Assembly (NCBI GenBank): GCA_964491805.1
Contig: CAZBGU010000001.1
Span: forward strand, 91,023-155,022
DNA: 64,000 nucleotides
Direction: 5' to 3'
Source: an uncultured Candidatus Saccharibacteria bacterium
GTDB taxonomy: Bacteria; Patescibacteriota; Minisyncoccia; Phycocordibacterales; UBA5272
Shown here: piece after piece, positions 1 to 64,000 of the stretch
How positions within the stretch are numbered: position 1 is the first letter of the stretch
How the letters are laid out: the number at the start of each line of letters is the position of its first letter
Notes under the pieces: generated by a model
What the model was told of the DNA's origin: nothing
Database searches by the model: none
The model's input: the letters and a program-made list of their open reading frames with translations, nothing else
Translations under genes and position numbers: made by a program

Positions 1-37
1 GGATATTAAAACCACTGTTTCTCTGATTGATTTAAGC

Positions 38-1534
38 ATGAAAGGGTCTTACCCTAAAGAGCTTGAAACAATAGCAAAAACCCTTTTAGAAAAGATACTT
101 GTTTATTTTATTACAGATGGTTACACACCACCTATCATTACTCTTGAGGACGAAGACGGAAAAAGTATTATATTAAACAATCTCGCAAAGAATTCCCAAG
201 AAATTGTTCCCTTAGAGGAGGTCTCTTTCGATTTGTTTAATCTTCAAGTTCAAGAAAAGTTTACTCTTAAAATATTTAAAGTATTTTCTCCAGGAAACCA
301 AAATAGTAAAATTATCTTTACAGCAGATAAGAGAGAGGTTATAGACACATCTTTACATGACTATATTCCTGAATTTCAGGATGAGTTTTGTGAACAAACA
401 GAGGGTAAAGATATCAAAAACAATTTTATTATTAAGGCGTACCTTTTAGGTTCTTATTTAGACAGAACAGTAACAGTAGAAAGAGAAAGTTTTTTGTTTG
501 AAAAAGATAAAGAATTATTCCATCCATTCTCTCGTTGTGATATTGAAGAAAAATGTGTAAGTCTTATTGAGGAGAAATTTTCAAATGAGTTAGGTAGCAG
601 AAGAGAAAAGAAAATTCAAAAAGTAGACACCTTTTTAGAAGAACATCCTTGGTATAAAGATCTGAAACAGGATATAAATTGGAATGAAATACCAATGAAT
701 CCAACAAATGAAGAGATTGATTCAGCTGTACATAAAATTAGTTACAAAAAAGAAAAGGTTGCAAAAATTGAGATAAGTAAAATCTTAAAAGACTTTGATA
801 AAGACATACCTATAAAAATCGAGTCTGTTTTTTCCGCTATTAATACTATTAAAAAAAGTGAGCTAGCCCATTATATTTCTCTTAGAAGGGTTTTCTTAGA
901 TGTTTTTAAACGTGCTTTAAATATTGATGATGATAGCAAAAAACACGAAAAGGAAGAATTGTTACATAGTATAATTTTCCCAACAAAAAATGACTCCGAT
1001 AGAGTTTCTTTTGATGAGCATAATCTTTGGATTTTAGATGAAAGATTAAACTTCGTTGAGTACTTAAGATCAGATATGCCTTTAAGTGAAGAAGTTAAAC
1101 AAAGACCTGATATTCTTGCTTTTGATCATAGAATTGCTTTCAGAGGAGGAGATGAGCCTAGTAATCCAATTACAATTTTTGAATTTAAAAGACCAATGAG
1201 GGATGATTTTACCAATAAGTCTTCAGATGAAGATCCTTATGATCAGGTTGTTGGCTACGTTGAAGCAATAAGAGAGGGTAAATTTAAAACACCAGAAAAT
1301 CGTCCAATCAATGTTGGAGAAAATACCCCTTATTATGCATATATAATCGCTGATAAAACTTCAAAAGTAGAAAAGTGGCTTGAGAAAAATGATTTTAAAC
1401 CTTTGCCAGATAATCAAAAATGGTTTAAGTGGCACACTAAATATAATCTTTATGTTGAATTTATAAGTTGGGATCAGTTGCTAAAAGATGCTGAATTAAG
1501 AAACTCTATATTCTTTAACAAACTGGGTATTTAA
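38..1534 (+). CDS. hypothetical protein with C-terminal PD-(D/E)xK-type nuclease motif (HsdR N-terminal-domain-like)
   Basis: 498-aa ORF. C-terminal segment DILAFDHRIAFRGG...ITIFEFKRP fits the D...E-x-K signature of type I R-subunit N-terminal nuclease domains. Stop lies 11 nt before the next gene on the same strand. Confidence 0.5.
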   Translation: MKGSYPKELETIAKTLLEKILVYFITDGYTPPIITLEDEDGKSIILNNLAKNSQEIVPLEEVSFDLFNLQVQEKFTLKIFKVFSPGNQNSKIIFTADKREVIDTSLHDYIPEFQDEFCEQTEGKDIKNNFIIKAYLLGSYLDRTVTVERESFLFEKDKELFHPFSRCDIEEKCVSLIEEKFSNELGSRREKKIQKVDTFLEEHPWYKDLKQDINWNEIPMNPTNEEIDSAVHKISYKKEKVAKIEISKILKDFDKDIPIKIESVFSAINTIKKSELAHYISLRRVFLDVFKRALNIDDDSKKHEKEELLHSIIFPTKNDSDRVSFDEHNLWILDERLNFVEYLRSDMPLSEEVKQRPDILAFDHRIAFRGGDEPSNPITIFEFKRPMRDDFTNKSSDEDPYDQVVGYVEAIREGKFKTPENRPINVGENTPYYAYIIADKTSKVEKWLEKNDFKPLPDNQKWFKWHTKYNLYVEFISWDQLLKDAELRNSIFFNKLGI

Positions 1535-1545
1535 TTTAAAAAAAT

Positions 1546-4341
1546 ATGACAACACAATCCGAACAACAACTTGAAGAAACTTTGATTGAACAACTAAAAG
1601 GGTTAGGATTTTCTGTTGTCACAATTGCAGATAAAGATTCATTACAACAGAATTTAAAAGTTCAACTTGAGAAGTTTAATAAAATAACTTTTTCAGATTC
1701 TGAGTTTACAAAAATACTAAATCATTTAAATAAGGGTGACAGGTTCCAGAAAGCAAAGACACTACGTGACCGATTTGTATTAACACGAGATGACGAAAGT
1801 ACTTTTTATATACGTTTCTTTAATATGGATATGTGGTGTCAGAATGAGTATCAAGTAACCCACCAAGTTACTCAAATTGGTAAATATGAAAACCGCTACG
1901 ATGTAACCCTCCTTATTAATGGTCTTCCTCTTGTCCAGGTTGAGCTCAAGCGTCGTGGTATAGAAATGAAAGAAGCTTTTAATCAGATACAAAGATATCA
2001 CAAACATTCGTTTACTGGAACGCTCTTTGAATATATACAAATCTTCGTTATTTCTAATGGAGTAAATACAAAATACTTTTCTAATAATCCAAAGCAATCA
2101 TTCGAACAGACTTTTTACTGGACTGATAAAGAAAATAGAAAGATATCAAATCTAGATGAGTTCGCAAGTGCTTTTCTTGAGAAATGTACAGTATCAGAAA
2201 TGATTGCTGAGTATATTGTTCTTGCTGAAGCTAAACAAATACCGATGACACTTCGTCCGTATCAGTACTATGCTGTAAAAGCAATTGAGGAACGAGTAAG
2301 AGAGTCAGACAAGAATGGTTATATATGGCACACAACAGGATCAGGAAAGACACTTACTTCATTTAAAGCAAGTCAGATACTTTCACAAATACCAGAAGTT
2401 AAGAAAGTGCTTTTTGTGGTAGATAGAAAAGATTTAGATATTCAAACAACAAAAGAATTCAACTCATTCTCTGATGGTTCGGTAGACGGAACAGATAATA
2501 CAATTAGTTTGGTAAATCAACTTAAAGATACAAATAGAAAGTTAATTGTAACTACTATTCAAAAACTTGATATTGCGATTGGTAGAGATAATTACTTACA
2601 ACAGTTTGAATATCTAGCAAATGAGAAGGTTGTAGTGATATTTGATGAATGTCATAGAAGTCAGTTCGGACAGACACATGCTCGCATTAAAGCATTCTTT
2701 AAGAGGGCTCAATTATTTGGTTTTACTGGTACACCAATCTTTGCAGAAAATAATGTGGGAGGAGTAACCACGGCAGATGTGTTCAGTGAATGTCTCCATA
2801 AGTACATTATCACTAATGCTATATCTGATAATAACGTACTTGGTTTTGCTGTTGAGTATGTTGGTAAATATACACAGAAAAGTCCAGATACATTGGACGC
2901 TGATATTTTTGCTGAAACATTAGTTACAGGAATAGATACAAAAGAAGTTCTTGAAAGTTCTGATCGTCTTAATAAGATTACTGACTATGTACTTGCAGAT
3001 TGGAAGAGAAAGACAAAGCAGGGAAAGTTCAATGCTGTATTCGCTGTGTCTTCGGTTGAAGTACTTAAGAAGTATTACACTCTTTTAAAAGATAAGAAGT
3101 CAGAAGATTTTAAAATTGCTACTATTTTCACATATCAAGCAAATGAAGACGAGAGTTCAGATATTCTAGATGTCGATGTATTCGGTGAAGGGTCTACAGT
3201 TAATCAACACTCGAGAGAGTTTTTGGAAGAATGTATCAAAGATTATAATAAAGAATTTTCTACAAACTTTTCTACTGACAGATTCTATGATTATTACAAA
3301 GATTTGCAAAAGAGAATTAAGAGTAAGGAAGTAGACCTCGTTCTTGTGGTCAACATGTTCTTGACTGGTTTTGATAGTCCATTGTTAAATACTTTGTATG
3401 TAGATAAGAATTTACGTTACCACGGACTTATACAAGCGTATTCAAGAACAAATAGATTACTTAATTCTGACAAGCCACATGGTAACATTGTTTCATTTAG
3501 AAACTTGAAAGAAGCAACAGATAAAGCTCTTGCACTCTTTGGTGATGAAAATGCAAAAGAAGTTGTATTTAAGAAGCCATATGAAGACCAGAAGAAAGAG
3601 TTTGAAAATAAGTTAACAGAATTGAAGGAAAAAGTGCCAACACTTGAATCTATTGATTTGTTACAAGGTGAAGAAGAAAAAGCAGGATTTGTAAAAACAT
3701 TCCGTGACCTACTTCGTATTAAATCTTCACTCGAAACATTTGCAGAATTTTCTTTTAGCGATCTTGGGATTTCAGAACAAGAGTTTTATGACTATCAAAG
3801 TAAGTATTTGGATATTTATGAAGAACGTAAGAACTACGAAAGTGAGGCAGAATCTATATTGGATCAGATTGATTTTGAAATTGAATTAACCGTTAGAGAC
3901 GTTATTAACTTTGATTATATTATTCATTTAATTGCAGGGCTTAAGAATATTACTTCTGATACTGTTCGAGAAAAGAAGACAGAAGAAATCTTACGTCTAT
4001 TTGATAGAGATGTTCAGTTAAGAAAGAAGAAGGATCTTATCAAGAAGTTTATCGAAGAGAATTTGCCAAAGATTGTTGAGGGTGGGGATGTTGAAAAAGC
4101 TTTCGCAGATTTCTGGACAAGTGAAAGATCTGAAAAGTTAAAAGAGATTGCTATTTCTGAAAATATCTCGGTAGAGAAAATTGAAAAATTGGTTGGTGAA
4201 TATTTGTATACAGAGAGATTGCCTTCTGGGCAAGAGATTGTTGATTTGTTACCTGAAGCACCAAAGATTTTAGAAAGACAAGGAATTATAGATCGTATTA
4301 AGGGTGCAATTGAAGATGTTGTAGATATGTTTGAATGGTAG
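1546..4341 (+). CDS. hsdR: type I restriction enzyme R-subunit-like helicase-nuclease (HsdR family), orphan
   Basis: 931 aa. N-terminal nuclease motif [21 protein letters not shown]; SF2 helicase motif I TGSGKTLT and motif [10 protein letters not shown]; LRPYQ segment. No hsdM/hsdS in the window. Confidence 0.7.
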
Positions 4342-4342
4342 A

Positions 4343-5668
4343 TTAACCTAAAGTAATTACTTTGTTCTTTAAAAGAATCTTACTTTTAAAACATCCTAGT
4401 AGTTCTCTCTTTTCTATATCACTTCCTTCTTTAAGAATATATTTAGCGTAGTTACGAATATCTACGTCCTTAATCTTAATTTGCTTTGTATCTCCTAAAA
4501 CGCTCCTTTGGAAGCTCTTAATTCTCTCAACTTCAGTTCGTATCTTTTCTTTCATTCCTATCTCATCTAGGTCAATTTTGTCTAGTAATTCTTGGAACTG
4601 TTTTATGAGTTCATCTTCGTTGGTATAACCACATTTACAGTTCTTATCTTTCGACTTTGTACATGCATAATATACGTAACGATGAACATTTCCATTTTGT
4701 TGTTTCTTTATCTTTTCATCGGCTGTAATACCAGAACCACATAGCCCACAAGTCATTAATTTAGTAAAAGCAAATTCTCTGTTATTAAATTCTGTTCTTG
4801 TAACTTGTCTTGTTAATTGAGATTGCACCTGATCATAGAGTTCTTTGGTAATGAGTGGTTTATGACTACCTTTATACCAGTTACCACTTTTTCTTGGATA
4901 CTCAAATTCTCCATAGTAAAAAGTATTCTTTAAAAGTAAATTAATGTTTCCTAAACTAAGGTGTTTCTTTCCGTATGAAGTTCTAAAATTAAGATCGAAT
5001 TTAAGCCAGTGGTAAACCTTTAAGCAACTCCATTTATCATAAGCAATCTTTTCAAACATTTCCTTGATAATGTGACCTCTATCTGGATCAATATACGTCT
5101 GACATTTTCTGTCCATTCTATTTTCTTTTAAATATCCAGTAGGGGCTGGGCATGGCCATAAACCCATCTCTACTCTTGTTCTTAATCCTCGTTTTACATT
5201 TACACTTTTGTTATCATTCTCTAGTTTTGCTTGAGAACATAAAATCATTAGTAAAAACTTTTCATTAGGTGAATTACTAAATGTTTGTCCATATGTTCGT
5301 ATTTGAAAAAGTAATTGTTGATCCATAAGATCTACTATTGAACCTAAGTCACCTGCATTTCTACTAATTCTTGAAGCGTCCCATGCTAAGATTCCATTAA
5401 ACCTTCCTCTTTTAATATCTTCTAGTATTTCTTTAAAAACTGGTCGTTGTCCTGAATCTTTAGCAGAATGAGATTCTCGTCTAATATCTACTATTTCAAG
5501 ACCTTCTCTTTCTGCTAATCTAAGCATTTCTTTAATTTGAGAATCAATAGATAAGATTTGTCTTTCTTCTGATTCAGTACTTTTTCTACTATACAAAACG
5601 TACTTCATTTTTTGAACTGGTAAAGCCGTCATATTACCCATAAGCCCAAATGTTTGTTGTTGTTCCAT
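4343..5668 (-). CDS. large serine recombinase (resolvase/invertase-type integrase)
   Basis: 441 aa. N-terminal resolvase catalytic region with YSRKST Ser motif, recombinase domain, C-terminal Cys-rich zinc-ribbon (CGLCGSG...YYAC). Confidence 0.85.
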   Translation of the reverse strand: MEQQQTFGLMGNMTALPVQKMKYVLYSRKSTESEERQILSIDSQIKEMLRLAEREGLEIVDIRRESHSAKDSGQRPVFKEILEDIKRGRFNGILAWDASRISRNAGDLGSIVDLMDQQLLFQIRTYGQTFSNSPNEKFLLMILCSQAKLENDNKSVNVKRGLRTRVEMGLWPCPAPTGYLKENRMDRKCQTYIDPDRGHIIKEMFEKIAYDKWSCLKVYHWLKFDLNFRTSYGKKHLSLGNINLLLKNTFYYGEFEYPRKSGNWYKGSHKPLITKELYDQVQSQLTRQVTRTEFNNREFAFTKLMTCGLCGSGITADEKIKKQQNGNVHRYVYYACTKSKDKNCKCGYTNEDELIKQFQELLDKIDLDEIGMKEKIRTEVERIKSFQRSVLGDTKQIKIKDVDIRNYAKYILKEGSDIEKRELLGCFKSKILLKNKVITLG

Positions 5669-6006
5669 ATTATATTAATGACAGAACCAAAAACCCTGCA
5701 TAGTCTATGCAGAACTAAAAAAGGCGACATTGTGAGAGATTTATTTGTCTATAAAAATGCCTTAGCAAAAGACCTTTTATGCGATATAATAGATCAATTA
5801 ATACAAGAGTATTAAGAAGAAAAATTTGCAGTAGCCTAACCCTTTAGTTCCTAGACCTAGAGGTATGGTGAAAAAACCAGTCGAGGATAAACAACCCATC
5901 ATGTGGGATTTACCTTGACTGGTCGTATCTGGAAACGGATATGGATGGCGCAAGCTGTCACTCACGTGGTGGGCTTTTTGTGTCTTAAAAAACCAGTCAA
6001 AAAAAT

Positions 6007-6942
6007 ATGTATAACGAAAATAAATTAGGTACGTTAAAGAAAGTTGAATTAAGAGAAGCCTGGAAACATGAAGCTAATGATTTCACTAAGTGGTTAGCTC
6101 TGGAAGAAAACTTAAGACTTCTTGGTGATGAAATTGGTTTTGATATTAAACTAATACAAACAGAAGCAAGCGTAGGAAGTTTTAATGTAGACATTCTAGC
6201 CGAAGAAGAAAATACTGGTCATAAAATAATTATTGAAAATCAACTCGAAGTAACCAACCATGATCATTTAGGTAAACTTGTTACGTACGCTTCAGGATAT
6301 GATGCGAAAGTAATAGTGTGGACAGTTAAAGATGTTAGAGAAGAACATCGACAAGCGATAGACTGGTTAAATGAACATACTGATGAAGATATAGAATTTT
6401 ATTTAATACGAATTGAATTATGGCAAATTGGAGATTCAGCCTTTGCTCCAAAATTTGAAGTAATATCAAAACCAAATGACTGGACTAAAGCAGTAAGAAA
6501 TTCCACTGATATAGCTGAACTTACAGACACTAAAGTTAAGCAGTTAGAATTTTGGAACTTACTTAAAGATTATGCAAAACAAAGTTACCCGAAAATAAGG
6601 TTACAGAAAACATATCCAAAGCATTGGACTAATATAAGTATTGGTAATAGTGGTGCATATATTTCTCTTACGATAAACTCAAGAGAAAATCTTTTTGGTA
6701 CAGAGTTATATGTTCCAGATAACAAGGAATTATATAAACAACTAGCAGATCATAAAGATGAAATCGAGAATGAGTTAGGAGAACAAGTTGAATGGATGGA
6801 GTTACAAGAAAAGAAAGCTAGTAGAATAAAAGTCTCTAGATCTGGTAACTTTGAGCAGACCGAAAAGTGGGAAGAATATTTTGAATGGATGCTTAAAGAA
6901 ACTGAGAAGTTTCAAAGAGTATTTCCTAGGTATTTGAAGTAG
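6007..6942 (+). CDS. hypothetical protein, putative DUF4268-like family (family assignment from memory)
   Basis: 311 aa. Internal motif ENQLEVTNHDHLGKLVTY. Soluble protein of a kind often found in defence/mobile islands. Confidence 0.45.
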   Translation: MYNENKLGTLKKVELREAWKHEANDFTKWLALEENLRLLGDEIGFDIKLIQTEASVGSFNVDILAEEENTGHKIIIENQLEVTNHDHLGKLVTYASGYDAKVIVWTVKDVREEHRQAIDWLNEHTDEDIEFYLIRIELWQIGDSAFAPKFEVISKPNDWTKAVRNSTDIAELTDTKVKQLEFWNLLKDYAKQSYPKIRLQKTYPKHWTNISIGNSGAYISLTINSRENLFGTELYVPDNKELYKQLADHKDEIENELGEQVEWMELQEKKASRIKVSRSGNFEQTEKWEEYFEWMLKETEKFQRVFPRYLK

Positions 6943-7345
6943 GTTTTGTTTCCTTCTTTTTGTCCTGCACCCAACCTTCAATCCACTTATCTACTTCTTT
7001 TTCAGCTTTCAACATTTCTAGTTTATGTTCTTCTTCGAGTAGGTTTACTTCTCTTCTAATGATGAATGGTTTCCTATACTCTCTGTGTCTATGACTTAAC
7101 CAATAGGTAGTAGCTCTCATTTCTCCTTTTTTGATTCCATTTAAGATATTACTTTCGGCATGATCATTAACAAAATCAATTCCGTTATCAAGACACTCTT
7201 TTACTGCTAAAGAAAAATCAATATCTTCATCTAACCACCTGTAGTATGTATTTCTTGATATTCCAACTTTCTCGCAGGCATGTTGGATGATAGGAGTTTT
7301 CATAAGCTCCTCAAGGAACTTTGTCTTTACTCTATGCTTCTTCAT
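6926..7345 (-). CDS. phage-related helix-turn-helix protein (terminase small subunit-like)
   Basis: 139 aa. HTH segment GISRNTYYRWL; basic/acidic C-terminus. Adjacent to the ParB-methylase gene. Confidence 0.4.
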   Translation of the reverse strand: MKKHRVKTKFLEELMKTPIIQHACEKVGISRNTYYRWLDEDIDFSLAVKECLDNGIDFVNDHAESNILNGIKKGEMRATTYWLSHRHREYRKPFIIRREVNLLEEEHKLEMLKAEKEVDKWIEGWVQDKKKETKPTSNT

Positions 7346-8607
7346 AAATGTTCAACTACTGGTTTTCTGCCTGTCAGCCTAAAATAGCGGAGCGAAATTA
7401 AATCACAAAATGCTGGCTCTAACTCACAGCCGTATACCTTCCGACCAAGGGCTTCAGCACATAAAATGCTACTACCTGATCCAAGGAAGCTATCTAGAAT
7501 AATATCATTTATCTTGGTACATCTTTTGATTGCTTTCTCATGAAGTTGTGGAGGTTTTGATGTTGCATGTTCATAATCTTTTGATGATAATCTTTTTTCC
7601 ATCCAAATATCATTTATGTCATCAAATAACTGATTTCCAGTGCCTACTTCCTTATTCATGACTTCGTTAAGACTAGTTACCGATTCTGTAAGATATGGTT
7701 TACCTCGAGTACCATATACCACAGGTTCGTATGCTTTATTAAAAGCAACTTTAGGAACAGGGTTCTGTGAATTTTTTATCCATAAGCATACACGTTTATT
7801 ATTAATCCCAAGGGAACGATATAGTTCTTGTACTACTCCAATGTAAACTTGGTCACACCAATAGAATACATGAGTGTCTTTGTTTGATACCGATAAAGCA
7901 CATTCCATGCTCTTTTTTAGAAATGTTTTATATTCATCAAAAGTACGAGTATCGTTAACATTTCCTCCGTAGTCTTTTTTACCACCAATTCCACCGTCAT
8001 AGTTAATGTTTATGTTGTACACGGGATCAGAGTAAATCATTGACACTTTCTCTTTACCAAGTAGTCTTTTTAAAACATTAGGATCAGTAGAATCTCCACA
8101 GATAACTTTATGATTACCGAGGTGAATAATGTCGCCAAGCTTAGTCTTTGGTTTCTTTATCTTCTTAAGTTCTTCTTCGACGTTAAAATCATCATCGACA
8201 ACGTCTTTTTCTTCGTCTAACATTTCGCTAAGTTCAATATCATTGAACCCTGCGAAGGAGAGGGTTTCAACATCAAAGGACTTTAGTAACTCAAAATCCC
8301 AGTCACCACCAAGTTTGTTAGAGGCGATTAGATACTCTTTAGATTCTTTTTCTGTTAGTTTGCGGTTAGGTACACGAACGTCAATTAATTCTCCACCACG
8401 ACTAAGAAGTTGTAATGCTTTAATACGTTGATGACCTGCTAGTATTTTTCCATCTAAATCAATAGCAGGGACTTCTACTAGATTGAATTTCTTTAGACTT
8501 CTTGTAAGATCCGACATTTGCTTGTCGGTAATGACACGAGGATTTACATCCTGAGGAATAAGGTTGTTAACTGTTTTTTGGACAGTGGACCAGTTTAGTT
8601 TTAGCAT
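7342..8607 (-). CDS. ParB-like nuclease domain fused to DNA (N6-adenine/N4-cytosine) methyltransferase
   Basis: 421 aa. N-terminal ParB/Srx-like region (GHQRIKA). C-terminal MTase motif IV SDPVYN (DPPY-type) and motif I FLGSGSS. Architecture typical of phage orphan methylases. Confidence 0.8.
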   Translation of the reverse strand: MLKLNWSTVQKTVNNLIPQDVNPRVITDKQMSDLTRSLKKFNLVEVPAIDLDGKILAGHQRIKALQLLSRGGELIDVRVPNRKLTEKESKEYLIASNKLGGDWDFELLKSFDVETLSFAGFNDIELSEMLDEEKDVVDDDFNVEEELKKIKKPKTKLGDIIHLGNHKVICGDSTDPNVLKRLLGKEKVSMIYSDPVYNININYDGGIGGKKDYGGNVNDTRTFDEYKTFLKKSMECALSVSNKDTHVFYWCDQVYIGVVQELYRSLGINNKRVCLWIKNSQNPVPKVAFNKAYEPVVYGTRGKPYLTESVTSLNEVMNKEVGTGNQLFDDINDIWMEKRLSSKDYEHATSKPPQLHEKAIKRCTKINDIILDSFLGSGSSILCAEALGRKVYGCELEPAFCDLISLRYFRLTGRKPVVEHL

Positions 8608-8891
8608 AAGCTACAATGAAAAAATTAGTTGTTAATTTTGTCATTTGTAAACTTGTTTATCTTAATCTAATACTGAATCCTATAACCTCCACTTCTTTAG
8701 CATAGCAGTATCAAGTATAAAATGTCAAAGTACAACATAAAAGTAAAGTGTAAAGAGGTTCTTAATTAGATACTAAAGTACTGTCACTTTTGTCACTTTT
8801 TATAGCCACTCGAGGAGCGTCGTTTTAGAAAAATTAAAATGTTAAAAATAACCTTACAGGTCTTATCATCAAAAGGTTCTAAATCGAGGAT

Positions 8892-8944
8892 GCCCGCATA
8901 TGTAAAATACCAGACTTCAAGTCTGGTATTTTACATATGCGGGC
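8892..8944. repeat. perfect 26-bp-arm palindrome (hairpin with 1-nt centre)
   Basis: GCCCGCATATGTAAAATACCAGACTT c AAGTCTGGTATTTTACATATGCGGGC read directly from the sequence. Confidence 0.9.
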
Positions 8945-9061
8945 CCACAGCACATGACCTGCGTCGTGTGTGTGGGGAATCGAATGGGGGCCGAGGAGTC
9001 TCCTGTTTCGAGCGAAGCGAGAAACGAGACGAGGTGGCCGATTCCTCGTGGGCCCGCCACA

Positions 9062-9097
9062 TACAAAATCCGCAAGCAAGTGCTTGCGGATTTTGTA
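9062..9097. repeat. 17-bp-arm palindrome
   Basis: TACAAAATCCGCAAGCA ag TGCTTGCGGATTTTGTA. Lies in a GC-rich segment, and the flanking GCGGGCCCAC (8939-8948) and GTGGGCCCGC (9049-9058) are complementary. Confidence 0.85.
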
Positions 9098-9215
9098 GTA
9101 TAGTTGGGTCAATAGCGAGAAATTGGCATCTAGTCTTAGATCGTATGGATCATTGGTGCACATGATCAGTAATGTAATGAAATGTAATTTCAATAAAAGT
9201 TTGCCCTCTTAGTTA

Positions 9216-10085
9216 CTACCTCTCGAGCACTTTGAAGCTGCCGTTTTTCTGGTCAATTGTTATCGTGAAGACTTCTTTGAATTCCTCTGGCAGACGTATG
9301 AAGTGCGAAGCTTCCATATCTTCGATTGATTGTGGATATTTCCTATTTTTTTCTTTATAAGCAAGGATGCCTTTTTCTATCATGCTGTAAATAAGGTCCT
9401 CTTGTAACCCTTTCGCAACAATTTTCTTTGTGGTTTCATTGTCTGTAGAGTTATAGATTACCTTGAGTAGACTGCGAGCTATACGTGCATCTTCATCACT
9501 ACGTATTGGCTTAGGACTGTTCCTTCCTGCGATGGTTGAATATACAAGATAGACTCCGTCAGGGGCGCTCTTCTTGGTCGACGCAATGGCAAGGTATGAT
9601 TCTGCTGGTTCATAGTTTCGTGTAAAAAGATAGTACTGTGTTCCAAGATAAAAAGGGATTTGCCACCCATCTCGGATTGATTGAATACCGTTTTTTGAAA
9701 TCTTTGCAATGTCATCTAAGGTGGAGACGTTTTTATTTTGTGGAATTGCAAGGATAGCAAAGAGATATGGATATTCAAATCGCGGATCGAGTGTTGTGAT
9801 ATTTTTGAAGTAACTTATATAAAAACTTTCCTTTCCATTCCATGCTACGAAATCTTGGATGGCACGGATCCAGTACATATCCGACAGAATATTGTTAAAA
9901 CCAAAAGAGATATAGGGAAGGATCTGTGGTGGTAGCAGGTTACGCTTCGCGAGTTTGAGTTTTGTTGTGAATGGCGGACCAAGACGATCATGACTAACTT
10001 GAATGAAGGTAATGACTCCAATAAGTGAAAGTATGAGCACGCCTGTAAGTGCTGCGTGTGGTCTTGTTGGAGTTGTAGAGTTCAT
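9216..10085 (-). CDS. hypothetical membrane-anchored protein (last gene of ABC transporter operon)
   Basis: 289 aa. N-terminal TM helix. Co-directional and tightly spaced with the ABC-2 permease and ATPase genes. Confidence 0.5.
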   Translation of the reverse strand: MNSTTPTRPHAALTGVLILSLIGVITFIQVSHDRLGPPFTTKLKLAKRNLLPPQILPYISFGFNNILSDMYWIRAIQDFVAWNGKESFYISYFKNITTLDPRFEYPYLFAILAIPQNKNVSTLDDIAKISKNGIQSIRDGWQIPFYLGTQYYLFTRNYEPAESYLAIASTKKSAPDGVYLVYSTIAGRNSPKPIRSDEDARIARSLLKVIYNSTDNETTKKIVAKGLQEDLIYSMIEKGILAYKEKNRKYPQSIEDMEASHFIRLPEEFKEVFTITIDQKNGSFKVLER

Positions 10086-10102
10086 GGTGAGAATGTCAAC
10101 GG

Positions 10103-10873
10103 TTAGAAGTCTCTCTTTTTGAAAGTTATCTGAGTAATGATGAGCAGGAGTGATGCGTAAGCGATAGCATAGAGTGTTGCTATAAGTATCGCGGAGAATG
10201 ATGGTGTTGTTCCATAAACAATATCATTTCTAATATTGAATTTTTCAAGATTCGGAAAGACATAGTATACGAATTGCGTAAGGAGTTCAACAGTCGTTGA
10301 CTTTGTTGTCATGAAGATAAAACGGAATATCTCTCCTGCGTGGCCAACAAAATATATGGCAATAGTGAATACCGCCGCAAGAATAGGGGAGGTGATTCCT
10401 GAGAAAAGGATAGAAATAAGAATAAGGATAATAGCTTCAAGAGTACTAAGGAATACAGAGAGAAGAATTGGTTGGAAATAAAAGTGTCCACTTTGTATAT
10501 AGAGTACGCCGTAGAGTACCGCAGTTGAGAGTAGTGTTACAAGGATTGTTGTCGCCGTAAGTCCGAGACATTTACCAATGACGACTTCGGTGCGATTAAT
10601 TGGTTTTGGTAGCAGTAGAAAAAATGTTCGCCTCTCGATCTCTTTGTAGATAAGCATTGATCCTATAAATATAGCGACAAACATTTGAAGTGTGTAGATT
10701 GCAGTAATGCCAAAGTCTACGATCATGCGAGTGCTTTGATCAAGTGATATCGATGCAACAAAAAGGGAAAAGAGGATGATTGCAAGAATGACTATGAGAG
10801 CTGAGAGAAGTATTCTATCCCGAGCAGTTTCTCGTGCGGTATTTTTTGCAATTGTAAAAATAGTATTGTTCAT
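10103..10873 (-). CDS. ABC-2 family transporter permease
   Basis: 256 aa. Six predicted TM helices. Directly downstream of the ABC ATPase. Confidence 0.7.
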   Translation of the reverse strand: MNNTIFTIAKNTARETARDRILLSALIVILAIILFSLFVASISLDQSTRMIVDFGITAIYTLQMFVAIFIGSMLIYKEIERRTFFLLLPKPINRTEVVIGKCLGLTATTILVTLLSTAVLYGVLYIQSGHFYFQPILLSVFLSTLEAIILILISILFSGITSPILAAVFTIAIYFVGHAGEIFRFIFMTTKSTTVELLTQFVYYVFPNLEKFNIRNDIVYGTTPSFSAILIATLYAIAYASLLLIITQITFKKRDF

Positions 10874-10890
10874 GGAAGGTCTTGATAGGA

Positions 10891-11634
10891 TTAGTTTGTA
10901 GTCTTCGACTCTTGTCTTCGTTTTTCTATGATATGAACAAAGGCGTCTTCTAAATCACGGTACCCATTGCTGATACTTTTTGGTGTGTCGACACGTAAGA
11001 GCTCCCCGTTATCAATGATGCCCACGGTGTCGCAGATTTCTGCAACATCACCAAGAATGTGTGTATTGATAAAGATAGTCTTGCCTTCATTTTTGCGACC
11101 AAGAATAATCTTTTTAACCTCTGCTCGTCCAAGTGGATCAAGTCCATCGAGTGGTTCGTCGAGAAAAAGAATATCTGGATCATTGATTAGTGCTTGGGCG
11201 AGACCAAGTCGCTGGAGCATACCCTTCGAATACGTCCTTATGCGCTTGTGACGTGCATGCGTGAGATTAACTTCATGGAGCATTTTTGTGATTGCTTCAT
11301 GTTTGTTCTTAAGTTTGAATAGTGTCGCGACAAAATCGAGGAATTCTTCTCCTGTTAGATACTGATAAAAAAGAGGGGACTCAGGCATGAATCCAATTTT
11401 CTTATGTGTTGCTATATCAGAGGGAGAACCTCCTGATACTGTTATGGTTCCGTGTGTTGGCTGGGAAAGTCCAACAAGCATTTTGATTGTTGATGTTTTT
11501 CCTGCGCCGTTAGGTCCTATGAACCCAAATACAGTGCCTTTTGAAATTGTAAGGGAGAGGTCTTTGACTACGTGCACGAGTTTTTTGTCTTTCCCGTACG
11601 ACTTTGAAAGGTTGGAAATAATAATGTCATTCAT
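10891..11634 (-). CDS. ABC transporter ATP-binding protein
   Basis: Walker [10 protein letters not shown], signature YSKGMLQRL, Walker [13 protein letters not shown]. Start moved to the internal ATG (MNDIIISNL) at 11634. Confidence 0.85.
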
Positions 11635-11839
11635 ATAGATAGTATAGTAGCAAATGTAAGGAGCTGGGCAACATTGACAAAAACTTGCAGATAACACTAC
11701 GTACATACCTTCATTTCTCTTAACAAGGTGTACAGAGTACCCGAGGTGTGGTTTTTGAATGTAGTTTGCCTGTTACACGTATTATGAAGATAAGTTATCA
11801 ACTAGTTTCTGACACATACTGCCTATATACTGTGTCTAT

Positions 11840-12907
11840 ATGGATAAAAAAATTCGCGTTGGTATTAATGGTTTTGGACGTATCGGGAGAGCTTTCTTCA
11901 AAGTTGCTTTTGAGCGTGATGATATGGAGGTGGTTGCTATTAATGATTTAGGTGATGTCCACAATCTTGCGTACTTGTTGCAGTATGACACTGTATATCG
12001 TGTGTCTCACTTTGATGTACATGCTGAGATACATGAGGATACAAAAGAACAGTATCTTGTGATTGAGAGTGATGACGGACGAGAAATGCGGGTGAAGGTT
12101 ATGCAGGAAAAAGATCCTGCACTTATTCCATGGGGAGCTAACTCTGTTGATATTGTGGTTGAGTCTACAGGACTCTTTGTTGCGTATGATAAAGCATCAG
12201 CTCACTTAAAGGGTGGAGCTAAGGCGGTTGTTATCTCAGCTCCAGCAAAGAAAGGAGAAGATGAGTCTGTGCACGGTGAGACAATTCTTCTTGGTGTTAA
12301 TGAAGAGAAGTTCGGTACATGTGCGGTGACTTCGAATGCTTCATGTACAACTAACGCATCATCTCCTGTTATTGCTATTCTTGACGCTGCTATTGGTATC
12401 GAGAAAGCTATTCTTAACACCGTGCACTCATACACTGCGTCACAAGGAATTGTCGACGGTCCTAACAAGAAGGACTTTCGTGAAGGTCGTGCTGCTGCGC
12501 AGAATATTGTGCCGTCATCTACTGGTGCTGCTATTGCGGTTACAAAAGCATTCCCTTCACTTGAAGGGTTGTTCGATGGTGTTTCTATTCGTGTACCAAC
12601 ACCTGCTGGATCGATTGCTGATATTACTTTTATTACAAAGAGACCAACCACAGTAGAAGAGGTTAATACAGCATTAAAGGATGCCTCGATGTCTGACCAC
12701 TGGGGGGACATTTTCCAAGCAACTGAGGAGCAGTTGGTCTCGAGCGATATCATTGGTTTGCCATACGCATCTATTGCTGATCTCTCAATGACTCGTGTTG
12801 TGGGAGGTAACTTAGTAAAAGTGCTTGCGTGGTATGATAACGAGATGGGGTATACACATACGCTTGTCGATCATGTGGCAAAGGCAGGAAGAGCTATTGT
12901 AAAGTAG
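11840..12907 (+). CDS. gap: glyceraldehyde-3-phosphate dehydrogenase
   Basis: 355 aa. NAD-binding INGFGRIGR; catalytic SNASCTTN. Confidence 0.9.
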   Translation: MDKKIRVGINGFGRIGRAFFKVAFERDDMEVVAINDLGDVHNLAYLLQYDTVYRVSHFDVHAEIHEDTKEQYLVIESDDGREMRVKVMQEKDPALIPWGANSVDIVVESTGLFVAYDKASAHLKGGAKAVVISAPAKKGEDESVHGETILLGVNEEKFGTCAVTSNASCTTNASSPVIAILDAAIGIEKAILNTVHSYTASQGIVDGPNKKDFREGRAAAQNIVPSSTGAAIAVTKAFPSLEGLFDGVSIRVPTPAGSIADITFITKRPTTVEEVNTALKDASMSDHWGDIFQATEEQLVSSDIIGLPYASIADLSMTRVVGGNLVKVLAWYDNEMGYTHTLVDHVAKAGRAIVK

Positions 12908-13017
12908 TTTTGTTCTCTGTCTGTATCACGTTCGATAGAAAAGAATACGCGTAGCAACCCAAGGTGTCACGTGTATTCTTTTCTAAAGACATAAAGAGGT
13001 TGTATACTATGTGATAT

Positions 13018-13476
13018 ATGAAAATTTATCTCGCAACAGATCACGCAGGTTTTCCATTAAAGGAAGAAATTAAGCAATATTTAGTAGAAAAAGGGGAAGA
13101 GGTTGTTGATCTTGGTGCACGTACTCTTGTAGAAGGTGATGACTATCCGTCATATATGGCTGACGCTGCGCGTCATGTACAGCAAGATACAATGCACGAA
13201 CCATCGATAGCGGTAATATTCGGCGGGTCAGGACAAGGTGAGGCAATAGTTGCCAATCGTTTCCGACATGTACGTGCAATCGTTTATGCTGGTGGTGACC
13301 TGGAGCTTGTTAAGCTTGGAAGGCTACATAATGACGCAAATGTGATTTCGTTTGGTGGACGTTTTGTTACGTTTGATAAAGCAAAGGAAGCACTTGATCT
13401 TTTTATGAGTACACCATTCTCACACGAAGAGCGACATGCAGATAGAATTATTCAGATCGAAGAGACAGTGAAGTAG
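13018..13476 (+). CDS. rpiB: ribose-5-phosphate isomerase B
   Basis: 152 aa. MKIYLATDHAGFPLKEEI start typical of RpiB/LacAB. Confidence 0.85.
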   Translation: MKIYLATDHAGFPLKEEIKQYLVEKGEEVVDLGARTLVEGDDYPSYMADAARHVQQDTMHEPSIAVIFGGSGQGEAIVANRFRHVRAIVYAGGDLELVKLGRLHNDANVISFGGRFVTFDKAKEALDLFMSTPFSHEERHADRIIQIEETVK

Positions 13477-13483
13477 GTCAGGT

Positions 13484-14485
13484 ATGGAACACTCTCCTTT
13501 TTCAGACGCCGGACTTCATCCTGATCAGTTGGAAAAAGAGCAAGCTCTTGTCGAACCATCAATAAGGTCGGTACAAGAGACTATACAAAAAATAGACATA
13601 AACACAATTATTGATATTCTCTTTGGGTTATATTCACGAACTCGTGGCATTGCCAAAGCAGAAGAAACGAAAGAACAGTTTAGGCATCGTGTATATCCGC
13701 ATATCATTGTAAAATACTCTGACGACATAAACCTCAAACATTATGGGGAGCGCTTTGTTTCGCAAAATGAGCCACCACAGGCGTATTCTCTCCATGGTAG
13801 TATTGTTTTTTTGGCAAGAGAAATAGTTAACAATGATGGCACGTTAGGTAGTCTTGGCGATTTTTTTATTATAAAACTACTGATTCACGAAATGCTTCAC
13901 TCAATTTCGACGGTACAGACTATCGACACAACCACAGGAGCAGCGGTAGAACTTTCAGGTGTTTCGAAAAATGTTGGACAAAGGGAGGGAGGTGAGTTCC
14001 GTGTTATCAATGAGGGACTAACTGAAGTTATCGCTGATGCTGTTTTTTCAGAGTACTTAGCAAGGACAGGAGAGTTGTCTCGTTATCATGAAAACGAAGG
14101 TTACAGCGATAGACAAAAGCTGGTAAGCCGCTTTGCTGGTTACTTACGAGAAAGATATGCACTCATGCTATTTGTGCACGAGCTTTCTAACGAGACGAAA
14201 GTTTCTGAAGGGGAGGTGTATCAAGCTCTCCTTACTGAGTATCTGGCTACTGGAGATATCTCAAGGAGTGAAATTATTGATGAATGTAAAAGTAATGAAG
14301 TGGTACAAAAGATGCTTCGACAATTTAGAGATAACATTATCGATGAACAGGATTTACCGGGTATTGACGATTTAGAAAAGATTATATCTAGCTTTACTAT
14401 AAAAGAGCTTGCTCATGTACATAAACTAGTCGGTCGAGATTATATTGGCGAGACAAACAAAAGGAAAGTTTTGAGAGGAAAGTGA
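13484..14485 (+). CDS. hypothetical protein with HExxH zinc-metallopeptidase-like motif
   Basis: 333 aa. LIHEMLHS (HExxH) motif. No other recognisable family. Confidence 0.45.
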   Translation: MEHSPFSDAGLHPDQLEKEQALVEPSIRSVQETIQKIDINTIIDILFGLYSRTRGIAKAEETKEQFRHRVYPHIIVKYSDDINLKHYGERFVSQNEPPQAYSLHGSIVFLAREIVNNDGTLGSLGDFFIIKLLIHEMLHSISTVQTIDTTTGAAVELSGVSKNVGQREGGEFRVINEGLTEVIADAVFSEYLARTGELSRYHENEGYSDRQKLVSRFAGYLRERYALMLFVHELSNETKVSEGEVYQALLTEYLATGDISRSEIIDECKSNEVVQKMLRQFRDNIIDEQDLPGIDDLEKIISSFTIKELAHVHKLVGRDYIGETNKRKVLRGK

Positions 14486-14543
14486 TATACTAAATTATAT
14501 TATTAGATTACAGTGAGGTAGCTAACATAGTATCAAATTTGAT

Positions 14544-14729
14544 ATGACACCCGGAGAAAAAATTTTTTGGAGCGCACTTGCAATCATTGCCTTTTCGTTT
14601 ATCTTTGTTCCTATTGTGCCAAAACCAAACCCATCTGATTGTAATAATTATCCTGATGGCACGGGTGGATATTACATGAAGTGTAACGATAACTACATAA
14701 ATCTATATACAAAGTGGACAAAGTACTAG
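14544..14729 (+). CDS. small membrane-anchored peptide (61 aa)
   Basis: TM helix then FIFVPIVPKPNPSDC. Paralogous to the next small ORF. Confidence 0.4.
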   Translation: MTPGEKIFWSALAIIAFSFIFVPIVPKPNPSDCNNYPDGTGGYYMKCNDNYINLYTKWTKY

Positions 14730-14763
14730 CCGTTACCATAGGATTCTTTATACTTGGAGGTAT

Positions 14764-14925
14764 ATGAATACAAAATCTTCATGGGTTATACTTGCGCTTG
14801 TACTTTTAGCAGTTATTTTTGTGCCATTAATACCTGGATCATCAATCGAATGCGTTGGTGATGTAAGTGAAAACTGTGATGATAGCGTGGCATATGTTTC
14901 TATATATCAGAAGTATTTAAAATAA
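14764..14925 (+). CDS. small membrane-anchored peptide (53 aa), paralogue of the previous
   Basis: MNTKSSWVILALVLLAVIFVPLIPGSSIECVGDVSENCDD. GGAGG RBS 8 nt upstream. Shares the IFVP(L/I)(I/V)P...C motif. Not in the ORF track because it is under 60 aa. Confidence 0.35.
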   Translation: MNTKSSWVILALVLLAVIFVPLIPGSSIECVGDVSENCDDSVAYVSIYQKYLK

Positions 14926-14934
14926 ACAGACGTT

Positions 14935-15603
14935 ATGATTATTACGCCTGCAATCTTTCCTGAGAGTTTTGAACAACTCATTCATAAGCTGTTTTTACTT
15001 GAGGGGTTGTGTGAGCGTGTGCAGATAGATATCTGTGACGGGGTGTTTGGTCTAGAAAAAACGTGGATGCCATACAGAGAGAAAGAACTTACACACGGTT
15101 TCTCGTATGAGTTTGACCTCATGGTGCATGATTGGCGTAAGTATTTTTCACGTGTGCTGTTGCTTAATGCGGAGAGAGTTATACTTCATATTGATTATTT
15201 CACAGTTCAGGATCTGGATGAAGCGATCTCAATAGCAAAAGAGCATAATGTATTTCTTGGACTGTCAGTCTCTAATGATTATGATATTCATGATTTTGTG
15301 CAACGTGTGAGATTTGTCGAGTCAAAGTACTCTAAGATCTTTATCCAAATGATGGGTATTCGAAAGATTGGTGCACAAGGACAGCCCTTTGATGACGAAG
15401 TTCTTTCTCGGGTGCAGTACCTTCATGACACATTCAGACGGTGTGAGATTCAGGTTGACGGAAGTATGAATAATGAAACTATCTTGAAAGTTTATAACAG
15501 AGGAGCATCTTGTGCTGTCGTTGGTTCATATCTTATGAAGCGAGACTCGACCGCAAAAGATGTAAGAAAAATATTTGAGAAGCTAGAACATAATTTTGGG
15601 TAA
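14935..15603 (+). CDS. ribulose-phosphate 3-epimerase-like TIM-barrel protein (divergent)
   Basis: 222 aa. IITPAIF start and QIDICDGVF resemble Rpe IAPSIL / HVDVMDGHF motifs. Sits in the pentose-phosphate gene cluster. Confidence 0.5.
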   Translation: MIITPAIFPESFEQLIHKLFLLEGLCERVQIDICDGVFGLEKTWMPYREKELTHGFSYEFDLMVHDWRKYFSRVLLLNAERVILHIDYFTVQDLDEAISIAKEHNVFLGLSVSNDYDIHDFVQRVRFVESKYSKIFIQMMGIRKIGAQGQPFDDEVLSRVQYLHDTFRRCEIQVDGSMNNETILKVYNRGASCAVVGSYLMKRDSTAKDVRKIFEKLEHNFG

Positions 15604-15681
15604 ATAGAATCTGTGACGCCCATTCTTTTCATCTTCATCTGTCCACTAGGTGTCAGATGTTAAACCTTATATACTATCTAT

Positions 15682-16548
15682 ATGCACTCACTAACAGATG
15701 TAGAGGTACAAGCACTAACACTTCGTGCCGAGGATATTAGAGAAAGTATTATTAAAATGTTGACAGAGGCGGGCAGTGGCCATACCGCAGGATCTCTCGG
15801 AATGGCAGATATTTTTACAGCGCTTTATTTTAGGATTATGAAGCATAATCCACGTCATCCGGAGTGGATTGAACGGGACAGACTTATTCTTTCTAATGGA
15901 CATATCGCACCTGTCTTGTATGCATCGATGGCGCATGCGGGGTATTTTTCTGTATCAGAGCTTAAGACTCTTAGACGTTTTGGTTCACGGCTCCAGGGTC
16001 ATCCACATCGGTCTTCTCTTCCTGGTATTGAGACATCTTCTGGTCCGCTTGGGTCAGGTCTTTCACAGGCTATAGGCATGGCACTTATGGATAGACTCGA
16101 AGAGCACAAACCTGATCGTTATTTTTATTGTTGTATGGGGGATGGTGAGATCAACGAGGGTCAAGTATGGGAGTCTCTTCTTCTTCTGAATAAATATAAG
16201 TTAACCAAGGTGATTCCTATTATTGATCGTAATACTATTCAGATCGATGGGTACACAGAAGATGTCCTTCCACTTGAGTCATTGCGAGCAAAGATGGAGG
16301 CATTTAACTTTCATGTTATTGATGTTGATGGTCACGATTTTAGGGACATTGTACATGCAGTTGGTTCGGCTAAGAGTAGCCTTGATAGGCCAACGGTGCT
16401 CATTGCTCATACTATTCCTGGGAAAGGAGTGACAGCATTTGAGGGTGATTATAGATGGCACGGAAAGGCTCCAAATATTGAGGAAGGTAGGGCAGCACTC
16501 AAGGAACTCAGAAGCCTACGTGGGAAGATTAAGTATGGAGAATTATAA
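15682..16548 (+). CDS. transketolase, N-terminal (thiamine-diphosphate-binding) subunit
   Basis: 288 aa. GSGHTAGSLGMADI and GDGEINEG motifs. Confidence 0.9.
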   Translation: MHSLTDVEVQALTLRAEDIRESIIKMLTEAGSGHTAGSLGMADIFTALYFRIMKHNPRHPEWIERDRLILSNGHIAPVLYASMAHAGYFSVSELKTLRRFGSRLQGHPHRSSLPGIETSSGPLGSGLSQAIGMALMDRLEEHKPDRYFYCCMGDGEINEGQVWESLLLLNKYKLTKVIPIIDRNTIQIDGYTEDVLPLESLRAKMEAFNFHVIDVDGHDFRDIVHAVGSAKSSLDRPTVLIAHTIPGKGVTAFEGDYRWHGKAPNIEEGRAALKELRSLRGKIKYGEL

Positions 16549-16592
16549 AAAGAATTTAGAGATCAGATTTCAAAATATAACGATACCATAAT

Positions 16593-17579
16593 ATGTTACG
16601 AAAAACATTATTTACAATACAAGAAGAAGAAAAAGCAACACGAGAGGGCTTCGGAGAAGGCCTCATTGCTGCAGGGGAAAAGAATGATAAGATTGTCGCT
16701 CTTTGTGCTGATCTTACAGAGAGTGTGAAGATGGATGGATTTAGAGCTAAATTCCCTAAGCGGTTCTTCGAAGTCGGTATCACTGAACAAGCACTTTCTG
16801 GACTAGCATCAGGAATGGCAGCTATGGGGTACACAGCGTTCATGTCGAGTTATGCTGCTTTTTCTCCTGGAAGAAACTGGGAGCAAATCAGAACGACGAT
16901 TGCGTATAATGATGTTCCGGTTAAAGTAATTGGTGCTCATACTGGACTCTCTGTCGGACCTGATGGTGCAACACATCAAGCAATAGAAGATATTGCTCTT
17001 ATGCGTATGATTCCTAATATGCAGGTGTTTGTTCCGTGCGATGCAACTGAAGCGAGAGCGATTACAGAGCATATTGCAGAAACAAAAGAGCCTGCTTACC
17101 TACGGCTTACGCGTGAAAAGACACCACTTATTGTTCCAGAGAATTATACGTGGAATCATGGCAAAGGATATGTGCTCTATATGCCACAACATAAGTACGG
17201 AGGCACATTCACACATATGGTTGGGATTATTGGCTGTGGTCCTATTATATATGAGGCACTCAAGGCTGCTATTGAGCTTGAAAAAGAGGGGATAGGTGTA
17301 GTTGTTGCAAATATGCCACAAGTGAAGCCACTGGATGTCGGTTTTCTTCTTAGATTCGTGAAAGATGTGCGGTCGATTGTAACAGTTGAGGAACATCAGG
17401 TTGCTGGTGGATTAGGTAGTGCTGTTGCAGAATATCTTGCCGAGCATCACCCAATTCGTATCGGAAGAATTGGTGTACAGGATCGATTTGGTCAAAGTGG
17501 AAAAGTTGGTGAACTTTACGACGAATATGGTGTTTCTTCAAAACATATTGCCGCTAAGGTGAGGGAGATATTACATTAA
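16593..17579 (+). CDS. transketolase, C-terminal (pyrimidine-binding) subunit
   Basis: 328 aa. FEVGITEQALSGLASGMA motif. Follows the N-terminal subunit gene. Confidence 0.9.
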   Translation: MLRKTLFTIQEEEKATREGFGEGLIAAGEKNDKIVALCADLTESVKMDGFRAKFPKRFFEVGITEQALSGLASGMAAMGYTAFMSSYAAFSPGRNWEQIRTTIAYNDVPVKVIGAHTGLSVGPDGATHQAIEDIALMRMIPNMQVFVPCDATEARAITEHIAETKEPAYLRLTREKTPLIVPENYTWNHGKGYVLYMPQHKYGGTFTHMVGIIGCGPIIYEALKAAIELEKEGIGVVVANMPQVKPLDVGFLLRFVKDVRSIVTVEEHQVAGGLGSAVAEYLAEHHPIRIGRIGVQDRFGQSGKVGELYDEYGVSSKHIAAKVREILH

Positions 17580-17769
17580 AAAGCAATACGTAAAAAATAA
17601 ATTGCAAATAAAGGATAAGGGTAGCGTCGGTAGTCGATCGTATCAGTAGAAAGAAGATACAGGTATACATACAGGACGGCAGAAACTTTATTCATGACGA
17701 CAAAAAATCGCACATGCTTTACAGCACTTGCGATTCTTTGTAGTTTCCGCCTTATCTACACTTTATACT

Positions 17770-18762
17770 CTATTCCATTATCGTTAATTCATATTCTTTT
17801 GGTGCTTGCTTCAACAACGCTTCAAGCTTGTCCTCAGCAAGAAGTCCCTCTTGTGCTCCAACATGTTGCACGACATTCATGCTGTTGATTGGTGCACGCT
17901 TCATTGCGTATGCCGCATCATACCCCTTGGCCATGTACGCTACGAATGTTGAAAAGAATGCATCTCCTGCCCCTGTGCGTTCAAGCGGAGGCGCAATGTC
18001 TGGGTAAAGAGGCATACTAAAGTATGTATTTTCGAACTTCATATATGCACCGTGCGGCCCGTCTGTTACGATTACTACTTTTGGTCCAAGGTTATTGAGT
18101 CCATTGAGAAGATCTTTTATTTCCGCATTTTCCAGAGAAAGAAGCCCTTCAGCTTCTTCTTTGTTCATACAAACAACTTCGGTATTTTTGTAAAGCTCAA
18201 GAATCTCTTTACCAAAACCAAGTTGAAAAGTGCCGGGCTGGAACGCGAGTTTTACTTCTGGGTGTTTTTTAACATACTCAGTTAGTTCGTGGTGAAATGG
18301 AAGGGTGTGTCCACCAAGAGAAGAAAGGTAAAGCCATTTTGGGCTACCTATGTCTGGGATCACAGGGGTGAACTGTTCGTGTTTGATAAGAATAGTCCTA
18401 TCGTCTCCTTGCCATAGTACGTAGTGGTAATTTGTTTTTTTACCTTCTTCTTGTCTAATAAAATCTGTTGCAACATTTTCTTTGGCAAGATGTGCAAGAC
18501 ACTCATCACCGTAAGTGTCCTTTCCTAGAGATGTGATAAGACCTGATTTAAGGCCAAGACGTGATGCAGAAACAGACGCATTTGCGCTGTTGCCAACAGC
18601 AGGCAGAATATAAACCTCATCAAACGGAACTTTCATTCCATACGGAATGCAAAGTTCGCGACCATGTGCTGTCTCTTGAATATGTCCAGCAGAAAGTCTT
18701 ATAAATGCATCAATAACAGTATCTCCAATAGCAATAAAGTCAAATTGTGGTTTATGTTCCAT
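17770..18762 (-). CDS. PfkB-family carbohydrate/nucleoside kinase
   Basis: 330 aa. C-terminal GAGDAF anion-hole motif. Ribokinase-like fold. Confidence 0.8.
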   Translation of the reverse strand: MEHKPQFDFIAIGDTVIDAFIRLSAGHIQETAHGRELCIPYGMKVPFDEVYILPAVGNSANASVSASRLGLKSGLITSLGKDTYGDECLAHLAKENVATDFIRQEEGKKTNYHYVLWQGDDRTILIKHEQFTPVIPDIGSPKWLYLSSLGGHTLPFHHELTEYVKKHPEVKLAFQPGTFQLGFGKEILELYKNTEVVCMNKEEAEGLLSLENAEIKDLLNGLNNLGPKVVIVTDGPHGAYMKFENTYFSMPLYPDIAPPLERTGAGDAFFSTFVAYMAKGYDAAYAMKRAPINSMNVVQHVGAQEGLLAEDKLEALLKQAPKEYELTIME

Positions 18763-18805
18763 ATGCCTTTTAGTATATCAGGGGGTTGCGGTATACTGTG
18801 TTGAT

Positions 18806-19696
18806 ATGAAGACATTAACACCACAAAGTGAACGGTATCTGGAAATTATTAGCGAGTATAAAAAAGCTGGAAAAGCAATTGCTCACTTTAATATTTCTAA
18901 TCTCGATCAAGCACGTGCAATTGTTGAAGTTGCAGCTGAACTTAAGCAGCCGGTTATTATTGGTGCAAGTGAAGGTGAGCGAGAATATATGGGGGTCGAT
19001 ATGGTCCGTACCATTGTAAATGAGTTTAATCAAGAGTACGATATTCCAATTTTCCTTAACGCCGATCATACATATTCACTTGAGAAAGTGGAAGAGGTCG
19101 TAGAAGCTGGTTACGACAGCGTGATCGTTGACGGTGCTAAACTTCCGTATGAAGAGAACGTGGCACTTGTTAAGTCATGTGTTGACTTTGTTCGTAACTA
19201 TGAAGAAAAGACGGGTAAGCGTGTGCTTGTAGAAGCTGAACTTGGCTACATAGGACAATCATCATCACTTAATGCGGCTCTTCCGGAAGGGGTAACTGAA
19301 GCTAACCTTACAACACCTGATCAGGCGAAGGATTTCGTACTTCGAACAGGTATCGATATGTTTGCTCCCGCTATTGGCAATGTACACGGCATGCTTATCG
19401 ACGCAACAGAACCCGCGCTTCATATAGATCGTCTCAAAGAAATCACTGCTGCAGTTGATGTGCCGCTCGTGCTTCATGGTGCAAGTGGTAACACAGATGA
19501 GGATCTTAAGAGTTCAATAGATAACGGTGTTGCGATTATTCATATCAATACCGAAATCCGCAAAGCATTCCGCGATGGAGAAAAAGATTATATGGATGAA
19601 CATCCACATGAAGTTGCTCCATATAAGTTCGGACGTGAAGGTCAGGAAGAAATGAAGAAAGTTGTGAGAGCGAAGATGGAGCTTTATATGAAGTAG
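18806..19696 (+). CDS. fba: class II fructose-bisphosphate aldolase
   Basis: 296 aa. KAIAHFNISNLDQARAIVEVAAELKQPVIIG and HGASG motifs. Confidence 0.85.
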   Translation: MKTLTPQSERYLEIISEYKKAGKAIAHFNISNLDQARAIVEVAAELKQPVIIGASEGEREYMGVDMVRTIVNEFNQEYDIPIFLNADHTYSLEKVEEVVEAGYDSVIVDGAKLPYEENVALVKSCVDFVRNYEEKTGKRVLVEAELGYIGQSSSLNAALPEGVTEANLTTPDQAKDFVLRTGIDMFAPAIGNVHGMLIDATEPALHIDRLKEITAAVDVPLVLHGASGNTDEDLKSSIDNGVAIIHINTEIRKAFRDGEKDYMDEHPHEVAPYKFGREGQEEMKKVVRAKMELYMK

Positions 19697-19855
19697 TACC
19701 TAGTCAGAAATTGATGACTCGGTTTGTTAATTTTTTAAAAGTATTTTTAACGGAGAATTACTATGTCTCCCAACTTTTAAGAATCAATTGCCTGTCTCGC
19801 TCAGTCTTTGCTCCGTCTAACGTTACATGCAAAAAATACATTAAAAGGTTACAGT

Positions 19856-20545
19856 ATGGATCAAAAATATATTTACACAATATTAGCTATTTTATTTTTA
19901 TCGGTGTGGCTTGTGTTGTTCTTTGCAAGAAAGAATGTAAGAAGGGAAATGTTGTTGATTTCACTACCGGGGTCCTTCTTTGGTCCGCTCACTGATTTTT
20001 TCTATTTCAAGGACTGGTGGCATCCGTTTACTTTTAGTGGTAGTTTCCTTAGTGTTGAAGCTCTGGTCACTGGTTTTGGCATAGGAGGAGTGGCGGCTGT
20101 TGTTTATGAAGTGGTATTTCGAGAAAAAATAAATCAAAGGAATGTAACTATCACTATTCCTCATTTATTAAAAGTTGTAAAAGTTTTTATAGTATTATTT
20201 TTTGTATTTGCTTTGAGTTTCTATGTTGTTGGTAACAGTTTTTATGCAACAGATGTGACATTTCTTGTTTTGATTATTTTTGAATTATATCGAAGGCCTG
20301 ATTTAATTAAAGATTCTTTGTATTCCGGTTTTTTACTGGTTGCTGTCGCGGTAGGTGTTTACGCTACCCTTAACCTAATTATTCCGGGGTGGGTTGATAG
20401 TATTTGGGTATTTAAAAATACACCAAAAGTATATTTTCTCAGTTTGCCAATAGATGACCTAGTTTGGTATTTTTTAGCAGGAGCAGGAGTTGGTCCGCTT
20501 GTTGAATTTATTTTTAGATCGAAACTACAAAAATACCCACTGTAA
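19856..20545 (+). CDS. hypothetical polytopic membrane protein
   Basis: About six TM segments. Start taken at MDQKYIYT inside the longer ORF. Confidence 0.45.
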   Translation: MDQKYIYTILAILFLSVWLVLFFARKNVRREMLLISLPGSFFGPLTDFFYFKDWWHPFTFSGSFLSVEALVTGFGIGGVAAVVYEVVFREKINQRNVTITIPHLLKVVKVFIVLFFVFALSFYVVGNSFYATDVTFLVLIIFELYRRPDLIKDSLYSGFLLVAVAVGVYATLNLIIPGWVDSIWVFKNTPKVYFLSLPIDDLVWYFLAGAGVGPLVEFIFRSKLQKYPL

Positions 20546-20792
20546 ATGTTAACTATCTGGGGTCTTTGTAAGATTGTGGTTCTGTCCTCTTGGAGAATAT
20601 TTGATAGAACCATGAACAAAAATAGATTTCAAGGAATACTTTTTATTCACACGTTTCATATACCTGTGTGACTACCGGCAAATGATATTTTACTTTGTGT
20701 GAAAATAAAAAGATGTGTTAGCTCTCAGGTAAAGTAAGTGCACAGATATGTTGTATACTTACAAACGTGTATTACAATATAATAACTTAATC

Positions 20793-21929
20793 ATGCAACA
20801 TGACTATAACATTGAGGCACTAGAGCTTCATAAAGTCCATCATGGGAAAATTGGCACTGAAACAAAAGTGCCACTTGTTAATAAAGAAGATTTAGCACGA
20901 GCGTACACCCCAGGTGTTGCGGAAGTGTGTCGTGAAATAGCTCGTGACAGTGAGCTTGCTCGTGAGTATACTCTTAAGCGAAATACCGTTGCGATAATTT
21001 CTGACGGGTCAGCGATACTTGGCCTAGGTAACTTAGGCGCGCTTGCTGCTATTCCTGTTATGGAAGGGAAGGCCGCAATATTGAAATCATTTGCAGGAGT
21101 TGATGCATTTCCTATTTGTCTTGATACACAAGATACAGAAGAAATAATTAAAGCAGTGAAGCAGATTGCTCCAGTTTTTGGTGCCATTAACTTGGAGGAT
21201 ATTGCTGCACCAAGGTGCTTTGAAATTGAAGAGCGATTACGTAAAGAGCTTCCTATTCCGGTAATGCACGATGATCAGTGGGGGACAGCGACTGTGGTAC
21301 TTGCTGGTGTTATCAATTCACTTACTCTCCTTACTCTTAAAAAAGAGGACACCAAAGTCGTGGTAAACGGTGTTGGGTCTGCTGGTGTTGCTGTGTCTCG
21401 TCTCCTGCTTGCATATGGTATTAAGGATATTCTTTTCTGTGATAGTAAAGGGATCATTCATGATAAGCGTGACGATCTTACAAAAGAAAAGAAAGAACTT
21501 ATTGCTCTAAGTGTTGCGGAGTCATATGAAGGTACACTTGCTGACGCGATGAAGGGGAGACATATATTTATTGGATTATCTAAACCTGGTACTGTTACTC
21601 AAGATATGGTGAGAAGCATGGCAGAACGTCCAGTGGTACTTTCGCTTGCAAATCCTGTACCAGAAATTATGCCAGAAGAAGCTCGTGCTGCCGGAGCGTA
21701 CATTATTGCAACAGGAAGAAGCGATTACCCTAATCAACTCAATAACTCACTTATCTTCCCCGGACTCTTTAAAGGTGTCCTTACTAAGAATGTGAGGCAG
21801 TTTAAAATAGAGATGTTTATGCAAGCAGCTACAGCACTTGCATCTCATGTAGAAGATGTATCTCCGGATACTATTTTACCAACAATGTTTGACAAGGATC
21901 TTGTTGATGTGATTGCGAGGACGGTGTAA
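20793..21929 (+). CDS. NAD(P)-dependent malic enzyme
   Basis: LARAYTPGVAEVC motif, then a glycine-rich VVNGVGSAGVAV dinucleotide-binding segment. Start set at the internal MQHDYNIE. Confidence 0.85.
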   Translation: MQHDYNIEALELHKVHHGKIGTETKVPLVNKEDLARAYTPGVAEVCREIARDSELAREYTLKRNTVAIISDGSAILGLGNLGALAAIPVMEGKAAILKSFAGVDAFPICLDTQDTEEIIKAVKQIAPVFGAINLEDIAAPRCFEIEERLRKELPIPVMHDDQWGTATVVLAGVINSLTLLTLKKEDTKVVVNGVGSAGVAVSRLLLAYGIKDILFCDSKGIIHDKRDDLTKEKKELIALSVAESYEGTLADAMKGRHIFIGLSKPGTVTQDMVRSMAERPVVLSLANPVPEIMPEEARAAGAYIIATGRSDYPNQLNNSLIFPGLFKGVLTKNVRQFKIEMFMQAATALASHVEDVSPDTILPTMFDKDLVDVIARTV

Positions 21930-21956
21930 GTGTGTGTTTGTGTAAGAGAGGAAGCA

Positions 21957-21978
21957 GACCCCGCCAGATGGCGGGGTC
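21957..21978. terminator. bidirectional hairpin terminator between convergent genes
   Basis: GACCCCGCC agat GGCGGGGTC, a 9-bp GC stem between the malic enzyme gene (+) and the HD gene (-). Confidence 0.55.
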
Positions 21979-22703
21979 TATTGCAGATGCGGGGCAAGAG
22001 CCACATCAAGCCTGTGCTTAAGCAGTAGGTGAAGATTGAGCATTGAATGCTTCTTGATAGTCCTCTTTTCCCAGAGCTTTTCCAGGGTGTTTTTCAGTTT
22101 CCTTTCGATGACAGGGAACCAGAGGAGTGTTTCAGACACTTTTCTCTCAACATCTTCTTTCTTAAGCGCTGAAAATGTTCTCGCGTTATGGATACGGTCC
22201 GCATACTTGATCGCGAGCACTCTCCAGAGGATGGTTAGGTCCGGTTCAGAGAGCAACCGTCTCCACTGCATCTCCTTAGCCTCTCCTTCCTTCTTGGAGA
22301 GAAGCTCTACAATTCGCGACACCATTGCACCGTACTTTTTTTGTATAAGTTTTTGTACGGCAGTCTTGTTCTCTGTATGCTTGGTGTCTTCGATTGTGTC
22401 GTGCAGTATTGCTGCACAAAGGGACTTGAAGTCGCGTACTTTAACCTCAATGAGGATGCACGCTACTTCAAGGAGATGAATGATGTACGGGGTTACTCCG
22501 TCCTTTCTGTACTGACCTTTGTGGATCGTGGATGAGTCGATGATTGATTCAGCGAGCTTTCGTTGCTGATTGATCACGAGACAGCTCCTTGCGGTTCTTA
22601 TTATTTTTTGTAGCAACTTTCTCGCAAGTTTCCTATCTTCTTCGACTCGAAATGGAGTGTCGGCAGCAATCGCAGCCAACAGATTGGCTACGGTTGCTTC
22701 CAT
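21978..22703 (-). CDS. RelA/SpoT-family HD hydrolase-only protein (small alarmone hydrolase-like)
   Basis: 241 aa. ILHDTIEDT and IKYADRIHNARTF match (p)ppGpp hydrolase HD-domain motifs. No synthetase domain. Confidence 0.6.
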   Translation of the reverse strand: MEATVANLLAAIAADTPFRVEEDRKLARKLLQKIIRTARSCLVINQQRKLAESIIDSSTIHKGQYRKDGVTPYIIHLLEVACILIEVKVRDFKSLCAAILHDTIEDTKHTENKTAVQKLIQKKYGAMVSRIVELLSKKEGEAKEMQWRRLLSEPDLTILWRVLAIKYADRIHNARTFSALKKEDVERKVSETLLWFPVIERKLKNTLEKLWEKRTIKKHSMLNLHLLLKHRLDVALAPHLQ

Positions 22704-22858
22704 GACATGCCTCTTTGGTTGGTGAAGGTGCTATTTATCGTGAACACTACCGTAAAAAGTCTATTCTGTCTATAAACTGTTATATTTAGAGGAATAGTTA
22801 CAGCACAACAAAAAACACCTAATTTCACCGTGTTAGACGTGTATGGTAGTATGTCACT

Positions 22859-24079
22859 ATGTCATTTTCATTTGATATTATCGCAAAGTCTAAGGAAGCC
22901 CCGCTCGCACGAGCAGGTATTATTCATACACCGCACGGCGATGTAGAGACCCCAGCATTTATCACTGTTGGAACTAAAGCAACAGTTAAATCTCTTACTG
23001 TTGAGCAAATAAAAGAGTATGTCGGAACACAATGCGTACTCGCTAACACATATCATCTCTATCTTGAGCCTGGTGATGAGTTGGTTGCACGCCACGGAGG
23101 ATTTGCAGAGATGATGCAGTGGAAGGGGCCAACATTTACAGATTCGGGTGGGTTTCAAGTATTTTCATTAGGTCAAGCACTTGGCCATGGTGTGAGCAAG
23201 ATTGCAACGAGTGAAGAGATTAGTAAGCGTGAGACAGTTGAGATAAAGAACGAGAAGGTTCATGAGAAGATGGCGAAGATTGATGATGATGGTGTAACGT
23301 TCAAGTCAGTGATCGATGGTAGTGAGCACAGATTCACACCAGAGCGAAGTATGCAGATACAGCACAATCTTGGTGCCGATATGTTTTTTGCGTTCGACGA
23401 GTGTACGTCGCCACTTGCGCCAGTGGAATATCAGAAGAAAGCAATTGCTCGCACTCATGCATGGGCAGCACGTTCACTTGCTGAACATAAACGTTTAGGT
23501 AAAAGTGAAGCAACAGGGGAAATGCAAGCACTCTTTGGTGTTGTACAAGGAGGTGCATATGAAGAGCTTCGTAAGGAGTCTGCATCTGTGCTCGGTGCTA
23601 TGGACTTTGATGGATATGGTATAGGTGGAAGTTTCACAAAAGAGGATATGGCAACAGCTGTAAGATGGGTAAATGAAATTCTTCCAGAAGGAAAACCTCG
23701 ACACCTGCTTGGTATTGGTGAACCTATTGACATCTTGCTTGGGATAGAAAATGGTGTTGATACATTCGATTGTGTTGCACCTACTCGCATCGCACGTAAC
23801 GGCGCACTCTATACACGTGATGGTCGTATTAATATTACTAACGCAAAGTACAAAAATGATATGTCGCCGATCTCAGACGATGTGAGTTGGTACACACACA
23901 GATATACAAAGGCATACCTTTCACATCTCTTTCGATCAGATGAGATGCTAGCAGCGACACTCGCATCGATTCATAATCTTAAGTTCCTGACAACGCTGTG
24001 CGAAGAATCAAGAAGACATCTAATTGCTGGAACATTCTTAGAATTTAAGGAGGCATTTGTTAAACGTTACTACAAGTAA
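22859..24079 (+). CDS. tgt: queuine tRNA-ribosyltransferase (tRNA-guanine transglycosylase)
   Basis: 406 aa. FTDSGGFQVFSL motif; C-terminal zinc-subdomain region. Confidence 0.9.
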   Translation: MSFSFDIIAKSKEAPLARAGIIHTPHGDVETPAFITVGTKATVKSLTVEQIKEYVGTQCVLANTYHLYLEPGDELVARHGGFAEMMQWKGPTFTDSGGFQVFSLGQALGHGVSKIATSEEISKRETVEIKNEKVHEKMAKIDDDGVTFKSVIDGSEHRFTPERSMQIQHNLGADMFFAFDECTSPLAPVEYQKKAIARTHAWAARSLAEHKRLGKSEATGEMQALFGVVQGGAYEELRKESASVLGAMDFDGYGIGGSFTKEDMATAVRWVNEILPEGKPRHLLGIGEPIDILLGIENGVDTFDCVAPTRIARNGALYTRDGRINITNAKYKNDMSPISDDVSWYTHRYTKAYLSHLFRSDEMLAATLASIHNLKFLTTLCEESRRHLIAGTFLEFKEAFVKRYYK

Positions 24080-24214
24080 AAGTAGTAAGGGGGTACATTG
24101 GCAAGTAGTATTGTCTTTTATGTAGTAATGAGATGGGAACAAAAAGAAAGAGCGAGTAGATCGTTTCAGCGTGATGCCTTGGATCTGCTCGCTACATTCG
24201 TGGGGCGTCAACAT

Positions 24215-24616
24215 TCACTCGTCGTTGTCATCATCGCATGTAGCGATGACAGGCGACGGAGTTCTTTCAGGGCGTTCGCTGGGAACGGTGATTCTTGAAG
24301 ATTTTGTCACGGCTTGCTCATGGGTATGTTGTGGTTTGCGTGCAAAGAAAGCCACGACTAGAAGTACGACGATAACCGCAAGTCCTTTCAGCCAAGAAGG
24401 CGATCTTCTTCGTTTCAAGAAAAGGGATCTTGGTTTACTTCGCGTGCGCTTCCATGCCCATACACCGCCAACAACCATGAGAGTCGTTGATATGGTTCCT
24501 TTGATCACAAAGAACCAGAATGTTGCCACTGGGCCAGTCATGATACCTTTGTAGTACAACGTAAAGAACGTTGCCACAAGGAGGATGGTAACAACCATAG
24601 CTACTCGCTTCTTCAC
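24215..24616 (-). CDS. hypothetical small membrane protein
   Basis: 133 aa with three TM segments. In a locally GC-richer stretch where + strand ORFs also exist. Confidence 0.3.
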   Translation of the reverse strand: MKKRVAMVVTILLVATFFTLYYKGIMTGPVATFWFFVIKGTISTTLMVVGGVWAWKRTRSKPRSLFLKRRRSPSWLKGLAVIVVLLVVAFFARKPQHTHEQAVTKSSRITVPSERPERTPSPVIATCDDDNDE

Positions 24617-24628
24617 AGACTTCTCCTT

Positions 24629-25174
24629 GTGGTTTGTGGTAGGTTGAGTCCCATCGTATCTTTTTTATTGATAGCGGTCAAATTAGCAGCTCTAATGTGT
24701 TGTGGGTGGCTCTACCATTTTGGATGTTTTTGTGTGGTAAACTCTGTAGTAATGAACCTTCGCGGACTACTACAAAAAATGAGCATAGATCGTCTTGCAT
24801 CATATGTTGTACCAATTAATCGGTACACAATATACGTACTTACTATTTTTATTTGGGCCCCACATGGTGCTAAGGAGTGCGTTACTGTTTGTAATGGTCC
24901 CAATTTTGTTGCACCGATGATTTTTACTTTTTTGGCACCAAACTGGACGATGGACATGTCGTTACATGGATGGGTAATGCAACTACTGTTTTCTCCTCCA
25001 ATTTTTTTGCTTGTTTATGCAATCTTTCGTTTTGCAAAAAAGAAGTGGGGAATATTCCTCGAAGTGTACATTGTGAGATGGACAATCGTGTGGTATGGGG
25101 TGCTTGCATATTATAATTTTGTATTTTGGTATGGACCTCTTCGTCAATTTGTCTTTCCACTATTTGTTTTTTAA
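24629..25174 (+). CDS. hypothetical membrane protein, first gene of the ferric-reductase/b5 operon
   Basis: Hydrophobic, aromatic-rich. Ends 20 nt before the ferric-reductase start. True start may be internal. Confidence 0.4.
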   Translation: MVCGRLSPIVSFLLIAVKLAALMCCGWLYHFGCFCVVNSVVMNLRGLLQKMSIDRLASYVVPINRYTIYVLTIFIWAPHGAKECVTVCNGPNFVAPMIFTFLAPNWTMDMSLHGWVMQLLFSPPIFLLVYAIFRFAKKKWGIFLEVYIVRWTIVWYGVLAYYNFVFWYGPLRQFVFPLFVF

Positions 25175-25194
25175 GACACTATACATATACACTT

Positions 25195-26523
25195 ATGACT
25201 ATTCCACACAAAATTTCTAGAATGTTGTGGGTTCCTGCCCTCTCGGTGGTTATAGGGGTGCCGGTGCTTTCATGGCTACTTCATGCTTCCTTCGCGAGTA
25301 GCTTATCTTCATCATATTTTTTTCTTACACAAGTTGGGCAAATAACGGGAATCATCGGAGCTCAACTTTTTGCTTTCACACTAGTGCTAAGTGCTCGTAT
25401 TAAAGTAGTAGAGTATATCTTCGGTGGTCTCGATAAACTCTATGTAATACATCACCGTACAGGTGTTATATCGTTTGTCTTGCTTGCTATTCATCCGATT
25501 ATTCTCGCATTTCGCTATCTCGACGATGGGTTGGAAGGCGTCATGAATTTTCTTGTTCCTGTTAACAACACTCTTCCTAGAGATTTTGGTATTTATGCAG
25601 TTATTATCATGCTGCTGCTTTTATTTGTAACATTTTATGGATCGATCTTTTCGTACCGGTCACTTAAGAATGCACATCGCTTTATGGGGGCTGCATTTTT
25701 TTTGGGAACACTTCATATTTTTTTGATACCAAGTTCAATGAGTGATGATATTGCTCTCAAGATTTCATGCCTTGGCATGGCGGTAGTTGGGTGCCTTGCT
25801 TTTGTCTATAGAACATTGCTGGGGGCATACGTGGTAACACGGTACGACTATAATGTTAGCTCCGTGAATGATATAGGGCAGGGGGTCGTCGAAGTAACAC
25901 TCAGCCCTCATAAAGAAATAATGGAACATCTTCCTGGTCAATTCGCAATGCTTTCTCTTACCCATTCAAAAGTAGTCCCTGACGAAGAACATCCTTTTAC
26001 AATTAGTTCCAAGAGAGATAATGGAGAGATACGTTTTTCGATAAAAGCACTTGGTGATTATACGAGCCTTCTCTCTGGCGTTACTGTTGGTACAAAGGCA
26101 ACCGTAGAAGGGCCATATGGTGAGTTCTACTATGGATATGGGTCAAAGACACAAGTCTGGGTTGCGGGTGGAATTGGGGTTACACCGTTTGTGAGTATGG
26201 CTGAGGCACTCCTTAAAGAGGAGAGTATTGCGTATACTATTGATTTCTACTATTCTGTTCGTTCGGATAAGGATGGAGCATATAAGGATTTGTTTGCAAG
26301 GTTAGCAAAAAAGCATCCAAGCTTCACATTTCACTTTATGCCAAGTGATACGTCTGGGTATATAACGGGGGAAGTTCTCCTGAAAGAGATTGGTGATATT
26401 AAGAAGCGGGATATCTTTGTTTGCGGCCCACCACCAATGATGGCCGCACTGACTGAATCACTCGTGTCTCTTGGTGTGTCGAAGCGATATATTCATTCTG
26501 AGTGTTTCTCATTATTAAAATAA
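25195..26523 (+). CDS. ferric reductase / NADPH-oxidase-like transmembrane flavocytochrome (FRD-FAD-NAD domains)
   Basis: TM His pairs HRTG...x13...HPI and HRF...x13...H (bis-haem ligands); FAD motif HPFTISS; NAD motifs GGIGVTPF and CGPPPM. Start set to the ATG at 25195. Confidence 0.8.
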   Translation: MTIPHKISRMLWVPALSVVIGVPVLSWLLHASFASSLSSSYFFLTQVGQITGIIGAQLFAFTLVLSARIKVVEYIFGGLDKLYVIHHRTGVISFVLLAIHPIILAFRYLDDGLEGVMNFLVPVNNTLPRDFGIYAVIIMLLLLFVTFYGSIFSYRSLKNAHRFMGAAFFLGTLHIFLIPSSMSDDIALKISCLGMAVVGCLAFVYRTLLGAYVVTRYDYNVSSVNDIGQGVVEVTLSPHKEIMEHLPGQFAMLSLTHSKVVPDEEHPFTISSKRDNGEIRFSIKALGDYTSLLSGVTVGTKATVEGPYGEFYYGYGSKTQVWVAGGIGVTPFVSMAEALLKEESIAYTIDFYYSVRSDKDGAYKDLFARLAKKHPSFTFHFMPSDTSGYITGEVLLKEIGDIKKRDIFVCGPPPMMAALTESLVSLGVSKRYIHSECFSLLK

Positions 26524-26527
26524 GATC

Positions 26528-27088
26528 ATGACAATGAAAAACTTTTTTACATTATTCTCATTTTTGTTTCTAGGTGTTGTTGTTGCAATCTTGGTTGCTG
26601 GTTATATAAGTAAAGACAACCGATTGGCGCGTGAAGCTTACAGCAAAAAAACACAAGAACAGTTGATTCAGATAGCATCTTCAGTTGAGAGCTCTCAAAA
26701 ACAAATAGATTCTCTTGAAGAAAAGTTTAATGAGAGTCAGTCTGTACAGACCAGTACTACGGCAGGGTCGAAAAAGACAATAACCACAAAGTCTCAAACA
26801 CCAAGTAAAGCAAAGCCCACAACACCTGGAACGAAATTAACGAGCGAACTTGTTGCTAAGCATTCAACTGCATCTGACTGTTGGATTATTGTTTCCCAGA
26901 AAGTGTACTCTGTTTCTTCATACATATCTGAGCATCCAGGAGGAAAGTCTGTAATTGTAAAAATGTGTGGAAAGGATGCGACTACTGTTTTTACCAGTAG
27001 AGGTGACACGGGTGAACATTCTTCTACTGCGTGGCAGTTGCTAGGTCAGTTCTTGGTTGGTTCACTTGGTTCTACTGTTACATTGTAG
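26528..27088 (+). CDS. membrane-anchored cytochrome b5-domain protein
   Basis: 186 aa. N-terminal TM. C-terminal b5 domain with SDCWIIV...EHPGG...GKDAT...GEHS, carrying both axial His positions. Start 4 nt after the ferric-reductase stop. Confidence 0.8.
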   Translation: MTMKNFFTLFSFLFLGVVVAILVAGYISKDNRLAREAYSKKTQEQLIQIASSVESSQKQIDSLEEKFNESQSVQTSTTAGSKKTITTKSQTPSKAKPTTPGTKLTSELVAKHSTASDCWIIVSQKVYSVSSYISEHPGGKSVIVKMCGKDATTVFTSRGDTGEHSSTAWQLLGQFLVGSLGSTVTL

Positions 27089-27112
27089 AAAATATATTTA
27101 CTCGCATCGTAT

Positions 27113-30100
27113 ATGCCTTTACCGTATTTAGGAACAATCTTTCTCACATGGACAATTTTTGTTGGTGGGCTTACGTCTGTACTTGTTCATGTAGAGAATA
27201 GCAGGCTTTCTGAATCTGTATCGATAGTACCTCAGGTGTCTTCTCAAGAAAGGGAAGAAGCGAACGGAGGGGTTGATATTTCTTTCATTGCCAAAAAAGC
27301 TGAGAATCTTAAGCGTAGTATTGCAACATCACATATTGCGGAACGCTTTGCTTCGTCAGTTGATGGCACGTTAGGAGCACAAGAGGGGAGTGACTCAGCA
27401 TCTTCATCGGCAAGTATTGTAGAAGTAGATGATGCTGAAAATTCAGTTGTCGGTAACCTTCTTGGTCTTTTTAGTAAGAAGTCAGATTATTCTCTTAAGG
27501 TAGATATTATTGGAGATGGACATGTGATCTATTCGTCTGGTTCTATTTGTGGAGGTGTGTGTAGTGTTGCGTACCATGCAGACTCAGTGGCAACACTTAT
27601 CGCAACCCCAGGTCCAGATAGTACGTTTGCTGGTTGGGGTGGTGCTTGCAAAGGTAAGGATGTTTGTACAGTAAAGATGAATGACAAACGTATAGTTAGT
27701 GCTACTTTTACTAAGCTTCCTTCTTCAGAATTGAAAAACACGCTTCCGAAGCAACCTGTTGTTACGGAAGCTGAAGTTACAAGGCATGCAACACAGTCTG
27801 ACTGTTGGATTATTGTTTCTCAGAAAGTGTACGCAGTATCGAGCTACCTTTCTCTGCACCCAGGAGGAAAATCAGTCATTGTAAAAATGTGTGGCAAGGA
27901 TGCGACCGCCGTCTTTACAGATAGAGGCGGGACTGGCGCCCACTCTCGTTCTGCTTGGTCGCTTCTTGGAACATTTATAGTTGGTGTGCTACCTTCATTT
28001 GATCAGACAAAGGTAAGTGCGGTCAAAGAATATACACCTGAAGATGTTGCAAGACATGCGTCACCGGCAGATTGTTGGATTTCTATTTTGGACAGTGTGT
28101 ATTCTGTTTCGAGTTATATAGCTTTGCATCCCGGGGGTAGACTTAATATTGAAAGAGTCTGCGGTAAAGATGCCACTGAAGTTTTTAACAATCGTGATTC
28201 TACAGGCACTCATTCAGCATACGCATGGTCACTTCTTAAAGCTTATCTTGTGGGAGCTCTTACAATTTCTGTTCCAACAGCAAGCATCTCTAATTCTGCA
28301 TCAACTACAAAAGTAACAACTGTGTCTCCGGTTGGTAATTCGTCCGAATTTACACTTTCACAGATTGCAGCACATTCTACAAAGACAGATTGTTGGATAA
28401 TCGTTTCTGATAATATCTATTCAGTTGGAAGTTATATTGCAATGCACCCAGGAGGAACCTCTGTAATTACAAACCTCTGCGGTAAGGATGCTACAAATGG
28501 GTTCACTACTCGAGGTGGAACTGGCGCACACTCTGGTTCAGCATGGACAATGCTTGGAAGTTATTTTGTTGGCGTTGTTGCGGGAACTGTTCCTGCACAG
28601 GTACAAGTTCCAAACACCCCTACATCGCCATCTGTCACACCAACTCCACCACCCAACGTTTCTTCAATAACGTATTCTCTTCTACAGGTTGCCGCACACG
28701 CTACACAGGCAGATTGTTGGATAATTGTCTCTAACAATATTTATTCAGTCTCTAGTTACATAACGATGCACCCAGGAGGTATGAATATCATCACTGGCCT
28801 ATGTGGGAAAGATGCTACAAACGATTTCACAACCCGGGCGGGAACAGGTTCGCATTCTACGTATGCATGGGGATTGCTTGGCGGATATCTTATTGGAAGT
28901 GTTGGTGCTGCTTCGACGGTTATTCCTCCAACTCCTACACCGGCACCATCACCAACCCCCGCACCAACTCCTACACCGACAGCAACATTCACGCTTGCAC
29001 AGATTGCTACACATGCAACACAATCTGATTGTTGGATTGTGGTATCTAATAATATTTATTCAATCGGAAGCTACCTTGCAATGCATCCAGGTGGAATAGC
29101 TGTGATTACCCCTTCATGTGGTAAGGAGGCAACCACTGCATTTACTACCAAGAATAAAGGCAGCTCACATTCAACGTATGCGTGGGGTCTCCTTGGTGGA
29201 TATATTGTTGGGTCTGTCACTGGAACAACTCCAGCGCCAGTTCCTGCTCCTGTTCCAACACCGACACCAACCCCTACGCCAACACCAAGTGGTGGCCCAT
29301 ATACTGCAGCACAGATTGGCACACATGCTACACAATCTGATTGTTGGATAGTTATCGGAACGAATGTGTATTCTGTTGGTTCATATACATTATCACATCC
29401 GGGCGGAGTCTCTGCTATTACAAATCTTTGCGGAAAAGATGCAACTACTGCTTTTGCAACTAAAAATGGTCTCGGGGCACATTCATCATATGCACAATCT
29501 CTACTTGGTGGTTATCTTGTAGGCGCACTTTCTGGTCCGCCACCATCTTCAACACCAACACCTACACCAACATCAAGTACATACACTGCTACTCAGATTT
29601 CTTCGCACTCGTCTGTGTCAGATTGTTGGATAGTAATTGGAACGAATGTGTATTCAGTGGGAGCATATCTTACTCTTCATCCAGGAGGTGGGTATGCAAT
29701 TAGTAAATATTGTGGAAAGAATGCTACAACTGCTTTTGGTAATCGTGGAGGAACCGGAACGCACTCAGCTGCTGCAAACTTGGCACTTGGTGGATTCCTT
29801 ATTGGAACTCTCTCTGGAACTGCTCCAGCATCTACACCGGTTAATCCTGCCCCATCGTTTGTGTACAACCAAACAGATGTTGCTGCACACTCATCACCAT
29901 CAGACTGCTGGATCATCGTTAGTGGTTCTGTGTACTCAGTTGCACCGTATGTTTCTCTCCATCCGGGAGGAAGAACGAGAATCACGAACCTGTGCGGTAA
30001 GGATGCTACAACATCGTTTAATAACGTTGGCCATTCAACAAAAGCAAAAGGCATTTTAGGTGGTCTGCTTATTGGGACGTATTCAGCTACAGTTTCCATT

Positions 30101-30718
30101 CCTCCATCGGCTGTTAATGGTGTCTGTGGCCCGGCAAACAACACATCGGTTTCGTTGGCACCATTAGCTGGGCTCTGTGCAATAGGAACCGCATCAAGTG
30201 TATTTGGTTCAGGGCCATTCACATGGAGTTGTACTGGGTCAAATGGTGGAGTGACTGCAAGTTGTAGCGCAACCCTTGCTTCCGTCGTAACTCCACCATC
30301 GCCAATTGACGGTGTGTGTGGGGCAGCAAACAATACGTCCGTATCTTCTGCTCCTACAACAGGTCTGTGTACATTAGGAACTGCGTCAAGTGTGTCTGGT
30401 TCAGGACCATTCACGTGGAGTTGTGCTGGGTCAAATGGTGGAGTAGCTGCAAATTGTAGTGCAACAAAAACTGTTACAGTAACGCCGCAGACATATTCGG
30501 TAACAGTGACTAGTTCTCTAGTACTCAGTTCTTCTGGTATGACTCTCAACACAGGTGATAAAGTTGTGTTCACTTATACAAGTGGTTCAGGTGAAGCGAA
30601 GATTTCAGTAAGTCCGTCTTCATCAGCATCTCCAGCGAGCTTTACTCTTGATAAAGATATTACAACCAAAACAGTGACAATAAGTGCGTCAGGTGTGTAT
30701 ACATTTATTGCGCGTTAG
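27113..30718 (+). CDS. giant secreted/surface protein with 8 tandem cytochrome b5-like haem-binding domains, N-terminal InlB-B-repeat-like domain and C-terminal Cys-rich repeats
   Basis: 1201 aa. Signal-anchor N-terminus. Eight units of DCWI(I/V)...Y...HPGG...CGK(D/N/E)AT...G.HS joined by Pro/Thr-rich linkers. Two 56-aa Cys-rich repeats near the C-terminus. Confidence 0.8.
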   Translation: MPLPYLGTIFLTWTIFVGGLTSVLVHVENSRLSESVSIVPQVSSQEREEANGGVDISFIAKKAENLKRSIATSHIAERFASSVDGTLGAQEGSDSASSSASIVEVDDAENSVVGNLLGLFSKKSDYSLKVDIIGDGHVIYSSGSICGGVCSVAYHADSVATLIATPGPDSTFAGWGGACKGKDVCTVKMNDKRIVSATFTKLPSSELKNTLPKQPVVTEAEVTRHATQSDCWIIVSQKVYAVSSYLSLHPGGKSVIVKMCGKDATAVFTDRGGTGAHSRSAWSLLGTFIVGVLPSFDQTKVSAVKEYTPEDVARHASPADCWISILDSVYSVSSYIALHPGGRLNIERVCGKDATEVFNNRDSTGTHSAYAWSLLKAYLVGALTISVPTASISNSASTTKVTTVSPVGNSSEFTLSQIAAHSTKTDCWIIVSDNIYSVGSYIAMHPGGTSVITNLCGKDATNGFTTRGGTGAHSGSAWTMLGSYFVGVVAGTVPAQVQVPNTPTSPSVTPTPPPNVSSITYSLLQVAAHATQADCWIIVSNNIYSVSSYITMHPGGMNIITGLCGKDATNDFTTRAGTGSHSTYAWGLLGGYLIGSVGAASTVIPPTPTPAPSPTPAPTPTPTATFTLAQIATHATQSDCWIVVSNNIYSIGSYLAMHPGGIAVITPSCGKEATTAFTTKNKGSSHSTYAWGLLGGYIVGSVTGTTPAPVPAPVPTPTPTPTPTPSGGPYTAAQIGTHATQSDCWIVIGTNVYSVGSYTLSHPGGVSAITNLCGKDATTAFATKNGLGAHSSYAQSLLGGYLVGALSGPPPSSTPTPTPTSSTYTATQISSHSSVSDCWIVIGTNVYSVGAYLTLHPGGGYAISKYCGKNATTAFGNRGGTGTHSAAANLALGGFLIGTLSGTAPASTPVNPAPSFVYNQTDVAAHSSPSDCWIIVSGSVYSVAPYVSLHPGGRTRITNLCGKDATTSFNNVGHSTKAKGILGGLLIGTYSATVSIPPSAVNGVCGPANNTSVSLAPLAGLCAIGTASSVFGSGPFTWSCTGSNGGVTASCSATLASVVTPPSPIDGVCGAANNTSVSSAPTTGLCTLGTASSVSGSGPFTWSCAGSNGGVAANCSATKTVTVTPQTYSVTVTSSLVLSSSGMTLNTGDKVVFTYTSGSGEAKISVSPSSSASPASFTLDKDITTKTVTISASGVYTFIAR

Positions 30719-30761
30719 TGTAGTAAACGTACAGTATCTTTAGATGACCTTGCATGTGAAA

Positions 30762-30797
30762 GAGCCGCACCCAGAAGGAGGGCGCGGCTCTTACTTC
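30762..30797 (+). terminator. intrinsic terminator of the b5 operon
   Basis: GAGCCGCACCC agaagga GGGCGCGGCTC, an 11-bp stem with one mismatch, followed by TTACTTCG. Confidence 0.55.
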
Positions 30798-30953
30798 GTC
30801 TGACGGTCTGTCACTCGGTTCTCTTTGCGTGAATCACACAAAGGAGACACAAGACGGCCCCAGGGCCGACGAGTATTGCGGTGATGAGCAGTGCGGTCAT
30901 TTGACCTCTCCAAGGTGCAGTATCACTAAGTATGCTATAATTGTACTTCATAT

Positions 30954-32996
30954 ATGTCAAGTAAGAACAAACATAAAGGTGTGTTTAATCTACAAGGATT
31001 TACCCCTGCGGGCGATCAACCAAAAGCGATCGCTTTACTTGTTGACGGACTTAAGAAGAATATGAAGCGTCAGACGCTTCTTGGGGCTACAGGAACAGGG
31101 AAGACGTTCACTATTGCAAATGTGATACAACAAATACAAAAGCCAACGCTTGTAATTGCTCATAATAAGACACTTGCAGCTCAGCTAGCTCAAGAATTTA
31201 GATCATTTTTCCCGGACGCGGCTGTTCATTATTTTGTTTCGTATTACGACTACTACCAACCAGAAGCGTACATGCCTGTAACAGATACCTATATCGAGAA
31301 GGATGCTCAAATAAATGAAGAGATTGATCGTCTGCGGCATGCATCAACACAAGCACTGCTCACTCGAAAGGACACGATCATTGTAGCGTCTGTGTCGTGT
31401 ATCTACGGTCTTGGTTCTCCAAAGGATTATGAGCGAGAAAATATTAAAATTTCACTTGGTGACTCTGTGACAAAGATAAGTCTCATGCAGCGATTTGTTG
31501 CTGTTTATTATGAACGTACAAATGCAGATCTTAGTCCAGGAACATTTCGTGCACTTGGCAACCGCATTGATGTAATGCCAATTTCTGAAACGGTCATGCT
31601 TCAGATTGAAATTGCAGCTGGTAAAGTTTCTCATCTTCAGATTGTAGATCCTGTATCTATGAAAGTGATAAAAGTTGTTACTGATTACTATATCTTCCCA
31701 GCAAAACACTTTATTTCCGATATTCCTACTCGAGAGCGTGCAGTAGAGACTATTGAAGCAGAGCTCAAGGATCGTCTGAAGGAGTTCGACGAGCAAGGAA
31801 AGATACTTGAGGCAGAGCGTCTCAAACGTCGTACGAGATATGATGTTGCGATGATTCGTGAAGTTGGTTTTTGTCAGGGTATTGAGAACTATTCACGTCA
31901 TCTCTCTGGTAAAGCACCAGGTATTGCTCCGGATACGCTTCTTGAATATTTTCCTCATGATAAAAATGGCAACCCTGAATTCCTTACGGTGATCGACGAG
32001 TCACATGTGACACTTCCACAACTTCATGGTATGTATGCTGGAGATCAGTCACGTAAGAGCACGCTTGTCGAATACGGTTTTCGTTTACCAAGTGCAAAAG
32101 ACAATCGGCCGCTACGCTATGAAGAATTTGAAAAACGTGTTGGTGATGTTGTGTATGTAAGTGCGACGCCTGGGAACTACGAGCGAGAAGTGTCGGGCCA
32201 AATAGTTGAGCAAATTATTCGGCCAACGGGTCTTCTTGATCCAATTCTTGAGGTTCGTAAGGTTTGTGAAGTTGCCACATATAAAGGCCAGGTACATGAT
32301 TTTATGGATGAGACAGTTAAGGATGTGAAGAAGGGTGGTAGGGTGCTCGTTACAACCCTTACAAAGAAGATGGCAGAAAACTTAGCGGAGTATCTCAAAG
32401 AGCAAGGTGTAAAAGCGGAGTATGTGCACAGTGACGTAAAGACTATTGATCGCATTCAAATTCTTACGCGATTCCGAAAAGGTGAATTCGACTGTCTTGT
32501 TGGTGTCAACCTTCTTCGTGAAGGTCTTGATCTTCCTGAGGTAACACTCATAGGAATCCTAGATGCTGATAAAGAAGGCTTTCTTCGATCAGAAACATCT
32601 CTTATTCAGACAATTGGACGTGCTGCGCGTAACAGTAACGGCCGCGTGATTTTGTACGCTGATGTCATGACAGGGTCACTTGATCGTGCAATCAATGAGA
32701 CTAATCGTCGTCGCACTATTCAGGAGGCATATAACAAAGAGCATGGTATTACTCCAACAACTATCACCAAGAATATTCATGACATCACTGAAGAATTAAA
32801 GAGTAATCACTCAAAAGCAGTTAATGAGGAACTTCGTGTTGATCAGAAGTTGTTCGCAAAGAATCCGGATAAGCTGATAAAGTTAAAAGAAAAGCAGATG
32901 AAAGAAGCCGTAAAGATTCTCGACTTTGAAACTGCAGCAATTTTGCGAGATGAGCTAGAGGTTTTACGTAGTCTACATTCCGGCAGAGGTGACTAG
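30954..32996 (+). CDS. uvrB: excinuclease ABC subunit B
   Basis: 680 aa. Walker A GATGTGKTFT, helicase motifs, C-terminal UVR domain (AAILRDELEVLRS). Confidence 0.9.
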   Translation: MSSKNKHKGVFNLQGFTPAGDQPKAIALLVDGLKKNMKRQTLLGATGTGKTFTIANVIQQIQKPTLVIAHNKTLAAQLAQEFRSFFPDAAVHYFVSYYDYYQPEAYMPVTDTYIEKDAQINEEIDRLRHASTQALLTRKDTIIVASVSCIYGLGSPKDYERENIKISLGDSVTKISLMQRFVAVYYERTNADLSPGTFRALGNRIDVMPISETVMLQIEIAAGKVSHLQIVDPVSMKVIKVVTDYYIFPAKHFISDIPTRERAVETIEAELKDRLKEFDEQGKILEAERLKRRTRYDVAMIREVGFCQGIENYSRHLSGKAPGIAPDTLLEYFPHDKNGNPEFLTVIDESHVTLPQLHGMYAGDQSRKSTLVEYGFRLPSAKDNRPLRYEEFEKRVGDVVYVSATPGNYEREVSGQIVEQIIRPTGLLDPILEVRKVCEVATYKGQVHDFMDETVKDVKKGGRVLVTTLTKKMAENLAEYLKEQGVKAEYVHSDVKTIDRIQILTRFRKGEFDCLVGVNLLREGLDLPEVTLIGILDADKEGFLRSETSLIQTIGRAARNSNGRVILYADVMTGSLDRAINETNRRRTIQEAYNKEHGITPTTITKNIHDITEELKSNHSKAVNEELRVDQKLFAKNPDKLIKLKEKQMKEAVKILDFETAAILRDELEVLRSLHSGRGD

Positions 32997-33093
32997 CGTT
33001 ACATGCCACTGATTTTACTTTCTGATATTTAGTGGAATAATTTTCGTAGTCTCTTTACTTTTTCATGTGTATACTAATGAGATATAGCCACCT

Positions 33094-34065
33094 ATGAAGA
33101 CACTTACTACATGTGTACATCATCTAGGTATTGTCCTAGTATTTATACTGTTACCAAGTGCAGCAAACGCTGATACTGTCTCTGGTGGGGGTTATGTTGT
33201 GCAGCAAATTATTGCACCACTAACGGGGAACATGTCCGGTAATGGTTATATTCTAGAGGGCGCATCGCAACAGCATGGTGATTTGGAATCTGGAGGTGGC
33301 TATATCATTTCTGGTGTCTTTGGAACAGGAACCACAACAACTGCTACAACCTCAACATCAACGCCCCCAGCACCTTCACCGGTTGGAACTGTAAGTGGTG
33401 GAGGATATTTCGTTTTTCAAAATAGATCAGCAACAGGTACTGTTCTTATTGTCACTGCTTCTGGTACCTCCGTCGTAACGTCTCCTGTGGGAAGTACCTG
33501 TTCGTCGAGAGTCACTTTTAGCGCACCGATTGATATTGGCCTTGCAACAAATGTTCCTGATGACGTGAAAAAGCTAGAGAGATTTCTTAACATGTATGAA
33601 AATGAAAAGTTACCTGTTAATGGTATATATGAGAAACGAGATGTTGATGCAGTAAAGCGGTGGCAGCAAAAATATAAGTCTTTTATTCTTGATCCTATGC
33701 ACCTAAAATTTCCAACAGGTACTGTGTATACTCTTAGCCAGCGACAGATTGAGAGACAAACAACCAAAGCCTGTGGTGAACCGGTTATTGTAACAGCGTG
33801 TCCTTTTTTTAAGGAGTACGTTTCCTATGGAGATAAAGGGCAAGACGTTAAGAAAGTCCAACTTTTTCTTAATATAGTTAGAGGGGAAAAACTTCCAATT
33901 AGTGGTGTCTATGGACCGCTCACAAAAGCTGCTACAAAGCGTTTCCAGCAAGCGTACAAAAAAGATATTTTTAACATTTTGAAGCTGAGCTTTATTTCTG
34001 GTAATTGGAATGAAGCAACCCGAGTAAAAGCAAATCAGGCGATAGGGTGTGATATAATTAAATAA
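33094..34065 (+). CDS. secreted protein with two putative peptidoglycan-binding (PG_binding_1-like) modules and GGGY repeats
   Basis: 323 aa. Signal peptide. Three SGGGY(V/I/F) repeats. Two LxxFLN...EKLP(V/I)(N/S)G(I/V)Y...T..A(V/T)KR(W/F)QQ modules. Confidence 0.5.
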   Translation: MKTLTTCVHHLGIVLVFILLPSAANADTVSGGGYVVQQIIAPLTGNMSGNGYILEGASQQHGDLESGGGYIISGVFGTGTTTTATTSTSTPPAPSPVGTVSGGGYFVFQNRSATGTVLIVTASGTSVVTSPVGSTCSSRVTFSAPIDIGLATNVPDDVKKLERFLNMYENEKLPVNGIYEKRDVDAVKRWQQKYKSFILDPMHLKFPTGTVYTLSQRQIERQTTKACGEPVIVTACPFFKEYVSYGDKGQDVKKVQLFLNIVRGEKLPISGVYGPLTKAATKRFQQAYKKDIFNILKLSFISGNWNEATRVKANQAIGCDIIK

Positions 34066-34078
34066 TTAAGATTACGGT

Positions 34079-34627
34079 ATGAATATTGATACTTTTGAAA
34101 AAAATCAATTAACTTCTCATGATCATGCGCACAGCGATACGTCTTCCCATGATGATGTCGCGAATTTAAAATTAAAGATTGAAAAAAGAAAATCAAAACA
34201 AAAGAGACTACAAGTTGTCATTATTACACTCATTGCTTCTGTCCTCATACTCGCTTCGTTGTTTGGCTACACACAGTACAAATTATATTCACTTTCAAGA
34301 CAAGAAATGAATGAGTCTACAAATATCGGAACAGTTACATCGACTAGTAAGAGCCAAGATTCACAAACAGGTATGACGGAACCACCAAAAACACCAGAGG
34401 CGATTATCAAAGCGCTTGGAAGGCATATTCTTTTGCCAGAAGGAACCCCACAAATTGCAGAGGTAGAAGATGTTGAGAAGTTACGAGAAAAGCAAGCATT
34501 TTTTAAAAATGCAAAAAATGGAGACATTGTGGTTGTGTATGAGTCAATGATCTTTCTGTATCGTCCTTCTTTGGATATAGTAATTGCTTCCGGTGATATA
34601 TCTGGTATTGAACAAAAGAACCCCTAA
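34079..34627 (+). CDS. hypothetical membrane-anchored protein
   Basis: 182 aa with a single TM after a charged N-terminus. Confidence 0.45.
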   Translation: MNIDTFEKNQLTSHDHAHSDTSSHDDVANLKLKIEKRKSKQKRLQVVIITLIASVLILASLFGYTQYKLYSLSRQEMNESTNIGTVTSTSKSQDSQTGMTEPPKTPEAIIKALGRHILLPEGTPQIAEVEDVEKLREKQAFFKNAKNGDIVVVYESMIFLYRPSLDIVIASGDISGIEQKNP

Positions 34628-34916
34628 CATTATTGACGATTTTTAACACCAGTGTAATAGATCATCTTGTGCTATTTTTCTTGGTGCGGACTCCTTTTTA
34701 GTCCACACAAAACATGACAATTTTTATTCTCTGTGATAGAATACTTTCTACACTCTTTTGTTTTTTGATATCGTTTTAAAAGGGTGTTTATAAAAAGTAG
34801 ATACCCTTAGATCAGTTGACACGAGGCTATGCCGAGATTGTTACCTGACAACGGTTTACAAAACCAGGTAGTAGTAAATAAAAAGATTGTGTGAGTTGTG
34901 TTAGTGAAAACAAAGT

Positions 34917-34989
34917 GCCACTTTAGCTCAGTTGGTAGAGCAACGGTTTTGTAAACCGTAGGTCCACAGTTCGAATCTGTGAAGTGGCT
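34917..34989 (+). tRNA. tRNA-Thr (anticodon UGU)
   Basis: Manual cloverleaf: acceptor GCCACTT/AAGTGGC; D-stem GCTC/GAGC; anticodon stem ACGGT/ACCGT with loop TTTGTAA; T-arm CACAG-TTCGAAT-CTGTG. No encoded CCA. Confidence 0.88.
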
Positions 34990-35024
34990 CCCTGAAACAT
35001 TTATAACGATGTTCTCGTCTGATT

Positions 35025-35726
35025 ATGATTGACACACGTAAATATACATTCACTTTCTTTGTTACTGTGTCTATTTTTGCGACTGCGTTTTTTGCATCCA
35101 CTTTTTTTTCTAGTAAACGTGTAGAGAATGTGAAGTTCATCCAAGATAATATTGCAATCGATATCCTATCAAGCGAAACCCAGTTTGATTTACTTAAAGA
35201 AGTTCCGTGTCAGAATGTTAGTGATTCTATGCTTTCACCAGAGCTTAGTATTCTTGGAGATAAACTTTCACACACAGAAAATGATAGAGGAGAAAAAGAT
35301 GATGATGTCATTTATCTCAAGAAGTACTACTCATTATTACAGGTCAAAGATTTTCTTCTTTCTAAGAAACTTGCAGAAAAGTGTGGTGTTGTTAAGAAGC
35401 CTGTTTTTATTATTTATTTTTATTCCAACAAAGGCAATTGTCAGGACTGTATTAAGGAAGGCTATGTGCTTACTCGTCTAAAAGAAAAGTATCCAGAATT
35501 GCGGGTGTATTCTTTTGACTACAACCTTGACCTTTCCGTTATTGATTCTCTTAAGGCAATCTATCGGATAACTGACAATATGCCTGCGCTTGTCATTGAT
35601 GACAAGACATACACAGGGTTTAGGTCGGTGGTCGAACTTGAAAAACTTCTCCCTGACACTCTAAAAGAGGCAACCTCGACGCAAGCGACAGTTACGTCAT
35701 CGTCTTCCTTGAAGAACACAAGGTAA
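35025..35726 (+). CDS. hypothetical membrane-anchored protein with CxxC (thioredoxin-like?) motif
   Basis: 233 aa. N-terminal TM. CQDC motif. Immediately upstream of the GT2 gene. Confidence 0.4.
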   Translation: MIDTRKYTFTFFVTVSIFATAFFASTFFSSKRVENVKFIQDNIAIDILSSETQFDLLKEVPCQNVSDSMLSPELSILGDKLSHTENDRGEKDDDVIYLKKYYSLLQVKDFLLSKKLAEKCGVVKKPVFIIYFYSNKGNCQDCIKEGYVLTRLKEKYPELRVYSFDYNLDLSVIDSLKAIYRITDNMPALVIDDKTYTGFRSVVELEKLLPDTLKEATSTQATVTSSSSLKNTR

Positions 35727-35730
35727 AAAA

Positions 35731-36996
35731 ATGTTTGATCAAATTTTACAAGCTCTGATGTACCCGTTCTTGTTTCTTTCAATGTATTTTCAAATACTAT
35801 TACTTCTTTCTTTCTTTGAAAATAGTAAGAGAATTAAAGATGAAGAATCTCAGGACGTTAGTTATTTCCCTTCGGTGACGATCGCTGTTCCCTGTTGGAA
35901 CGAAGAAAAGACATTAGCAGGAACACTCGATTCATTGCTTGCTCTTGATTATGATAAAAAGAAACTCTCAATTGTAGTTGTTGATGACGGAAGTAAAGAC
36001 AGGACACTTGCGATAGCAAAATCATATGAACATAAGCATCCTGGGGTTGTTGTTGCAATAACTAAGCCTAATGGCGGCAAGCATACTGCTGTAAACCTCG
36101 CCCTTGAACAATCGAGGAGTGACTTTTTCGGATGTCTTGACGCCGACTCTTTTGTTCACCCAAAAGCACTTAGGACTATTATTTCATATTTCCAACACCA
36201 TAAAGATGCAATGGCTGTGACTCCTTGTATTCATATAAAATCGCCAAAAACTATTATTCAACGAGTTCAGGCTGTTGAATATCTTATGGGGGTTTTTCTA
36301 CGTAAGGCATTTGGCCAGCTTGATGCAATCCAAGTTACACCGGGTCCTTTCTCTATTTTTAAAAAAGAAGTATTTGAAATTGTCGGTAATTATCGTAAGG
36401 CGCACAATACAGAAGACTACGAAATTACGCTGCGTATGCACAAGCATCATCTAAGGATCATGAACTCACACAAGGCTCTTGTGTATACTGTCGGCCCTTC
36501 TACATTTCGTGGGTACTTTCTTCAGAGGTTACGATGGGCGAGGGGATTTTTGGAAAACTCGATAGACTATCGCGAGCTGTTTTTTAAAAAAGAATATGGT
36601 AACTTTGGCATGTTTACTTTGCCTATGGCATTTCTTTTTGTTTTTTATGGAGTTTACGTTGCGTTCTTTTTCTTGTATACAACTTTAAAGCATTATAGTA
36701 ATCTTATTAGTCAATGGATGGCAGTTGGCATTCATCCTCGCATCCCAACATTTGATATTTTTTATTTTAATACGACAATCGTCTCTTTTGTTGCTATGGT
36801 CATGCTCACCATGTTTTTATTTACTATTTATATAGGTAGAACATTATCAGATGACAGACAAGAGTTGTATCGCAACTTTCCGTTTTTCTTTTTTATTTAT
36901 CCATTGTTCGGAACGATTTTATTTCCTAGGGCAGTTTTTGACACACTGACACATAGAAAAAATGAGTGGGTACTACAAGATACAAAGAAGTTCTAG
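35731..36996 (+). CDS. family 2 glycosyltransferase, processive membrane-integrated type
   Basis: 421 aa. DDGSKD (DxD), QRLRWARG (QxxRW) and C-terminal TM helices. Confidence 0.8.
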   Translation: MFDQILQALMYPFLFLSMYFQILLLLSFFENSKRIKDEESQDVSYFPSVTIAVPCWNEEKTLAGTLDSLLALDYDKKKLSIVVVDDGSKDRTLAIAKSYEHKHPGVVVAITKPNGGKHTAVNLALEQSRSDFFGCLDADSFVHPKALRTIISYFQHHKDAMAVTPCIHIKSPKTIIQRVQAVEYLMGVFLRKAFGQLDAIQVTPGPFSIFKKEVFEIVGNYRKAHNTEDYEITLRMHKHHLRIMNSHKALVYTVGPSTFRGYFLQRLRWARGFLENSIDYRELFFKKEYGNFGMFTLPMAFLFVFYGVYVAFFFLYTTLKHYSNLISQWMAVGIHPRIPTFDIFYFNTTIVSFVAMVMLTMFLFTIYIGRTLSDDRQELYRNFPFFFFIYPLFGTILFPRAVFDTLTHRKNEWVLQDTKKF

Positions 36997-37137
36997 ATGG
37001 AATACGTGCATAGGTGATTTTGGTATATCTATGGAAAGGTTGTTTAAATCATTACATAATGTGCATGCGGTATCGCTCATGTATCTAGTGAGTTTATGTG
37101 GTTGTCTGTTGTAGTGTATGTGATATGATAGAACGAT

Positions 37138-37941
37138 ATGGAAGGACACCCACACCCAATTACACTTGCAATTGCTCGCATTTCACAGATTTTTTCTGAG
37201 ATGGGGTTCGATACTGTTGATGGGCCAGAGCTCGAAGATGAGTGGCATAATTTTGATGCCTTGAATGTTCCTAAAGATCACCCTGCACGAGACATGCAGG
37301 ACACTTTCTGGATAAAGACAGAATCTTCACAGACTGGTATAGACAGCAAAAACCAAGTACAACGTACAGGAAAGGACAAGTTTGGTGACCCTGTTGGGTA
37401 TGTGCTTCGTACACATACAAGCAATATGCAGATTCGAACAATGGAGAATCACGTGAGAGAAGGCAAAGCGTTTCCTATTGCAATTTGCTGTCCAGGAAAA
37501 GTGTTTCGGAATGAGGCTACTGATGCTACTCATGAAGCACAGTTTCATCAAGTTGAGATGCTGTATGTTGGCAAGGATGCGTCTCTTTCGATGATGCTTG
37601 GAGTCATCGAAAAGTTTTTCTCTGAATTTTTTGGAAGCAATCTAGTTGTTAGGTTGCGTTCAAGTTATTTTCCTTTTGTTGAGCCGGGAAACGAGGTAGA
37701 TATGCAGTGTTTTAAGTGTAAAGGAAATGGATGTAATATTTGTAAACAGACTGGATGGATAGAGATCGGTGGAGCTGGAATGGCACACCCAAAAATTCTT
37801 GAGTCAGCTGGGATAAATCCACATGAATATCGAGGTTTCGCGTTTGGTTGTGGAATCGATAGGATGATTATGCTTAAGTATGGTATAGACGATGTCAGAC
37901 TCTTGTATAATGGCGACTTGCGGGTGGTTAATCAATTCTAG
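37138..37941 (+). CDS. pheS: phenylalanine--tRNA ligase alpha subunit (N-terminally short)
   Basis: 267 aa. FDALNVPKDHPARDMQDTFWI class II motif 2 region; motif 3 GFAFGCGIDRM. Confidence 0.85.
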   Translation: MEGHPHPITLAIARISQIFSEMGFDTVDGPELEDEWHNFDALNVPKDHPARDMQDTFWIKTESSQTGIDSKNQVQRTGKDKFGDPVGYVLRTHTSNMQIRTMENHVREGKAFPIAICCPGKVFRNEATDATHEAQFHQVEMLYVGKDASLSMMLGVIEKFFSEFFGSNLVVRLRSSYFPFVEPGNEVDMQCFKCKGNGCNICKQTGWIEIGGAGMAHPKILESAGINPHEYRGFAFGCGIDRMIMLKYGIDDVRLLYNGDLRVVNQF

Positions 37942-37942
37942 T

Positions 37943-38812
37943 ATGGAACTTATTGTAAAACATCGTACAAAGATTTTCGTATACGTTGGGGTTACTCTTG
38001 TAAGTATTTTTATTATCGGAGCGAGTTTTTGGTACAAAAGTCAGTACCTCAAAGAGATTGAATATATATCTAGTAGCGTAGACCGTTCCGACAATCAATC
38101 AGAAGGTGTATCTACTACAATATCTAGGGAGACAGATGTAAGCACAATCGACATTGAATGTCCCCGTATTCCACCTCAGTTTGAGGGTGCGGTGTTGGCA
38201 AATGAGGCAATAAAAAAGATATACAAGATACGTGCAGATCAGTTCGATCAAGATGTAAAGGACTCACTTTCTAATACGAATTTACCACAAGAGTTTAAAG
38301 GTAGTGGAGTGTCCTCATACTACGATGTTTCTTATGATGTGGTAGCTTCTTCATCGAGATATATCTCGTACCTTGTCAAAGGGGAACTTTTTTTTGTTGG
38401 CAGTGCACATCCGTCCCATACGATAGATACATTTATCTTTGATATCAAGAACAAGAGACTTATTAAGCCGGAAGAAATGTTTACAGCTTCATCTTCTTAT
38501 CTTGTATTGCTTTCGGATCTCACGCGAAAAGACTTTAGTATTCGGAACGCCGGTGGGAATGTAGAAATTGTAGATACTAATGACAACAATGCGGAAGGAT
38601 ATATTGTTGATGTCTCTCGAGAGAATGAAGGATTCAAACCAACACAAGAGAACTTTTCGAGAATTCTTCCAACTAATGATGGTCTAATTGTCTATTTTAA
38701 TGAATATCAGATTGCTCCATATTTTGTTGGTCCAGGACAGTCGTATGTACCTTATGCTTCGCTTAAAAAAATTATTGACAAAGAGGGTGTGCTTGGAGAG
38801 TATATAAAATAA
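37943..38812 (+). CDS. hypothetical secreted/membrane-anchored protein inserted between pheS and pheT
   Basis: Start at the ATG 1 nt after the pheS stop. N-terminal TM. No recognisable family. Confidence 0.45.
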   Translation: MELIVKHRTKIFVYVGVTLVSIFIIGASFWYKSQYLKEIEYISSSVDRSDNQSEGVSTTISRETDVSTIDIECPRIPPQFEGAVLANEAIKKIYKIRADQFDQDVKDSLSNTNLPQEFKGSGVSSYYDVSYDVVASSSRYISYLVKGELFFVGSAHPSHTIDTFIFDIKNKRLIKPEEMFTASSSYLVLLSDLTRKDFSIRNAGGNVEIVDTNDNNAEGYIVDVSRENEGFKPTQENFSRILPTNDGLIVYFNEYQIAPYFVGPGQSYVPYASLKKIIDKEGVLGEYIK

Positions 38813-38837
38813 ACCTAATACGTATTGCTTATAGCCT

Positions 38838-41249
38838 ATGAAATTTTCAAAGAATTGGTTGCAAGATTATATTGTTGAATCACTTCCTTCTGATGAAGTG
38901 ATTGAGTCAGAGCTTAATAAGAAAGCTTTTGAGGTTGAGGGGGTTGCTGTGGTTGCGCGACCAAGAGTCGCACAAGTAGATGCAGGCAATACTGATACAG
39001 TTTTTGATATTAAGGTATTACCAAACCGTGCACATGATGCACTCGGTCATCATGGTTTGGCATATGAACTATGTGCTTCCCTCGGCCTCACCTTTAACAA
39101 GGAGAAGGACGTTATTGATGATCAGTCATATTATGACAAAAGCGTTGAAGGGGTATCTGTTTCAATAGAAGATCATTTGTCGTGCTCTCGATTTATGTCT
39201 GTACGAATTGATCATGTTGTAGTTGAGGAGAGTCCGGAATGGTTACAAGAGAGACTTGCAGCAATAGGGCAGAGAAGCATTAACACTATTGTTGACATCA
39301 CAAACTATGTGCAATTTTCATTAAATAAACCAATGCATGCATACGACGCTCGCACCATTAAAGGTACGCTGTCTGCACGTATGGCAAAGAAGGGAGAAGA
39401 GTTACTTACACTCGATGACAAACATCTTATCCTTGATGAGCATACGCTTGTAATTGCTGATGATGAGAAAGTTCTTGGTCTTGCTGGAATTAAAGGTGGA
39501 AAATATAGTGGTATTCAAAGCGATACAACGAGCATTATTCTTGAGAGTGCTAATTTTGATCCTGTTCTTATCAGAAAAACATCAGAACGATATGGTATTA
39601 AGACGGATGCTTCGAAGCGATTTGAGAATGGGATCGCAAACAACCTTGTTATTGAGGGTTTACATATGACCTCAAATCTCATTCATGCTTTATGTGGAAG
39701 CGCACACAAAGGTCAGGTAACTGATGTGTATCCAAAAAAAGATACACCGTATTATGTTGGTATTTCAAAGTTAGAGCTCAATAATATTCTCGGCACATCA
39801 TATTCTGATGAAGATATATCAAAAACTCTTACGAGACTCTCATTTCCTTACGAGGTGATCGTTCCTCATGAATATATTACAACAACATACCCAGCACTTA
39901 TAGGCGCAGGATATAAGAACCCATCGAGCATGCGAGAAGATGCTCCTCATTTGTTTAGCTGCTCTTCTCTGGTGAGTTATCTGTATAAAGGTATTTGGAT
40001 GCCTAGCCTTTCTATAGATAAGTTTGTCTTTTCGAAGCGAATCACAAGGGAAGAGTTACGTTTTGGCGATCTTATTTTTACAAACACAAATGAAGGAGTT
40101 ATCCGATATGAGTCGGTTGAGTTTATGCGAGGAACTAAAGTTCCTGAAGGAGTTGATCATGTCGCTATGTACTGCGGCGACGGTGTTGTTATACATGCGA
40201 CAAAAGTAAAAGGAATGGTAGTAAAAGAATCTCTCGATACATTTGTAAATGGAAGAAATATCGTTGGGTACGGAAGAGTAGTTGATGATCTCTATGAAAA
40301 ACGTTATGTTGTCCGTGTCCCTTCCGTGCGGCTTGATATTCGTATAAAGGAAGATCTTGCCGAAGAGGTTGGTCGCATCATTGGTTATGATAAGCTAACC
40401 CCGTCACTTCCAAACCTTTCTCGAAAAGGTGTATTACCAAAGGTAACACATTACGAGAATAAAGTTCGTGAGATACTCTTTGCACATGGGTTTTCAGAAG
40501 TAATTACGTATTCATTTGGAGATGTTGGTGAAGTGGAGCTTATGAAGGGTCTAGCCGACGATAAGGAGAAGTTGCGATCAAATCTTGGGAAAGGTGTTCA
40601 TGATGCGGTTATGCGCGGTCTTTATAATGCTCCTCTTCTTGGTCAAAAAACAATTAAAATTTTTGAATTTGGTAATGTGTTTACAGGGGGTAAAGAAGTT
40701 AAACATTTAGCTATCGCTCTTGATGATGGTGGTAAGAAAACTAGTTTTACCGAAGAGCTGGAGATGATTCTCGCTGCAATCAAGAGAACACTTCCTGTTA
40801 TATCAATAGAATGTGATACTGTTTCTACGAAACCATATGTTATCGAGATTGACTTTGATACACTAATCTCATCACTTCCAGACCCAACATCATATGAAGC
40901 TCCTATTTATTGTTTACCGTCAAATCATGAATCAGATGCTTCGTCTCGCTTTGTTTATAAGCCCGTCTCTCCTTATCCGTTTATTTCTCGTGATATTGCT
41001 GTGTGGGTACCTGTTTCTGTCTCATGGGAGGATATCAGAGGTTTTTGTGATCAAGTTGGGAATGCTCTTGTTGTTCGTATTGATTTATTTGATACGTTCA
41101 CAAAGGAGAAAGATGGTGTCACAATGACATCATATGCATTTCGACTCGTATTTCAAAGTTACGACAGGACACTGACAGATGATGAAGTAAACACGTGTGT
41201 GCAAGAGTATCACCAAATCTTACAAGAGAAAGGGTACGAGATTAGATAG
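38838..41249 (+). CDS. pheT: phenylalanine--tRNA ligase beta subunit with inserted NlpC/P60-like domain
   Basis: 803 aa. MKFSKNWLQDYI start; B3/4, B5, B6-7 and C-terminal FDX-ACB regions recognisable. About 150 aa inserted in B5 (39873-40330) carry LFSCSSLVSYLY...GDLIF...HVAMYCGDGVVIHA. Confidence 0.85.
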   Translation: MKFSKNWLQDYIVESLPSDEVIESELNKKAFEVEGVAVVARPRVAQVDAGNTDTVFDIKVLPNRAHDALGHHGLAYELCASLGLTFNKEKDVIDDQSYYDKSVEGVSVSIEDHLSCSRFMSVRIDHVVVEESPEWLQERLAAIGQRSINTIVDITNYVQFSLNKPMHAYDARTIKGTLSARMAKKGEELLTLDDKHLILDEHTLVIADDEKVLGLAGIKGGKYSGIQSDTTSIILESANFDPVLIRKTSERYGIKTDASKRFENGIANNLVIEGLHMTSNLIHALCGSAHKGQVTDVYPKKDTPYYVGISKLELNNILGTSYSDEDISKTLTRLSFPYEVIVPHEYITTTYPALIGAGYKNPSSMREDAPHLFSCSSLVSYLYKGIWMPSLSIDKFVFSKRITREELRFGDLIFTNTNEGVIRYESVEFMRGTKVPEGVDHVAMYCGDGVVIHATKVKGMVVKESLDTFVNGRNIVGYGRVVDDLYEKRYVVRVPSVRLDIRIKEDLAEEVGRIIGYDKLTPSLPNLSRKGVLPKVTHYENKVREILFAHGFSEVITYSFGDVGEVELMKGLADDKEKLRSNLGKGVHDAVMRGLYNAPLLGQKTIKIFEFGNVFTGGKEVKHLAIALDDGGKKTSFTEELEMILAAIKRTLPVISIECDTVSTKPYVIEIDFDTLISSLPDPTSYEAPIYCLPSNHESDASSRFVYKPVSPYPFISRDIAVWVPVSVSWEDIRGFCDQVGNALVVRIDLFDTFTKEKDGVTMTSYAFRLVFQSYDRTLTDDEVNTCVQEYHQILQEKGYEIR

Positions 41250-41394
41250 CAAAAGCTTTTCACTATGCATGTATTTTGTAAAAAGAGTTTGTATAGTTGG
41301 TAATTTTCTGGTGCTTAATCATAACACGCCTCTATACAAGAGTATATTTTCGTGTTTTTGCATGTTTTTGTAGGAAAGGTATACTAGTAGTCAT

Positions 41395-41925
41395 ATGAAA
41401 AGATATGTACCGATTGTTATAGGTGTTGTTGCTCTTTGTGTTATTTTATTTATAGGGAATGATCAAATGAAAAGCAAGAATGATACTGCTAATGAGGAAC
41501 AAAAGACCGAAGTAGCTCTCACTTCTTTTTCGGGTAAAGTTACAAGAATGTATGAAGGGGAAAACGTGCTTGAGTATGGTTTTGACGTGCCAGCATCAGC
41601 GACTACAACGGTAGAGAAAGACGGAGCTCTTGTTAAGGTAACGGATAATGGGGTTCCGCTTGTTGCGGCATATTTTAGTTATGAAGGTGGCCGAGGATAT
41701 TCACCAGAAGATTATATTACAAATAACATTGTTCCAAGCGTTGCTGCGGTAACCGATATGGGCACAACAACGGTTGGTTCACATGAATGGACTGTCGCTG
41801 AGTCTGAGTGGTCAGTTTGGCATGTTGCTAAGTCATCTAATGGTCAGTGGTTAATTGTTGTAGAAAACAAAAAAACAGATACTGAAAAAGCAAAGACGAT
41901 TCTTGAGAGCCTTACTACAAAATAA
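41395..41925 (+). CDS. hypothetical secreted protein
   Basis: 176 aa with signal anchor. Confidence 0.45.
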   Translation: MKRYVPIVIGVVALCVILFIGNDQMKSKNDTANEEQKTEVALTSFSGKVTRMYEGENVLEYGFDVPASATTTVEKDGALVKVTDNGVPLVAAYFSYEGGRGYSPEDYITNNIVPSVAAVTDMGTTTVGSHEWTVAESEWSVWHVAKSSNGQWLIVVENKKTDTEKAKTILESLTTK

Positions 41926-41941
41926 TAATTACTAATAAAAA

Positions 41942-41978
41942 CAAAATGCACCACAAACAATATGGTGCATTTTGTTTT
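41942..41978 (+). terminator. rho-independent terminator
   Basis: CAAAATGCACCA caaacaata TGGTGCATTTTG followed by TTTTGG. Confidence 0.7.
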
Positions 41979-42004
41979 GGTGATAAACGTGATAGATTGG
42001 TGTA

Positions 42005-43045
42005 ATGATGGAAGCTCGCAAGAAGGTGTATGTTGGTATGTCAGGCGGAGTAGACTCTGCTGTCTCCGCTCTTTTGTTAAAGGAGAGAGGGTATGACGTT
42101 ACGGGGGTCTTTATTAAGGTTTGGCAACCTGATTTTATTGAGTGCACGTGGAAGAAGGACAGATTAGATGCAATGCGGGTTGCATCTGTACTTGATATAC
42201 CTTTTATAACACTAGATCTCGAAAGGGAATATAAGGAAGGAGTGATCGACTATATGATTGGTGAGTATCGTGCAGGAAGGACCCCTAATCCAGATGTTAT
42301 GTGTAATGCACAGGTAAAGTTCGGTGCATTTTATTCATGGGCAAAATCTCATGGTGCTGACTATATTGCAACAGGTCATTATGCAGAGCATGATGGGGAA
42401 TCCTTATTGAAGAGTAAGGACGAGAATAAAGACCAGACATACTTTTTGTGGGCGGTAAAAAAAGAAATACTTTCTTCAGTATTGTTTCCTGTAGGTAAGA
42501 TGGAAAAGTCACAGGTTCGTGCACGTGCATCTTTGCACGGTCTTCCTGTTAGTGAAAAGAAAGATAGTCAAGGTCTTTGTTTTGTCGGGACAATTGATAT
42601 TAAGACCCTGCTTAAGCAGTATATCGAGGAAAAAAAGGGAGATGTACTTAGTGAAAGTGGCGATGTCATAGGGACGCATGACGGGGTAATGTTCTTTACA
42701 ATTGGGGAGCGTCACGGATTTGTTATTACAAAAAAAACAACAGATGACACTCCGTATTTTGTTATAGCAAAGGACATAGAGCGCAATACACTTACAGTAT
42801 CACACTCTGCCCCACATGAAGATCAAGGCGATATTATTGCTATTGAAAAAACAAATTGGACGCAAGTACCAAAAATAGGTCACATCTACCGTGCACGAGC
42901 ACGATATAGAGCGCCATATGCGTCAGTAGAAGTTATTGATAGTCACCATATGAGGGTTGTAGATGGTTTTATTACAAAAACATCAGGTCAATCACTTGTT
43001 CTTTATGATGGTGATAGATGTATTGGCGGAGGTATTATCTCTTAG
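42005..43045 (+). CDS. mnmA: tRNA 2-thiouridine(34) synthase
   Basis: 346 aa. PP-loop VGMSGGVDSAV; conserved Cys positions. Confidence 0.9.
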   Translation: MMEARKKVYVGMSGGVDSAVSALLLKERGYDVTGVFIKVWQPDFIECTWKKDRLDAMRVASVLDIPFITLDLEREYKEGVIDYMIGEYRAGRTPNPDVMCNAQVKFGAFYSWAKSHGADYIATGHYAEHDGESLLKSKDENKDQTYFLWAVKKEILSSVLFPVGKMEKSQVRARASLHGLPVSEKKDSQGLCFVGTIDIKTLLKQYIEEKKGDVLSESGDVIGTHDGVMFFTIGERHGFVITKKTTDDTPYFVIAKDIERNTLTVSHSAPHEDQGDIIAIEKTNWTQVPKIGHIYRARARYRAPYASVEVIDSHHMRVVDGFITKTSGQSLVLYDGDRCIGGGIIS

Positions 43046-43088
43046 AGGAGACTAAGTTATCCTTAATGTAAGATTACCGGGCTGTCTT

Positions 43089-43922
43089 TTATACATACGA
43101 GGAAAGATTCTTTTGTTTTTTTAGATTTTGTATTTTTTTAATGATAGCTTGCGAAGCCTCCAGAGTTTTCTCCTGTAAGGTTTCAAACTCGTAGTTAAGT
43201 ATTCCGGGGTCAAAGGGTATCTCACCGAGAATAATTGTTGAGTTTTTTTCAATAAAATTATTATAAAAATCATTACCATCTGGCTTATTGACCACTGCAT
43301 AACACGGAATCATTGTTTTTGAACATATTGTTTTAATTTGTTCAAAGACTTTTACACTGTTTCTGTGTGGCTCGACAACGCCAATTACTGCGTCAATTCC
43401 TGCATAAAGTCCGTAGTTAAGCATATCTGCACCAGCAACACTATCTATAACCACGAAAGCGTCATGTTCATCAAGAAAGCCAAGATAATATTTTAATGGT
43501 CCAGAAAGCCCGTGTGCGCACGATGATTGAAAGAGAACCTCAGGACTTCCAAGTCCCATGTTTATCAGTGAGAGATAAGGGGAAAGCTTTACTGTAATGG
43601 AATCCGTATAGGAATCTAGTGGGGTTACAGAAAACCGTGGAGTGTGTGTATGTGTTTCTTTGCGACTACTACAACAGGTTTTAATGGCATTACTCATGAA
43701 CTCTTTATCACTTTTTTCCATACGAGGTGTAAGTTCAGGGTCAGTCCCCAAATTAGAAGTTAGGTCCATGTTGTGATCTGCGTCAATAGCAAGTGTGGGG
43801 GTCTTATTAGCTTCTAGGGTCTTAATAATAAGCCATGAGGTGCTACTTTTCCCACTACCACCCTTACCAACAAAAGCAATTTTCATATTATTTATACTAG
43901 CAAAGTGTGTTATCTGTTGCAA
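43089..43922 (-). CDS. MinD/ParA/CooC-like P-loop ATPase (putative metal-centre assembly or partition ATPase)
   Basis: 277 aa. Deviant Walker A VGKGGSGKSS. Co-oriented with the ZIP transporter gene. Confidence 0.6.
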   Translation of the reverse strand: MQQITHFASINNMKIAFVGKGGSGKSSTSWLIIKTLEANKTPTLAIDADHNMDLTSNLGTDPELTPRMEKSDKEFMSNAIKTCCSSRKETHTHTPRFSVTPLDSYTDSITVKLSPYLSLINMGLGSPEVLFQSSCAHGLSGPLKYYLGFLDEHDAFVVIDSVAGADMLNYGLYAGIDAVIGVVEPHRNSVKVFEQIKTICSKTMIPCYAVVNKPDGNDFYNNFIEKNSTIILGEIPFDPGILNYEFETLQEKTLEASQAIIKKIQNLKKQKNLSSYV

Positions 43923-43933
43923 TTAGTTTGCAA

Positions 43934-44635
43934 TTAGTTGTGCATGTGGTCATCATGTGGTGTATGAGTACTGGGGTGTTGTACATGGAATCTGACTTCA
44001 AGATATATAATCCACAGCACAATCGCAGCAAGTGAAGAAACGCTCGCAATTTCAAGGGCGTGGAACTGTTCTTCGTTAATTTGTTTACCAAGAAGATAGG
44101 TAAGTGTTGCTGCAACGGGAGATCCAATTTGTGCCGCCGCTCCGTAGACAATGGTGCGCTTGATAGACATCCCGAGGCTTCTAAACAGAGTAAGTGTACC
44201 AAGTATCTTAGGGAGTTCATGGGTGATGATGCCAAGTGTGGCCGCATATCCGAATATTGGATTAACAAGGTAAGTTCCTCCAATAACAGCACCATCTAGA
44301 AGTGAATGGAAAGATTCGCTTATGACAATACCTTTTGCACCTTCAGTGCTTACTTCGTGATGGTGTCCATGTGAAAATCTGGATAAAATAAAGAGTGTAA
44401 GGGCGCCAGCGGCAACGCTGACGAGAACATCTGATAAAGTGAGAGTGTTACCATCTTCATTAAAAGTATTAAGTGCGGTAATAAGGAGAAGTGCAGTTCC
44501 GATGACAAGAAGAAGAATCTTGAGGCGTCCTTGTATGACATTCCTACGAAGAAGGAGTGTAAGAAGCGCAAGAAGTGGCAATGTGCTTGCGCTAAGCACC
44601 ATAAGAAAGAATGGGGCATGAGAAGAAAACTGCAT
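43934..44635 (-). CDS. zupT: ZIP-family divalent metal (zinc) transporter
   Basis: 233 aa. HSLLDGAVIGG and ITHELPKILG motifs of ZupT-like permeases. Confidence 0.8.
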   Translation of the reverse strand: MQFSSHAPFFLMVLSASTLPLLALLTLLLRRNVIQGRLKILLLVIGTALLLITALNTFNEDGNTLTLSDVLVSVAAGALTLFILSRFSHGHHHEVSTEGAKGIVISESFHSLLDGAVIGGTYLVNPIFGYAATLGIITHELPKILGTLTLFRSLGMSIKRTIVYGAAAQIGSPVAATLTYLLGKQINEEQFHALEIASVSSLAAIVLWIIYLEVRFHVQHPSTHTPHDDHMHN

Positions 44636-44730
44636 AGTGCTAGCAGTATAGTATTATTGCGAACTACTTGCAAGTACCCTTTTGTGTGGTACACTTGTAT
44701 TGTATAGTGAAATTTTAGCAGGTATATATC

Positions 44731-45159
44731 ATGGCAATTTATTCAAAGGAAGAATTGGAAACAATGTTACAGGAAGCCGGTCTTCGTGTGACTGATCATC
44801 GTGTAGCTGTCCTTGCATCTGTTGCAAAAGTTAGGCAGCCGATTACGGTGTATGAGCTTGTAGATGTGTTACGTAAGAAGAATAATATTGACCAGGCAAC
44901 GGTATATCGTAATCTTTCCTCGCTACATGAAGCAGGACTACTTCGGCGTCTCGACTTTAATCACGGCCATGCTCACTATGAGCTCGAGACAGGGCGTGCG
45001 TCGCATCAGCTTGTATGTCACTCATGTGAGACTATTGAGAAGATAGAGGGGATATCAGTCGACGATGCTGTTAAAAAGATGCTTAAGAAAAGCAAGAAAT
45101 TTAAAAATATGACGACACATTCTATAGAAATATATGGAACATGCAAGAAGTGTGTGTAG
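44731..45159 (+). CDS. Fur-family metalloregulator (Zur/Fur)
   Basis: 142 aa. Winged helix TVYRNLSSLHEAGLL, HGHAHYEL metal site, C-terminal CxxC...CxxC. Confidence 0.8.
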   Translation: MAIYSKEELETMLQEAGLRVTDHRVAVLASVAKVRQPITVYELVDVLRKKNNIDQATVYRNLSSLHEAGLLRRLDFNHGHAHYELETGRASHQLVCHSCETIEKIEGISVDDAVKKMLKKSKKFKNMTTHSIEIYGTCKKCV

Positions 45160-45248
45160 GAGAAGCAAGGAGTTTAACACTAGAAGTTGTAAGAATGCGG
45201 GTATATTTTTTCAGCAATGGGTTCGCATTTTTTGATATACTTTAGTTT

Positions 45249-45707
45249 GTGATACATATCAATCAGCAAGCACCGCCATTTTCTCTTCCAGATCAAGACG
45301 GTAAGATACATACATTGGAAGATTATAAAGGAAAGAAAGTATTACTTTACTTTTATCCAAAGGATGACACTCCGGGATGCATGATAGAGGCGTGTAGTTT
45401 TCGTGATAACTATCAGGCATTACAAGACAGCGGTCTTGTTGTGCTCGGCGTCAGTAAGGACAGTACGAAAAGTCATAAAAAGTTTGTGGAAAAGTACAAG
45501 CTTCCTTTTTCACTTCTTTCTGATGTTGAAGGTGTGGTGTGTGCGGCTTACGGTGTTTGGCAAAAGAAAAAGTTTATGGGTCGAGAATATATGGGCATTG
45601 AACGAACAAGTTTTTTAATTGATAAGAGCGGTGTCATCGAGAAGTTGTACGAAACTGTTAAACCAAAGATTCATGTCGACGAGGTAAAAGTAGATGTTGG
45701 AGCATAA
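45249..45707 (+). CDS. bcp: peroxiredoxin Bcp (AhpC/TSA family)
   Basis: 152 aa. FYPKDDTPGC peroxidatic Cys motif. Apparent GTG start. Confidence 0.8.
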   Translation: MIHINQQAPPFSLPDQDGKIHTLEDYKGKKVLLYFYPKDDTPGCMIEACSFRDNYQALQDSGLVVLGVSKDSTKSHKKFVEKYKLPFSLLSDVEGVVCAAYGVWQKKKFMGREYMGIERTSFLIDKSGVIEKLYETVKPKIHVDEVKVDVGA

Positions 45708-45774
45708 CCGCAGTGTTGAAAATGGCAATAATGAAAGTATATATATTTGCTGTATAAAATTAGAATGTGAAAAG

Positions 45775-45795
45775 GCGCGCTCGCGCGCGCCTTAC
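45775..45795 (-). terminator. GC hairpin terminator for the minus-strand GC-rich gene
   Basis: GGCGCGC tcgc GCGCGCC. On the minus strand it is followed by TTTT. Confidence 0.5.
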
Positions 45796-45813
45796 CCTTT
45801 CGGGGTTTCGGGC

Positions 45814-46230
45814 TTACTGCCACGTCTGGTCAAACAGCACCTTGGTCGGTTGCCCGGGGTCGATCTTTTTCTTCCGGGCTTTGATCCCTTGATCGATGTA
45901 GTCGACGAACGATTTCGCATGATCGCTGTTGCATGGGGAGAATTCCCTGCCCCCAGAGCTCAAATAATGGGTCTGGGTACGCGGATCGTATGTAACGTCC
46001 ACCTTGCCCACGATCGGAACTTCCGTGACCCGTGAAAGCGACACTCGGCCGATCTTGCCGACACGGATCACCAGTCGGCTGCTGGTATTTGCCAGCCAGT
46101 TGAGGAACTTGCCGGCATCTTGCTCTGTGAAGGGTGGCTCTTGCTCTGGGGTCCTTGTTGTACGTTCTGCAACGATTGCCATGGTCACTCTTTCTATCTG
46201 TGTGTGGTCTTGGTTTGGTATCGCCTGCAA
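45814..46230 (-). CDS. hypothetical protein encoded in an anomalously GC-rich patch
   Basis: 138 aa. Local GC clearly above the flanks. Long ORFs also exist on the + strand, so coding strand is tentative. Confidence 0.35.
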   Translation of the reverse strand: MQAIPNQDHTQIERVTMAIVAERTTRTPEQEPPFTEQDAGKFLNWLANTSSRLVIRVGKIGRVSLSRVTEVPIVGKVDVTYDPRTQTHYLSSGGREFSPCNSDHAKSFVDYIDQGIKARKKKIDPGQPTKVLFDQTWQ

Positions 46231-46366
46231 AGCTGCAGGCAGTTCTTTGTCATGAGAGCTTGATAGAATATCAAGATCATAACAGGGTAATACTACAACC
46301 GATTATTATTATTGTAAAGATGTAGTTAGGTATATACTGTGTACATAGAAATAGTAACAAAACGAT

Positions 46367-47140
46367 ATGAATACCTTTAAAGATTTACTAAAAAATAATA
46401 TTGTAGCATTTGGAATTTTGGTTAGCATTGCTTGGGTTGTAAGTTCTGTTGTTCTTGCTGACGGTCTATCACTAATCAATAGACATGATGCAATTTCGGT
46501 AACAGGAACTGCAGAGAGGTTGGTAGAAAGTGATGCAGCAAAGTGGACGTTCACACTCACTAAGCAATCAGCACCAGAGAGTTATGTTTATGTTGCTAAG
46601 CAACTACAAGAAATGAAGACCGTGACAGTCAGGTATCTTATGACTAAGGGTATCGATGAAAAAGATATCACCATTAGTCCCGTCACTTCAAATGTTATAT
46701 GTCAGACACAGAATCAAGTAATGTATGATAGCAATGGAAAGCAGCAGTGTTCTGGCCAGTTTACTTACAACCTTACACAGACAATTACTGTGGAAGGTGA
46801 CAAGGTTAATGAAATACGCGACTTATCACTTAATGCACCTAGCTCACTCGCTCTTCTTGGCGTGCAGATACAGACCGTATCTGTGGATTTCTTTTATACT
46901 AAGTTAGCAAGTATTCGTGCTGAGCTTCTAGAGCTTGCATCCAAAAATGCAAAAGAGCGTGCAGTTGCTATTGCAAAAAGTACTGGCAATAGTATTGGTA
47001 GTGTTAAGGATGCATCTCAGGGGGTATTTCAAGTAACACAAAAAAATAGTACTGATGTCAGCGACTATGGTTCATACGACACATCAACAATTGAGAAAAA
47101 AGTGACTGCTGTTGTACGTGCTAGCTTCGAAGTTAAATAG
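46367..47140 (+). CDS. SIMPL-domain (DUF541) secreted protein
   Basis: 257 aa. Signal anchor then ISVTGTAERLVESDAAKWTF, typical of SIMPL/BP26-like proteins. Confidence 0.6.
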   Translation: MNTFKDLLKNNIVAFGILVSIAWVVSSVVLADGLSLINRHDAISVTGTAERLVESDAAKWTFTLTKQSAPESYVYVAKQLQEMKTVTVRYLMTKGIDEKDITISPVTSNVICQTQNQVMYDSNGKQQCSGQFTYNLTQTITVEGDKVNEIRDLSLNAPSSLALLGVQIQTVSVDFFYTKLASIRAELLELASKNAKERAVAIAKSTGNSIGSVKDASQGVFQVTQKNSTDVSDYGSYDTSTIEKKVTAVVRASFEVK

Positions 47141-47188
47141 CCTTTCGTTCTACATTAAAGTAGAAACCATTATTCTATTGTTTAACTT

Positions 47189-47770
47189 TTAGTGTATGTT
47201 TTCTTTTTCTTCGTATGTGATGTAGAGAGATACCAAACCAAAAATAGCAGTTACTGCAACAATTATACTTTTGAATTCAAACCAGTCGTGGAGTGAAAAA
47301 AAGCGTCGAACAACTTCGTTGCTGAGTGCTATGAGTATGAAATAGGCAATCCAGTATCGTGTAAGCGTATTCCATGCACGGTTTGTCATAGGTATGACTT
47401 CATCAAATGCAAGCTTAAGAAATGGAACGTTGATGATACTACCTGTAATGAGAGTGAGTGCGCATGTCATATCATAGAGGGTGTCACGCATCTGAATGAA
47501 TTTTACTTTATGGAAGTGAAGAGTCATGTATCCAAAAAGTACTGTAATTGCAGCCACGTAGAGCGCAAGATAAGGAATCCTTTTTTGAAGTTGGTATGTA
47601 GCTATTGTTGAAATAATAGTACCCAACATAAGTAGCATGGTAGATCCATAAATAGTCAAATATCCGAATGATGCCAAAAAAAGTAACACAGGTCCAAATT
47701 CTAAAAGACCTGAAAAAACAACATGCTTGAGCATTTTTTTGGAGAACATGGATGACTTCTTTTGATTCAT
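47189..47770 (-). CDS. hypothetical 5-TM membrane protein (YciB/IspZ-like?)
   Basis: 193 aa. Hydrophobic profile; weak resemblance to intracellular septation protein A. Confidence 0.35.
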   Translation of the reverse strand: MNQKKSSMFSKKMLKHVVFSGLLEFGPVLLFLASFGYLTIYGSTMLLMLGTIISTIATYQLQKRIPYLALYVAAITVLFGYMTLHFHKVKFIQMRDTLYDMTCALTLITGSIINVPFLKLAFDEVIPMTNRAWNTLTRYWIAYFILIALSNEVVRRFFSLHDWFEFKSIIVAVTAIFGLVSLYITYEEKENIH

Positions 47771-47802
47771 GGTATGATAAAGTACATTACAGTATAAACG
47801 AT

Positions 47803-48519
47803 ATGCAAAAAATTAAACACCTTTTTTCAAAAATAAAATTTACAACACCGGTAGCAATAGTTTTTGCAGCAGTGATTCTTGCCGCATCTCACATTGGTTA
47901 TGGTTTTGTAATCTCTAACGCAGCACCTGCCACACCAACAACAGCGTTCAAGGGCCGCGCTATTGATGAAAGTGATTTGGCTACAGGAAATGAAAAGGCA
48001 AAAATATTTTTGGTTGAGTATTCGGATACTGAGTGTCCATTTTGTGCACAGCTTTATCCAACTATTAAGCAGATTCATGAAACCTATGGTGATAAGATTG
48101 GTTTTGTGTATCGTTACTTCCCGCTTACACAAATCCACCCAAACTCATTTGAAGAGTCTCGCTCAGTATATTGTGTGGGAAAGGAACTTGGTAACGAGAA
48201 ACGACAGCAGTACATTGATCAGATGTTTGAGTACAAGTGGAGTAAAAAGAATATGACTCTTCCAAAGGGACAAAAGGAGCAGATGGCTATGCAGATCGGT
48301 GTTAACGCTCAAACATATAGTACATGTATGCAGAGCAATGAATCGAAAAATGCAATCGACGCCTCAATTCAAGATGGCATTGCGGCCGGCGTTCAAGGGA
48401 CACCTGCAAGTTTTATTCTTCTTAAGACAAAGAAGGGGTATGAGACTATTTCCCTTGTTGATGGTGCCCGTCCATACGAATTTTTCAAAACCATTATTGA
48501 TGGTGCGCTTGCAAGGTAG
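47803..48519 (+). CDS. DsbA-like thiol:disulfide oxidoreductase
   Basis: CPFC active site within a thioredoxin fold. N-terminal TM. Start moved to the ATG at 47803 to avoid overlap. Confidence 0.75.
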   Translation: MQKIKHLFSKIKFTTPVAIVFAAVILAASHIGYGFVISNAAPATPTTAFKGRAIDESDLATGNEKAKIFLVEYSDTECPFCAQLYPTIKQIHETYGDKIGFVYRYFPLTQIHPNSFEESRSVYCVGKELGNEKRQQYIDQMFEYKWSKKNMTLPKGQKEQMAMQIGVNAQTYSTCMQSNESKNAIDASIQDGIAAGVQGTPASFILLKTKKGYETISLVDGARPYEFFKTIIDGALAR

Positions 48520-48548
48520 GGTGTAGAAGGTAGAGAGGTGCAAGACGA

Positions 48549-49550
48549 GTGACGTCTACGTTATCAAGCTCAATTCTTGAACGTGGCATCGCTCGTTTTG
48601 TGCTTGTATTTTTCTATACGCTACTTGCTACTTTCTACACGCTGGCATTCTGTGGTAGAATACTCTTCATTATGCAAGAACAGCACGTAACCAACAATGA
48701 ATTACCGGGGATAGTAACGGCAACAGCTCATGAATCTGTACAGTCTGAGTCTAGTCTTCTTCATGTTCATGAAGAGATACCAACAATTGCGGCCCCAACC
48801 ATCGGTAGTGTTGGTCCTTTTACGATTGCCACATCATCAGTCACCATTCTCTTCATTACACTTCTTGTTGTTGCACTGTGTGTTGCGGTATCACGTGCAA
48901 AGCTTATCCCGGGAAAGTTCCAGAGTCTCATGGAAGTATTATATGAAATGATCTCTGGTTTTATTACGTCAATTGTTGGCACAAAAGAAAAAGCAGAAGT
49001 AATCATTCCATACGTTGGAGCGCTTATGGTGTATCTTCTCGTCGCGAATTTGCTTCCGATGATGCCTGGCATTTCTGGAGTCTCAGTACTTATTGATGGC
49101 GAGCATGTACCACTTTTCCGTGGAGCTACAACTGATTTTAATACAACGTTTGGTCTCGCACTTGCAGTCGTGGTTACAATGCAAATTGTTGGTATGAGGG
49201 AACAGGGAGTGTTCGGATATCTGTCGCATTTCATTCAGATTAAGCAAGTTGTTAAAGGGTTTAGTAAAGGCCTTGGTGAAGGGTCTGTCGCCGTTATCGG
49301 ATTTTTGGTTGGTCTTATCGAGATTATTTCAGAGCTTGCTAAGATGCTCTCACTCTCTCTTCGTCTCTTTGGTAATCTCTTTGCACACGAAGTGCTTACT
49401 GTGATTTTGCTTGGGGCTTTTGCTTTTGGAGTACCTGCCATTTGGATGGGGATGGGGGTTCTTGTGGGCGTTGTTCAGTCTATTGTATTTGTCGCATTGG
49501 TGACAGTGTACTATTCGCTCGTGCTTAAGAAAGAGGGTGGCCATCACTAG
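48549..49550 (+). CDS. atpB: F0F1 ATP synthase subunit a
   Basis: LSLSLRLFGNLFAHEVL with the essential Arg. ORF is long at 333 aa; an alternative start is at 48672. Confidence 0.85.
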   Translation: MTSTLSSSILERGIARFVLVFFYTLLATFYTLAFCGRILFIMQEQHVTNNELPGIVTATAHESVQSESSLLHVHEEIPTIAAPTIGSVGPFTIATSSVTILFITLLVVALCVAVSRAKLIPGKFQSLMEVLYEMISGFITSIVGTKEKAEVIIPYVGALMVYLLVANLLPMMPGISGVSVLIDGEHVPLFRGATTDFNTTFGLALAVVVTMQIVGMREQGVFGYLSHFIQIKQVVKGFSKGLGEGSVAVIGFLVGLIEIISELAKMLSLSLRLFGNLFAHEVLTVILLGAFAFGVPAIWMGMGVLVGVVQSIVFVALVTVYYSLVLKKEGGHH

Positions 49551-49634
49551 CGTTTCTACAAGCACTTCGTCGGAGTGCTTTACTTTTTATACTATTTATT
49601 GTATTGTGTAGATCTCTAATCATTTGGAGCCACC

Positions 49635-49964
49635 ATGAAAAAAGGTGTACAGGAGAGAGAGCGGCAGGTGCTTCTTGCATCGGCCATAAACTTCTTTGTT
49701 GTTCGCTCAGGGCGCACCAAGCAGTTTCTCGCCAACAGTGCAGGCATTTGTCCGTGTAAGTTCTCGATGATCACGAATGCGCGGCGTGATCCATCTGAGG
49801 ATGAGCTCTGCGCGATTGCACGTGCGTTTGGAGTCAGCGTGAGCGAGATTGAATCGAAGGCCCAAGACCTATCGAATGACGTCGGATTCGCCGGGGCTGT
49901 TCGGGGGTATATCGCCAAGTGCAATGAGGGCAAGGTGTCTCTATCTCGCATTGGTAGGCGATAG
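49635..49964 (+). CDS. XRE-family helix-turn-helix regulator (GC-rich, likely acquired)
   Basis: 109 aa. HTH FLANSAGICPCKFSMI...LCAIARAFGVSVSEI. GC well above the genome background. Confidence 0.45.
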   Translation: MKKGVQERERQVLLASAINFFVVRSGRTKQFLANSAGICPCKFSMITNARRDPSEDELCAIARAFGVSVSEIESKAQDLSNDVGFAGAVRGYIAKCNEGKVSLSRIGRR

Positions 49965-50054
49965 CCTCGGACCAAAGACCTTTCCTTGCAAATGGCATGG
50001 ATACGTGTTACTATTTCTAGTGTTCACGTGGAGGTCAGCTCGAGCGAGCGATTC

Positions 50055-50086
50055 CGGCCCGGCTGCAGAGCCGGGCCGTTTTTTTT
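50055..50086 (+). terminator. strong rho-independent terminator
   Basis: CGGCCCGGCT gcag AGCCGGGCCG, a 10-bp stem followed by TTTTTTTT. Confidence 0.8.
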
Positions 50087-50283
50087 ATACACATACCAGC
50101 GTGCTTTATGTCTTCACACAGTTTTATTCTGTGGATGTTTTGTTTTATAAAGTTTTATAAATAATAAGGTTTTATAAATAAGAATAATTAGTCTTTAATA
50201 ACTTCTTCCTTTTCATATAAGGCTTTTTTGTTATTGTACATCTGCAAAATGGGGTAAAGGGAAAATGTGGGGGTGGGGGGGGC

Positions 50284-50311
50284 TTGACAAACTCTGTGAA
50301 TTTGCTATACT
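50284..50311 (+). promoter_or_regulatory. near-consensus sigma70-type promoter with extended -10
   Basis: TTGACA - 16 nt - TGcTATACT. Preceded by the G-run GGGGGTGGGGGGGG. Confidence 0.55.
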
Positions 50312-50318
50312 GGTACTT

Positions 50319-50689
50319 GTCAGTTCGAGACCGAAAGATCAGAGCAGACTGCAGGCAATGGTTGAGCGCCTGCAAAACGAAAAAGCTCACCCCTACCTCC
50401 TAACCTGATCGCATGTAATCGCCTAGGTTTCACAGCCCTAGCCAGCAATGCCAGGGGTGGCAAAGCTGAGTGATTATAACTCAAATTAGAGTCATCAAAA
50501 CCTTGGGGTCGGCGACGGGCACTCGAGAAGCCTGTTTACCGAGATACTGTGAGTGTCGAAAATCGCGGCAAACCTGACCGCGTCGAGCTGAAGGCTCGCA
50601 AAAGTCGTGGCAACCTGGCCACGCCGAGCTGAAAGCTCGCCCAACGGCCTGGTTGGGTGCTCATGCATCCCCCCAGGCCTCTCTTTTTG
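50319..50689 (+). ncRNA. candidate ~370-nt structured non-coding RNA of unknown family
   Basis: Bounded by the promoter and an intrinsic terminator (GGCCTGG...CCAGGCC + TCTCTTTTT). GC-rich with no convincing ORF. Two tandem modules, each a pair of hairpins, show compensatory changes (CGCGG/CCGCG vs CGTGG/CCACG; CGAGC-TGAAG-GCTCG vs CGAGC-TGAAA-GCTCG). Confidence 0.45.
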
Positions 50690-50972
50690 GATTTATAGAA
50701 TAGTTTCTGATTGCTTCACTTTATGGGTGAGCTTTTTTTAATTTTATACTTAATCGTGCGTGGATCTGGTCATTACTTTTGTTTGTGTTGATTATAATTT
50801 TACTCCTGCTGTCATGTTCTTCCTCTAGATCGCTTTTACTATTTCTGCTATACTCTACCCATAAGCCTTTCTTGAGGCGAATTTTTATTGAAATGATGAT
50901 AGGCAGAGATTCTTTGCATACATATTAGCATCAATCTAGTGCCTGTTGTCCTAAATCTAACAATCTATCATT

Positions 50973-51191
50973 ATGACCCCAGAAGCAGCAATTTATATCG
51001 CAAAAGGAATGTGTATTCTAGCCATGGTTGGAACAGCCGTCGGACAAGGATATCTCGTTGGTAAGACTATGGAAGCGATTGGACGTAATCCAGACGTAGA
51101 AGGATCACTCTTCTCAAAGATGATCATTGGTGTTGCTATGACAGAAACAACAGCGATCTTCGCACTTGTTGCATTCTTCCTTCTTAAGTAG
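50973..51191 (+). CDS. atpE: F0F1 ATP synthase subunit c
   Basis: 72 aa. Two TM hairpin with the conserved carboxylate helix. Confidence 0.9.
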   Translation: MTPEAAIYIAKGMCILAMVGTAVGQGYLVGKTMEAIGRNPDVEGSLFSKMIIGVAMTETTAIFALVAFFLLK

Positions 51192-51273
51192 AGACAAAGA
51201 GCAAGGAGAGTGGATAGTAAGAAGGGTTTTGCCTTATTTGGTATCTGTGACTACTTGCTGATGTATCATTAAT

Positions 51274-51771
51274 ATGAACGAAATTTTAAACATTCTAGGA
51301 TCAGTTGGTTTCAATTGGCATGTTGCGTTAGCTAACTTTGTTAACTTTCTCATCATTCTTTTCCTTCTCAATAAGTTTTTCTTTGGGAAAATTGGAAGGA
51401 CTCTCAATGAGAGAAAGAGCACAATTGAACATGGTCTTAATCAGGCACGTGAAGCCGAAATGAAGCTTGCTTCTGCTGAAGAGGAGAAGAGCTCTATTAT
51501 TAAGTCTGCTCATAAAGAGAAAGATGCAATCGTTGCGAACGCAGAATCTCTCGCACGTGATACTGTCGCTTCGATAGAAAAGGAGGCTCAGATAACGATC
51601 GACGCTCGCATGGAGAAGATCTCTAAGCAAGAGGCAACGCTTAAAGAAACTGTCGAAAAGGCATTTGGCGAGAAGGCTCCAGCGCTTGTTGCAGCTCTCT
51701 ACGCTAAGACTCTTTCTAAGGAACTTACAGAAGCAGATAATAATGCACTTATCGCACGTATGGGTGCATAA
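51274..51771 (+). CDS. atpF: F0F1 ATP synthase subunit b
   Basis: 165 aa. N-terminal TM plus long charged helix. Confidence 0.85.
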   Translation: MNEILNILGSVGFNWHVALANFVNFLIILFLLNKFFFGKIGRTLNERKSTIEHGLNQAREAEMKLASAEEEKSSIIKSAHKEKDAIVANAESLARDTVASIEKEAQITIDARMEKISKQEATLKETVEKAFGEKAPALVAALYAKTLSKELTEADNNALIARMGA

Positions 51772-51774
51772 TAT

Positions 51775-52146
51775 TTGGAACTTATATCATCTCGTATGTC
51801 ATTATCACGCAACATAGCAAAACTTCTTACAACGGAACGCACAACACTTTCGCAGGTTGTTGATGTTCTTACGAAGTATAAAATGTTGTCCCTGTTGCCT
51901 TCGATTAAGCAGTCACTTGTTCAGACTTCGTCTCACACTGACTCCACAGATACCATCATGATTGAGACACCGTTTCCACTCTCTCAAGAGTCAGTGAAAA
52001 AAATAAAAAGAATCGTCGGTAATGATCTCGTGGAACATGATGTTGTAATTAACAAAAGAATACTAGCAGGATTCAAGGCGCGGTTTAGAGGAAAGTTATA
52101 CGACGGAAGTGCAGAACGAATCATTAAACAACTTGTAAATAAGTAA
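51775..52146 (+). CDS. atpH: F0F1 ATP synthase subunit delta (short OSCP-like)
   Basis: 123 aa. Position between atpF and atpA. C-terminal OSCP-like region. Confidence 0.6.
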   Translation: MELISSRMSLSRNIAKLLTTERTTLSQVVDVLTKYKMLSLLPSIKQSLVQTSSHTDSTDTIMIETPFPLSQESVKKIKRIVGNDLVEHDVVINKRILAGFKARFRGKLYDGSAERIIKQLVNK

Positions 52147-52203
52147 GAGAAGACAAAGAATCACCATTAACAACCAATTACGAATTACTAATACTATCAA
52201 TCT

Positions 52204-53706
52204 ATGTCAGTAGAAAAAATCATTAAAGAACTTGAGAACACAATTGCGAATGTATCAACAGCAGTGTCAGTGGAAGAAGTCGGTACAGTCGTCTCTGTGA
52301 GTGACGGTATTGCCCGTGTTACTGGAATTCTTTCGTGTGCAAGTATGGAAGAGGTTGTGTTTGCTTCTGGGGCAAAAGGGCTCGCTCTTAACTTGGAATC
52401 TGACATGGTTGGTGTGGTGATTCTTTCGGGTGCTGATGGTGTACGCGAAGGCGAAGAAGTGACTCGTACTAAGCGCGTACTCTCTATTCCTGTCGGTGAC
52501 GAACTCCTTGGTCGTGTTGTCGATCCTCTTATGAACCCGGTGGATGGTAAACCGCTTGCAAGTCTCAAAGATCGCGAGCTTGTAGAAAAGATAGCTCCTG
52601 GTGTTATGGATCGTGAACCAGTTAACCAAGCTTTACAGACAGGTATCAAGGCAATTGACGCTATGATTCCTATCGGACGCGGACAGCGTGAGCTCGTCAT
52701 TGGTGATCGTCAGACAGGCAAGACAACAATTGCTATCGATACTATCATCAACCAAAAGGGTAACGGTGTGATTTGTGTATATGTTGCGATTGCTCAAAAG
52801 GAATCAAAAGTCGCACAGATTGTAGAAAAACTCCGAGAAGCAGGTGCACTTGATTATACAGTTGTCGTGCTTGCTGGTGCTTCACACTCTGCATCTCTGT
52901 CATACCTTGCACCGTACTCTGGAACTGCTGTTGCAGAATATTTTATGAATAAGAAGAAGGACGTACTTGTTGTGTATGATGATCTTTCAAAGCATGCCGT
53001 TGCTTACCGTGAGATGTCATTGCTTCTTAAGCGTCCACCAGGACGTGAAGCATATCCAGGTGATGTGTTCTATCTCCACTCGCGTCTTCTTGAACGTGCA
53101 TGCCGTCGCAATGAAAAGGCAGGTAGTGGCTCAATCACAGCACTTCCAATTATTGAGACTCAGGCCGGTGATGTGTCTGCATATATTCCAACGAATGTGA
53201 TTTCTATCACAGATGGTCAGATCTTCCTTGATGCCAACCTCTTCTACAAGGGTATGCGTCCTGCGATCGATGTAGGTCTTTCTGTATCACGTGTAGGTTC
53301 TTCTGCACAGACAAAAGCAATGAAGAAAAATGCCGGTAAGATGAAACTTGCTATGGCACAGTATCGTGAACTTGAGAGTTTTGCTCAGTTTGATTCTGAT
53401 CTTGATGCTGATACCAAGAAGACAATTGAACGAGGAAAGAGAACTGGAGAAATGCTTAAGCAGGGTAACGGTGCTCCATTATCTGTTGGGATTCAGGTGT
53501 CATCTATTTATGCAGTGAACAACGGTTATGTTGATCATGTGGCAACATCAGATGTTGTTGAATGGGAGAAAGGCATGCATACCTATATGAGTACATCTCA
53601 CAAGGATCTTATTACATCACTCGGTAAGGATTGGTCAGATGAGCTTGAGAGTAAGTTAAAGGAAGCACTTGAGGCTTACAAGGAAAGTCGCAAACATAGT
53701 GCGTAA
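52204..53706 (+). CDS. atpA: F0F1 ATP synthase subunit alpha
   Basis: 500 aa. Walker A GDRQTGKT. Confidence 0.95.
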   Translation: MSVEKIIKELENTIANVSTAVSVEEVGTVVSVSDGIARVTGILSCASMEEVVFASGAKGLALNLESDMVGVVILSGADGVREGEEVTRTKRVLSIPVGDELLGRVVDPLMNPVDGKPLASLKDRELVEKIAPGVMDREPVNQALQTGIKAIDAMIPIGRGQRELVIGDRQTGKTTIAIDTIINQKGNGVICVYVAIAQKESKVAQIVEKLREAGALDYTVVVLAGASHSASLSYLAPYSGTAVAEYFMNKKKDVLVVYDDLSKHAVAYREMSLLLKRPPGREAYPGDVFYLHSRLLERACRRNEKAGSGSITALPIIETQAGDVSAYIPTNVISITDGQIFLDANLFYKGMRPAIDVGLSVSRVGSSAQTKAMKKNAGKMKLAMAQYRELESFAQFDSDLDADTKKTIERGKRTGEMLKQGNGAPLSVGIQVSSIYAVNNGYVDHVATSDVVEWEKGMHTYMSTSHKDLITSLGKDWSDELESKLKEALEAYKESRKHSA

Positions 53707-53771
53707 GATCAGCGTGTCACGTATCCCTTCCGCGACCACCAGCGTCAGTTCCGCATCATTCCGCGAATATT

Positions 53772-54623
53772 ATGCAAACAAAAGTAATTAAAGAAAAAAT
53801 AAAAAGTGTCGGAAACATCAAGAAGATCACCAAAACAATGGAGATGGTTTCTGCAGCGAAGATGAAGAAAGCTATCGATAACGCACTCCTTCTTCGTCCT
53901 TTTCATGAAGAAGCACAGAATGTGCTTCACGATCTTTCTCTTGATGCACTTTCACGTCATCATCTTCTTGCGCATAATGGTGTAGAAGATGAGGTTGTTA
54001 TTCTCGTAGCTTCAAACAAAGGATTGTGTGGAAGTTACAACGTCAATATCTATCGTAAGCTTATCGAGAGCTACGGTGAGGATAAGCGCAAGCATCTTAA
54101 AGTTATCGCTTTTGGCAAGTATGCTGAGAAGGTTGCAAAGAAACTTAGACTTGAGACAATTGCCTCGTTTAATCATCCAATAATTACAGGTGATGATGCG
54201 CATGCGACATCGACACTTATTGTTGACTGGTACCGTGAGAAGAAAATCGGTACCGTGAAGATGCTCTACACACACTTCACATCTGGAAGTTCGTTTACTC
54301 CAACACTCCTTCAGTTGCTTCCGTTTTCTTCAGAAGGGGAACCACGAAATCACAGCGGTGAACCTCGCTATGCATATGAACCAACCAAGGATGTTGTGCT
54401 CACTTCCATTATTCCTATGATGCTCCATAATATTATTTATGGTGCAATACTTGAGAGCTATGCATCTGAACATTCTGCTCGTATGTTTGCTATGAAGAGT
54501 GCAACCGATAATGCAAAGGAACTTCAAGATGATCTTAAGTTGTATTACAACCGAGCTCGTCAGGGTGCGGTAACACAAGAGATTGCGGAGATTACTTCGG
54601 GTGCGATGGCGTTAAGTAACTAG
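53772..54623 (+). CDS. atpG: F0F1 ATP synthase subunit gamma
   Basis: 283 aa. Conserved N- and C-terminal helices. Confidence 0.9.
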   Translation: MQTKVIKEKIKSVGNIKKITKTMEMVSAAKMKKAIDNALLLRPFHEEAQNVLHDLSLDALSRHHLLAHNGVEDEVVILVASNKGLCGSYNVNIYRKLIESYGEDKRKHLKVIAFGKYAEKVAKKLRLETIASFNHPIITGDDAHATSTLIVDWYREKKIGTVKMLYTHFTSGSSFTPTLLQLLPFSSEGEPRNHSGEPRYAYEPTKDVVLTSIIPMMLHNIIYGAILESYASEHSARMFAMKSATDNAKELQDDLKLYYNRARQGAVTQEIAEITSGAMALSN

Positions 54624-54630
54624 AATACAG

Positions 54631-55227
54631 ATGACAGACAACAGATCACAGACAAATACTATGAAAAAAATTCCTGACAATGCAAAAAAAGTTTTTGAAG
54701 GAACTATTTTTGATATTTATCAATGGGAACAAATACTTAAGAATGGAACTTCTTCACTGTTTGAGGCGATGAGACGCATTGGGAGCACGAGAGTTCTTCC
54801 TGTATATCAGAATAAACTTGTTTTAATTGAGGAGATAGGATTGGATGGATCTAGAGAAATTTTATCTCCAGGTGGGAGACTTGAGCGTAATGAATTACCA
54901 CTTGAAGCCGCTAAAAGAGAGTTGTTCGAAGAGACAGGTTTTGAAACGTCAGACTGGGAACATTTATTTGATAAAGATCTCTGCGATTCAAATAAAATGG
55001 AATGGGTCACTAGTTACTTTATTGCACGAAACTGTGTTGTGTCTCCAGATGAAAAATCAGACACGGGTGAGAATATCACAGTCAAATTAGTAGAGTTTGA
55101 GGAAGTGTTTAATGCTCTGGATACTATATTCACCACAGATCCTGAATTACAAAAACTTTTCTTAGAAGCAAAACTAGATAAAGACAAAAAAACGAAATTA
55201 AAAGACTTACTCGGAATCACCACGTAA
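54631..55227 (+). CDS. Nudix hydrolase inserted in the atp operon
   Basis: 198 aa. Nudix box GGRLERNELPLEAAKRELFEETGF. Confidence 0.7.
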   Translation: MTDNRSQTNTMKKIPDNAKKVFEGTIFDIYQWEQILKNGTSSLFEAMRRIGSTRVLPVYQNKLVLIEEIGLDGSREILSPGGRLERNELPLEAAKRELFEETGFETSDWEHLFDKDLCDSNKMEWVTSYFIARNCVVSPDEKSDTGENITVKLVEFEEVFNALDTIFTTDPELQKLFLEAKLDKDKKTKLKDLLGITT

Positions 55228-55275
55228 CCACCGAGCAGTAAGTATTACAAGAATTTACTAACATCTATTATCTAA

Positions 55276-56679
<1,404 letters not shown>

Positions 56680-56751
56680 TTAGCAGCTTGTTATGAGTGG
56701 TTTTAAAATATATTCACTCATAATAGACTACTGATAATCAATATCCATACT

Positions 56752-57180
56752 ATGCTTAAACTAAAAGTAATCACACCAGATAAAGTAATCACCGACGAAG
56801 TCGTTGATAGTGTTAGTCTTCCTACAACAAGTGGTGTTATTACGGTGCTCAATAAACATATCCCACTTGTATCTACGATCAAAGCTGGGGAGATGGTGAT
56901 ACGAAAGGCGGGGTCTGGTGTCGGATATTCCGTATACAAAGGTCTTGTTAATGTACGTCCGCACAGTAAAGGTATAACTGAAGTGGTTGTTCTGCTAGAA
57001 CGCGGTGAGATGGTAGAGGAACTTGATGTGGAGCGTGCAGAACAGGCGCTTGCACGAGCAAAGGCGATGCTCGAAGAAAAGACAGATGACGAGGATTTTG
57101 GTCTTTTTGAAGGTCTTGTTGAAAAGGAACTCAATCGTGTAAAAATTGCTAGAAAATACAGAAGACATTCTGGACGTTAA
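56752..57180 (+). CDS. atpC: F0F1 ATP synthase subunit epsilon
   Basis: 142 aa. Beta-sandwich plus helical hairpin. Confidence 0.85.
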   Translation: MLKLKVITPDKVITDEVVDSVSLPTTSGVITVLNKHIPLVSTIKAGEMVIRKAGSGVGYSVYKGLVNVRPHSKGITEVVVLLERGEMVEELDVERAEQALARAKAMLEEKTDDEDFGLFEGLVEKELNRVKIARKYRRHSGR

Positions 57181-57305
57181 AATCCAGCGTGGTTTACTTT
57201 TCCTTGAGGTAAGTATAGTATTGTAACTTACCGCTCTGCGGTATGTCGTCATGACAAAAAGGTCATATATCTCACCTTATTGAAGAGATTAGCTAGAGGT
57301 GCTGT

Positions 57306-57674
57306 ATGTGCAGCGTTGAACGTAACGTTGAGGATGATGTCAGAATTGCATTCCTCTTACGCAATAGAGGGAATGATCTACGTCTGGTACGAGGTCCAAA
57401 CCACCGGAGCGTCATACTCCGAATTCTATCTCCTCGTCAAGGTGACGGTGAGTTGTGGCTATGTCGAGTTGAAATAGGCTATCAAGGGGAACGAATCAAG
57501 CTGTGGTGTTCAATTGATGCCATCGGATTGCCGGATGACTTCGGCACGGAAAGTGAAATCGCTATGACGTGTCGCATGAAGGGCAGCTGTCCGCATACTA
57601 TGACCTTTAAGCTGTACGGGTCATGTTCCTTGCTGTCACGGCAGGGCACTGTCAGGTGTGAAATTCAGGCTTGA
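57306..57674 (+). CDS. hypothetical ORF in GC-rich patch (coding status doubtful)
   Basis: 122-aa ORF overlapped by a 65-aa ORF in another frame. The region could instead be non-coding or RNA. Confidence 0.2.
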   Translation: MCSVERNVEDDVRIAFLLRNRGNDLRLVRGPNHRSVILRILSPRQGDGELWLCRVEIGYQGERIKLWCSIDAIGLPDDFGTESEIAMTCRMKGSCPHTMTFKLYGSCSLLSRQGTVRCEIQA

Positions 57675-57704
57675 TCGTTGGCCTTGCCAACTTAGAGCAT
57701 AAGC

Positions 57705-57728
57705 AAAGTCCGCCGCAAGGCGGACTTT
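57705..57728. terminator. bidirectional hairpin
   Basis: AAAGTCCGCC gcaa GGCGGACTTT, a perfect 10-bp stem with a GNRA loop, between converging genes. Confidence 0.5.
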
Positions 57729-57732
57729 CCAA

Positions 57733-58506
57733 TTACTTCCAAAGGATAATTAGCAGGATAACTCCAATAACAATTCTGTACCAGCCAAATATCTCGAAAG
57801 AGTGCTTGCGGATATAACCTAGTGCAAAACGAATTATTGCAAAAGAAACCACAAAAGAAACGATGGTTCCAATGACAATAGGACTGATTGATTCTAAGGA
57901 CAGTTCGTTGTGTTTTTTGAGGACTGTGTAGAGTGTAGCTACAAACATGGTAGGGACAGCAAGGAGAAATGAGAATTCTACGAGAACTTTTCGTGACATT
58001 TTTTGTAGCAACCCACCTACAATAACTGCGCCAGATCTTGATGTGCCTGGTATTATCGCTAGAGCCTGAAAGCACCCTAAAGTTAATGCTTGTACGTATG
58101 TGATGTCTGACGTCGAGTTGTTTTCCTGTGTGTGTTTATTTTTTTTGTAGTTCTTTTCAACAAGGAGAATAATAATTCCACCTACAATAAGCGTGACAGC
58201 AACCAGTTGTGGATTTCCAAGGAGATGTTTTATATATGGGAAGATCATTACTCCAGCTATTCCTGTTGGAATAAAGGCGATACCTAATTTTTTTAACATA
58301 TCAATCTTGAATAGTTTTTTGTGATATGAAGCAACAACAGCGAGGATCGCTCCAAGTTGTACGACGATTTCGTATGTTGTGAGCGTAGCAGAATCAATTA
58401 TATGGAGAAAATGTGATGTCAGTATCATGTGCCCCGTAGATGAGACAGGAAGAAATTCTGTTAAGCCTTCGATACACCCTAAAATAATTGATTGTACTGT
58501 TGTCAT
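57733..58506 (-). CDS. uppP: undecaprenyl-diphosphate phosphatase
   Basis: 257 aa. GLTEFLPVSSTGH motif. Polytopic membrane protein. Confidence 0.9.
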   Translation of the reverse strand: MTTVQSIILGCIEGLTEFLPVSSTGHMILTSHFLHIIDSATLTTYEIVVQLGAILAVVASYHKKLFKIDMLKKLGIAFIPTGIAGVMIFPYIKHLLGNPQLVAVTLIVGGIIILLVEKNYKKNKHTQENNSTSDITYVQALTLGCFQALAIIPGTSRSGAVIVGGLLQKMSRKVLVEFSFLLAVPTMFVATLYTVLKKHNELSLESISPIVIGTIVSFVVSFAIIRFALGYIRKHSFEIFGWYRIVIGVILLIILWK

Positions 58507-58559
58507 AGTTCTTTAGTGTAGCATGTGGTACCTAAGATAAAAAAGATAACACTATTTGC

Positions 58560-59054
58560 ATGGCATGTTCATCATACTCTTCTTGTGTGTTATGCTTTTC
58601 AATAGCAATGTCTCAATTATCAAAAAAACTTATTATTTTTGGCGCAGAGTATCTCGTCGTTTTCGATGGTGTCTTATTTTTTATACTTGCATTTCAGAAA
58701 CCAACAATTCAGAACACTTTCATCTTTGTGACTACAGGGGCTTTGCTTATTGGAATTTCTTTCCTTGTTGCACATATTTTGAAGATAGTTTTTCATAAGA
58801 GTCGACCTCCAAAAAATCAGGAACTTTTTATTCCTGCTGATATGTATGCTTTTCCATCTGAACACGCAACGAGCCTTGCAGCCTTATCAGTTGTTGTTTT
58901 TCGTGACAATATAGAGTACGGTCTTATAGTTCTTGGTATTGGTGTTGTGGTGCTCACCTGTCGTGTTCTTGCAAAAGTTCATCGTGTTTCTGATATGGTT
59001 GTTGGGGTTGCATTAGGTACCTGTATTTCACTTAGTATTCTTGTCTTATTGTAG
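58560..59054 (+). CDS. PAP2-family membrane phosphatase
   Basis: KIVFHKSRPP, PSEHAT and HRVSDMVVG match the KxxxxxxRP / PSGH / SRxxxxxHxxxD motifs. Confidence 0.75.
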   Translation: MACSSYSSCVLCFSIAMSQLSKKLIIFGAEYLVVFDGVLFFILAFQKPTIQNTFIFVTTGALLIGISFLVAHILKIVFHKSRPPKNQELFIPADMYAFPSEHATSLAALSVVVFRDNIEYGLIVLGIGVVVLTCRVLAKVHRVSDMVVGVALGTCISLSILVLL

Positions 59055-59795
59055 TAGTTTGAATTTGAGAGTCACAGGATAATGGTCAGATGTATGAGTG
59101 TTAAGGTGAGCATTACACGACAGTTCTTCTATATCTCTGTGCCACACATGATCAAGACAGATAGATGTTGGGTGTTTGTATGTAGCTTGAATAAAACCGT
59201 GTGAAGTAAGTTGCTGTTTGATGTGGTCTGTTCGTAGCATATTCCAAGTGTTAAAGTCTCCAGCGATAATACACGGCCCTGATTCTGGTAGTCTGGAAAG
59301 CCAATAGTCAAATGTCTGACTCCAGACTCCATTGGTTACAAAATTGAGTGCATGGCAATTCATGATCGTTATAGTGCTTCCGTCAAGATTGTATGATGTT
59401 ACGACCATACTCTTAAGAGTTGCGAGACCGAGTTCCTTTGAGAGCGATAAGTACCTCTCTTCTTCAAGTGGTTGGTAATGAGAAATTGTAGCGACTCCAG
59501 TTTTTTGGTTTTTAAGTGGAATCGTAAATGTTGGTTGCACAGTCGTGAAGACATCATCATGGACGTGAAGGGAGTCTACCCATTCTTGAAGAAGGAGGAA
59601 GTCATTATTTTTTTCAAGCAGACCGACATATTGTCTACAAAGAGGAAGATGTAGTTTGAAAATATTGTAGGTAGTTAGCGAGTATTCCATATTGGATGCT
59701 TGTAGCAGTATATCATTTTTCATACACAATAAGAGGTCGTTGGTCATGGTACAATCTAAGAGATACCAGATGATTAACAACATGTGACAGATCAA
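59046..59795 (-). CDS. endonuclease/exonuclease/phosphatase (EEP) family protein
   Basis: 249 aa. IIAGDFNTW and SDHYPV motifs. Confidence 0.7.
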   Translation of the reverse strand: MICHMLLIIWYLLDCTMTNDLLLCMKNDILLQASNMEYSLTTYNIFKLHLPLCRQYVGLLEKNNDFLLLQEWVDSLHVHDDVFTTVQPTFTIPLKNQKTGVATISHYQPLEEERYLSLSKELGLATLKSMVVTSYNLDGSTITIMNCHALNFVTNGVWSQTFDYWLSRLPESGPCIIAGDFNTWNMLRTDHIKQQLTSHGFIQATYKHPTSICLDHVWHRDIEELSCNAHLNTHTSDHYPVTLKFKLLQ

Positions 59796-59856
59796 TGCGA
59801 TAATTATACATGTATTAGTTTGTACTTATCTTGTTAGTTGTTTGTTTGCAATTCTC

Positions 59857-62133
59857 ATGCGCCTTTCCCACATTACCATTCACGGTTTCAAATCATTTGC
59901 TAAAAAAACTACTATTGATGTCACACAACAAGTGACAGGTGTTGTTGGGCCTAATGGCTCTGGCAAATCAAACATTGCAGAAGCGATACGTTTCGTCCTT
60001 GGTGAACAGTCCATGAAGACGATGCGCAGCAAGATAGGTGCAGATGTTATCTTCAAGGGTTCAGAGCACCTCAGTGCTATGTCTCGCGCGTCAGTTACTA
60101 TGGTTATTGATAACAAGAAGAAAGATGGTGCAAACTATGACACCTCACACGTTAGTGATTCGCTCGCGCCGTATCTCGTCTATGATGAGCTTATCTTGTC
60201 ACGTACAATCTATGCCGACGGTACAAGTGATTATACGCTTAATGATGCGAAAGTCCGCCTCAAGGATGTTCAAGAACTCCTGTCATTTGCTGGTATTGGC
60301 GGTAGCGCACACACTATTATTAACCAAGGAGAAGCAGACAGAATTTTACTTGCCTCCCCAAAGGATAGAAAAGAAGCACTTGAGGATGCTCTTGGTCTTC
60401 GTGTGTATCATATGCGTCTTAATGAAAGCGCGCGTAAACTTGAGAAAGTGAAGATCCATGTACGAGAGGTTGAACTTCTTCGTACTGAGATCAAACCTCA
60501 TCTCCAACATCTTGAGCGCCAGGTAAAAAAGATAGAGTCACAAGAAGAGGAACGTAAAAATCTTCACACGCTTCTTATTGCATATTTTCACAAAGAAGAC
60601 AGTGAAATGCAATCACTTCGTGAACGTATTCATGAGCAGGGAACGTCTGACTCATTGTTGCTCGTTACACAGTCTATTGAGAAAGAGCTTACTATTTTAC
60701 GCGAGCACAAGAAAGATGAGAGACATGACAAAGATCATGAGATCAGTATAGCTGCACAAAAAGAAAGGCTTCATGCTGAGGAACAGGTACTCATTAAACG
60801 AAAGGATCAGATCATTAAGACACTCGGTCGACTAGAAGGGGAGAAGTCTTTCCTTGAGCGTGAACTTGCAAAGGATAGAGAAGTAACGTCGGCTACTATT
60901 CCAATACAAGAACTTCGTCAGAGTTATACGACGATCACTAACGGTCTCACATCGCTCACACATGCATTATCACTCTCTGATATTGATAAGGCGCGTGTAA
61001 CAACCGATGAGGTGAAGAATGCGTCTGATACTTTTTTCCATGCATACACCAATGTCGACACATCCAAAAAAGATTCACTTAAAGATGAGATTGCAATACT
61101 CACATCGTCCATTGGAGAGCACGAGACAACACTCTCGTCTGTTGGAACTGAACTTAACGTACTTCTTGCCTCGCTTAAACAGCTAGATTCACTGGTAGAA
61201 GTAAAGCGCACATCTCGTCACGAAGAGGAAAAGAAAGTCATGCTTCTTGAGAGCAAGCTTCGTGAGTTGCAGAGTATTATCTCTCTCAGACGACAAGAAG
61301 AAAGCGAGCTTGCACTTCGTACTGAACACTACCAGGCACTCCTCCAAGAAGGTGTGATGATTGTTGGTCGTATACTCCTTGATTACAAAACTGCAAAACC
61401 TGACGCAAAATATCGCGACACCAAAAAGCAGGATCTTATGCGTGCGATCGAACGATCAAAGCTTCGTATCGAGGAGGCTGGTGTACCGAACAAGGATGAA
61501 GTGATTGCAGAGTATAAAACAACGAAAGAGCGTGATGAATATCTTACGAAGGAACTTATGGATATCAAGCAAAGTGAAGAGAAGTTGCTTGTACTTATCG
61601 ACGAACTCACTATTACACTTTCGGATAAATTTTCACACGGTGTTGAAGAGGTGTCAAAAGTTTTTAGCACATTCTTTAGTGAGGTGTTTGTGGGTGGTAA
61701 GGCTAAGCTTGCTATAGTAAAAAGTGTTAAGGTCGGCGAAGAAGGTGATGAGACAGAAGAGCGAGGGATTGATCTTGATGTCAGTCTTCCGAATAAGAGA
61801 GTTAAAGAGATTAGTATGTTTTCAGGAGGTGAGCGCGCTCTCGTTTCTATCGCGCTTCTCTTTGCAATGAGTACTATTACTCCACCACCATTTATGGTGC
61901 TCGATGAGACTGACGCGCCTCTTGATGAGTCTAATGCTCGTAAATATGGCAGCATGCTCAAACGTCTCTCAGAGAATAGTAAACTTCTCGTTATTACGCA
62001 TAATCGTGAGACTATGAACCATTGCGACATGCTCTATGGAGTGACAATTGGGGTAGATGGTGGAAGTAAGTTACTTTCGATTAATTTTAAAGAAGCAGAG
62101 AAAATAGTTGAGAAGAGTCCGGGAGATCGATAG
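59857..62133 (+). CDS. smc: SMC-family chromosome-segregation ATPase, compact (~758 aa) form
   Basis: N-terminal GFKSF...GPNGSGKSN Walker A; coiled-coil middle; C-terminal LSGGERALVSIALLFAM signature and VLDETDAPLD Walker B. Start set at the ATG at 59857. Confidence 0.75.
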   Translation: MRLSHITIHGFKSFAKKTTIDVTQQVTGVVGPNGSGKSNIAEAIRFVLGEQSMKTMRSKIGADVIFKGSEHLSAMSRASVTMVIDNKKKDGANYDTSHVSDSLAPYLVYDELILSRTIYADGTSDYTLNDAKVRLKDVQELLSFAGIGGSAHTIINQGEADRILLASPKDRKEALEDALGLRVYHMRLNESARKLEKVKIHVREVELLRTEIKPHLQHLERQVKKIESQEEERKNLHTLLIAYFHKEDSEMQSLRERIHEQGTSDSLLLVTQSIEKELTILREHKKDERHDKDHEISIAAQKERLHAEEQVLIKRKDQIIKTLGRLEGEKSFLERELAKDREVTSATIPIQELRQSYTTITNGLTSLTHALSLSDIDKARVTTDEVKNASDTFFHAYTNVDTSKKDSLKDEIAILTSSIGEHETTLSSVGTELNVLLASLKQLDSLVEVKRTSRHEEEKKVMLLESKLRELQSIISLRRQEESELALRTEHYQALLQEGVMIVGRILLDYKTAKPDAKYRDTKKQDLMRAIERSKLRIEEAGVPNKDEVIAEYKTTKERDEYLTKELMDIKQSEEKLLVLIDELTITLSDKFSHGVEEVSKVFSTFFSEVFVGGKAKLAIVKSVKVGEEGDETEERGIDLDVSLPNKRVKEISMFSGGERALVSIALLFAMSTITPPPFMVLDETDAPLDESNARKYGSMLKRLSENSKLLVITHNRETMNHCDMLYGVTIGVDGGSKLLSINFKEAEKIVEKSPGDR

Positions 62134-62269
62134 TGGTTGCTTAGTTGAAAAATACTGTTGCTGGTAAAGTATAAGCATTTTCGGTCTGAAATGTGATTTT
62201 AAGTTCAGCTAATAAAGCAATGTGGGCCCTGTCGCATTACACGACAGGACCCAAGAGGTGCGCAACACC

Positions 62270-62503
62270 TCATTCTTCTTCGGCGTCTCCCCAGGAGCAG
62301 AAACCGAATGCACCGTGGTCTTGGAGACGTTGTATGAGGTTGCCGCCTCCGTCAAGAACAAGGAAAGGTTTCCCTTGCAGGTCTGGATGTTTCGCTTCTT
62401 GACCTATGTTTCCACGGCCGGTGACCGTTGCTCCATTTGCCAGTGCCATGTCTGCCGCCTCCGCTTGTTGTTCGTTTGTCTCAAAGAATACAATGCACCA
62501 CAT
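62270..62503 (-). CDS. hypothetical small protein in GC-rich patch (coding strand uncertain)
   Basis: 77-aa ORF overlapping a 99-aa + strand ORF. Local GC far above the flanks. Confidence 0.2.
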   Translation of the reverse strand: MWCIVFFETNEQQAEAADMALANGATVTGRGNIGQEAKHPDLQGKPFLVLDGGGNLIQRLQDHGAFGFCSWGDAEEE

Positions 62504-62647
62504 GGTGCTCTCCTATTGTGAAGACATTGTGTATCCTATCATGATATATATAAATTGAAAATATATAAGTTATACCCTCACTAAAAACTAAGTTAGAGGT
62601 ATACTACAAGTATTATTAAATGAGCAAGTGACATCATCATTTTTTGT

Positions 62648-64000
62648 ATGAACGATAATAACATTATTCCAAAAATTCAGGCGTATGTAAGAGCTGCTGA
62701 CTATCTCTCTGTGGCACAGCTGTACCTGAGAGACAACTTCCTTCTCAAGGATGGTTTAACACGTGAGCATATCAAGCCCCGGCTTCTTGGTCACTGGGGA
62801 ACATGTCCTGGAATTAATTTTGTATACGCTCATCTTAACTATCTCATCAAAAAGCATGACGTCGATATGATGTTTGTACTTGGACCTGGTCATGGATTTC
62901 CAGCACTTCAGTCTAACCTTTTCCTTGAAGGTTCTCTCACACAGTTCTACCCTGAGATAAAGCGTGACACTGCTGGTATTGGAGAGATTGCTCGTAAGTT
63001 CAGTTGGCCGTATGGGTTTCCTAGTCACTCGAGTCCTACAGCACCAGGAGCGATTCTTGAAGGTGGTGAACTTGGTTATTCACTTTCGACATCGTACGGT
63101 GCTGTTCTTGATAATCCTGATCTTATCGTAGCCTGCCTTGTTGGTGACGGTGAAGCAGAAACTGGCCCACTTGCAACATCATGGCATTTAAATAAGCTTG
63201 TTAGTCCAAAAAATAACGGTGCAGTGCTCCCAATACTTCACTTGAACGGCTACAAGATTTCTGGTCCGACTATGCTTGCAAGAATGAGCGATGAAGAGAT
63301 TACTAATTTATTCAAGGGTTATGGATATGAGCCGATTATTGTGGATGATCATGATCATATTATTCATCAACGAATGATGGATGCGCTTGAATACGCCTAT
63401 CAGTCTATTCGTGCAATTCAGCACAAGGCTCGCAATGAAGGGGGTGTTGTCTCTCCACGTTTTCCAATGATCATATTTCGTTCTCTCAAGGGTTGGGGAG
63501 GTATTAAGGAATTACATGGTGACAAAATTGAAGGTAACTGTCTTTCTCATCAAATTGTTGCAATGAATGTTCGTGATCATGAGGATGAAATTCGTATGCT
63601 CGAAGAATGGTTAAGATCATACAGGTTTGATGAATTGTATAGTGAAGATAATGGTTTCTCTGAGGATATTATGTCACTGGTTCCTCGTGAGGACCTCCGT
63701 ATGGGAGGAAGTAAGCACGCGTGCGGTACCGCTTGTAAGATTACAGATCTTACACTTCCTGACATTGCTCCGTTTATGAAAGATATTCACGAGCGAGGAA
63801 GTATCACATCAAGTAGTATGCATACGCTTGGTGAATACATGAGAGAAGTGTTTAGGTTGAACGATGACCTCAAGAACTTCCGCCTTATGTCGCCAGACGA
63901 AACCTATTCTAATAAGATAGATGCTGTATTTGGTGCAACGAAGCGTGCTTTTGTTTGGCCTCTCAAAGAATGGGACAGAGACATTGCTGAGGATGGTCGT
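62648..64000 (+). CDS. xfp: xylulose-5-phosphate/fructose-6-phosphate phosphoketolase (5' partial, runs off window)
   Basis: Manual translation from the ATG at 62648 gives LGHWGTCPGINFVYAHLN...GPGHG...SHSSPTAPGAILEGGELGYSLS...VGDGEAETGPLATSWH, hallmark phosphoketolase N-terminal motifs. No stop before the window end. Confidence 0.9.
   Translation, partial: MNDNNIIPKIQAYVRAADYLSVAQLYLRDNFLLKDGLTREHIKPRLLGHWGTCPGINFVYAHLNYLIKKHDVDMMFVLGPGHGFPALQSNLFLEGSLTQFYPEIKRDTAGIGEIARKFSWPYGFPSHSSPTAPGAILEGGELGYSLSTSYGAVLDNPDLIVACLVGDGEAETGPLATSWHLNKLVSPKNNGAVLPILHLNGYKISGPTMLARMSDEEITNLFKGYGYEPIIVDDHDHIIHQRMMDALEYAYQSIRAIQHKARNEGGVVSPRFPMIIFRSLKGWGGIKELHGDKIEGNCLSHQIVAMNVRDHEDEIRMLEEWLRSYRFDELYSEDNGFSEDIMSLVPREDLRMGGSKHACGTACKITDLTLPDIAPFMKDIHERGSITSSSMHTLGEYMREVFRLNDDLKNFRLMSPDETYSNKIDAVFGATKRAFVWPLKEWDRDIAEDGR

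Follow-up and report, generated by a model that had tools for sequence, protein, structure and literature searches.

Four open reading frames on the + strand of the 64-kb stretch of DNA analysed here (the window; operon at positions 24629-30718), which comes from a tiny bacterium of the symbiotic CPR/Patescibacteria type, probably encode, judging from their sequences, an NAD(P)H-driven module for the export of electrons across the membrane. The genes are co-directional and, with corrected starts, are separated by gaps of 20, 4 and 24 nt (Table 1). The start of gene 2 was moved from TTG 25126 to ATG 25195 because its homologues are 440-447 aa in length. Similarly, gene 1 most likely starts at ATG 24752 (140 aa) and not at GTG 24629, as its orthologues are 125-157 aa. 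An earlier note on this DNA had described four tightly spaced genes encoding a small membrane protein, a complete FRD/NOX-type enzyme, a TM-anchored single cytochrome b5 and a 1201-aa signal-anchored protein with eight tandem b5 domains. It had also claimed two axial His in every b5 domain, Pro/Thr-rich linkers, an N-terminal InlB-B-like module and two C-terminal Cys-rich repeats, and the results below agree with this description throughout. No acceptor, haem-uptake or maturation genes are found within the operon, and it has no promoter signal that gives regulatory clues. Genes for AhpC and FUR are located approximately 14 kb downstream, both here and in relatives, and the FUR gene belongs to the operon's syntenic block.

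Table 1. Features of the operon, in window coordinates
Feature	Position	Strand	Basis or remark
Gene 1, small helical membrane protein, ~140 aa (most likely start)	24752..25174	+	ORF open from GTG 24629
Gene 2, SpNOX-like FRD/NOX flavocytochrome, 442 aa	25195..26523	+	Pfam, SpNOX structure match
Ferric_reduct transmembrane haem domain, two His pairs	25345..25707	+	PF01794, 37 bits
FAD-binding domain (HPFTISS)	25855..26121	+	PF08022/PF00970
NAD(P)H-binding domain (AGGIGVTPF ... CGPPPMM)	26161..26451	+	PF00175, E-value 2.4e-14
Gene 3, signal-anchored single cytochrome b5, 186 aa	26528..27088	+	PF00173 E-value 9e-20, 1CXY match
Gene 4, signal-anchored poly-b5 protein, 1201 aa	27113..30718	+	eight PF00173 domains
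Gene 4 InlB B-repeat-like (Flg_new_2) module	27539..27715	+	26.9 bits
Gene 4 b5 domain 1	27758..27979	+	74% identical to gene 3 domain
Gene 4 b5 domain 2	28028..28249	+	PF00173, alignment
Gene 4 b5 domain 3	28346..28567	+	PF00173, alignment
Gene 4 b5 domain 4	28670..28891	+	PF00173, alignment
Gene 4 b5 domain 5	28985..29206	+	PF00173, alignment
Gene 4 b5 domain 6	29297..29518	+	PF00173, alignment
Gene 4 b5 domain 7	29579..29800	+	PF00173, alignment
Gene 4 b5 domain 8 (last, most divergent)	29861..30082	+	His-His spacing 24, not 28
Gene 4 four-Cys repeat 1	30116..30271	+	small beta module, pLDDT >90
Gene 4 four-Cys repeat 2	30308..30463	+	model pLDDT >90
Gene 4 C-terminal beta-rich domain, without His or Cys	30482..30715	+	low-confidence model

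The protein encoded by gene 1 matches no Pfam family. It has the conserved motif PHGAKEC-x3/4-CNGP ... PNWT.DM ... RW ... YN..FW, and its orthologues are located directly 5' of the FRD gene in the related loci L001, L003, L004 and L010. The family comprises only 5 real clusters among 1.8 billion representatives. The AF2 model is all-helical, with a pLDDT (55) that is too low for use.

Gene 2 has 2700 homologues, and the few with a named organism are CPR/Patescibacteria. The protein has six hydrophobic segments and the conserved domains Ferric_reduct, FAD_binding_8 and NAD_binding_1, each above its gathering score. Its best solved match is SpNOX (8QQ7/8QT6; E-value: 2.5e-39 over approximately 370 residues, 52-423). 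As in NOX-type members of the FRD superfamily, two His pairs approximately 13 residues apart lie on two helices (H86/87 and H100; H161 and H174, in the 442-aa numbering), and these residues align with the haem ligands identified in SpNOX (PMC5676040). Across 34 homologues, H100 and H174 are invariant, while H86/H87 and H161 are nearly so (at least 90% conserved). The C-terminal FNR-like domains have the FAD (HPF[ST]) and NAD(P)H (GxGxxP, CGP) signatures of the same superfamily: in these homologues, H266, P267, F268, S271 and S272 of the FAD domain are invariant or nearly invariant, and G325, G326, G328, P331, C410 and P412 of the NAD domain are invariant. The dehydrogenase domain is homologous to cytochrome b5 reductases (matches to 7ROM and 2EIX).

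Gene 3 encodes a single N-terminal hydrophobic helix (aa 6-24), a tether of approximately 80 aa and one b5 domain (aa 106-180). Its best solved match is cytochrome b558 of Ectothiorhodospira vacuolata (1CXY; E-value: 1.8e-13), a soluble periplasmic b5 whose two axial His and two Cys line up with those of gene 3. All nine b5 domains of genes 3 and 4 match the PF00173 fold as well as PDB b5 structures, and they align to true b5 without gaps or insertions, 1CXY being the best. Their mutual identity is 39-74%, and H34-P-G-G, H62-S, C16 and C45 are invariant in the alignment. This conservation of the axial His despite such divergence, with no DNA-level repeat, was counted in favour of electron export. 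The Cys pair is shared by 1CXY and by 113 of 124 related domains, and is absent from cytosolic b5. A MAPR-type identity, which would place the domains in the haem-free MAPR/steroid-binding branch, was ruled out by the bis-His ligands and by the lack of a MAPR insert or Tyr ligation. CXXCH haem-attachment motifs, the mark of c-type cytochromes, are absent from genes 1-4 and occur once, by chance, in the whole window.

Gene 4 encodes one N-terminal helix and eight PF00173 domains (E-value: 3e-138) joined by seven linkers of 16-34 aa, most of them rich in P, T, S and A. The Flg_new_2 module exceeds its cut-off of 23.6 bits when the N-terminal region is scanned alone, and is also present in the orthologues P0122 and P0123. 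The distinctive final b5 domain recurs in the L001 orthologue. The four-Cys repeats (two copies of 52 aa each) belong to a family found in approximately 20 other short proteins, two of which are labelled Paceibacterota/Peribacteria; no fold match was found for the model of repeat 1. The C-terminal beta-rich domain is kept in the L001 and L007 orthologues and in P0172, and the C-terminus (...VYTFIAR) has no LPXTG motif. The poly-b5 array is not an artefact, because no long-period DNA repeat was detected and an identical 1201-aa protein was independently assembled from SRR12487046.

The b5 domains of genes 3 and 4 most likely face the outside of the cell, because of a signal-anchor pattern, an acidic gene 4 flank, the Cys pair and modules of extracytoplasmic type. 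The pattern is present in 23 of 23 FRD-linked single-b5 proteins: a short, positively charged n-region of MK(K) type that lacks acidic residues leads into a hydrophobic segment of 19-22 aa. The residues following the gene 4 helix carry a net negative charge, while the charges beside the gene 3 helix (+1 on its N-terminal and +3/-2 on its C-terminal side) are ambiguous alone. The InlB-like repeat, PT linkers and four-Cys repeats of gene 4 are typical of extracytoplasmic proteins.

The association of FRD and b5 genes recurs strongly in searches from either side. An FRD gene followed by a b5 gene was found in 17 of 80 distant FRD loci, on CPR and DPANN contigs, and the reverse search from the b5 domain found an adjoining FRD gene in 7 of 26 loci. 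The b5 gene lies directly 3' of the FRD gene, often 4 nt away or overlapping, at FRD identities of 59%, 51% and 39%. Most FRD+b5 loci have only one b5, and the core function can therefore do without a long chain. The poly-b5 gene is an addition specific to its clade, and in it the number of domains is 8, 7, 5, 4 or 0, with the first, penultimate and last domains positionally conserved despite this variation. Related multi-b5 proteins elsewhere are coupled to DoxX or PepSY_TM-like membrane proteins, which we assess as membrane redox modules; PepSY-like systems have been described as such (PMC8238504).

From the observed domain identities, conserved ligands, linked genes and signal-anchor pattern, we infer haem loading, the course that electrons take and in what order, their passage between domains, and the acceptor as follows. 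The gene 2 flavocytochrome would oxidize cytoplasmic NAD(P)H and pass electrons from FAD to its inner and then its outer b haem. The outer haem, which is likely to be exposed because the external loops are short, would reduce the membrane-tethered gene 3 b5 instead of, or besides, O2. In SpNOX, the distal heme is exposed and cytochrome c is reduced directly, and its authors suggest non-O2 acceptors (PMC5676040, PMC11031084); the His/Arg of the eukaryotic O2 centre are not conserved even in SpNOX (PMC11031084). The gene 3 b5 would act as a swinging shuttle on its 80-residue tether and, in the poly-b5 clade, would deliver electrons to the eight gene 4 domains, which would exchange them through collisions of neighbouring tethered domains. 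Reducing power could thereby be carried tens of nm out through the wall, to the specialized terminal b5 and the distal Cys-rich and beta modules. The final acceptor, for which the operon has no gene, would most likely be an external oxidant (Fe(III) complexes or O2), or else an extracytoplasmic enzyme or partner surface. Overall, NAD(P)H would be re-oxidized, reduction would take place at the cell surface, or both; if this is true, the operon provides a route for NAD(P)H re-oxidation where no respiratory chain is visible in the window.

The earlier note had proposed a path from cytoplasm to exterior along a b5 chain acting like a wire. Of the three findings that it had named as fatal to this reading (cytoplasmic b5 domains, repeats of the MAPR branch, and FRD and b5-repeat genes that do not co-occur in related genomes), none was obtained. 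The gene layout, ligands, linkage and signal-anchor pattern are consistent with such a path, but the wire is weakened: closely packed haems are not expected because the b5 domains are separate folds on flexible linkers. Gene 4 is best read as a flexible, beads-on-a-string relay working by tethered diffusion. These linkers would make hopping slower than in c-type wires, which counts against export. To our knowledge, CPR bacteria have no haem biosynthesis, so the 11 haems would have to be scavenged.

A specific sub-case of electron export is an assimilatory ferric reductase, in which extracellular Fe(III), chelated or in minerals, is reduced by the b5 chain for Fe(II) uptake. This is possible, although we consider it unlikely. 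Eukaryotic ferric reductases belong to the FRD family, the syntenic block includes FUR, and VIT1 is found 4-6 kb upstream of the operon in L001, L003, L004 and L007; MsrQ-like FRD clusters with VIT1 have been proposed as assimilatory iron reductases (PMC8238504). However, VIT1 is absent from this 64-kb window and is elsewhere encoded on the opposite strand, with housekeeping genes between it and the operon. Neither a Fur box nor a Fur-box-like site was found upstream of the operon, and SpNOX is not a direct ferric reductase (PMC5676040). It is more doubtful that the b5 domains serve exclusively to supply electrons to one particular extracytoplasmic enzyme whose gene lies elsewhere, such as a peroxidase, an oxygenase acting on lipids or glycans, or an enzyme that repairs methionine sulfoxide or disulfides. 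In eukaryotes, b5 usually works for enzymes, and the arrangement would mirror MsrQ and MsrP, since MsrQ is the only prokaryotic FRD protein of identified function and feeds a periplasmic enzyme (PMC11031084). The downstream AhpC and FUR genes also fit such a role, as does locus L099, where the gene for a PQQ-type sugar dehydrogenase (GSDH) comes after a tri-b5 gene. Against this, no candidate acceptor enzyme is conserved beside the FRD-b5 pair in the loci examined, and an eight-domain chain is hard to square with delivery to a single enzyme.

The haem auxotrophy noted above, the non-covalent binding of haem by b5, and the resemblance of haem-binding domains on Pro/Thr linkers with one anchor to multi-NEAT proteins would also suit a system like the NEAT-domain Isd relays that cross a Gram-positive wall, in which nine surface b5 domains capture, store or relay haem from a host or the environment and the FRD protein reduces it to aid hand-off or iron release. 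Such a role is improbable. Bis-His six-coordinate b5 proteins are typical electron carriers that bind haem tightly; a haem ABC transporter, sortase signal and NEAT domain are all absent from the operon and its neighbours (Pfam scans, C-terminus); what is conserved at other loci is one b5 in strict linkage with a source of electrons; and the same arrays are paired with other redox membrane modules such as DoxX. Finally, the homology of the gene 2 dehydrogenase domain to b5 reductases and the undecided charges of the gene 3 helix could be taken to mean that the b5 domains are cytoplasmic and are fed as in NADH-cytochrome b5 reductase/b5 pairs, with the TM haems irrelevant. We give this very little credence, as the n-region and hydrophobic pattern is signal-like family-wide, acidic residues prevail just beyond the gene 4 helix, the closest solved relative (1CXY) is periplasmic, and the Cys pair, eight further Cys in the C-terminal repeats, Pro/Thr linkers and InlB-like module point outside.

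The putative electron-export module shares features with several known systems. Gene 2 resembles SpNOX in its six TM helices, two bis-His haems, FAD and NAD(P)H domains, size and short external loops. However, the two are only approximately 30% identical, and SpNOX has no described dedicated protein acceptor, whereas here a b5 acceptor gene is translationally adjacent. In MsrPQ of E. coli, a dihaem membrane protein of the FRD family likewise uses its distal haem to reduce an extracytoplasmic protein that docks to it (PMC11031084), but MsrQ is not fused to a dehydrogenase domain and donates to a molybdoenzyme, not a b5. The b5 domains share with 1CXY the HPG...H-S ligands, the 28-residue His-His spacing and the two Cys positions; 1CXY is a single soluble domain with no known FRD link, while those described here are anchored and repeated. 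The likeness to c-type conduits and nanowires of the MtrA/OmcS type, which carry electrons across or beyond the envelope via many haems, is one of proposed role and is a functional analogy only, since here separate domains without CXXCH lie on flexible linkers and the haems of those conduits are packed edge to edge.

The earlier note had called the system previously undescribed. This probably holds only for the poly-b5 array, which appears to be the sole unreported part; no description of such arrays was found in the literature. A published analogue is provided by MsrQ-like (PF01794+PF00175) flavinylated systems, where electrons reach an extracytosolic redox carrier from an FRD protein fused to an NAD-binding domain (Meheust et al. 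2021, PMC8238504). Multi-flavinylated carriers with up to 13 repeated cofactor domains have been proposed for longer-distance transfer in Gram-positive-type envelopes, and flavinylation has been reported to be under-represented in CPR (PMC8238504). The cofactor here would be non-covalent b haem in a b5 fold in place of ApbE-attached FMN, and Pfam scans found neither ApbE nor FMN_bind in the operon or 20 neighbouring genes. The FRD/b5 pairing itself is known: co-localization of pFre and cytb5 was reported in 185 CPR genomes in a 2021 preprint, which proposed a membrane complex of unknown function (bioRxiv 10.1101/2021.11.17.468889). The present operon belongs to the same phylum-level group, its named homologues are CPR, and its PF01794 gene is adjacent to, and so within 10 kb of, PF00173 genes. 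That preprint centred on MAPR-like cytb5MY (with Tyr-type haem ligation), two atypical cytb5-like classes and two-component regulators, and does not mention tandem arrays. Here, by contrast, a cytb5MY member is absent, Pfam scans found no histidine kinase or response regulator among the operon neighbours, every b5 domain is of the classical bis-His type (clade 2), a single protein having as many as eight, and the FRD-b5 pair also occurs on DPANN-labelled contigs.

The four ORFs of the operon are separated, with corrected starts, by gaps of 20, 4 and 24 nt. These ORFs and their Pfam domains bear out the co-directional four-gene operon described in the earlier note, with two start codons moved: that of gene 2 to ATG 25195 (homologues are 440-447 aa, and the exact 442-aa form is present in public data) and that of gene 1 to about ATG 24752, from which its orthologues (125-157 aa) align. 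A promoter/terminator scan of the operon gave chance-level results, and no Fur-box-like site was found 5' of it. The UvrB gene 235 nt 3' of the operon looked like a conserved neighbour, yet this adjacency is confined to the close clade and L005 (a compared locus on another contig) and is treated as synteny. Gene 1 encodes a small membrane protein whose family is conserved and narrow: it makes up 5 real clusters in 1.8 billion representatives, and in this clade its gene always lies directly 5' of the FRD gene. Its invariant residues are P-H, E-C...C-G-P, D-M, R-W and Y-N. An AF2 model from 6 sequences reached a pLDDT of 55, too poor for a fold search, and a 1031-aa protein (P0165) was rejected as a homologue because the match is a low-complexity repeat artefact. 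Gene 1 may encode an assembly or docking subunit.

Gene 2 has the Pfam domains Ferric_reduct, FAD_binding_8 and NAD_binding_1, and its best solved relative is SpNOX of Streptococcus pneumoniae (8QQ7/8QT6; E-value: 2.5e-39, residues 52-423). Both of its His pairs align with the haem ligands of SpNOX (H69/H129 and H83/H142; PMC5676040). Across 34 homologues, H100 and H174 never vary, conservation is 90% or more at H86/87 and H161, and the FAD (HPF..SS) and NAD (GGxGxxPF, CGPP) motifs are as conserved as the haem His residues. Gene 2 can thus be classified as a complete FRD/NOX-type enzyme, as had been proposed. Hydropathy gives six helices, and, like SpNOX, the protein has short external loops. 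With NAD(P)H on the cytoplasmic side, the second His in each pair, and hence the distal haem, should lie at the outer face. In SpNOX, the distal haem is exposed and cytochrome c is reduced directly, about 40% of this being SOD-insensitive (PMC5676040; PMC11031084). The residues of the eukaryotic O2 centre are not kept in SpNOX (PMC11031084), and its physiological acceptor, which is open in the SpNOX literature, is possibly not O2 (PMC5676040; PMC11031084).

Pfam Cyt-b5 matches one domain in gene 3 (E-value: 9e-20) and eight in gene 4 (E-value: 3e-138). The best solved match of these domains is cytochrome b558, a periplasmic protein of Ectothiorhodospira vacuolata (1CXY; E-value: 1.8e-13), followed by ordinary microsomal and mitochondrial b5. 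All nine domains share H-P-G-G, the second axial H-S, a helix-1 His and two Cys (D-C-W and C-G-K). Both axial His residues are invariant, as the earlier note had claimed, so the domains belong to the bis-His haem-binding branch and a MAPR or steroid-binding identity is ruled out. The Cys pair is common to these domains and 1CXY, absent from the cytosolic b5 sequences compared and kept in 113 of the 124 related domains gathered; in 1CXY, these positions presumably form a disulfide. The His-His spacing is 28 in 1CXY and in domains 1-7 of gene 4 (numbered from the N-terminus), and 24, eukaryote-like, in domain 8, where the loop before the second axial His is 4 residues shorter. The seven-domain orthologue at L001 has the same special last domain (spacing 24), and the positions of the penultimate and last domains are conserved between the two proteins. 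This terminal domain may be specialised as an exit domain.

Pfam and structural models also support the predicted layout of gene 4, with an N-terminal InlB-like module, eight b5 domains and two Cys-rich repeats. The InlB-B-repeat-like Flg_new_2 exceeds its cut-off in a scan restricted to the N-terminal region. The C-terminus has no Pfam match; its two four-Cys repeats are modelled at pLDDT >90, and a Foldseek search of the repeat model against the PDB gave no match below E 0.09. Repeats of this kind are found in about 20 further short proteins; most are unnamed, and two carry a Paceibacterota/Peribacteria label. The b5 domains are joined by flexible linkers of 16-34 residues, and the middle domains carry little charge (2-3 basic and 1-3 acidic residues). 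Pairwise identity among the b5 domains is 39-74%, domain 1 being closest to that of gene 3 (74%). In domains 3-6, neighbours are most alike (66-69%), which points to growth of the array by internal duplication. An assembly artefact was rejected: the domains have diverged, TRF finds only short Pro/Thr-linker microrepeats in the array DNA, and an identical gene 4 protein was assembled independently from SRR12487046.

Topology was judged by comparing the N-termini of 23 FRD-linked single-b5 proteins. All 23 begin with 3-9 residues that include 1-3 Lys/Arg and no acidic residue, followed by a hydrophobic stretch of 19-22 residues and a mixed-charge flank. This pattern predicts a Sec signal-anchor that keeps the N-terminus inside and leaves the C-terminus outside. 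Gene 3 taken alone is ambiguous in orientation, and gene 4 has a net negative flank after its helix. The InlB-like module, the Pro/Thr linkers and the Cys residues (8 + 16) that make up the rest of gene 4 are features usual in extracytoplasmic proteins. The partner pattern and these features of gene 4 point to b5 domains on the outside, where the earlier note had put them.

An FRD gene followed by an anchored b5 gene is found at FRD identities of 59% (L001), 51% (L003, L004) and 39% (L005, L006). Among 80 species-representative distant loci (<=40% identity to gene 2), 18 have a b5 ORF, immediately downstream and on the same strand in all but one. The b5-bearing loci come from CPR lineages and from contigs with Pacearchaeota and Woesearchaeota labels. 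The set also includes FRD loci from named strains in culture (Rhizobium, Pseudarthrobacter, Clostridium and other genera), all of which lack a b5 ORF. When metagenomes were searched from the b5 side, a strong FRD match adjoined the b5 gene in 7 of 26 loci, many of the others being short contigs. The expected co-occurrence of FRD and b5 genes is thus seen from both search directions. The poly-b5 gene extends this pair in a clade-specific way: its orthologues lie directly after FRD and b5 with varying domain counts, and L003, L004 and L005 lack it. Other anchored multi-b5 proteins have 3-6 domains with FN3 or Big_7 spacers. DoxX lies 3' of, or is fused to, such proteins at L008 and L095 and in the homologous proteins P0129 and P0130, and one di-b5 gene is followed by a PepSY_TM-like ORF.

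The window encodes glycolysis, pentose-phosphate, malic enzyme and housekeeping genes. Outside the operon, it contains no other cytochrome, c-type haem motif or respiratory gene. VIT1, which lies upstream in the relatives L003, L004 and L007, is absent from the window, and an iron link through VIT1 was rejected on this ground.

Positions and domain content of the operon, its orthologues and other features of the window and the compared loci (L0xx)
Locus	Position (strand)	Feature	Length (aa)	b5 domains	Modules and remarks
Window	24.6-30.7 kb (+)	Operon			4 consecutive ORFs
Window		Poly-b5 (gene 4)	1201	8	InlB-like, Cys repeats, end domain
Window	29861-30082	Domain 8 of gene 4			
L001		Poly-b5	1067	7	InlB-like, Cys-repeat and end modules as in window
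L007		Poly-b5	801	5	InlB-like and end domain, without Cys repeats
L010		Poly-b5	674	4	InlB-like only
L007	4141-5404	FRD called as two ORFs	261 + 172		Possible frameshift, sequencing error or pseudogene
L017	6920-8697	FRD and anchored b5			DPANN-labelled; genes overlap by 4 nt; aIF5B-type IF2 neighbour
L018	about 3159-4873	FRD and anchored b5			DPANN-labelled
L038	about 4-1466	FRD and anchored b5			DPANN-labelled
L005	13874-17317	Cas12a (Cpf1)-like gene			REC1, PI-like, RuvC and NUC domains; just 3' of FRD-b5-UvrB; Campbellbacteria-like contig
L008	4402-6824	DoxX-linked multi-b5		4-5	Class includes P0129/P0130; DoxX fusion N-terminal; no FRD nearby
L095	510-3538	DoxX-linked multi-b5		4-5	As L008
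L013	8200-9297	Di-b5 partner		2	Ends in short domain, PepSY-like by eye (...YEAKLDAANNIVEIDD)
L031	8109-9242	Di-b5 partner		2	As L013
L099	5124-9305	FRD divergent from cyclophilin and tri-b5 genes		3	PQQ-type glucose/sorbosone dehydrogenase gene (GSDH) follows
L104	5097-8465	FRD divergent from cyclophilin and tri-b5 genes		3	
Window	24215-24616 (-)	Membrane-protein ORF	133		Opposite strand, between TGT and gene 1; no Pfam family; no similarity to same-position ORF in L004
Window	5833-5959 (+)	LOOT RNA (Rfam RF03000)			87.5 bits (gathering score 46.4); unrelated to operon
Window	38838-41249 (+)	Phenylalanyl-tRNA synthetase beta subunit			NlpC/P60 peptidase-domain match, aa 371-463 (32 bits, cut-off 23), between B3_4 and B5; unusual insertion
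Window	44731-45695 (+)	FUR and AhpC			About 14 kb 3' of operon; order as in L003, L004 and L007

A model for the operon can be put forward. In the best-supported reading, electrons would pass from NAD(P)H to FAD, to the inner haem and to the outer haem. The outer haem would reduce the gene 3 b5, whose 80-residue tether should let it reach the membrane surface, and from there electrons would move through domains 1-8 of gene 4 to an external acceptor. Given the flexible linkers, fixed haem packing is not expected, and transfer between domains would occur by collisions of tethered neighbours; for the eight-domain chain, first likened to a wire, a relay by tethered diffusion fits better. The near absence of charge on the middle domains should favour self-exchange. 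Potentials of b5 are around 0 mV, well above those of NOX haems at about -250 mV, so the electron direction would be downhill. The contour length of the chain is estimated at roughly 60-100 nm, which would span the wall and surface layer. We tentatively propose that poly-b5 could represent a new class of extracellular, non-covalent b-haem conduit that discharges the NAD(P)H electrons of respiration-less episymbionts to external acceptors or the host surface. The same tentative proposal would extend over the ultra-small CPR episymbionts and, with a single b5, DPANN.

Other functions can be weighed against this conduit. If electrons are indeed exported, the system could be an assimilatory ferric reductase; the VIT1 and Fur-box searches were negative, and within export this is a possible but minority outcome. 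The b5 domains might instead donate electrons to an unlinked extracytoplasmic enzyme, which we consider rather unlikely. Another reading is a NEAT-like relay or store of haem. Since b5 arrays occur with several membrane modules that are regarded as redox-linked, an electron-carrier role fits better than haem scavenging, and the haem relay is improbable. A cytoplasmic b5/b5-reductase pair could be drawn from gene 3 alone, given its ambiguous orientation; with all 23 partners carrying the signal-anchor pattern, b5 domains in the cytoplasm are scarcely credible.

The conduit reading has precedents. PF01794 occurs in 1427 of 7645 CPR genomes, and 185 of the 1427 have a PF00173 gene within 10 kb; the pairing was not seen outside CPR, and a membrane complex of unknown function was proposed (bioRxiv 10.1101/2021.11.17.468889). 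The focus of that preprint is the MAPR-like cytb5MY with Tyr-type haem ligation, and tandem arrays are unmentioned (bioRxiv 10.1101/2021.11.17.468889). Although it describes the pairing as CPR-only, here it is also found on Pacearchaeota- and Woesearchaeota-labelled contigs. Proteins that combine FRD ('MsrQ-like') and NAD domains are described as feeding extracytosolic flavoproteins (Meheust et al. 2021, PMC8238504). Multi-flavinylated proteins are possible long-range conduits, and flavinylation is rare in CPR (PMC8238504). The earlier CPR pairing and the flavinylated FRD systems make this locus a b-haem version of a design principle already on record. No published tandem or poly-b5 protein or CPR NOX was found beyond the 2021 preprint. 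The system is therefore not, as the earlier note had supposed, wholly undescribed: the FRD/b5 pairing in this lineage was noticed earlier and not explained, whereas no eight-domain b5 chain was found in print. Within the literature searched, the predicted eight-domain bis-His chain and its positional organisation are new, as is the wider multi-b5 pattern, read from gene content, with its alternative membrane partners and DPANN occurrences.

To our knowledge, CPR bacteria count as obligate fermenters that have no electron transport. A dedicated route for electrons from NAD(P)H to the outside would alter models of their redox balance and host dependence and, if the conduit reading is true, 'purely fermentative' organisms would gain a form of extracellular respiration or host redox coupling. 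As far as we know, the lineage is also thought unable to make haem, and the 11 haems required would imply haem piracy. Translationally coupled, extracytoplasmic and conserved across CPR and DPANN, the b5 partner is a candidate acceptor for bacterial NOX/SpNOX-type enzymes, for which the structural papers leave the physiological acceptor as an open question (PMC5676040; PMC11031084); the conduit, if real, would reveal their natural protein acceptor. With its b haems, the eight-domain chain would parallel the multihaem c-type and multi-flavinylated conduits, and it would rely on tethered diffusion, not on packed cofactors.

Follow-up and report, generated by a model that had tools for sequence, protein, structure and literature searches.

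We find that PheT, the beta subunit of the aminoacyl-tRNA synthetase PheRS, carries a papain-like NlpC/P60 (C40) domain nested within its B5 domain in the window (the whole 64,000-nucleotide stretch of DNA analysed here). This observation, first made in an initial annotation, is confirmed far beyond chance, and the nesting, which is old, has become fixed in a large clade of Paceibacterota. We hold with high confidence that the insert is a genuine, selected and catalytically competent NlpC/P60 module. The domains that aminoacyl-tRNA synthetases acquire usually serve tRNA binding or editing; a cysteine-peptidase domain that is predicted to be catalytically intact and is fixed in a clade is a different kind of gain. 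The module appears to do an undescribed job of its own, and no paper describing a B5::NlpC/P60 module was found in the literature.

An NlpC/P60 domain nested in the B5 domain of PheT

The gene and the domains of its product are laid out as follows.

38838..41249, + strand: pheT, PheRS beta subunit with nested NlpC/P60 domain (803 aa, one uninterrupted ORF)
38838..38990, + strand: B1 N-terminal segment, then the junction of the missing B2/OB (residues 1-51)
39183..39698, + strand: B3/4 editing domain, motifs intact (residues 116-287; Pfam B3_4, E 1.3e-58)
39750..39863, + strand: B5 N-terminal half (residues 305-342; Pfam B5 in two stretches)
39864..40298, + strand: nested NlpC/P60 (C40) domain, predicted cysteine hydrolase (~residues 343-487, ~145 residues)
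39960..39962, + strand: predicted catalytic Cys375 codon (FSCSS)
40158..40160, + strand: predicted catalytic His441 codon (DHVAMY)
40194..40196, + strand: codon of the third triad residue, His453 (VIHA)
40299..40397, + strand: B5 C-terminal half with the D500/D506/E509/E510 motif (residues 488-520; Pfam B5 profile positions 37-67)
40404..40937, + strand: B6/B7 catalytic-like module (residues ~523-700)
40968..41246, + strand: B8 / FDX-ACB anticodon-binding domain (residues 711-803; Pfam FDX-ACB, E 2.6e-20)

The window PheT is an otherwise canonical beta subunit of the bacterial (alpha-beta)2-type PheRS. Its earlier alignment to canonical beta subunits holds, with a score of 434.8 bits against the NCBIfam model TIGR00472 (pheT_bact) that lies above the curated equivalog cut-off of 402.65, and an identical copy (P0072) is present in public data. 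The AF2 model of the full-length protein has a pLDDT of 86.5, and its top Foldseek matches are all bacterial PheRS beta chains (E 1e-48). The domain order (B1, B3/4, B5, B6/7, B8) is that of the bacterial PheTs of T. thermophilus (1pys/2iy5), E. coli (3pco) and A. baumannii (6p8t), the B3/4 motifs and the acidic B5 motif are likewise kept, and Pfam tRNA_synthFbeta is matched at residues 523-628 (31.2 bits versus a threshold of 22.4). In contrast to these proteins, the window PheT lacks B2/OB and has ~145 residues of NlpC/P60 nested in the B5 hairpin.

The absence of the OB domain, also reported initially, is borne out by the alignment to A. baumannii PheT, which jumps from residue 45 to residue 155: PheT residues 1-46 pair with residues 1-45, and the next aligned residue, 53, with residue 155; residue 52 is position 157 of the TIGR00472 profile. 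The B2 (OB/EMAP-like) tRNA-binding domain was thus not found in PheT, with ~100 residues absent between residues 46 and 53, and is replaced by a short linker at residues 43-49 (AF2 pLDDT below 50). This absence does not disqualify the protein as a PheT, because B2 is reportedly dispensable, going by the title of Roy & Ibba 2006, and is missing from many PheTs of the Candidate Phyla Radiation (CPR). The CPR absences have already been published (PMC5370408).

The insert is located at the tip of the B5 beta-hairpin, flanked by ...SFPYEV (B5 strand 338-341) and YVVRV (B5 strand 489-493), and its in silico excision leaves one contiguous B5 match of 61.8 bits spanning profile positions 7-67 of 67. 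The initial annotation had placed the insert at 39873-40330, which is the correct position with inexact bounds; those coordinates correspond to residues 346-498, starting 3 residues late and overlapping the C-terminal B5 half by ~10 residues, and the ~150 residues claimed become ~145 (343-487). The D-x5-D-x2-EE motif of B5 is present in PheT, and, following the UniProt/HAMAP annotation of PheT, we take D500, D506, E509 and E510 to be Mg2+ ligands shared with the alpha subunit.

The identity of the insert is supported by profile, structure and fold comparisons. Pfam NLPC_P60 (PF00877) matches the insert alone with 37.9 bits (E 1.8e-9) and also matches within the whole PheT (32.3 bits), both against a threshold of 23. 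The AF2 model of the B5::NlpC/P60 module (pLDDT 96, pTM 0.89) superimposes on the C. difficile DL-endopeptidase Acd24020 (7cfl) with a TM of 0.86, an rmsd of 1.9 A and a Foldseek probability of 1.00, and target-normalised TM values reach 0.7-0.86 for stand-alone catalytic-domain structures (7cfl, 9ubf, 8er5, 6b8c). The 50 Foldseek matches listed for the module all belong to the NlpC/P60 family, and most of them are peptidoglycan DL-endopeptidases. The structure prediction therefore gives a papain-like, non-permuted NlpC/P60 fold rather than a plain elaboration of B5. A profile of the family finds solved NlpC/P60 endopeptidases in the PDB (E 2.9e-18), and the family's FSCSS, HVG.Y and.HA motifs align with FDCSG, HVGIY and IHA of these enzymes, motifs that in our reading contain the catalytic Cys, His and His of NlpC/P60 proteins. 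The Cys/His papain-like C40 signature proposed earlier is accordingly located at Cys375 and His441, both aligned with solved endopeptidases.

We measured conservation over 189 sequences at 35-100% identity, comprising 120 PheT-embedded and 69 stand-alone modules. Cys375 is conserved in 100% of both forms, and His441 in 99% of embedded and 100% of stand-alone modules, so that the check on orthologues gives Cys/His conservation of 99-100% (120 orthologues). His453 is present in 100% of embedded modules, and in stand-alone modules the position is 75% His and 17% Gln. Besides the Cys-His-His triad, about 20 further insert positions are nearly invariant. The NlpC/P60 domain is conserved to the same degree as the remainder of PheT (mean consensus fraction 0.75 versus 0.68-0.87 for the other PheT domains).

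Like the C40 endopeptidases of the MEROPS classification (e.g. 7cfl, E. coli MepS/Spr, B. subtilis CwlO/LytE), the insert has a papain-like fold, the Cys-His-His triad and the motif order Cys...GDL.F...H.G.Y....HA. It differs from them in being cytoplasmic and nested in another domain, in lacking a signal peptide and any SH3b or LysM targeting domain, in its family-specific 'SSMR.DAP' loop where a 'WGG' loop is usual, and in a variable hairpin/loop of 8-50 residues between GDL.F and H.G; at the sequence level the identity is no higher than 18-26%. The domain is mildly acidic (pI ~6.1-6.2, net charge ~-2).

Other assignments of the insert were rejected. An intein, already discounted in the initial annotation, is contradicted by Pfam matches confined to NlpC/P60-clan families, with no Hint/intein match, and by the termini of the insert, which starts with PHEY and has LYEK at its end, just before RY. 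Permuted papain-like enzymes are rejected because Cys375 precedes His441 and the C92 and LRAT models score below threshold (15.3 versus 27, and 14.7 versus 24.3). A secreted autolysin of the Spr/MepS, CwlO, LytE or RipA type does not fit a domain inside a cytoplasmic synthetase. Pfam, NCBIfam and PDB sequence and fold searches matched the insert to NlpC/P60-clan families alone, with no homology to the known editing folds (B3/4-CtdA, YbaK/INS, AlaX, DTD). Furthermore, TNY, PMHAYD, GIKGG, LESA and TDAS of B3/4 are 98-100% conserved (119 orthologues); with reference to E. coli residues betaN254, H265, E334, T354 and A356, we take these motifs to be the editing site. With the motifs intact, the insert is therefore no replacement for a decayed editing site.

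Embedded and stand-alone forms of the module

We call loci T-form when the module is embedded in a full-length PheT and S-form when it stands alone. PF00877 and PheT domains occur together in 120 of the 120 best PheT homologues (54-100% identity). When 1.84 billion representatives were searched with a profile, 167 matches at E<1e-30 were returned, and among the best 150 of these 167 about 110 are PheTs of 770-840 aa with the module at roughly residues 290-530. Module-bearing PheTs form more than 100 clusters at 50% identity (Paceibacterota/Parcubacteria). A peptidase module in a synthetase is unusual, as was first remarked; it is not peculiar to this genome, being the norm in a large Paceibacterota clade.

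In the window, pheT belongs to the following gene set.

35025..35726, + strand: conserved 233-aa protein, a syntenic marker of the PheRS locus
35731..36996, + strand: family-2 glycosyltransferase (GT2), directly upstream of pheS (Pfam Glycos_transf_2 / Glyco_tranf_2_3)
37138..37941, + strand: pheS, short alpha subunit, 267 aa (Pfam tRNA-synt_2d, E 7e-91)
37943..38812, + strand: intervening gene, membrane-anchored DUF3298/PdaC-like (RsiV-like) protein, 289 aa (Pfam DUF3298, E 1e-9)

The PheS protein scores 292.6 against TIGR00468 (cut-off 237.45), with an alignment that starts at profile position 68 of 324; it is the catalytic core only, without the N-terminal coiled coil, and T-form loci long enough to include the position ahead of pheT all have an equally short pheS there. 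The window PheRS differs from those of T. thermophilus, E. coli and A. baumannii in the missing coiled-coil arm of its alpha partner and in one gene intercalated between pheS and pheT. This intervening gene, predicted earlier as a secreted protein of 290 aa, encodes a membrane-anchored or secreted protein of 289 aa, the length also given by the public gene call; its ATG lies one base past the pheS stop, its product has an N-terminal hydrophobic anchor and weak PdaC and RsiV matches, and homologues fill the equivalent slot of two further loci (L008, L010). The gaps between pheS, the intervening gene and pheT are 1 nt and 25 nt, placing the cognate alpha gene in one operon with pheT. The 233-aa protein has no Pfam or NCBIfam match. 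Its orthologues (39-83% identity) lie beside GT2 and the PheRS gene(s), and GT2 orthologues (37-82% identity) flank the PheRS gene, in most T-/S-form loci that extend far enough upstream.

In a related clade, a mitochondrial-type single-chain PheRS occupies the syntenic position of pheS-pheT. T-form and S-form loci have common flanks, with rpsB-tsf...p233-GT2 upstream and C39_2/gyrB/thrS downstream. The stand-alone B5N-NlpC/P60-B5C proteins are 190-240 aa long, align end to end with PheT residues 300-515 (37-55% identity to the window) and share the module order and the triad; examples are P0020 ('hypothetical protein A2431_01000', Candidatus Zambryskibacteria) and P0046/P0056 ('C40 family peptidase'). 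Unlike the window PheT, these proteins are free, have a decayed acidic B5 motif and lie beside the single-chain enzyme. Their gene adjoins a tRNA-synt_2d+FDX-ACB single-chain PheRS in all 11 non-redundant loci, co-directionally in 6 and head-to-head in 5, and overlaps it by 4 nt in two of them (L006 and L007). By comparison, wherever an embedded locus extends sufficiently upstream, it has a short canonical pheS at this place, and no mixed case occurs. Judging from synteny, the stand-alone module would be the only piece of PheT to survive in the related clade.

The single-chain enzyme, like human FARS2 (3cmq), consists of a PheS core fused to FDX-ACB. It scores 196 bits to human mitochondrial PheRS versus 132 to the best bacterial alpha subunit, and lies below the NCBIfam cut-offs of pheS_mito (239 versus 258) and SrmL (248 versus 300). 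Unlike FARS2 it is bacterial, and it is 25-27% identical to the window PheS.

Selection on B5 differs between the two forms. Embedded forms conserve D500, D506, E509, E510 and R513 at 95-100%; in stand-alone forms these positions are degenerate, whereas the B5 fold residues are kept (Y305 99%, G308 100%, P495 96%). Stand-alone forms have no N-terminal hydrophobic segment (mean highest 12-residue Kyte-Doolittle window 0.50), and no SH3b, LysM or coiled-coil cell-wall modules were found in them.

Candidate functions of the module

Loss of the beta subunit and of the editing domain, with the peptidase module kept, argues that the function of the module has been selected independently of beta. Since stand-alone forms retain the module and its triad and have lost the acidic B5 motif, we consider the module autonomous and probably an active hydrolase. 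The explanation that we favour overall, at somewhat better than even odds, is an autonomous cytoplasmic cysteine hydrolase with a peptidoglycan-type peptide substrate. The NlpC/P60 domain would be a catalytically active cytoplasmic cysteine hydrolase (or acyl-transferase), working independently of the beta subunit and of contact with the alpha active site, and B5 would serve mainly as a structural clasp that ties together both ends of the inserted domain. A cytoplasmic location and a non-RNA substrate appear to be favoured by the missing hydrophobic segment, the mild acidity and the nearby murC/murD. Counting against this explanation, structural reasons alone do not readily account for the continuing selection on the B5 fold in stand-alone forms, or for the 4-nt overlap of two stand-alone genes with the single-chain PheRS gene.

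For the substrate itself, gamma-D-glutamyl-diamino-acid bonds in cytoplasmic peptidoglycan-derived stem peptides or precursors are the likeliest class, a tentative choice that falls short of an even chance and is based on fold and sequence neighbours and a loose gene neighbourhood. Cytosolic YkfC and dipeptidyl-peptidase VI provide precedents for cytoplasmic cleavage of gamma-D-Glu-diamino-acid bonds; 3h41, a B. cereus NlpC/P60 family protein, is presumably YkfC. In the closest relatives murC and murD follow pheT two genes further downstream, and the C39_2-murC-murD-gyrB continuation is absent from the window. The PheRS region is a strongly syntenic housekeeping block, and adjacency to murC/murD or to PheRS may therefore be historical and not functional.

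The strict linkage to PheRS genes (11/11 stand-alone loci) is what a PheRS accessory enzyme would predict, a reading that we consider unlikely. The Cys-His site would hydrolyse mis-acylated tRNAPhe or non-cognate adenylate, or transfer Phe via a thioester to a different acceptor; B5, a winged-helix nucleic-acid-binding fold, would dock the domain on the synthetase or the tRNA; and after the loss of beta and B3/4 the module would be the trans-acting partner of an editing-less single-chain PheRS. Its retention when PheT was dismantled and the B3/4 editing domain dropped fits such a role, as does the continuing selection on the B5 fold in stand-alone forms. The embedded/free pattern is also usual for editing factors, as INS/YbaK, AlaX and B3/4/CtdA occur both inserted in a synthetase and free-standing. 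As in ProRS INS/YbaK, AlaRS/AlaX and PheT B3/4/CtdA, a catalytic module is here either embedded or separately encoded; however, INS/YbaK, AlaX and CtdA are dedicated aminoacyl-tRNA deacylases, and the NlpC/P60 fold is unrelated. We know of no NlpC/P60 enzyme that acts on tRNA or adenylates, a missing precedent that weighs against the accessory role. Its mild acidity sets the domain apart from typical tRNA-binding appendages; embedded forms show 98-100% conservation of the B3/4 motifs, leaving no evident need for a second editing site; stand-alone forms have lost the acidic B5 motif, our presumed Mg2+/alpha-interface site, which would keep the module close to the alpha active site; and the adjacency is explicable by in-situ descent within a highly syntenic block. 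Slightly less probable again is a dedicated PheRS partner for thiol-based proofreading or for Phe capture/transfer (mis-acylated tRNAPhe, aminoacyl-adenylate or a non-ribosomal acceptor), which would have evolved inside the beta subunit and become trans-acting later, after the switch to an editing-less single-chain PheRS. If true, the papain-like peptidase fold would be a new class of synthetase-associated catalytic domain.

The module could instead be a non-enzymatic appendage, a structural, oligomerisation or tRNA-binding surface that offsets the lost B2/OB and alpha coiled coil, both of which the window PheRS indeed lacks. Catalytically dead, binding NlpC/P60 domains exist, and RipD entries among the fold matches are described as non-catalytic. 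Yet dead domains such as RipD are expected to be without the triad, whereas Cys, His and His are near-totally conserved over the 189 sequences. Moreover, the domain is acidic, the module persists without a beta subunit while the solved mitochondrial-type PheRS (3cmq) works without beta, and B2 is absent from many CPR PheTs generally (PMC5370408); together these points make an appendage improbable. The chance of an artefact or a recent selfish insertion (a chimeric assembly, an intein or a mobile element in one genome) is negligible, and nothing favours it except the unusual architecture. The ORF is continuous, more than 100 PheT clusters, assembled independently in many studies, share the junctions, there are no Hint/intein matches, and the GC content of the insert (0.38-0.41) is in line with that of the rest of the gene. 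Lineage-wide homologues, together with excision that restores B5 exactly at the hairpin, refute this origin.

The comparison of fused and free modules constitutes a natural experiment, and the occurrence of the module in both states makes the system directly testable. A bacterial lineage of single-chain PheRS of the mitochondrial type also comes to light here, with relevance to how the mitochondrial enzyme arose and to the streamlining of translation in ultra-small Patescibacteria. Automated pipelines label the module-bearing PheTs 'C40 family peptidase' or 'PheT-related', and many single-chain PheRS are named 'hypothetical protein'; essential synthetases are therefore mislabelled or unnamed.

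Domain architecture of the PheRS genes

The PheRS beta subunit, PheT, is read from one unbroken ORF of 803 aa, and scores 434.8 bits against TIGR00472, the NCBI equivalog for bacterial PheRS beta subunits (cut-off 402.65).

PheRS genes of the window and Pfam domains of PheT
37138..37941: pheS, upstream of pheT, 267 aa
37943 (ATG) to 38812: intervening gene between pheS and pheT, 289 aa
38838..41249 (+): pheT
PheT residues 116-287: B3_4, E 1.3e-58
PheT, two separate stretches: B5
PheT residues 371-463: NLPC_P60, 32.3 bits against a threshold of 23
PheT residues 523-628: tRNA_synthFbeta
PheT residues 711-803: FDX-ACB

The protein belongs to the bacterial PheT type: every defining domain is present except B2, which is counted as a dispensable domain of PheT. 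Against A. baumannii PheT, residues 1-46 of the window PheT pair with 1-45, after which the alignment resumes with residue 53 opposite 155; this leaves no B2/OB domain, as the initial annotation had claimed. The PheS match to TIGR00468 begins at profile position 68, so that PheS is without the N-terminal coiled coil, the arm that touches tRNA in T. thermophilus PheRS. Consequently, both classical accessory tRNA-binding elements have been lost from this PheRS. A short PheS is also found in nearly all relatives whose PheT carries the insertion described below (PheT-type loci; stop-to-stop ORFs of 256-302 aa), the exception being L033 with 329 aa.

The extra gene reported earlier between pheS and pheT is real: its ATG lies one base past the pheS stop, and its product has an N-terminal hydrophobic anchor followed by DUF3298/PdaC-like domains. 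Two relatives have a HIT-family gene in this position (L008:6566-6997 and L013:2697-3131); HIT hydrolases are able to hydrolyse aminoacyl-adenylates. One of them, L008, also has an arginyl/leucyl-tRNA-protein-transferase-like gene at 9840-10589 (-), with weak ATE_C and Acetyltransf_6 matches. No regulatory elements were seen around pheS-pheT in Rfam and promoter/terminator scans.

A complete NlpC/P60 domain within B5

The initial annotation had proposed a papain-like C40 module within B5, and both sequence and predicted structure agree. The insert by itself, as delimited there, matches Pfam NLPC_P60 with 37.9 bits (E 1.8e-9). Its other matches are all sub-threshold and mostly from the same clan (C92, LRAT, RipA/B/D, MepS), and two NCBIfam matches outside the clan are at chance level. 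An AlphaFold2 model of PheT residues 300-525, built with 69 homologues, has a mean pLDDT of 96 and a pTM of 0.89, and gave the NlpC/P60 fold. When it was compared to the PDB with Foldseek, all 50 matches listed were NlpC/P60-family proteins at probability 1.00, mostly peptidoglycan DL-endopeptidases, led by the catalytic domain of C. difficile Acd24020 (7cfl; target-normalised TM 0.86, rmsd 1.9 A). A family profile finds those same proteins by sequence (E 2.9e-18). The profile alignment pairs FSC375SS with FDCSG, H441VA.Y with HVGIY and IH453A with IHA, positions that we take to be the catalytic Cys, His and His of the family, and the Cys precedes the His in the canonical, non-permuted order. 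By sequence threshold, fold and predicted triad, the insert belongs to the NlpC/P60 superfamily.

The junctions lie at the tip of a B5 hairpin, where predicted strand 338-341 (PYEV) leads into the inserted domain and strand 489-493 (YVVRV) leads out of it. Deleting residues 346-483 in silico turns a B5 match of 49 bits in two pieces into a contiguous one that scores 61.8 bits and spans profile positions 7-67 of 67. The full-length PheT model (pLDDT 86.5) has the insert among its best-predicted regions, and its top structural matches are all bacterial PheRS beta chains (E 1e-48). The GC content of the insert is the same as that of the remainder of pheT.

All 120 best homologues of the whole PheT, at 54-100% identity, contain PF00877 together with PheT domains; they are 776-826 aa long, plus one 630-aa fragment. 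Paceibacterota, Parcubacteria group and Nomurabacteria are among their source names, and pipelines have named several of the proteins 'C40 family peptidase' or 'phenylalanine--tRNA ligase beta subunit-related protein'. Many MAG records bear generic organism names (e.g. 'uncultured Candidatus Saccharibacteria'), and the analysis does not lean on these. A search with the insert alone, which returned short proteins and no PheT, suggested that the fusion was unique to the window PheT; the full-length search overturned this. A profile search of 1.84 billion representatives (50% clusters) yielded 167 matches with E<1e-30, and about 110 of the best 150 were 770-840 aa long and carried the module, made up of the B5 N-half, NlpC/P60 and the B5 C-half, at around residues 290-530.

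Across the 120 PheTs with the module, the predicted triad is nearly invariant (Cys375 100%, His441 99%, His453 100%), so the Cys/His pair noted initially is conserved among orthologues; Y359, D368, P370, F373, P389, D394, G410, D411 and R480 are 98-100% conserved. The mean consensus fraction of the insert is 0.75, against 0.68-0.87 for the other PheT domains. We show that the insert is a complete, conserved, non-permuted NlpC/P60 domain, with its predicted triad intact, and structurally coupled to B5. It is neither of the secreted autolysin type nor of the permuted LRAT/YaeF type, and is not homologous to any known editing fold.

An artefactual origin or an intein has a negligible probability. 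No intein/Hint signal was found with Pfam and NCBIfam, in keeping with the initial reading, and the clean hairpin junction and lineage-wide conservation likewise rule out an intein or mobile insertion; an assembly chimera is ruled out by an identical public protein and by the same junctions in >100 independent clusters. The insert does not stand in for a decayed editing site either, because the B3/4 motifs TNY, PMHAYD, GIKGG, LESA and TDAS, which presumably hold the E. coli editing residues betaN254, H265, E334, T354 and A356, are 98-100% conserved.

Among the aligned modules, the loop from the GDL.F strand to the catalytic His (window PheT residues 415-440) is very indel-prone, with about 8 residues in homologues P0049, P0066 and P0070 and about 50 in P0046, P0065 and P0178. 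This loop probably lies at the edge of the substrate cleft, where it may adjust specificity. Two homologues, P0201 (392 aa) and P0202 (397 aa), have the module at the N-terminus followed by ~180 more residues; they may represent a further architecture, or their gene calls may be truncated. P0196 (1183 aa) has 9 NlpC/P60-like repeats.

Free modules and the replacement of pheT

The insert-only search found 70 Patescibacteria proteins of 115-241 aa (almost all 186-241), at 39-62% identity. These consist of the B5 N-half, NlpC/P60 and the B5 C-half, and align end to end with PheT 300-515. They are mildly acidic (pI ~6.1), and no N-terminal hydrophobic segment was seen in them. The module is shown to be cytoplasmic and to persist without the beta subunit.

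We classified 34 loci, obtained by exact-protein look-up and by scanning a single genome of each species. Every PheT-type locus reaching that far has a short canonical pheS upstream (46-84% identity to the window pheS). In 11/11 non-redundant loci with a stand-alone module, a 380-395 aa protein immediately adjoins it that combines a PheS core with FDX-ACB, a single-chain PheRS. None of the 34 has a mixed arrangement.

Single-chain PheRS genes
L001:6813-8000 (-)
L003:6821-7963 (-)
L006:6853-8004 (+)
L007:6856-8004 (+)
also at L021, L023, L025, L028, L029, L031, L032

Module and single-chain genes are co-directional in six stand-alone loci, with a 4-nt overlap read directly in L006 and L007, and head-to-head in five, with a spacing of 0-37 bp in the two read directly. 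The single-chain enzymes did not arise by recent fusion of the local pheS to the B8 domain of pheT: four that we compared share 62-71% identity, against 25-27% between their core and the window PheS and 27-34% for B8, and among solved structures human mitochondrial PheRS is closest to them (196 bits vs 132 for the best bacterial alpha subunit). They score just under the NCBIfam cut-offs for pheS_mito and 'PheS-related mystery ligase SrmL', and are widespread in Paceibacterota, often annotated 'hypothetical protein'. Full-text literature searches found no description of a mitochondrial-type PheRS in Parcubacteria, and nothing relevant on 'SrmL'.

Gene orders of the two locus types
PheT-type: rpsB - tsf - 130 aa - ... 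- 234 aa - GT2 (family-2 glycosyltransferase) - pheS - (variable gene) - pheT::NlpC/P60 - Peptidase_C39_2 - murC - murD - gyrB - thrS
Stand-alone: rpsB - tsf - 131-139 aa - ... - 234-241 aa - GT2 - single-chain PheRS - B5::NlpC/P60 - (C39_2) - gyrB - thrS - dnaE

Because these orders correspond, the stand-alone gene is an in-situ remnant of pheT, with synteny as the sole basis for inferring that pheT is absent elsewhere in those genomes. That the change ran from PheT to stand-alone follows from B5 being an integral PheT domain, both halves of which are within the free proteins. In addition, D500, D506, E509, E510 and R513 are 95-100% conserved in PheT forms, whereas the acidic motif is degenerate in free forms (D 46%, N/A at 506, K at 509, E 33%); we take its acidic residues, following UniProt/HAMAP annotation, to be Mg2+ ligands shared with the alpha subunit. 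The spliced free-form halves still match Pfam B5 below threshold (20.6 and 26.1 bits vs 28.6), which argues for the same direction. The trees bearing on the module's liberation are neighbour-joining (NJ) only, the module tree being bootstrapped. Stand-alone forms fall on both sides of a 92% split in the module tree; in the gyrB tree, 10/10 stand-alone loci are within one 96% clade, in which one PheT-type locus (L034) is weakly nested (63%), while another is sister. A 19-aa indel common to some PheT forms and some free forms would fit a long-loop ancestor followed by loop loss.

The window retains the upstream portion of the block (233-aa protein, GT2, pheS, DUF3298 gene, pheT) and differs downstream, where a 176-aa protein and then mnmA follow pheT. 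The block opens with the conserved 233-aa gene, and a tRNA gene (34917-34989) precedes it by ~35 nt.

Peptidase_C39_2 genes
L008:9349-9843
L009:9405-9917
L010:9358-9849
L006:8660-9238
also at other loci

Peptidase_C39_2 is a small papain-like protein whose gene often abuts or overlaps the module-bearing gene. It is directly downstream in ~11 PheT-type and four stand-alone loci, and ~1.5 kb further in one more; in the closest relatives it is followed by murC and murD. No homologue occurs anywhere in the 64-kb window, which speaks against its being an obligatory partner. In L001, gyrB, ddl and thrS are each broken into 2-3 adjacent ORFs (8641-10701, 11065-12155, 12169-13724), probably by frameshift errors of that assembly rather than by biology.

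Function of the module

The insert is predicted to be an active cysteine hydrolase (or acyl-transferase). It would function without the beta subunit and independently of the B5-alpha interface, and B5 may serve chiefly as a clasp tying together the inserted domain's two ends. A purely structural role is improbable, as it conflicts with the conservation of the triad. We tentatively favour gamma-D-Glu-diamino-acid bonds of peptidoglycan-derived peptides or precursors in the cytoplasm as the substrate, because the nearest neighbours in sequence and fold are overwhelmingly enzymes of this kind, and because the family has cytosolic members, YkfC and dipeptidyl-peptidase VI (match 3h41 is presumably B. 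cereus YkfC, and we take 3npf and 3pvq to be dipeptidyl-peptidase VI). The domain is also acidic and not RNA-binding-like, and murC and murD lie two genes past pheT in close relatives.

The main alternative, which we consider unlikely, is a PheRS accessory enzyme that acts on mis-acylated tRNAPhe or the adenylate, or captures Phe as a thioester. The unbroken linkage of the stand-alone module with a PheRS gene, the 4-nt overlaps, a B5 fold that is still under selection and the cell's retention of the module while B3/4 was discarded all speak for it. However, we know of no precedent for an NlpC/P60 fold acting on tRNA, and the module has the wrong charge for RNA binding. PheT forms have kept their B3/4 motifs intact, free forms have lost the interface motif, and descent within a highly stable syntenic block can also account for the adjacency.

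INS/YbaK, AlaX and B3/4-CtdA likewise place one catalytic module inside a synthetase and free beside one, but their fold is unrelated to that of the NlpC/P60 module. No account of an NlpC/P60 domain in PheT came up in full-text literature searches; the sequences are already public and auto-annotated. The fused and free pair of the module gives a clean experimental handle.

Elsewhere in the window, an unexpected cytochrome-b5/flavoprotein cluster (25126-30718) for a Patescibacteria-like genome, and an RNA motif, were observed.

Other features of the window
5833-5959: LOOT RNA motif (Rfam RF03000), 87.5 bits vs a gathering score of 46.4
25126-26523: ferric-reductase/NOX-like membrane flavoprotein, ahead of both cytochrome-b5 ORFs
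26528-27088: 186-aa Cyt-b5 protein, ahead of the 1201-aa ORF
27113-30718: 1201-aa ORF with 8 tandem cytochrome-b5 domains

Follow-up and report, generated by a model that had tools for sequence, protein, structure and literature searches.

We consider it probable that the gap between atpB and atpE in the window (the whole 64-kb stretch of DNA analysed here) is an old transcription boundary and an insertion hot spot, which carries two self-contained foreign units and leaves the expression of the ATP synthase genes untouched. According to this model, the spacer would be an old transcription-unit boundary in a CPR (Paceibacterota/Nomurabacteria-like) lineage, with atpB transcribed from its own near-leaderless promoter. 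The genes from atpE onward would be transcribed from a conserved module comprising an extended -10 box, a 5' hairpin, AUUUUUAUUGA and a G-poor leader devoid of a Shine-Dalgarno sequence. The DNA from the atpB stop codon to this module would tolerate insertions and hold different accessory cargo in each species. In the window, the cargo would include (i) an orphan gene for an XRE-like HTH protein, equipped with its own Shine-Dalgarno sequence and strong terminator, and (ii) a ~373-nt GC-rich structured RNA, expressed from a post-atpB promoter known from close relatives and followed by two terminators. Our best guess is that the HTH protein probably controls its own gene and/or the promoter of the RNA, possibly via three GTTTTATAAA palindromes, and that the RNA is probably trans-acting, with an internal domain that either evolves fast or is exchanged by recombination. 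Both the regulatory link between the two units and any function of the RNA are putative.

Gene order and composition of the gap

Pfam searches identified the genes flanking the 1,422-nt gap as atpB (ATP-synt_A, 9.5e-39) and atpE (ATP-synt_C, 4e-17), in agreement with the limits (atpB end at 49550, atpE start at 50973) given in an earlier note on this DNA. The domains of the cluster, all on one strand, followed the order ATP-synt_A, ATP-synt_C, ATP-synt_B, OSCP, ATP-synt_ab (twice), ATP-synt and ATP-synt_DE, which corresponds to the gene order B-[cassette]-E-F-H-A-G-[NUDIX]-D-C. The atpBEFHAGDC cluster is interrupted at two places, by the cassette and by a NUDIX gene (54631-55227), and appears to tolerate small accessory cassettes at both positions. 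An assembly artefact is ruled out by the presence of the insert at 100% identity in four independent assemblies, with a single 1-nt indel in one of them; variant alleles were found in two further assemblies.

The earlier note had described the gap as much richer in GC than its surroundings. Raised GC is real but confined to two blocks, the HTH ORF (0.54) and the RNA block (0.55), compared with 0.40 for the genome. The gap as a whole has a GC content of 0.455 versus 0.40 for the window, and its spacers at 50087-50283 and 50691-50972 are AT-rich (GC 0.32-0.33). The RNA block falls within the top 0.2% of sliding windows, and the HTH ORF stands out from 56 host ORFs both in GC (0.536, z=3.5) and, in a check of codon usage that the note had proposed, in GC3 (0.58, z=4.6). 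The other elements that it had listed were all recovered: a 109-aa XRE-type HTH gene (with matches just under the Pfam cut-offs), a very strong terminator at 50055-50086, an AT-rich spacer after it, and a structured RNA candidate bounded by a promoter and terminators. The features of the region are collected in Table 1; promoters, terminators and RNA ends, there and throughout the text, are consensus-level predictions from sequence, as are the transcription start and stop sites.

Table 1. Features of the atpB-atpE region, with positions in the window
Feature	Position	Strand	Evidence or remarks
atpB (Fo subunit a)	48672-49550	+	Pfam ATP-synt_A, promoter scan, start-context survey
Terminator-like hairpin 3' of atpB	49560-49590	+	9-bp stem, -10.3 kcal/mol, then UACUUUUUAU
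Orphan 109-aa XRE-like HTH gene	49635-49964	+	GGAG Shine-Dalgarno 6 nt before ATG; Pfam, PHROG, pN/pS
Predicted strong intrinsic terminator of HTH gene	50055-50086	+	10-bp stem, 9 GC pairs, 4-nt loop, T8
Candidate operators, three GTTTTATAAA copies with palindromic core TTTATAAA	50142-50178	+	Spacing 10 and 17 nt, AT-rich spacer
Predicted near-consensus sigma-70-type promoter	50284-50311	+	TTGACA, 16-nt spacer, TG-n-TATACT
Candidate structured non-coding RNA, ~373 nt, GC 0.55	50318-50690	+	Ends predicted from promoter and terminator
Hypervariable RNA core	50339-50618	+	15-75% identity to L039 per 40-nt window
Tandem 41-nt duplication, two-hairpin module	50571-50640	+	GYGGC-AACCUG-GCCRC, then CGAGC-UGAAR-GCUCG
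Predicted main RNA terminator	50646-50690	+	-25.8 kcal/mol hairpin, then UCUCUUUUU; near-identical in L039
Second, weaker terminator-like hairpin	50713-50745	+	GCUUCAC...GUGAGC, then U7
Predicted atpE promoter, extended -10 box TGCTATACT	50846-50854	+	TGnTATA(C/A)T in 31/31 aligned relatives, plus L138 and L139
Conserved leader element	50865-50892	+	5-bp GC hairpin starting 10 nt after -10 box, then GAAUUUUUAUUGAA
Rest of atpE 5' leader	50893-50972	+	No Shine-Dalgarno; ends in G-poor CUAA-type heptad repeats (31-relative alignment)
atpE (Fo subunit c)	50973-51191	+	Pfam; followed by atpF, atpH, atpA, atpG, NUDIX, atpD, atpC

The spacer in related genomes

Across 36 related CPR (Paceibacterota-like) genomes, the atpB-atpE spacer ranged from 93 to >2,300 nt. 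It measured 117-2,303 nt in 31 species representatives, and 93, 170 and 1,152 nt in further genomes with identical AtpE. The distance was never below 93 nt in the clade examined, and atpB and atpE would therefore not be neighbours within a single contiguous transcription unit. Between the two conserved genes, the content was variable and unrelated. For example, the spacer of L014 contained a HAD hydrolase, a Phd/ParE toxin-antitoxin pair and a deaminase, that of L021 an adenylosuccinate lyase, that of L139 small membrane proteins, and those of L001 and L008 sRNA-like units; orphan ORFs were present in other relatives. Remnants of cargo also occur at the site, as L011 keeps only the 3' end of an ORF of L012. 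No mark of insertion, such as an integrase or recombinase gene or a target-site duplication, was detected in the gap of the window or close to it; the best direct repeat flanking the insert reached just 14/18 nt (D7), and the closest tRNA detected by ARAGORN was 15 kb away.

The site resembles hypervariable intergenic hot spots, or genomic islets, in having conserved flanks and a content that varies among species and includes a toxin-antitoxin pair and orphans, and also in the anomalous composition of the window cargo. In contrast to the usual islets, it lies inside an ATP synthase cluster and not beside a tRNA gene, shows no sign of an integrase, attachment site or direct repeats, and holds very small cargo units (0.1-2 kb).

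The promoter and leader of atpE

Every relative checked contained the same module 58-131 nt upstream of atpE: a TGnTATACT extended -10 box, a short GC hairpin 9-12 nt further on and then AUUUUUAUUGA. The module was kept in the 31 aligned relatives and in two further loci, even where spacers of 93-117 nt hold no insert, which suggests that the promoter of atpE is ancestral. The window copy (50846-50892) is intact and located downstream of the insert. Only one such motif was present per locus, solely ahead of atpE. The hairpin was found in 31/31 relatives, its fourth stem pair covaried (U-A / C-G), and its predicted energies were only -3.6 to -6.8 kcal/mol; it may function as a terminator, a 5' stabiliser or an attenuator. 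In a bolder and rather doubtful reading, this clade-wide element may be an undescribed cis-regulatory device, such as an attenuator or a 5' stabiliser, that sets c-subunit expression. With regard to atpB, its likely start codon (ATG at 48672) lies 10 nt past a TG-TAGAAT -10 box (48634-48661), so that the mRNA would be nearly leaderless, and atpB appears to have its own promoter. A tract similar to the G-poor repeats at the end of the atpE leader also precedes atpD.

These observations bear on the history proposed in the earlier note, in which an acquired cassette split a contiguous atpB-atpE operon and left atpE-atpC on promoters brought or created by the insertion. The insert is indeed lineage-specific and GC-anomalous, and it brings a very strong predicted promoter oriented like atpE. 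However, the conservation of the atpE module extends to insert-free spacers of 93-170 nt and to the window itself, two terminators are predicted between the cassette promoter and atpE, and the two genes are never closer than 93 nt in the clade. We regard this history as very unlikely. A horizontally acquired cassette, which is found in 0/36 relatives, is retained from it, but the operon was probably not contiguous beforehand: synteny shows both genes already separate in this lineage, with unrelated cargo in the relatives. The proposed reliance of atpE-atpC on new promoters probably does not hold either, given the seemingly ancestral module upstream of atpE. Since each cassette unit has its own predicted terminator and the atpE module is intact, expression of the ATP synthase should be unaffected. 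More generally, what looks like an operon split through horizontal transfer can be a transcription boundary that was there before and attracts cargo, and synteny needs to be checked before rewired regulation is inferred.

A related arrangement is known from the chloroplast atpI/H/F/A operon, in which a promoter is located upstream of atpH and the atpH transcripts have a defined, protected 5' region (PMC3817242). In both cases, a separate promoter for the high-copy c-subunit would be situated downstream of the gene for the a-subunit, an arrangement that would allow more c-subunit than a-subunit message. The module described here differs in its make-up, with a predicted bacterial promoter of the extended -10 type ahead of a short 5' hairpin and an AU-rich conserved tract, and it lacks the PPR-type protein footprint of chloroplast atpH. 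As far as gene expression in CPR bacteria is concerned, a c-subunit gene would possess a promoter and leader of its own that are conserved throughout a whole family; Shine-Dalgarno sequences are missing from most genes, and many genes appear leaderless.

The orphan HTH gene

The 109-aa ORF matched Pfam families below their cut-offs (HTH_3, 20.6 bits versus 23; HTH_31, 20.6 versus 27; E ~5e-4), PHROG repressor families at E ~1e-3 and ClgR (3f51) at E=0.02, and weakly matched HTH and control-protein models of PADLOC. In an exhaustive phmmer search, residues ~10-78 were aligned to proteins that themselves score 1e-13 to 1e-55 on HTH_3, and all remote homologues were HTH_3 proteins. Among 5.8 billion proteins, it falls into one single cluster, which includes a 97%-identical allele. 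No close relative was found among 1.84 billion cluster representatives, the best matches outside its own cluster having 21-45% identity over short stretches. The differences from the L039/L040 allele include 8 synonymous and 3 non-synonymous changes (pN/pS 0.12); thus, the ORF is a real gene under purifying selection. A single-sequence AlphaFold2 model was all-helical but of a confidence (pLDDT 51) too low for it to be of use.

The protein is similar to XRE/Cro-cI regulators in its single ~60-residue HTH domain near the N-terminus and in its best matches, which are phage repressors and ClgR. It differs from them in sub-gathering scores and in having neither a partner toxin nor a divergent operator-promoter arrangement. 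Its transcription unit contains no second ORF, with the predicted strong terminator located 90 nt after the gene; this terminator is unchanged in the variant alleles, save one extra T in the T-run of L039. A type II toxin-antitoxin system with an XRE antitoxin was also considered and was rejected for want of an adjacent co-transcribed toxin gene. A TATACT hexamer (49587-49592) could serve as the -10 box of the HTH gene. Shine-Dalgarno-like motifs were present in just 7 of the 49 window genes checked, including this one.

The RNA promoter and candidate operators

The predicted promoter of the RNA agrees with the consensus at 11/12 positions and has an additional upstream TG. It is homologous to the post-atpB promoter of L001 and L008, with a 29-nt match to L001 at 90% identity. 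Six of the eight copies of TGnTATAMT in the window are located directly 5' of ORF starts, and it appears to be a working promoter motif in this genome. The GTTTTATAAA element, a putative protein-binding operator, is present three times in the spacer and nowhere else in the window (0.39 copies expected; 0/100 shuffles reach 3). A role of these sites as simple repressor targets is strained because they lie far (105-140 nt) upstream of the -35 box. The sRNA-like units of L001 and L008 show clear mutual homology. As homologues of the window RNA they were rejected, the promoter alone being common and the transcribed parts having no significant similarity (p=0.013 to 0.77).

The position of the RNA also suggests a cis-acting leader, that is, a riboswitch or attenuator that would gate read-through from the 50284 promoter into atpE as a second regulated input. 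The RNA is oriented as atpE and directly upstream of it. At the corresponding place in L001 and L008, the homologous promoter is followed by a structured unit of smaller size with a terminator, and the terminators could be conditional. However, two successive terminators, followed by a distinct conserved promoter, are predicted between the RNA and atpE, the strain-hypervariable core is unlike that of a ligand-binding aptamer, and no Rfam riboswitch matched. Furthermore, the element is found in 0/36 relatives and cannot, therefore, be a general atp regulator. We consider such a leader quite unlikely and prefer an RNA that would act in trans.

Distribution of the cassette

Neither the HTH gene nor the RNA block was detected in any of the 36 related genomes. 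Searches with the cassette by tblastn, blastn and tblastx gave no match in the relatives, and tblastx of the entire gap recovered only the atpE leader region, with no similarity to cargo proteins. A self-search of the window revealed no further copy of the cassette, and distant-mode blastn of the whole gap found no match in phage and plasmid collections. Viral contigs scanned with CGAGCTGAARGCTCGC yielded 59 matches, none extending beyond ~39 nt; those whose context was read were coding (Asp-Glu-Leu-Lys-Ala-Arg), and one was an unrelated 68-70-nt tandem repeat. A similar scan with GGTGGCAAAGCTGAGT gave 9 matches in which similarity was limited to the seed, and 25 matches of the island motif GCAATGCCAN{0,4}GGTGGCAAAGC in metagenome contigs were all due to chance, with dissimilar flanks. 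A covariance model of the RNA core matched the window and L039 only in 495 kb of related DNA. The cassette appears to be species-specific and of foreign composition, the foreign signature being based on GC (z 3.5), GC3 (z 4.6) and a Shine-Dalgarno sequence in a genome that largely lacks them.

These features raise the possibility that the cassette is a minimal mobile-element or defence/immunity module, such as a prophage or satellite remnant, composed of an XRE repressor and an RNA with a specificity domain. Phage repressor PHROGs are the families that the HTH protein matches best, and it also has the weak PADLOC matches; the RNA has a hypervariable core between near-identical flanks; the composition is foreign; and L014 has a toxin-antitoxin pair at the same site. 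On the other hand, no integrase, reverse transcriptase, Cas, toxin or nuclease gene was found nearby, phage, plasmid and viral contig collections contained no match, and the HTH matches are all weak and generic. Such a module is in our view rather unlikely, and we favor accessory cargo at a hot spot.

The candidate structured RNA

The RNA block has the features expected of a non-coding RNA gene in general: its own predicted promoter and terminator, no conserved ORF and folding better than shuffled sequences (MFE z=-3.3 for the window and -4.15 for the L039 allele). The block is non-coding: the two alleles, window and L039, have no common ORF, and most of the indels between them (2, 6, 1, 2, 12, 11 and 41 nt) would break a reading frame. 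A search for relatives through a 57-aa minus-strand ORF of the block matched only that ORF itself among 5.8 billion proteins. Searches of Rfam 15, at gathering thresholds for the whole window and at E<=10 for 49500-51000, gave no match within 50318-50745; the sole matches at E<=10 in 49500-51000 were generic terminator look-alikes at 50055-50086. ARAGORN detected neither tRNA nor tmRNA in the block. tmRNA, RNase P, SRP RNA and 6S RNA were rejected, their signature motifs being absent by eye and Rfam matches lacking. A long-range closing stem (50380-50395 / 50722-50737) was also rejected; it is poorly kept in L039, and its 3' arm belongs to a local terminator hairpin.

Allelic differences were concentrated in the hypervariable core, with a conserved hairpin island inside it (~50437-50472). 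Its flanks were 97-100% identical to L039, the one variant contig spanning the RNA unit. RNAalifold predicted 76 consensus pairs for the two alleles, with 3 compensatory changes, 7 one-sided (wobble-compatible) changes and no broken pairs. Covariation support is weak because only two alleles exist; the observed values were reached by 45/500 shuffles, with the structure derived from the same two sequences.

Such variability could also mean that the block is decaying foreign DNA, a pseudogene or mobile-element remnant behind a resident promoter, and not an RNA gene. No homologue of the block was found in any collection searched, the two alleles differ by many indels, the remnant in L011 provides a precedent at this site, and the covariation statistics are not significant. 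However, the divergence lies inside the block, with the promoter, 3' hairpins and flanks 97-100% identical, and uniform decay does not fit this pattern. Moreover, both alleles fold far better than shuffled sequences, and tblastx revealed no protein-level similarity to the cargo of relatives. All 13 changed positions in consensus pairs keep pairing (13/13), an argument that is partly circular because RNAalifold chose the pairs from the same two sequences. Decay seems to us unlikely, though less so than the other alternatives, and a structured RNA gene is the preferred reading.

Long GC-rich intergenic regions of AT-rich bacterial genomes are enriched for structured RNAs (PMC6429828, PMC8723152), and this GC-IGR approach has produced orphan structured ncRNA candidates (PMC6429828, PMC8723152, PMC11109978). 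The block is similar to these candidates in being a long GC-elevated intergenic stretch with strong predicted folding, its own predicted promoter and terminator and no coding potential. It differs in that two alleles from one species represent it, with no family or significant covariation and with a hypervariable core. The orphan pair of regulator and RNA is a candidate for experiments, known so far from one species and two alleles.

A bolder idea, which we find distinctly doubtful, is that 50318-50690 would be the first member of a new class of ~370-nt RNAs with a conserved scaffold and a diversifying domain. The scaffold would include hairpins at the 5' end, the 50437-50472 island and the hairpin modules at the 3' end. 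Together with the XRE-like regulator, the RNA would form a minimal RNA-based specificity module, which would serve, for example, in defence, immunity or competition between elements in a reduced CPR genome. No sign of a diversity-generating retroelement, retron or CRISPR was found, as there were no reverse transcriptase or Cas ORFs and no repeat-spacer array. The differences between alleles are not restricted to single-base substitutions and include indels of 1-41 nt. The sole repeat found in the RNA was the tandem 41-nt duplication, whose two-hairpin module is single-copy in the L039 allele.

Layout and composition of the atpB-atpE gap

The genome has a low GC content (0.40), and its nearest relatives are uncultured CPR bacteria whose MAGs are labelled Paceibacterota, Nomurabacteria or "Saccharibacteria". 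By Pfam, the atp genes follow the order atpB, atpE, atpF, atpH, atpA, atpG, a NUDIX gene, atpD and atpC, with a gap of 1,422 nt between the first two. An earlier note had described this gap as a GC-rich stretch of about 1.4 kb carrying an HTH ORF, a strong terminator, an AT-rich spacer and an RNA candidate bounded by a promoter and a terminator, and Pfam, GC and promoter/terminator evidence bore this layout out. Its statement that gap GC exceeds that of the surroundings held for two blocks, the 109-aa ORF (GC 0.536, z=3.5; GC3 0.58, z=4.6; compared with 56 host ORFs) and the RNA-like block (GC 0.55, in the top 0.2% of sliding windows), but not for the spacers (0.32–0.33). The AT-rich spacer between the strong terminator and the promoter contained three copies of GTTTTATAAA, which occurred nowhere else in the 64 kb (0.39 expected). 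An assembly artefact as the origin of the insert was ruled out by four independent assemblies with identical sequence (a single 1-nt indel in one) and two further assemblies with variant alleles.

Features of the atpB-atpE gap and of other loci in the window
Feature	Position	Details
End of atpB	49550	
Hairpin and U-rich tail behind atpB	49560-49590	9-bp stem, -10.3 kcal/mol
109-aa ORF	49635-49964	GGAG Shine-Dalgarno sequence
Very strong intrinsic terminator (predicted)	50055-50086	
Near-consensus promoter (predicted)	50284-50311	TTGACA-16 nt-TG-n-TATACT
GC-rich stretch (RNA-like block)	50318-50690	~373 nt
Hairpin and U-run	50646-50690	-25.8 kcal/mol
Second, weaker terminator-like hairpin	50713-50745	followed by AT-rich run up to atpE
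atpE promoter/leader module	50846-50892	
atpE	50973-51191	
Heptad repeats before atpE	50940-50972	
Heptad repeats before atpA	52180-52203	
Heptad repeats before atpD	55250-55293	
NUDIX hydrolase gene	54631-55227 (+)	between atpG and atpD
LOOT RNA (RF03000)	5833-5959 (+)	87.5 bits, gathering score 46.4
GC-high intergenic block	8890-9090	GC 0.44
Second islet of foreign composition	45772-46260	
Orphan ORF of the second islet	45814-46182 (-)	GC 0.55, GC3 0.67 (z=6.1)

A conserved, predicted promoter and leader module upstream of atpE

Conservation in relatives was confined to 50835–50900 of the window's gap. Alignment of the 170 nt 5' of atpE from 31 relatives showed a module of invariant layout: an extended -10 box, T-TG-n-TATA(C/A)T; a gap of 9–12 nt; a 3–5-bp GC hairpin with a GCC/GGC core, whose fourth pair covaried between U-A and C-G; and (G/C)(A/G)AUUUUUAUUGA behind the hairpin. 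It occurred exactly once per locus and nowhere but before atpE, 58–131 nt from the ATG, and was also present in the shortest spacers (93 nt in locus L138 and 117 nt in L032, both from other genomes). In the window, six of the eight copies of TGnTATAMT lay just 5' of ORF starts, and this genome appears to use the sequence as a true promoter motif. A TG-TAGAAT box was located 10 nt ahead of the likely ATG of atpB (48672). Because all relatives examined have the module and atpB has its own -10 box, atpB and atpE are predicted to be separate transcription units clade-wide, with a putatively ancestral atpE promoter. This predicted promoter resembles the operon-internal promoter in front of the chloroplast c-subunit gene, atpH (PMC3817242).

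The earlier note had proposed that a foreign cassette split a contiguous operon and left atpE through atpC dependent on new promoters. Neither part was borne out: the synteny check found the two genes already apart in this lineage (spacer 93–2,303 nt), and the insert lies wholly upstream of the intact, probably ancestral module, which leaves the dependence on new promoters unsupported. We consider that model very improbable. The leader hairpin, at -3.6 to -6.8 kcal/mol, is weak; it may terminate upstream transcripts leakily, stabilise the 5' end or act as an attenuator. Since it keeps a fixed distance from the -10 box, the simplest reading would place it at the very 5' end of the atpE mRNA.

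Start-codon contexts showed further features. A Shine-Dalgarno-like motif was present at 7 of 49 ORF starts in the window, and many genes had a TATACT-type -10 box 8–12 nt ahead of the ATG and no Shine-Dalgarno sequence (e.g., 11840, 13018, 15682, 18762(-), 18806, 30954, 41395 and 48672), a pattern that points to mostly leaderless mRNAs in this organism. Heptad repeats poor in G, of the A(A/T)CTAA(C/T) type, stood immediately 5' of the ATG in atpE, atpD and atpA. Likewise, atpE of relatives was preceded by 3–5 tandem AACTAAT/AACTAAC units (e.g., L004 940–984) and no Shine-Dalgarno sequence. These repeats may be a Shine-Dalgarno-independent translation signal.

The atpB-atpE gap as an insertion hot spot

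With AtpB as the query, we collected 38 loci of different species and measured atpB-atpE distances by tblastn. The spacer ranged from 117 to 2,303 nt in the 31 loci having both genes, and was 93, 170 and 1,152 nt in the three of five extra genomes, chosen by identical AtpE, that cover it completely. Long spacers carried mutually unrelated cargo: a HAD hydrolase, a Phd/ParE toxin-antitoxin pair and a deaminase (L014), adenylosuccinate lyase and a small membrane protein (L021), orphan ORFs (L002, L005, L013, L020), a membrane protein on the opposite strand (L017, L019), two small membrane proteins (L139), or a leftover of the L012 ORF (L011). The window's ORF and RNA-like block were absent from all relatives' loci by tblastn, blastn, tblastx and covariance-model search. 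Variable, unrelated cargo, together with this absence, points to a hot spot for accessory DNA with species-specific cargo in the window. In the best-supported explanation, the gap would be an ancestral transcription boundary serving as a landing pad, and this species' cargo would be a two-unit foreign cassette composed of an orphan XRE-like regulator and a candidate structured RNA of ~373 nt.

The predicted promoter of the RNA-like block was homologous to one just 3' of atpB in relatives L001 and L008 (29 nt, 90% to L001, with a 16-nt spacer common to both), where the unit that follows it is unlike the window's: sRNA-like, ~100 nt long and closed by a predicted terminator of its own. Homologous promoters before differing transcribed units suggest that a strong promoter is resident behind atpB in this subclade and that its cargo was swapped; the window probably also gained the HTH unit upstream of it. 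The sRNA-like units (L001 6866–7012, L008 5396–5545) are homologous to each other, and lie directly behind atpB. In each, a U-rich arm pairs with GAGAAAGGGG, and another small hairpin and a strong predicted terminator are also present. A short ORF of at least 9 codons is possible (MRRNIQPTR in L001), and no Rfam family matched the unit.

At the spacer edges of several relatives lay short heptamer repeats, tandem or inverted, of GTTAGAA/TTCTAAC, (GTAGAAA)n and (CTATTGG)n types (L016 860–990; L015 6000–6190; L139 2350–2390 and 3310–3345), which could be terminator arms or recombination-prone sequence. The NUDIX gene occupied the same place in 12 of 31 related loci and was missing from the others, and is therefore a probable second variable position within the atp cluster. 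In more distant relatives (L034–L038, AtpB ~50% identical), no atpE was detected beside atpB, and in L034 an atpD-like gene directly followed atpB; the atp cluster of this group thus seems to be arranged differently.

The HTH gene

Compared with the L039/L040 variant alleles of the window's own cassette, the 109-aa ORF had 8 synonymous and 3 non-synonymous differences; the resulting pN/pS of 0.12 marks it as a real gene. The protein looks like a divergent XRE/Cro-cI-type HTH, with matches to Pfam HTH_3 and HTH_31 (E ~5e-4, slightly below gathering scores), phage repressor PHROGs (E ~1e-3) and ClgR (E=0.02). When 1.84 billion cluster representatives were searched exhaustively, its own cluster was the sole close match, and remote matches shared 21–45% identity over short stretches (five scanned, all bona fide HTH_3 proteins); the protein is therefore an orphan. 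A single-sequence structure model (pLDDT 51) was too uncertain for use. PADLOC returned generic HTH matches only, and no partner toxin gene was present. That the cassette is a minimal defence or mobile-element module, a reading compatible with the landing-pad explanation that would refine it, is decidedly unlikely. Within the landing-pad explanation, the HTH protein would regulate the RNA promoter, possibly via the three GTTTTATAAA palindromes.

The candidate structured RNA

The RNA-like block had no Rfam match even at E<=10. Its predicted folding was far more stable than that of shuffled sequence (z=-3.3 in the window, -4.15 in L039). The L039 allele tells most about this block: it was 97–100% identical to the window over the HTH gene, spacers, promoter and last ~80 nt of the block, and just 15–75% identical per 40-nt window over the core (50339–50618), with indels of 2, 6, 1, 2, 12, 11 and 41 nt between the two blocks. 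The alleles have no common ORF, so the block is non-coding. A hairpin island (~50437–50472) was conserved within the variable core, and a 41-nt two-hairpin module was present in two copies in the window and one in L039. The RNAalifold consensus of the two alleles had 76 pairs with 3 two-sided and 7 one-sided changes, all still paired, and none broken, a count that is partly circular as the structure was derived from the same alleles; 45 of 500 shuffles matched the observed pair conservation, which with two sequences is not statistically significant. No homologue was found in phages, plasmids, viral contigs or one metagenome motif scan, by a spurious-ORF search, or with a covariance model run on 495 kb of relatives' DNA. 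That the block is non-functional DNA decaying behind the resident promoter is unlikely, although we give it some credence.

In the landing-pad explanation, the candidate RNA would have a fast-changing core and act in trans, and each cassette unit would be insulated by its own terminator, so that ATP synthase expression would be unaffected. A cis-acting leader or attenuator for atpE is highly unlikely. We regard the finding as real and largely ordinary: a small accessory islet, specific to the strain, in an intergenic site that varies, with an orphan ncRNA candidate not yet placeable. The points that most deserve keeping are the clade-wide atpE promoter/leader module, the insertion hot spot among the atp genes and the hypervariability of the RNA core.

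Other loci in the window

The ORF of the second islet is an orphan of 122–138 aa with a GC-rich hairpin downstream. Pfam, PHROG and PADLOC gave no match for it, and none of 5.8 billion proteins was homologous. All relatives lack the islet, although they keep the flanking ahpC and DUF541 genes. One feature of the GC-high intergenic block is a long, perfect palindrome (ATATGTAAAATACCAGACTT/AAGTCTGGTATTTTACATAT); the block has other hairpins as well. The LOOT RNA match was full-length and flanked by a minus-strand and a plus-strand gene.

Follow-up and report, generated by a model that had tools for sequence, protein, structure and literature searches.

A candidate noncoding RNA gene with two sharply divergent alleles in the atpB–atpE spacer of an uncultured patescibacterium

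Introduction

The antitoxin RNAs of type III toxin–antitoxin systems (ToxI, CptI and TenpI) are built of tandem structured repeats of ~36–45 nt with A-rich junctions and a Rho-independent terminator. Mobile elements, too, have RNAs that determine immunity or incompatibility, such as the CI RNA of phage P4, the C4 RNA of P1/P7 and the copy-control RNAs of plasmids. The genomes of Patescibacteria are tiny and leave little space for DNA without a use, and to our knowledge very few of their noncoding RNAs have been described. Screens of AT-rich genomes by GC content and length have yielded large and medium-sized GC-rich intergenic noncoding RNAs (PMC8632094, PMC8723152). TIGR systems, which are known from CPR bacteria, need an adjacent Tas (Nop-domain) protein and consist of many units with variable dual spacers and box C/D-like motifs (PMC12045711).

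Here we describe a candidate RNA element in the atpB–atpE spacer of an uncultured Patescibacteria genome fragment (64 kb, ~40% GC; hereafter the window), which has partial likenesses to each of these systems. As in type III antitoxin RNAs, tandem 41-nt units (50560–50641) with A-rich linkers lie between a strong promoter and a terminator (T1), although the only other allele found, on contig L105, has a single unit; the difference is that atpE, with its own promoter, lies 3′ of the terminator in place of a toxin gene, with no endoribonuclease gene of the ToxN/AbiQ/CptN/TenpN type directly downstream, and that the RNA has ~245 nt of non-repeat sequence ahead of its one or two units and matches no model. 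With the P4 CI, P1/P7 C4 and copy-control RNAs it shares a small repressor-type gene beside a strongly expressed noncoding RNA (expression being predicted here) and a sequence that diverges sharply between similar genomes, as for a specificity determinant; unlike them, it has no phage, plasmid or replication genes nearby and no sequence or Rfam similarity. The RNAs from GC/length screens are likewise long GC-rich intergenic regions that contain many hairpins, lack an ORF and are bounded by a promoter and terminator of their own, but they have many covarying homologues, whereas we have two alleles from one species. Finally, tandem short structured units in a host group known to carry TIGR (PMC12045711) recall TIGR arrays; however, the flanks here are atpB, an XRE-type ORF and atpE, with no adjacent Tas protein, and the units are 86% identical over 29 nt, in contrast to variable dual spacers.

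The region 50284–50739 is probably an independent noncoding RNA gene, unclassified and restricted to one species, judging from its own promoter, its own intrinsic terminator and the absence of a conserved ORF. It would thereby belong to a known kind, the promoter- and terminator-bounded bacterial noncoding RNA gene, for which it is a candidate, and it stands outside any described family. It is noteworthy for how strongly it varies against an almost unchanged background, and for its host group. The locus joins the best promoter in 64 kb to two terminators and to a sequence that changes drastically between ~99.5% identical strains.

Results

A predicted transcription unit between atpB and atpE

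On the + strand, atpB (48549–49550), which has its own terminator 3′ of the gene, is followed by a 109-aa ORF, a terminator, an AT-rich spacer, four G-runs, a promoter, a GC-rich stretch free of conserved ORFs, two terminators and the promoter/leader of atpE (50973–51191); atpF, atpH, atpA, atpG and atpD come next. The closest relatives of this atpB were found in MAGs labelled Paceibacterota, Nomurabacteria, Parcubacteria or Saccharibacteria.

The first-pass annotation had described a near-perfect sigma70 promoter with a G5TG8 run immediately 5′ of its –35 element, and both are present. The sigma-70-type promoter (TTGACA-16-TGcTATACT, + strand, 50284–50311) comprises TTGACA at 50284–50289, a 16-nt spacer that carries the TG of an extended –10 element at 50303–04, and TATACT at 50306–50311. 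It agrees with the consensus at 11 of 12 positions, a score that no other site reaches on the two strands of the 64-kb window; from its position, transcription would start at ~50318. In L105 the promoter is 94% conserved. The G5TG8 run (50269–50282) ends in the last of four + strand G-runs (50251–54, 50259–61, 50269–73 and 50275–82) directly upstream of the –35 box, an arrangement compatible with a G-quadruplex. The last run differs in length among assemblies, with G8 in the window, G7 in L004 and G6 in L105.

At the other end of the unit, the bulged GGCCTGG/CCAGGCC hairpin with its T-run, also recognized at first pass, is an intrinsic terminator (T1, + strand, 50646–50688) in which an internal loop separates the GGCCUGG..CCAGGCC stem from an inner 6-bp stem. 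The hairpin (50646–50679) folds at –25.2 kcal/mol and is followed by the tail UCUCUUUUU; a G-U pair in it is G-C in L105. A second intrinsic terminator, absent from the first-pass annotation, lies at 50713–50739 (T2, + strand, 8 bp with one bulge, U7). Since there are two terminators, the predicted transcript may be about 370 nt (to T1) or about 420 nt (to T2) long.

The GC content of the RNA region is 0.53–0.585 vs 0.40 for the whole window. Because the adjoining ORF is equally GC-rich (0.55), this richness may stem from a foreign origin and not from RNA structure. A further GC-rich orphan ORF is located at 45814–46185.

The adjoining regulator ORF

The 109-aa ORF upstream of the RNA (+ strand, 49635–49964), which is followed by a strong terminator of its own (50055–50086), encodes a predicted XRE-type helix-turn-helix (HTH) protein. 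It matched HTH_3 and HTH_31 of Pfam with E ~5e-4, under the Pfam cut-offs, and repressor models of PHROG and PADLOC with E ~6e-4; it also gave weak hits to phage repressors. The protein collection contained a single variant (P0001, 97%), which is separated from the window ORF by 11 nucleotide substitutions, 8 synonymous and 3 non-synonymous. As 11 nucleotide differences leave only 3 amino acid changes, we infer that the ORF is a real gene under purifying selection. The substitutions are clustered, and the gene was probably acquired. The AT-rich spacer that follows contains three copies of a motif with the palindrome TTTATAAA (50144–50182; repeat families D1, D6 and I2). These copies are possible operator sites, and the HTH protein may regulate the RNA promoter.

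A second allele that diverges within the RNA

P0001 led to L105, a contig from another sample that spans the whole locus. It is the sole second allele found; exact-protein look-ups with atpB, atpE and atpF gave no third. Most assembled contigs of this species end shortly 3′ of atpB, which would be expected at a place where strains differ. The backbone of L105 is ~99.5% identical to the window, and the RNA interior ~50–80%. By segment, identity is 99.8% at the atpB 3′ end, 96.7% in the regulator ORF, 97.8–100% in the AT-rich spacer and 99.4% in the atpE promoter/leader. In the transcribed region it is 79% in the 5′ hairpins, 52% in the core at 50375–50505 (MAFFT, which left CCUGAUCG, found in both alleles, unaligned, so that the true core identity is somewhat higher) and 75% in the region of the ACUCGAGAA-loop helix; module 1 is absent (41-nt gap), and both the stretch of module 2 and T1 (50612–50690) and T2 are 96% identical. 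Invariant loop blocks are embedded in the ~50% divergent sequence, and the changes between alleles are not adenine-specific.

Measured against the backbone, the RNA has diverged by about two orders of magnitude more, which by this comparison cannot be neutral drift in place and would therefore come from diversifying selection, from exchange of alleles with a diverged lineage, or from the two combined. Loci for defence, immunity and incompatibility, which evolve by diversifying selection or frequently exchange alleles, would be expected to look like this.

Predicted hairpins and modules of the RNA

All the predicted elements described here lie on the + strand. The transcript would begin with a 5′ hairpin whose inner stem is capped by GAAA (50319–50349); when compared by eye on the pairwise alignment, this hairpin contains A.A and C.A mismatches in the window and is perfect in L105. 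It is followed by the 7-bp hairpin UGCAGGC/GCCUGCA (50350–56/50368–74, –10.8 kcal/mol), which the first-pass annotation had placed correctly upstream of the modules. The hypervariable central domain then includes a C/U-rich stretch (50390–50412) with the word CCUCC, which is absent from L105, a CUAGG/CCUAG hairpin (50423–41) with one compensatory pair between the alleles, a conserved hairpin CAGC..UGCCA-GGGG-UGGCA..GCUG (50443–68) and a hairpin found only in the window (50480–94). Downstream, in the region 50509–50557, a helix of 11 pairs surrounds the invariant 9-nt loop ACUCGAGAA (50521–29); in L105, four of the 11 pairs have a one-sided change that keeps pairing and one is broken (U.U). The hairpin GAUACU-GUG-AGUGUC (50543–57) lies 3′ of this helix.

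Two modules of two hairpins each precede T1. Module 1 (50560–50600) has CGCGG-9 nt-CCGCG followed by CGAGC-UGAAG-GCUCG, and module 2 (50601–50641) has CGUGG-8 nt-CCACG followed by CGAGC-UGAAA-GCUCG, with the linkers AAAAU and AAAAG joining them. The stems and second hairpins are exactly those first described, the second hairpins differing in their loops only. The two-hairpin modules themselves are likewise real, but the period is 41 nt, with units of ~35 nt, where consecutive modules of ~36 nt had been reported. Their description as covarying tandem modules holds for the sequences and for one compensatory pair; the arrangement is, however, a duplication of 41 nt that strains carry in different copy number. 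L105 has one module, corresponding to module 2, in which CGCGG is opposite CCACG, leaving stem 1 with a single C.A mismatch; an unequal crossover between the two modules would explain this most simply.

Folding and conservation of pairs

The minimum free energy (MFE) z-score of the window sequence alone was –3.68 on the + strand and –1.97 on the – strand, and that of the L105 RNA was –4.83. The consensus fold of the two alleles gave –6.3 on the + strand vs –4.6 on the reverse strand against column shuffles, and RNAalifold predicted 87 pairs with two compensatory changes. We also compared 64 local pairs, from helices picked by hand for presence in both alleles: 56 were invariant, 5 had a one-sided change with pairing kept, 2 were compensatory (50356/50368 in the 7-bp stem, C-G to U-A; 50425/50439, A-U to G-C) and 1 was broken. 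In this curated set 99.2% of cells were paired, vs 29–44% when partners were slid by 1–3 columns. Covariation as high as that observed was reached in 120 of 500 shuffles, two sequences giving no statistical power. Globally, the core is predicted to fold differently in the two alleles, but most of the local helices checked persist; mismatches occur at two positions in the 5′ hairpin of the window and at one in module stem 1 of L105.

Searches for known families and homologues

Comparison of the whole window, and of 16 related loci, with Rfam 15 at gathering thresholds returned no match in the element, and at E ≤ 10 over 49540–50950 nothing fell between 50284 and 50721; the cmscan comparison suggested at first pass thus yields no significant match even at the relaxed threshold. 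The models covered included RNase P, tmRNA, SRP, 6S, HEARO, ROOL, GOLLD, OLE, raiA, CRISPR repeats and riboswitches, none of which reached its gathering threshold. The sole match nearby was 6A at 50722–50767, whose E of 2.3 is at chance level. ARAGORN detected no tmRNA in the window. The earlier inspection by eye had seen no RNase P, tmRNA or SRP motif. Elsewhere in the window, the matches were a LOOT RNA (5833–5959) and tRNA-Thr in Rfam 15, and the tRNA-Thr at 34917 in ARAGORN.

Searches of phages and plasmids by distant blastn, of metagenomes by a module pattern and a degenerate promoter pattern, and of viral contigs by patterns other than a 16-mer gave no match to the element. The 16-mer scan of viral contigs returned 59 stretches, all of which were taken as chance or unrelated, including a 68–70-nt tandem repeat in a high-GC viral contig. 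With nhmmer, one- and two-allele profiles found the same species only among the fetched loci and the window, the GTDB genome collection being covered around atpB. The homologue search proposed at first pass thus produced a second allele that keeps most helices and has two compensatory pairs, but from the same species. By these searches the element is an orphan in all collections queried, restricted to one species. The suggestion of an undescribed RNA family stands insofar as no known family matches; "family" is too strong because the collections queried hold only two alleles of one species, which make a candidate. Complementarity to possible targets within the window was at chance level (14 11-mers found, 13 expected).

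The atpB–atpE spacer in relatives

The synteny set consisted of 41 atpB loci from GTDB genomes together with the closest atpB relatives from public assemblies. The atpB–atpE spacer ranged from 116 to 2302 nt in this set, being only 116–210 nt in many relatives, and its cargo was unrelated: purB, small membrane proteins, an XRE-like ORF and short sRNA-like units of promoter and terminator. We therefore regard the spacer, as far as these loci allow, as an insertion hotspot, that is, a variable accessory slot. The element was absent from the spacers of other species (about 40 loci). The XRE-like ORF of L125 occupies the same place as the window ORF but could not be aligned with it, and homology is not claimed. 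About 60 nt upstream of atpE, consisting of its promoter and leader hairpin (50846–50890 in the window), are conserved in most relatives.

The locus L005, with 84% atpB identity, has a promoter 30 nt after atpB that is 89% identical over 28 nt to the 50284 promoter and drives a different RNA-like unit of ~110 nt. Since the homologous promoter has different cargo there, it seems to be older than the sequence that it now transcribes. The sRNA-like units of L005 and L010 resemble the window RNA in position, just after atpB, and in having their own terminator; the L005 unit also shares the 11-mer GCCAGCAAUGC with it. Otherwise these units cannot be aligned to the window RNA (nhmmer and blastn negative). 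Homology to them was rejected, as only the L005 promoter and one L005 11-mer, in a different predicted structural context, are shared.

Discussion

We tentatively favor, at somewhat below an even chance, a functional noncoding RNA that acts in trans as part of an accessory cassette of regulator and RNA. The conserved 5′ hairpins, the CAGC/UGCCA hairpin, the ACUCGAGAA-loop helix, the two-hairpin modules with their A-rich linkers and the terminator would form a scaffold that confers stability or binds protein, and the fast-changing, largely single-stranded C/U-rich core (50375–50505) would provide strain-specific pairing or recognition. CCUCC in the core of the window allele could act as an anti-Shine-Dalgarno-like word. 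The adjoining HTH protein would control the promoter, possibly via the TTTATAAA repeats, and regulator and RNA together would make up a small cassette that serves immunity, addiction or riboregulation.

The main rival, which we consider unlikely on balance, is a transcribed but non-functional piece of acquired GC-rich DNA behind the older promoter, which arrived with the regulator gene, for example as a decayed gene or a fragment of a mobile element. The hairpins would then come from GC-rich repeats and the recent 41-nt duplication, and the allele differences from mosaic recombination with a diverged lineage in the absence of selection. Consistent with this, the element is an orphan in every collection queried, the adjoining ORF is equally GC-rich and a second GC-rich orphan ORF exists in the window, relatives show the spacer to be a hotspot for the insertion of unrelated cargo, the clustering of substitutions in the regulator ORF is what mosaic recombination would give, and the modules vary in number, with some stems mismatched. 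The helices argue against decay, with two compensatory and five pair-keeping changes vs one break, as do the invariant loop blocks amid ~50% divergent sequence; the best promoter in the window and a double terminator would be expensive to keep for junk, and the frameshifting indels and spurious ORFs without protein similarity show no sign of a former gene. If the element is a decaying acquired fragment, a GC-rich intergenic region with hairpins would be insufficient evidence for a structured RNA where GC-richer DNA is taken up.

If instead a functional RNA is indeed made, the study of RNA-based strain specificity in these episymbionts could start from it. A bolder form of the trans-acting reading, to which we give a small chance, is that XRE regulator and RNA constitute an as yet undescribed cassette of CPR/Patescibacteria for RNA-based specificity (immunity, addiction or anti-phage), with an RNA core kept polymorphic in the population by diversifying selection; module copy number and the upstream poly-G tract would then tune dosage.

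The location of the element directly upstream of atpE on the same strand also suggests a leader of the atpEFHAGD operon, in which T1 and T2 are conditionally read through and alternative pairings anti-terminate. Alternative structures could form, as the 3′ arm of T2 is complementary to 50380–50395 (16 nt, 94%) and 50632–50643 (12 nt, 92%). However, this is improbable because the promoter and leader hairpin that belong to atpE itself are conserved in about 40 relatives, the majority of which do not have the element, so that there is no conserved association with atpE of the kind expected of an operon leader or riboswitch. The spacer of many relatives is moreover limited to 116–210 nt, the 16-nt complementarity is disrupted by an insertion in L105, and both terminators are strong.

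A further reading is an RNA of a repeat system, either a type III antitoxin-like array (ToxI, CptI or TenpI) or a guide or array RNA (TIGR tigRNA, CRISPR-like, omega or bridge RNA), with its partner encoded elsewhere. The tandem 41-nt units directly before the terminator and behind a strong promoter, their A-rich linkers and the variable segments between conserved scaffold blocks are compatible with such a system, and CPR bacteria carry TIGR systems (PMC12045711). Nevertheless, the neighbors are atpE and the HTH ORF, with no toxin, Cas, Tas/Nop, TnpB, IscB or IS110 gene adjacent; a Pfam scan of about half of the window ORFs revealed none of these proteins, and PADLOC scans of 12 window ORFs revealed no ToxN-type toxin or other RNA-guided effector. 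The element has only one or two units, these are near-identical and without spacers, and neither a CRISPR repeat nor any other Rfam model matches, which makes this reading very improbable. Retrons, DGRs and integron attC sites were also considered and set aside, as no partner protein, where one is needed, was adjacent or among the ORFs scanned.

The weakest alternative, at least one encoded small protein, is exceedingly improbable: short ORFs (35–57 aa at the longest) do occur on both strands of the RNA region, but none keeps its frame or start between the window and L105, the alleles differ by several frame-shifting indels (2, 11 and 41 nt), which together with the lack of a shared frame lead us to treat coding as excluded, and the 57-aa minus-strand ORF retrieved only itself among 5.8 billion proteins and only low-complexity noise among 1.84 billion cluster representatives. 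The first-pass claim that the region has no plausible ORF is borne out in the sense that no ORF is conserved between the alleles. The minus-strand ORF is annotated as a gene in two public assemblies, with a start that lies inside the terminator stem.

The atpB–atpE spacer in related genomes

At the atpB loci of related genomes (L005–L045 and L121–L125), the spacer between atpB and atpE is an insertion hotspot of 116–2302 nt, and its cargo includes purB (L015, L025 and L036), small membrane ORFs (L121 and L125) and an XRE-like ORF (L125, 3124–3504), as well as other ORFs. Three further public contigs carrying the exact atpB protein of the window (L117, L118 and L119) end 50–100 nt past atpB, which fits strain heterogeneity at the atpB–atpE locus breaking the assemblies.

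Short, GC-rich, sRNA-like units of ~110 nt lie just 3′ of atpB in L005 (4941–5052), L010 (4962–5074) and L021 (5105–5226), and each unit has a consensus promoter along with a terminator of its own; comparison with Rfam gave no match for these units. Those of L005 and L010 have a 58-nt 5′ part in common, including a hairpin in which two base pairs differ in a compensatory way (CGGGC/GCUCG versus CAAGC/GCUUG). In two genomes (L008, ~5010–5135; L014, ~4995–5110), a strong promoter is followed by a conserved long, imperfect hairpin (~125 nt; GUAGUCACAGCGAUAU...AUAUCGCUGUGACUA), and the ORFs 3′ of this hairpin bear no apparent relation to each other.

The atpE promoter (TGCTATACT) is followed within a few bases by a short hairpin and AUUUUUAUUGA (window 50846–50890), and the same element was found at ~40 related loci (for example, L005 5070, L010 5099 and L036 6395). 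Conservation of this leader element extends across the family, with covariation in its stems (GCCUUU..GAGGC, GCCG..GGC and GCCCCGUGGGGC); the element is similar to a promoter-proximal terminator or to a hairpin that stabilises the 5′ end.

Motifs around the RNA candidate

Four G-runs are located directly 5′ of the −35 box of the RNA promoter (window 50251–50282), and their arrangement, judged from the sequence, is compatible with a G-quadruplex. The last of these runs varies in length: the window has G8, another assembly (L004) G7 and the second allele from the same species (L105) G6. Three copies of an AT-rich motif with the palindrome TTTATAAA (50144–50182) sit between the terminator of the regulator gene and the RNA promoter. 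In the atpB–atpE spacer of L008, L014 and L021, strong promoters have a comparable word, TTATAAAATAAGG, 15–20 nt 5′ of their −35 box.

The high-GC viral contig IMGVR_UViG_3300030606_000028 (L046, 5760–5980; L066, 1–240) contains at least six tandem repeats of 68–70 nt, each including the CGAGCUGAAAGCUCG hairpin that also occurs in the modules of the window; the viral repeats and the modules are probably unrelated.

Other regions of the window

Region 45774–46230 holds a GC-rich orphan ORF of 123 aa on the minus strand (45814–46185; GC 0.54–0.58), adjoined by a perfect GC hairpin terminator. The ORF had no match in Pfam, PADLOC or PHROG and has the look of a further acquired insert. A LOOT RNA (RF03000, 87.5 bits) was detected at 5833–5959 on the plus strand, and the DUF4268 gene immediately 3′ of it (6007–6942) has a PADLOC match (E 7e-125) to PDC-S11, a candidate defence family. 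Also encoded in the island around them (genes at 1546–8607) are a type I restriction R subunit, a large serine recombinase and a DNA methylase.
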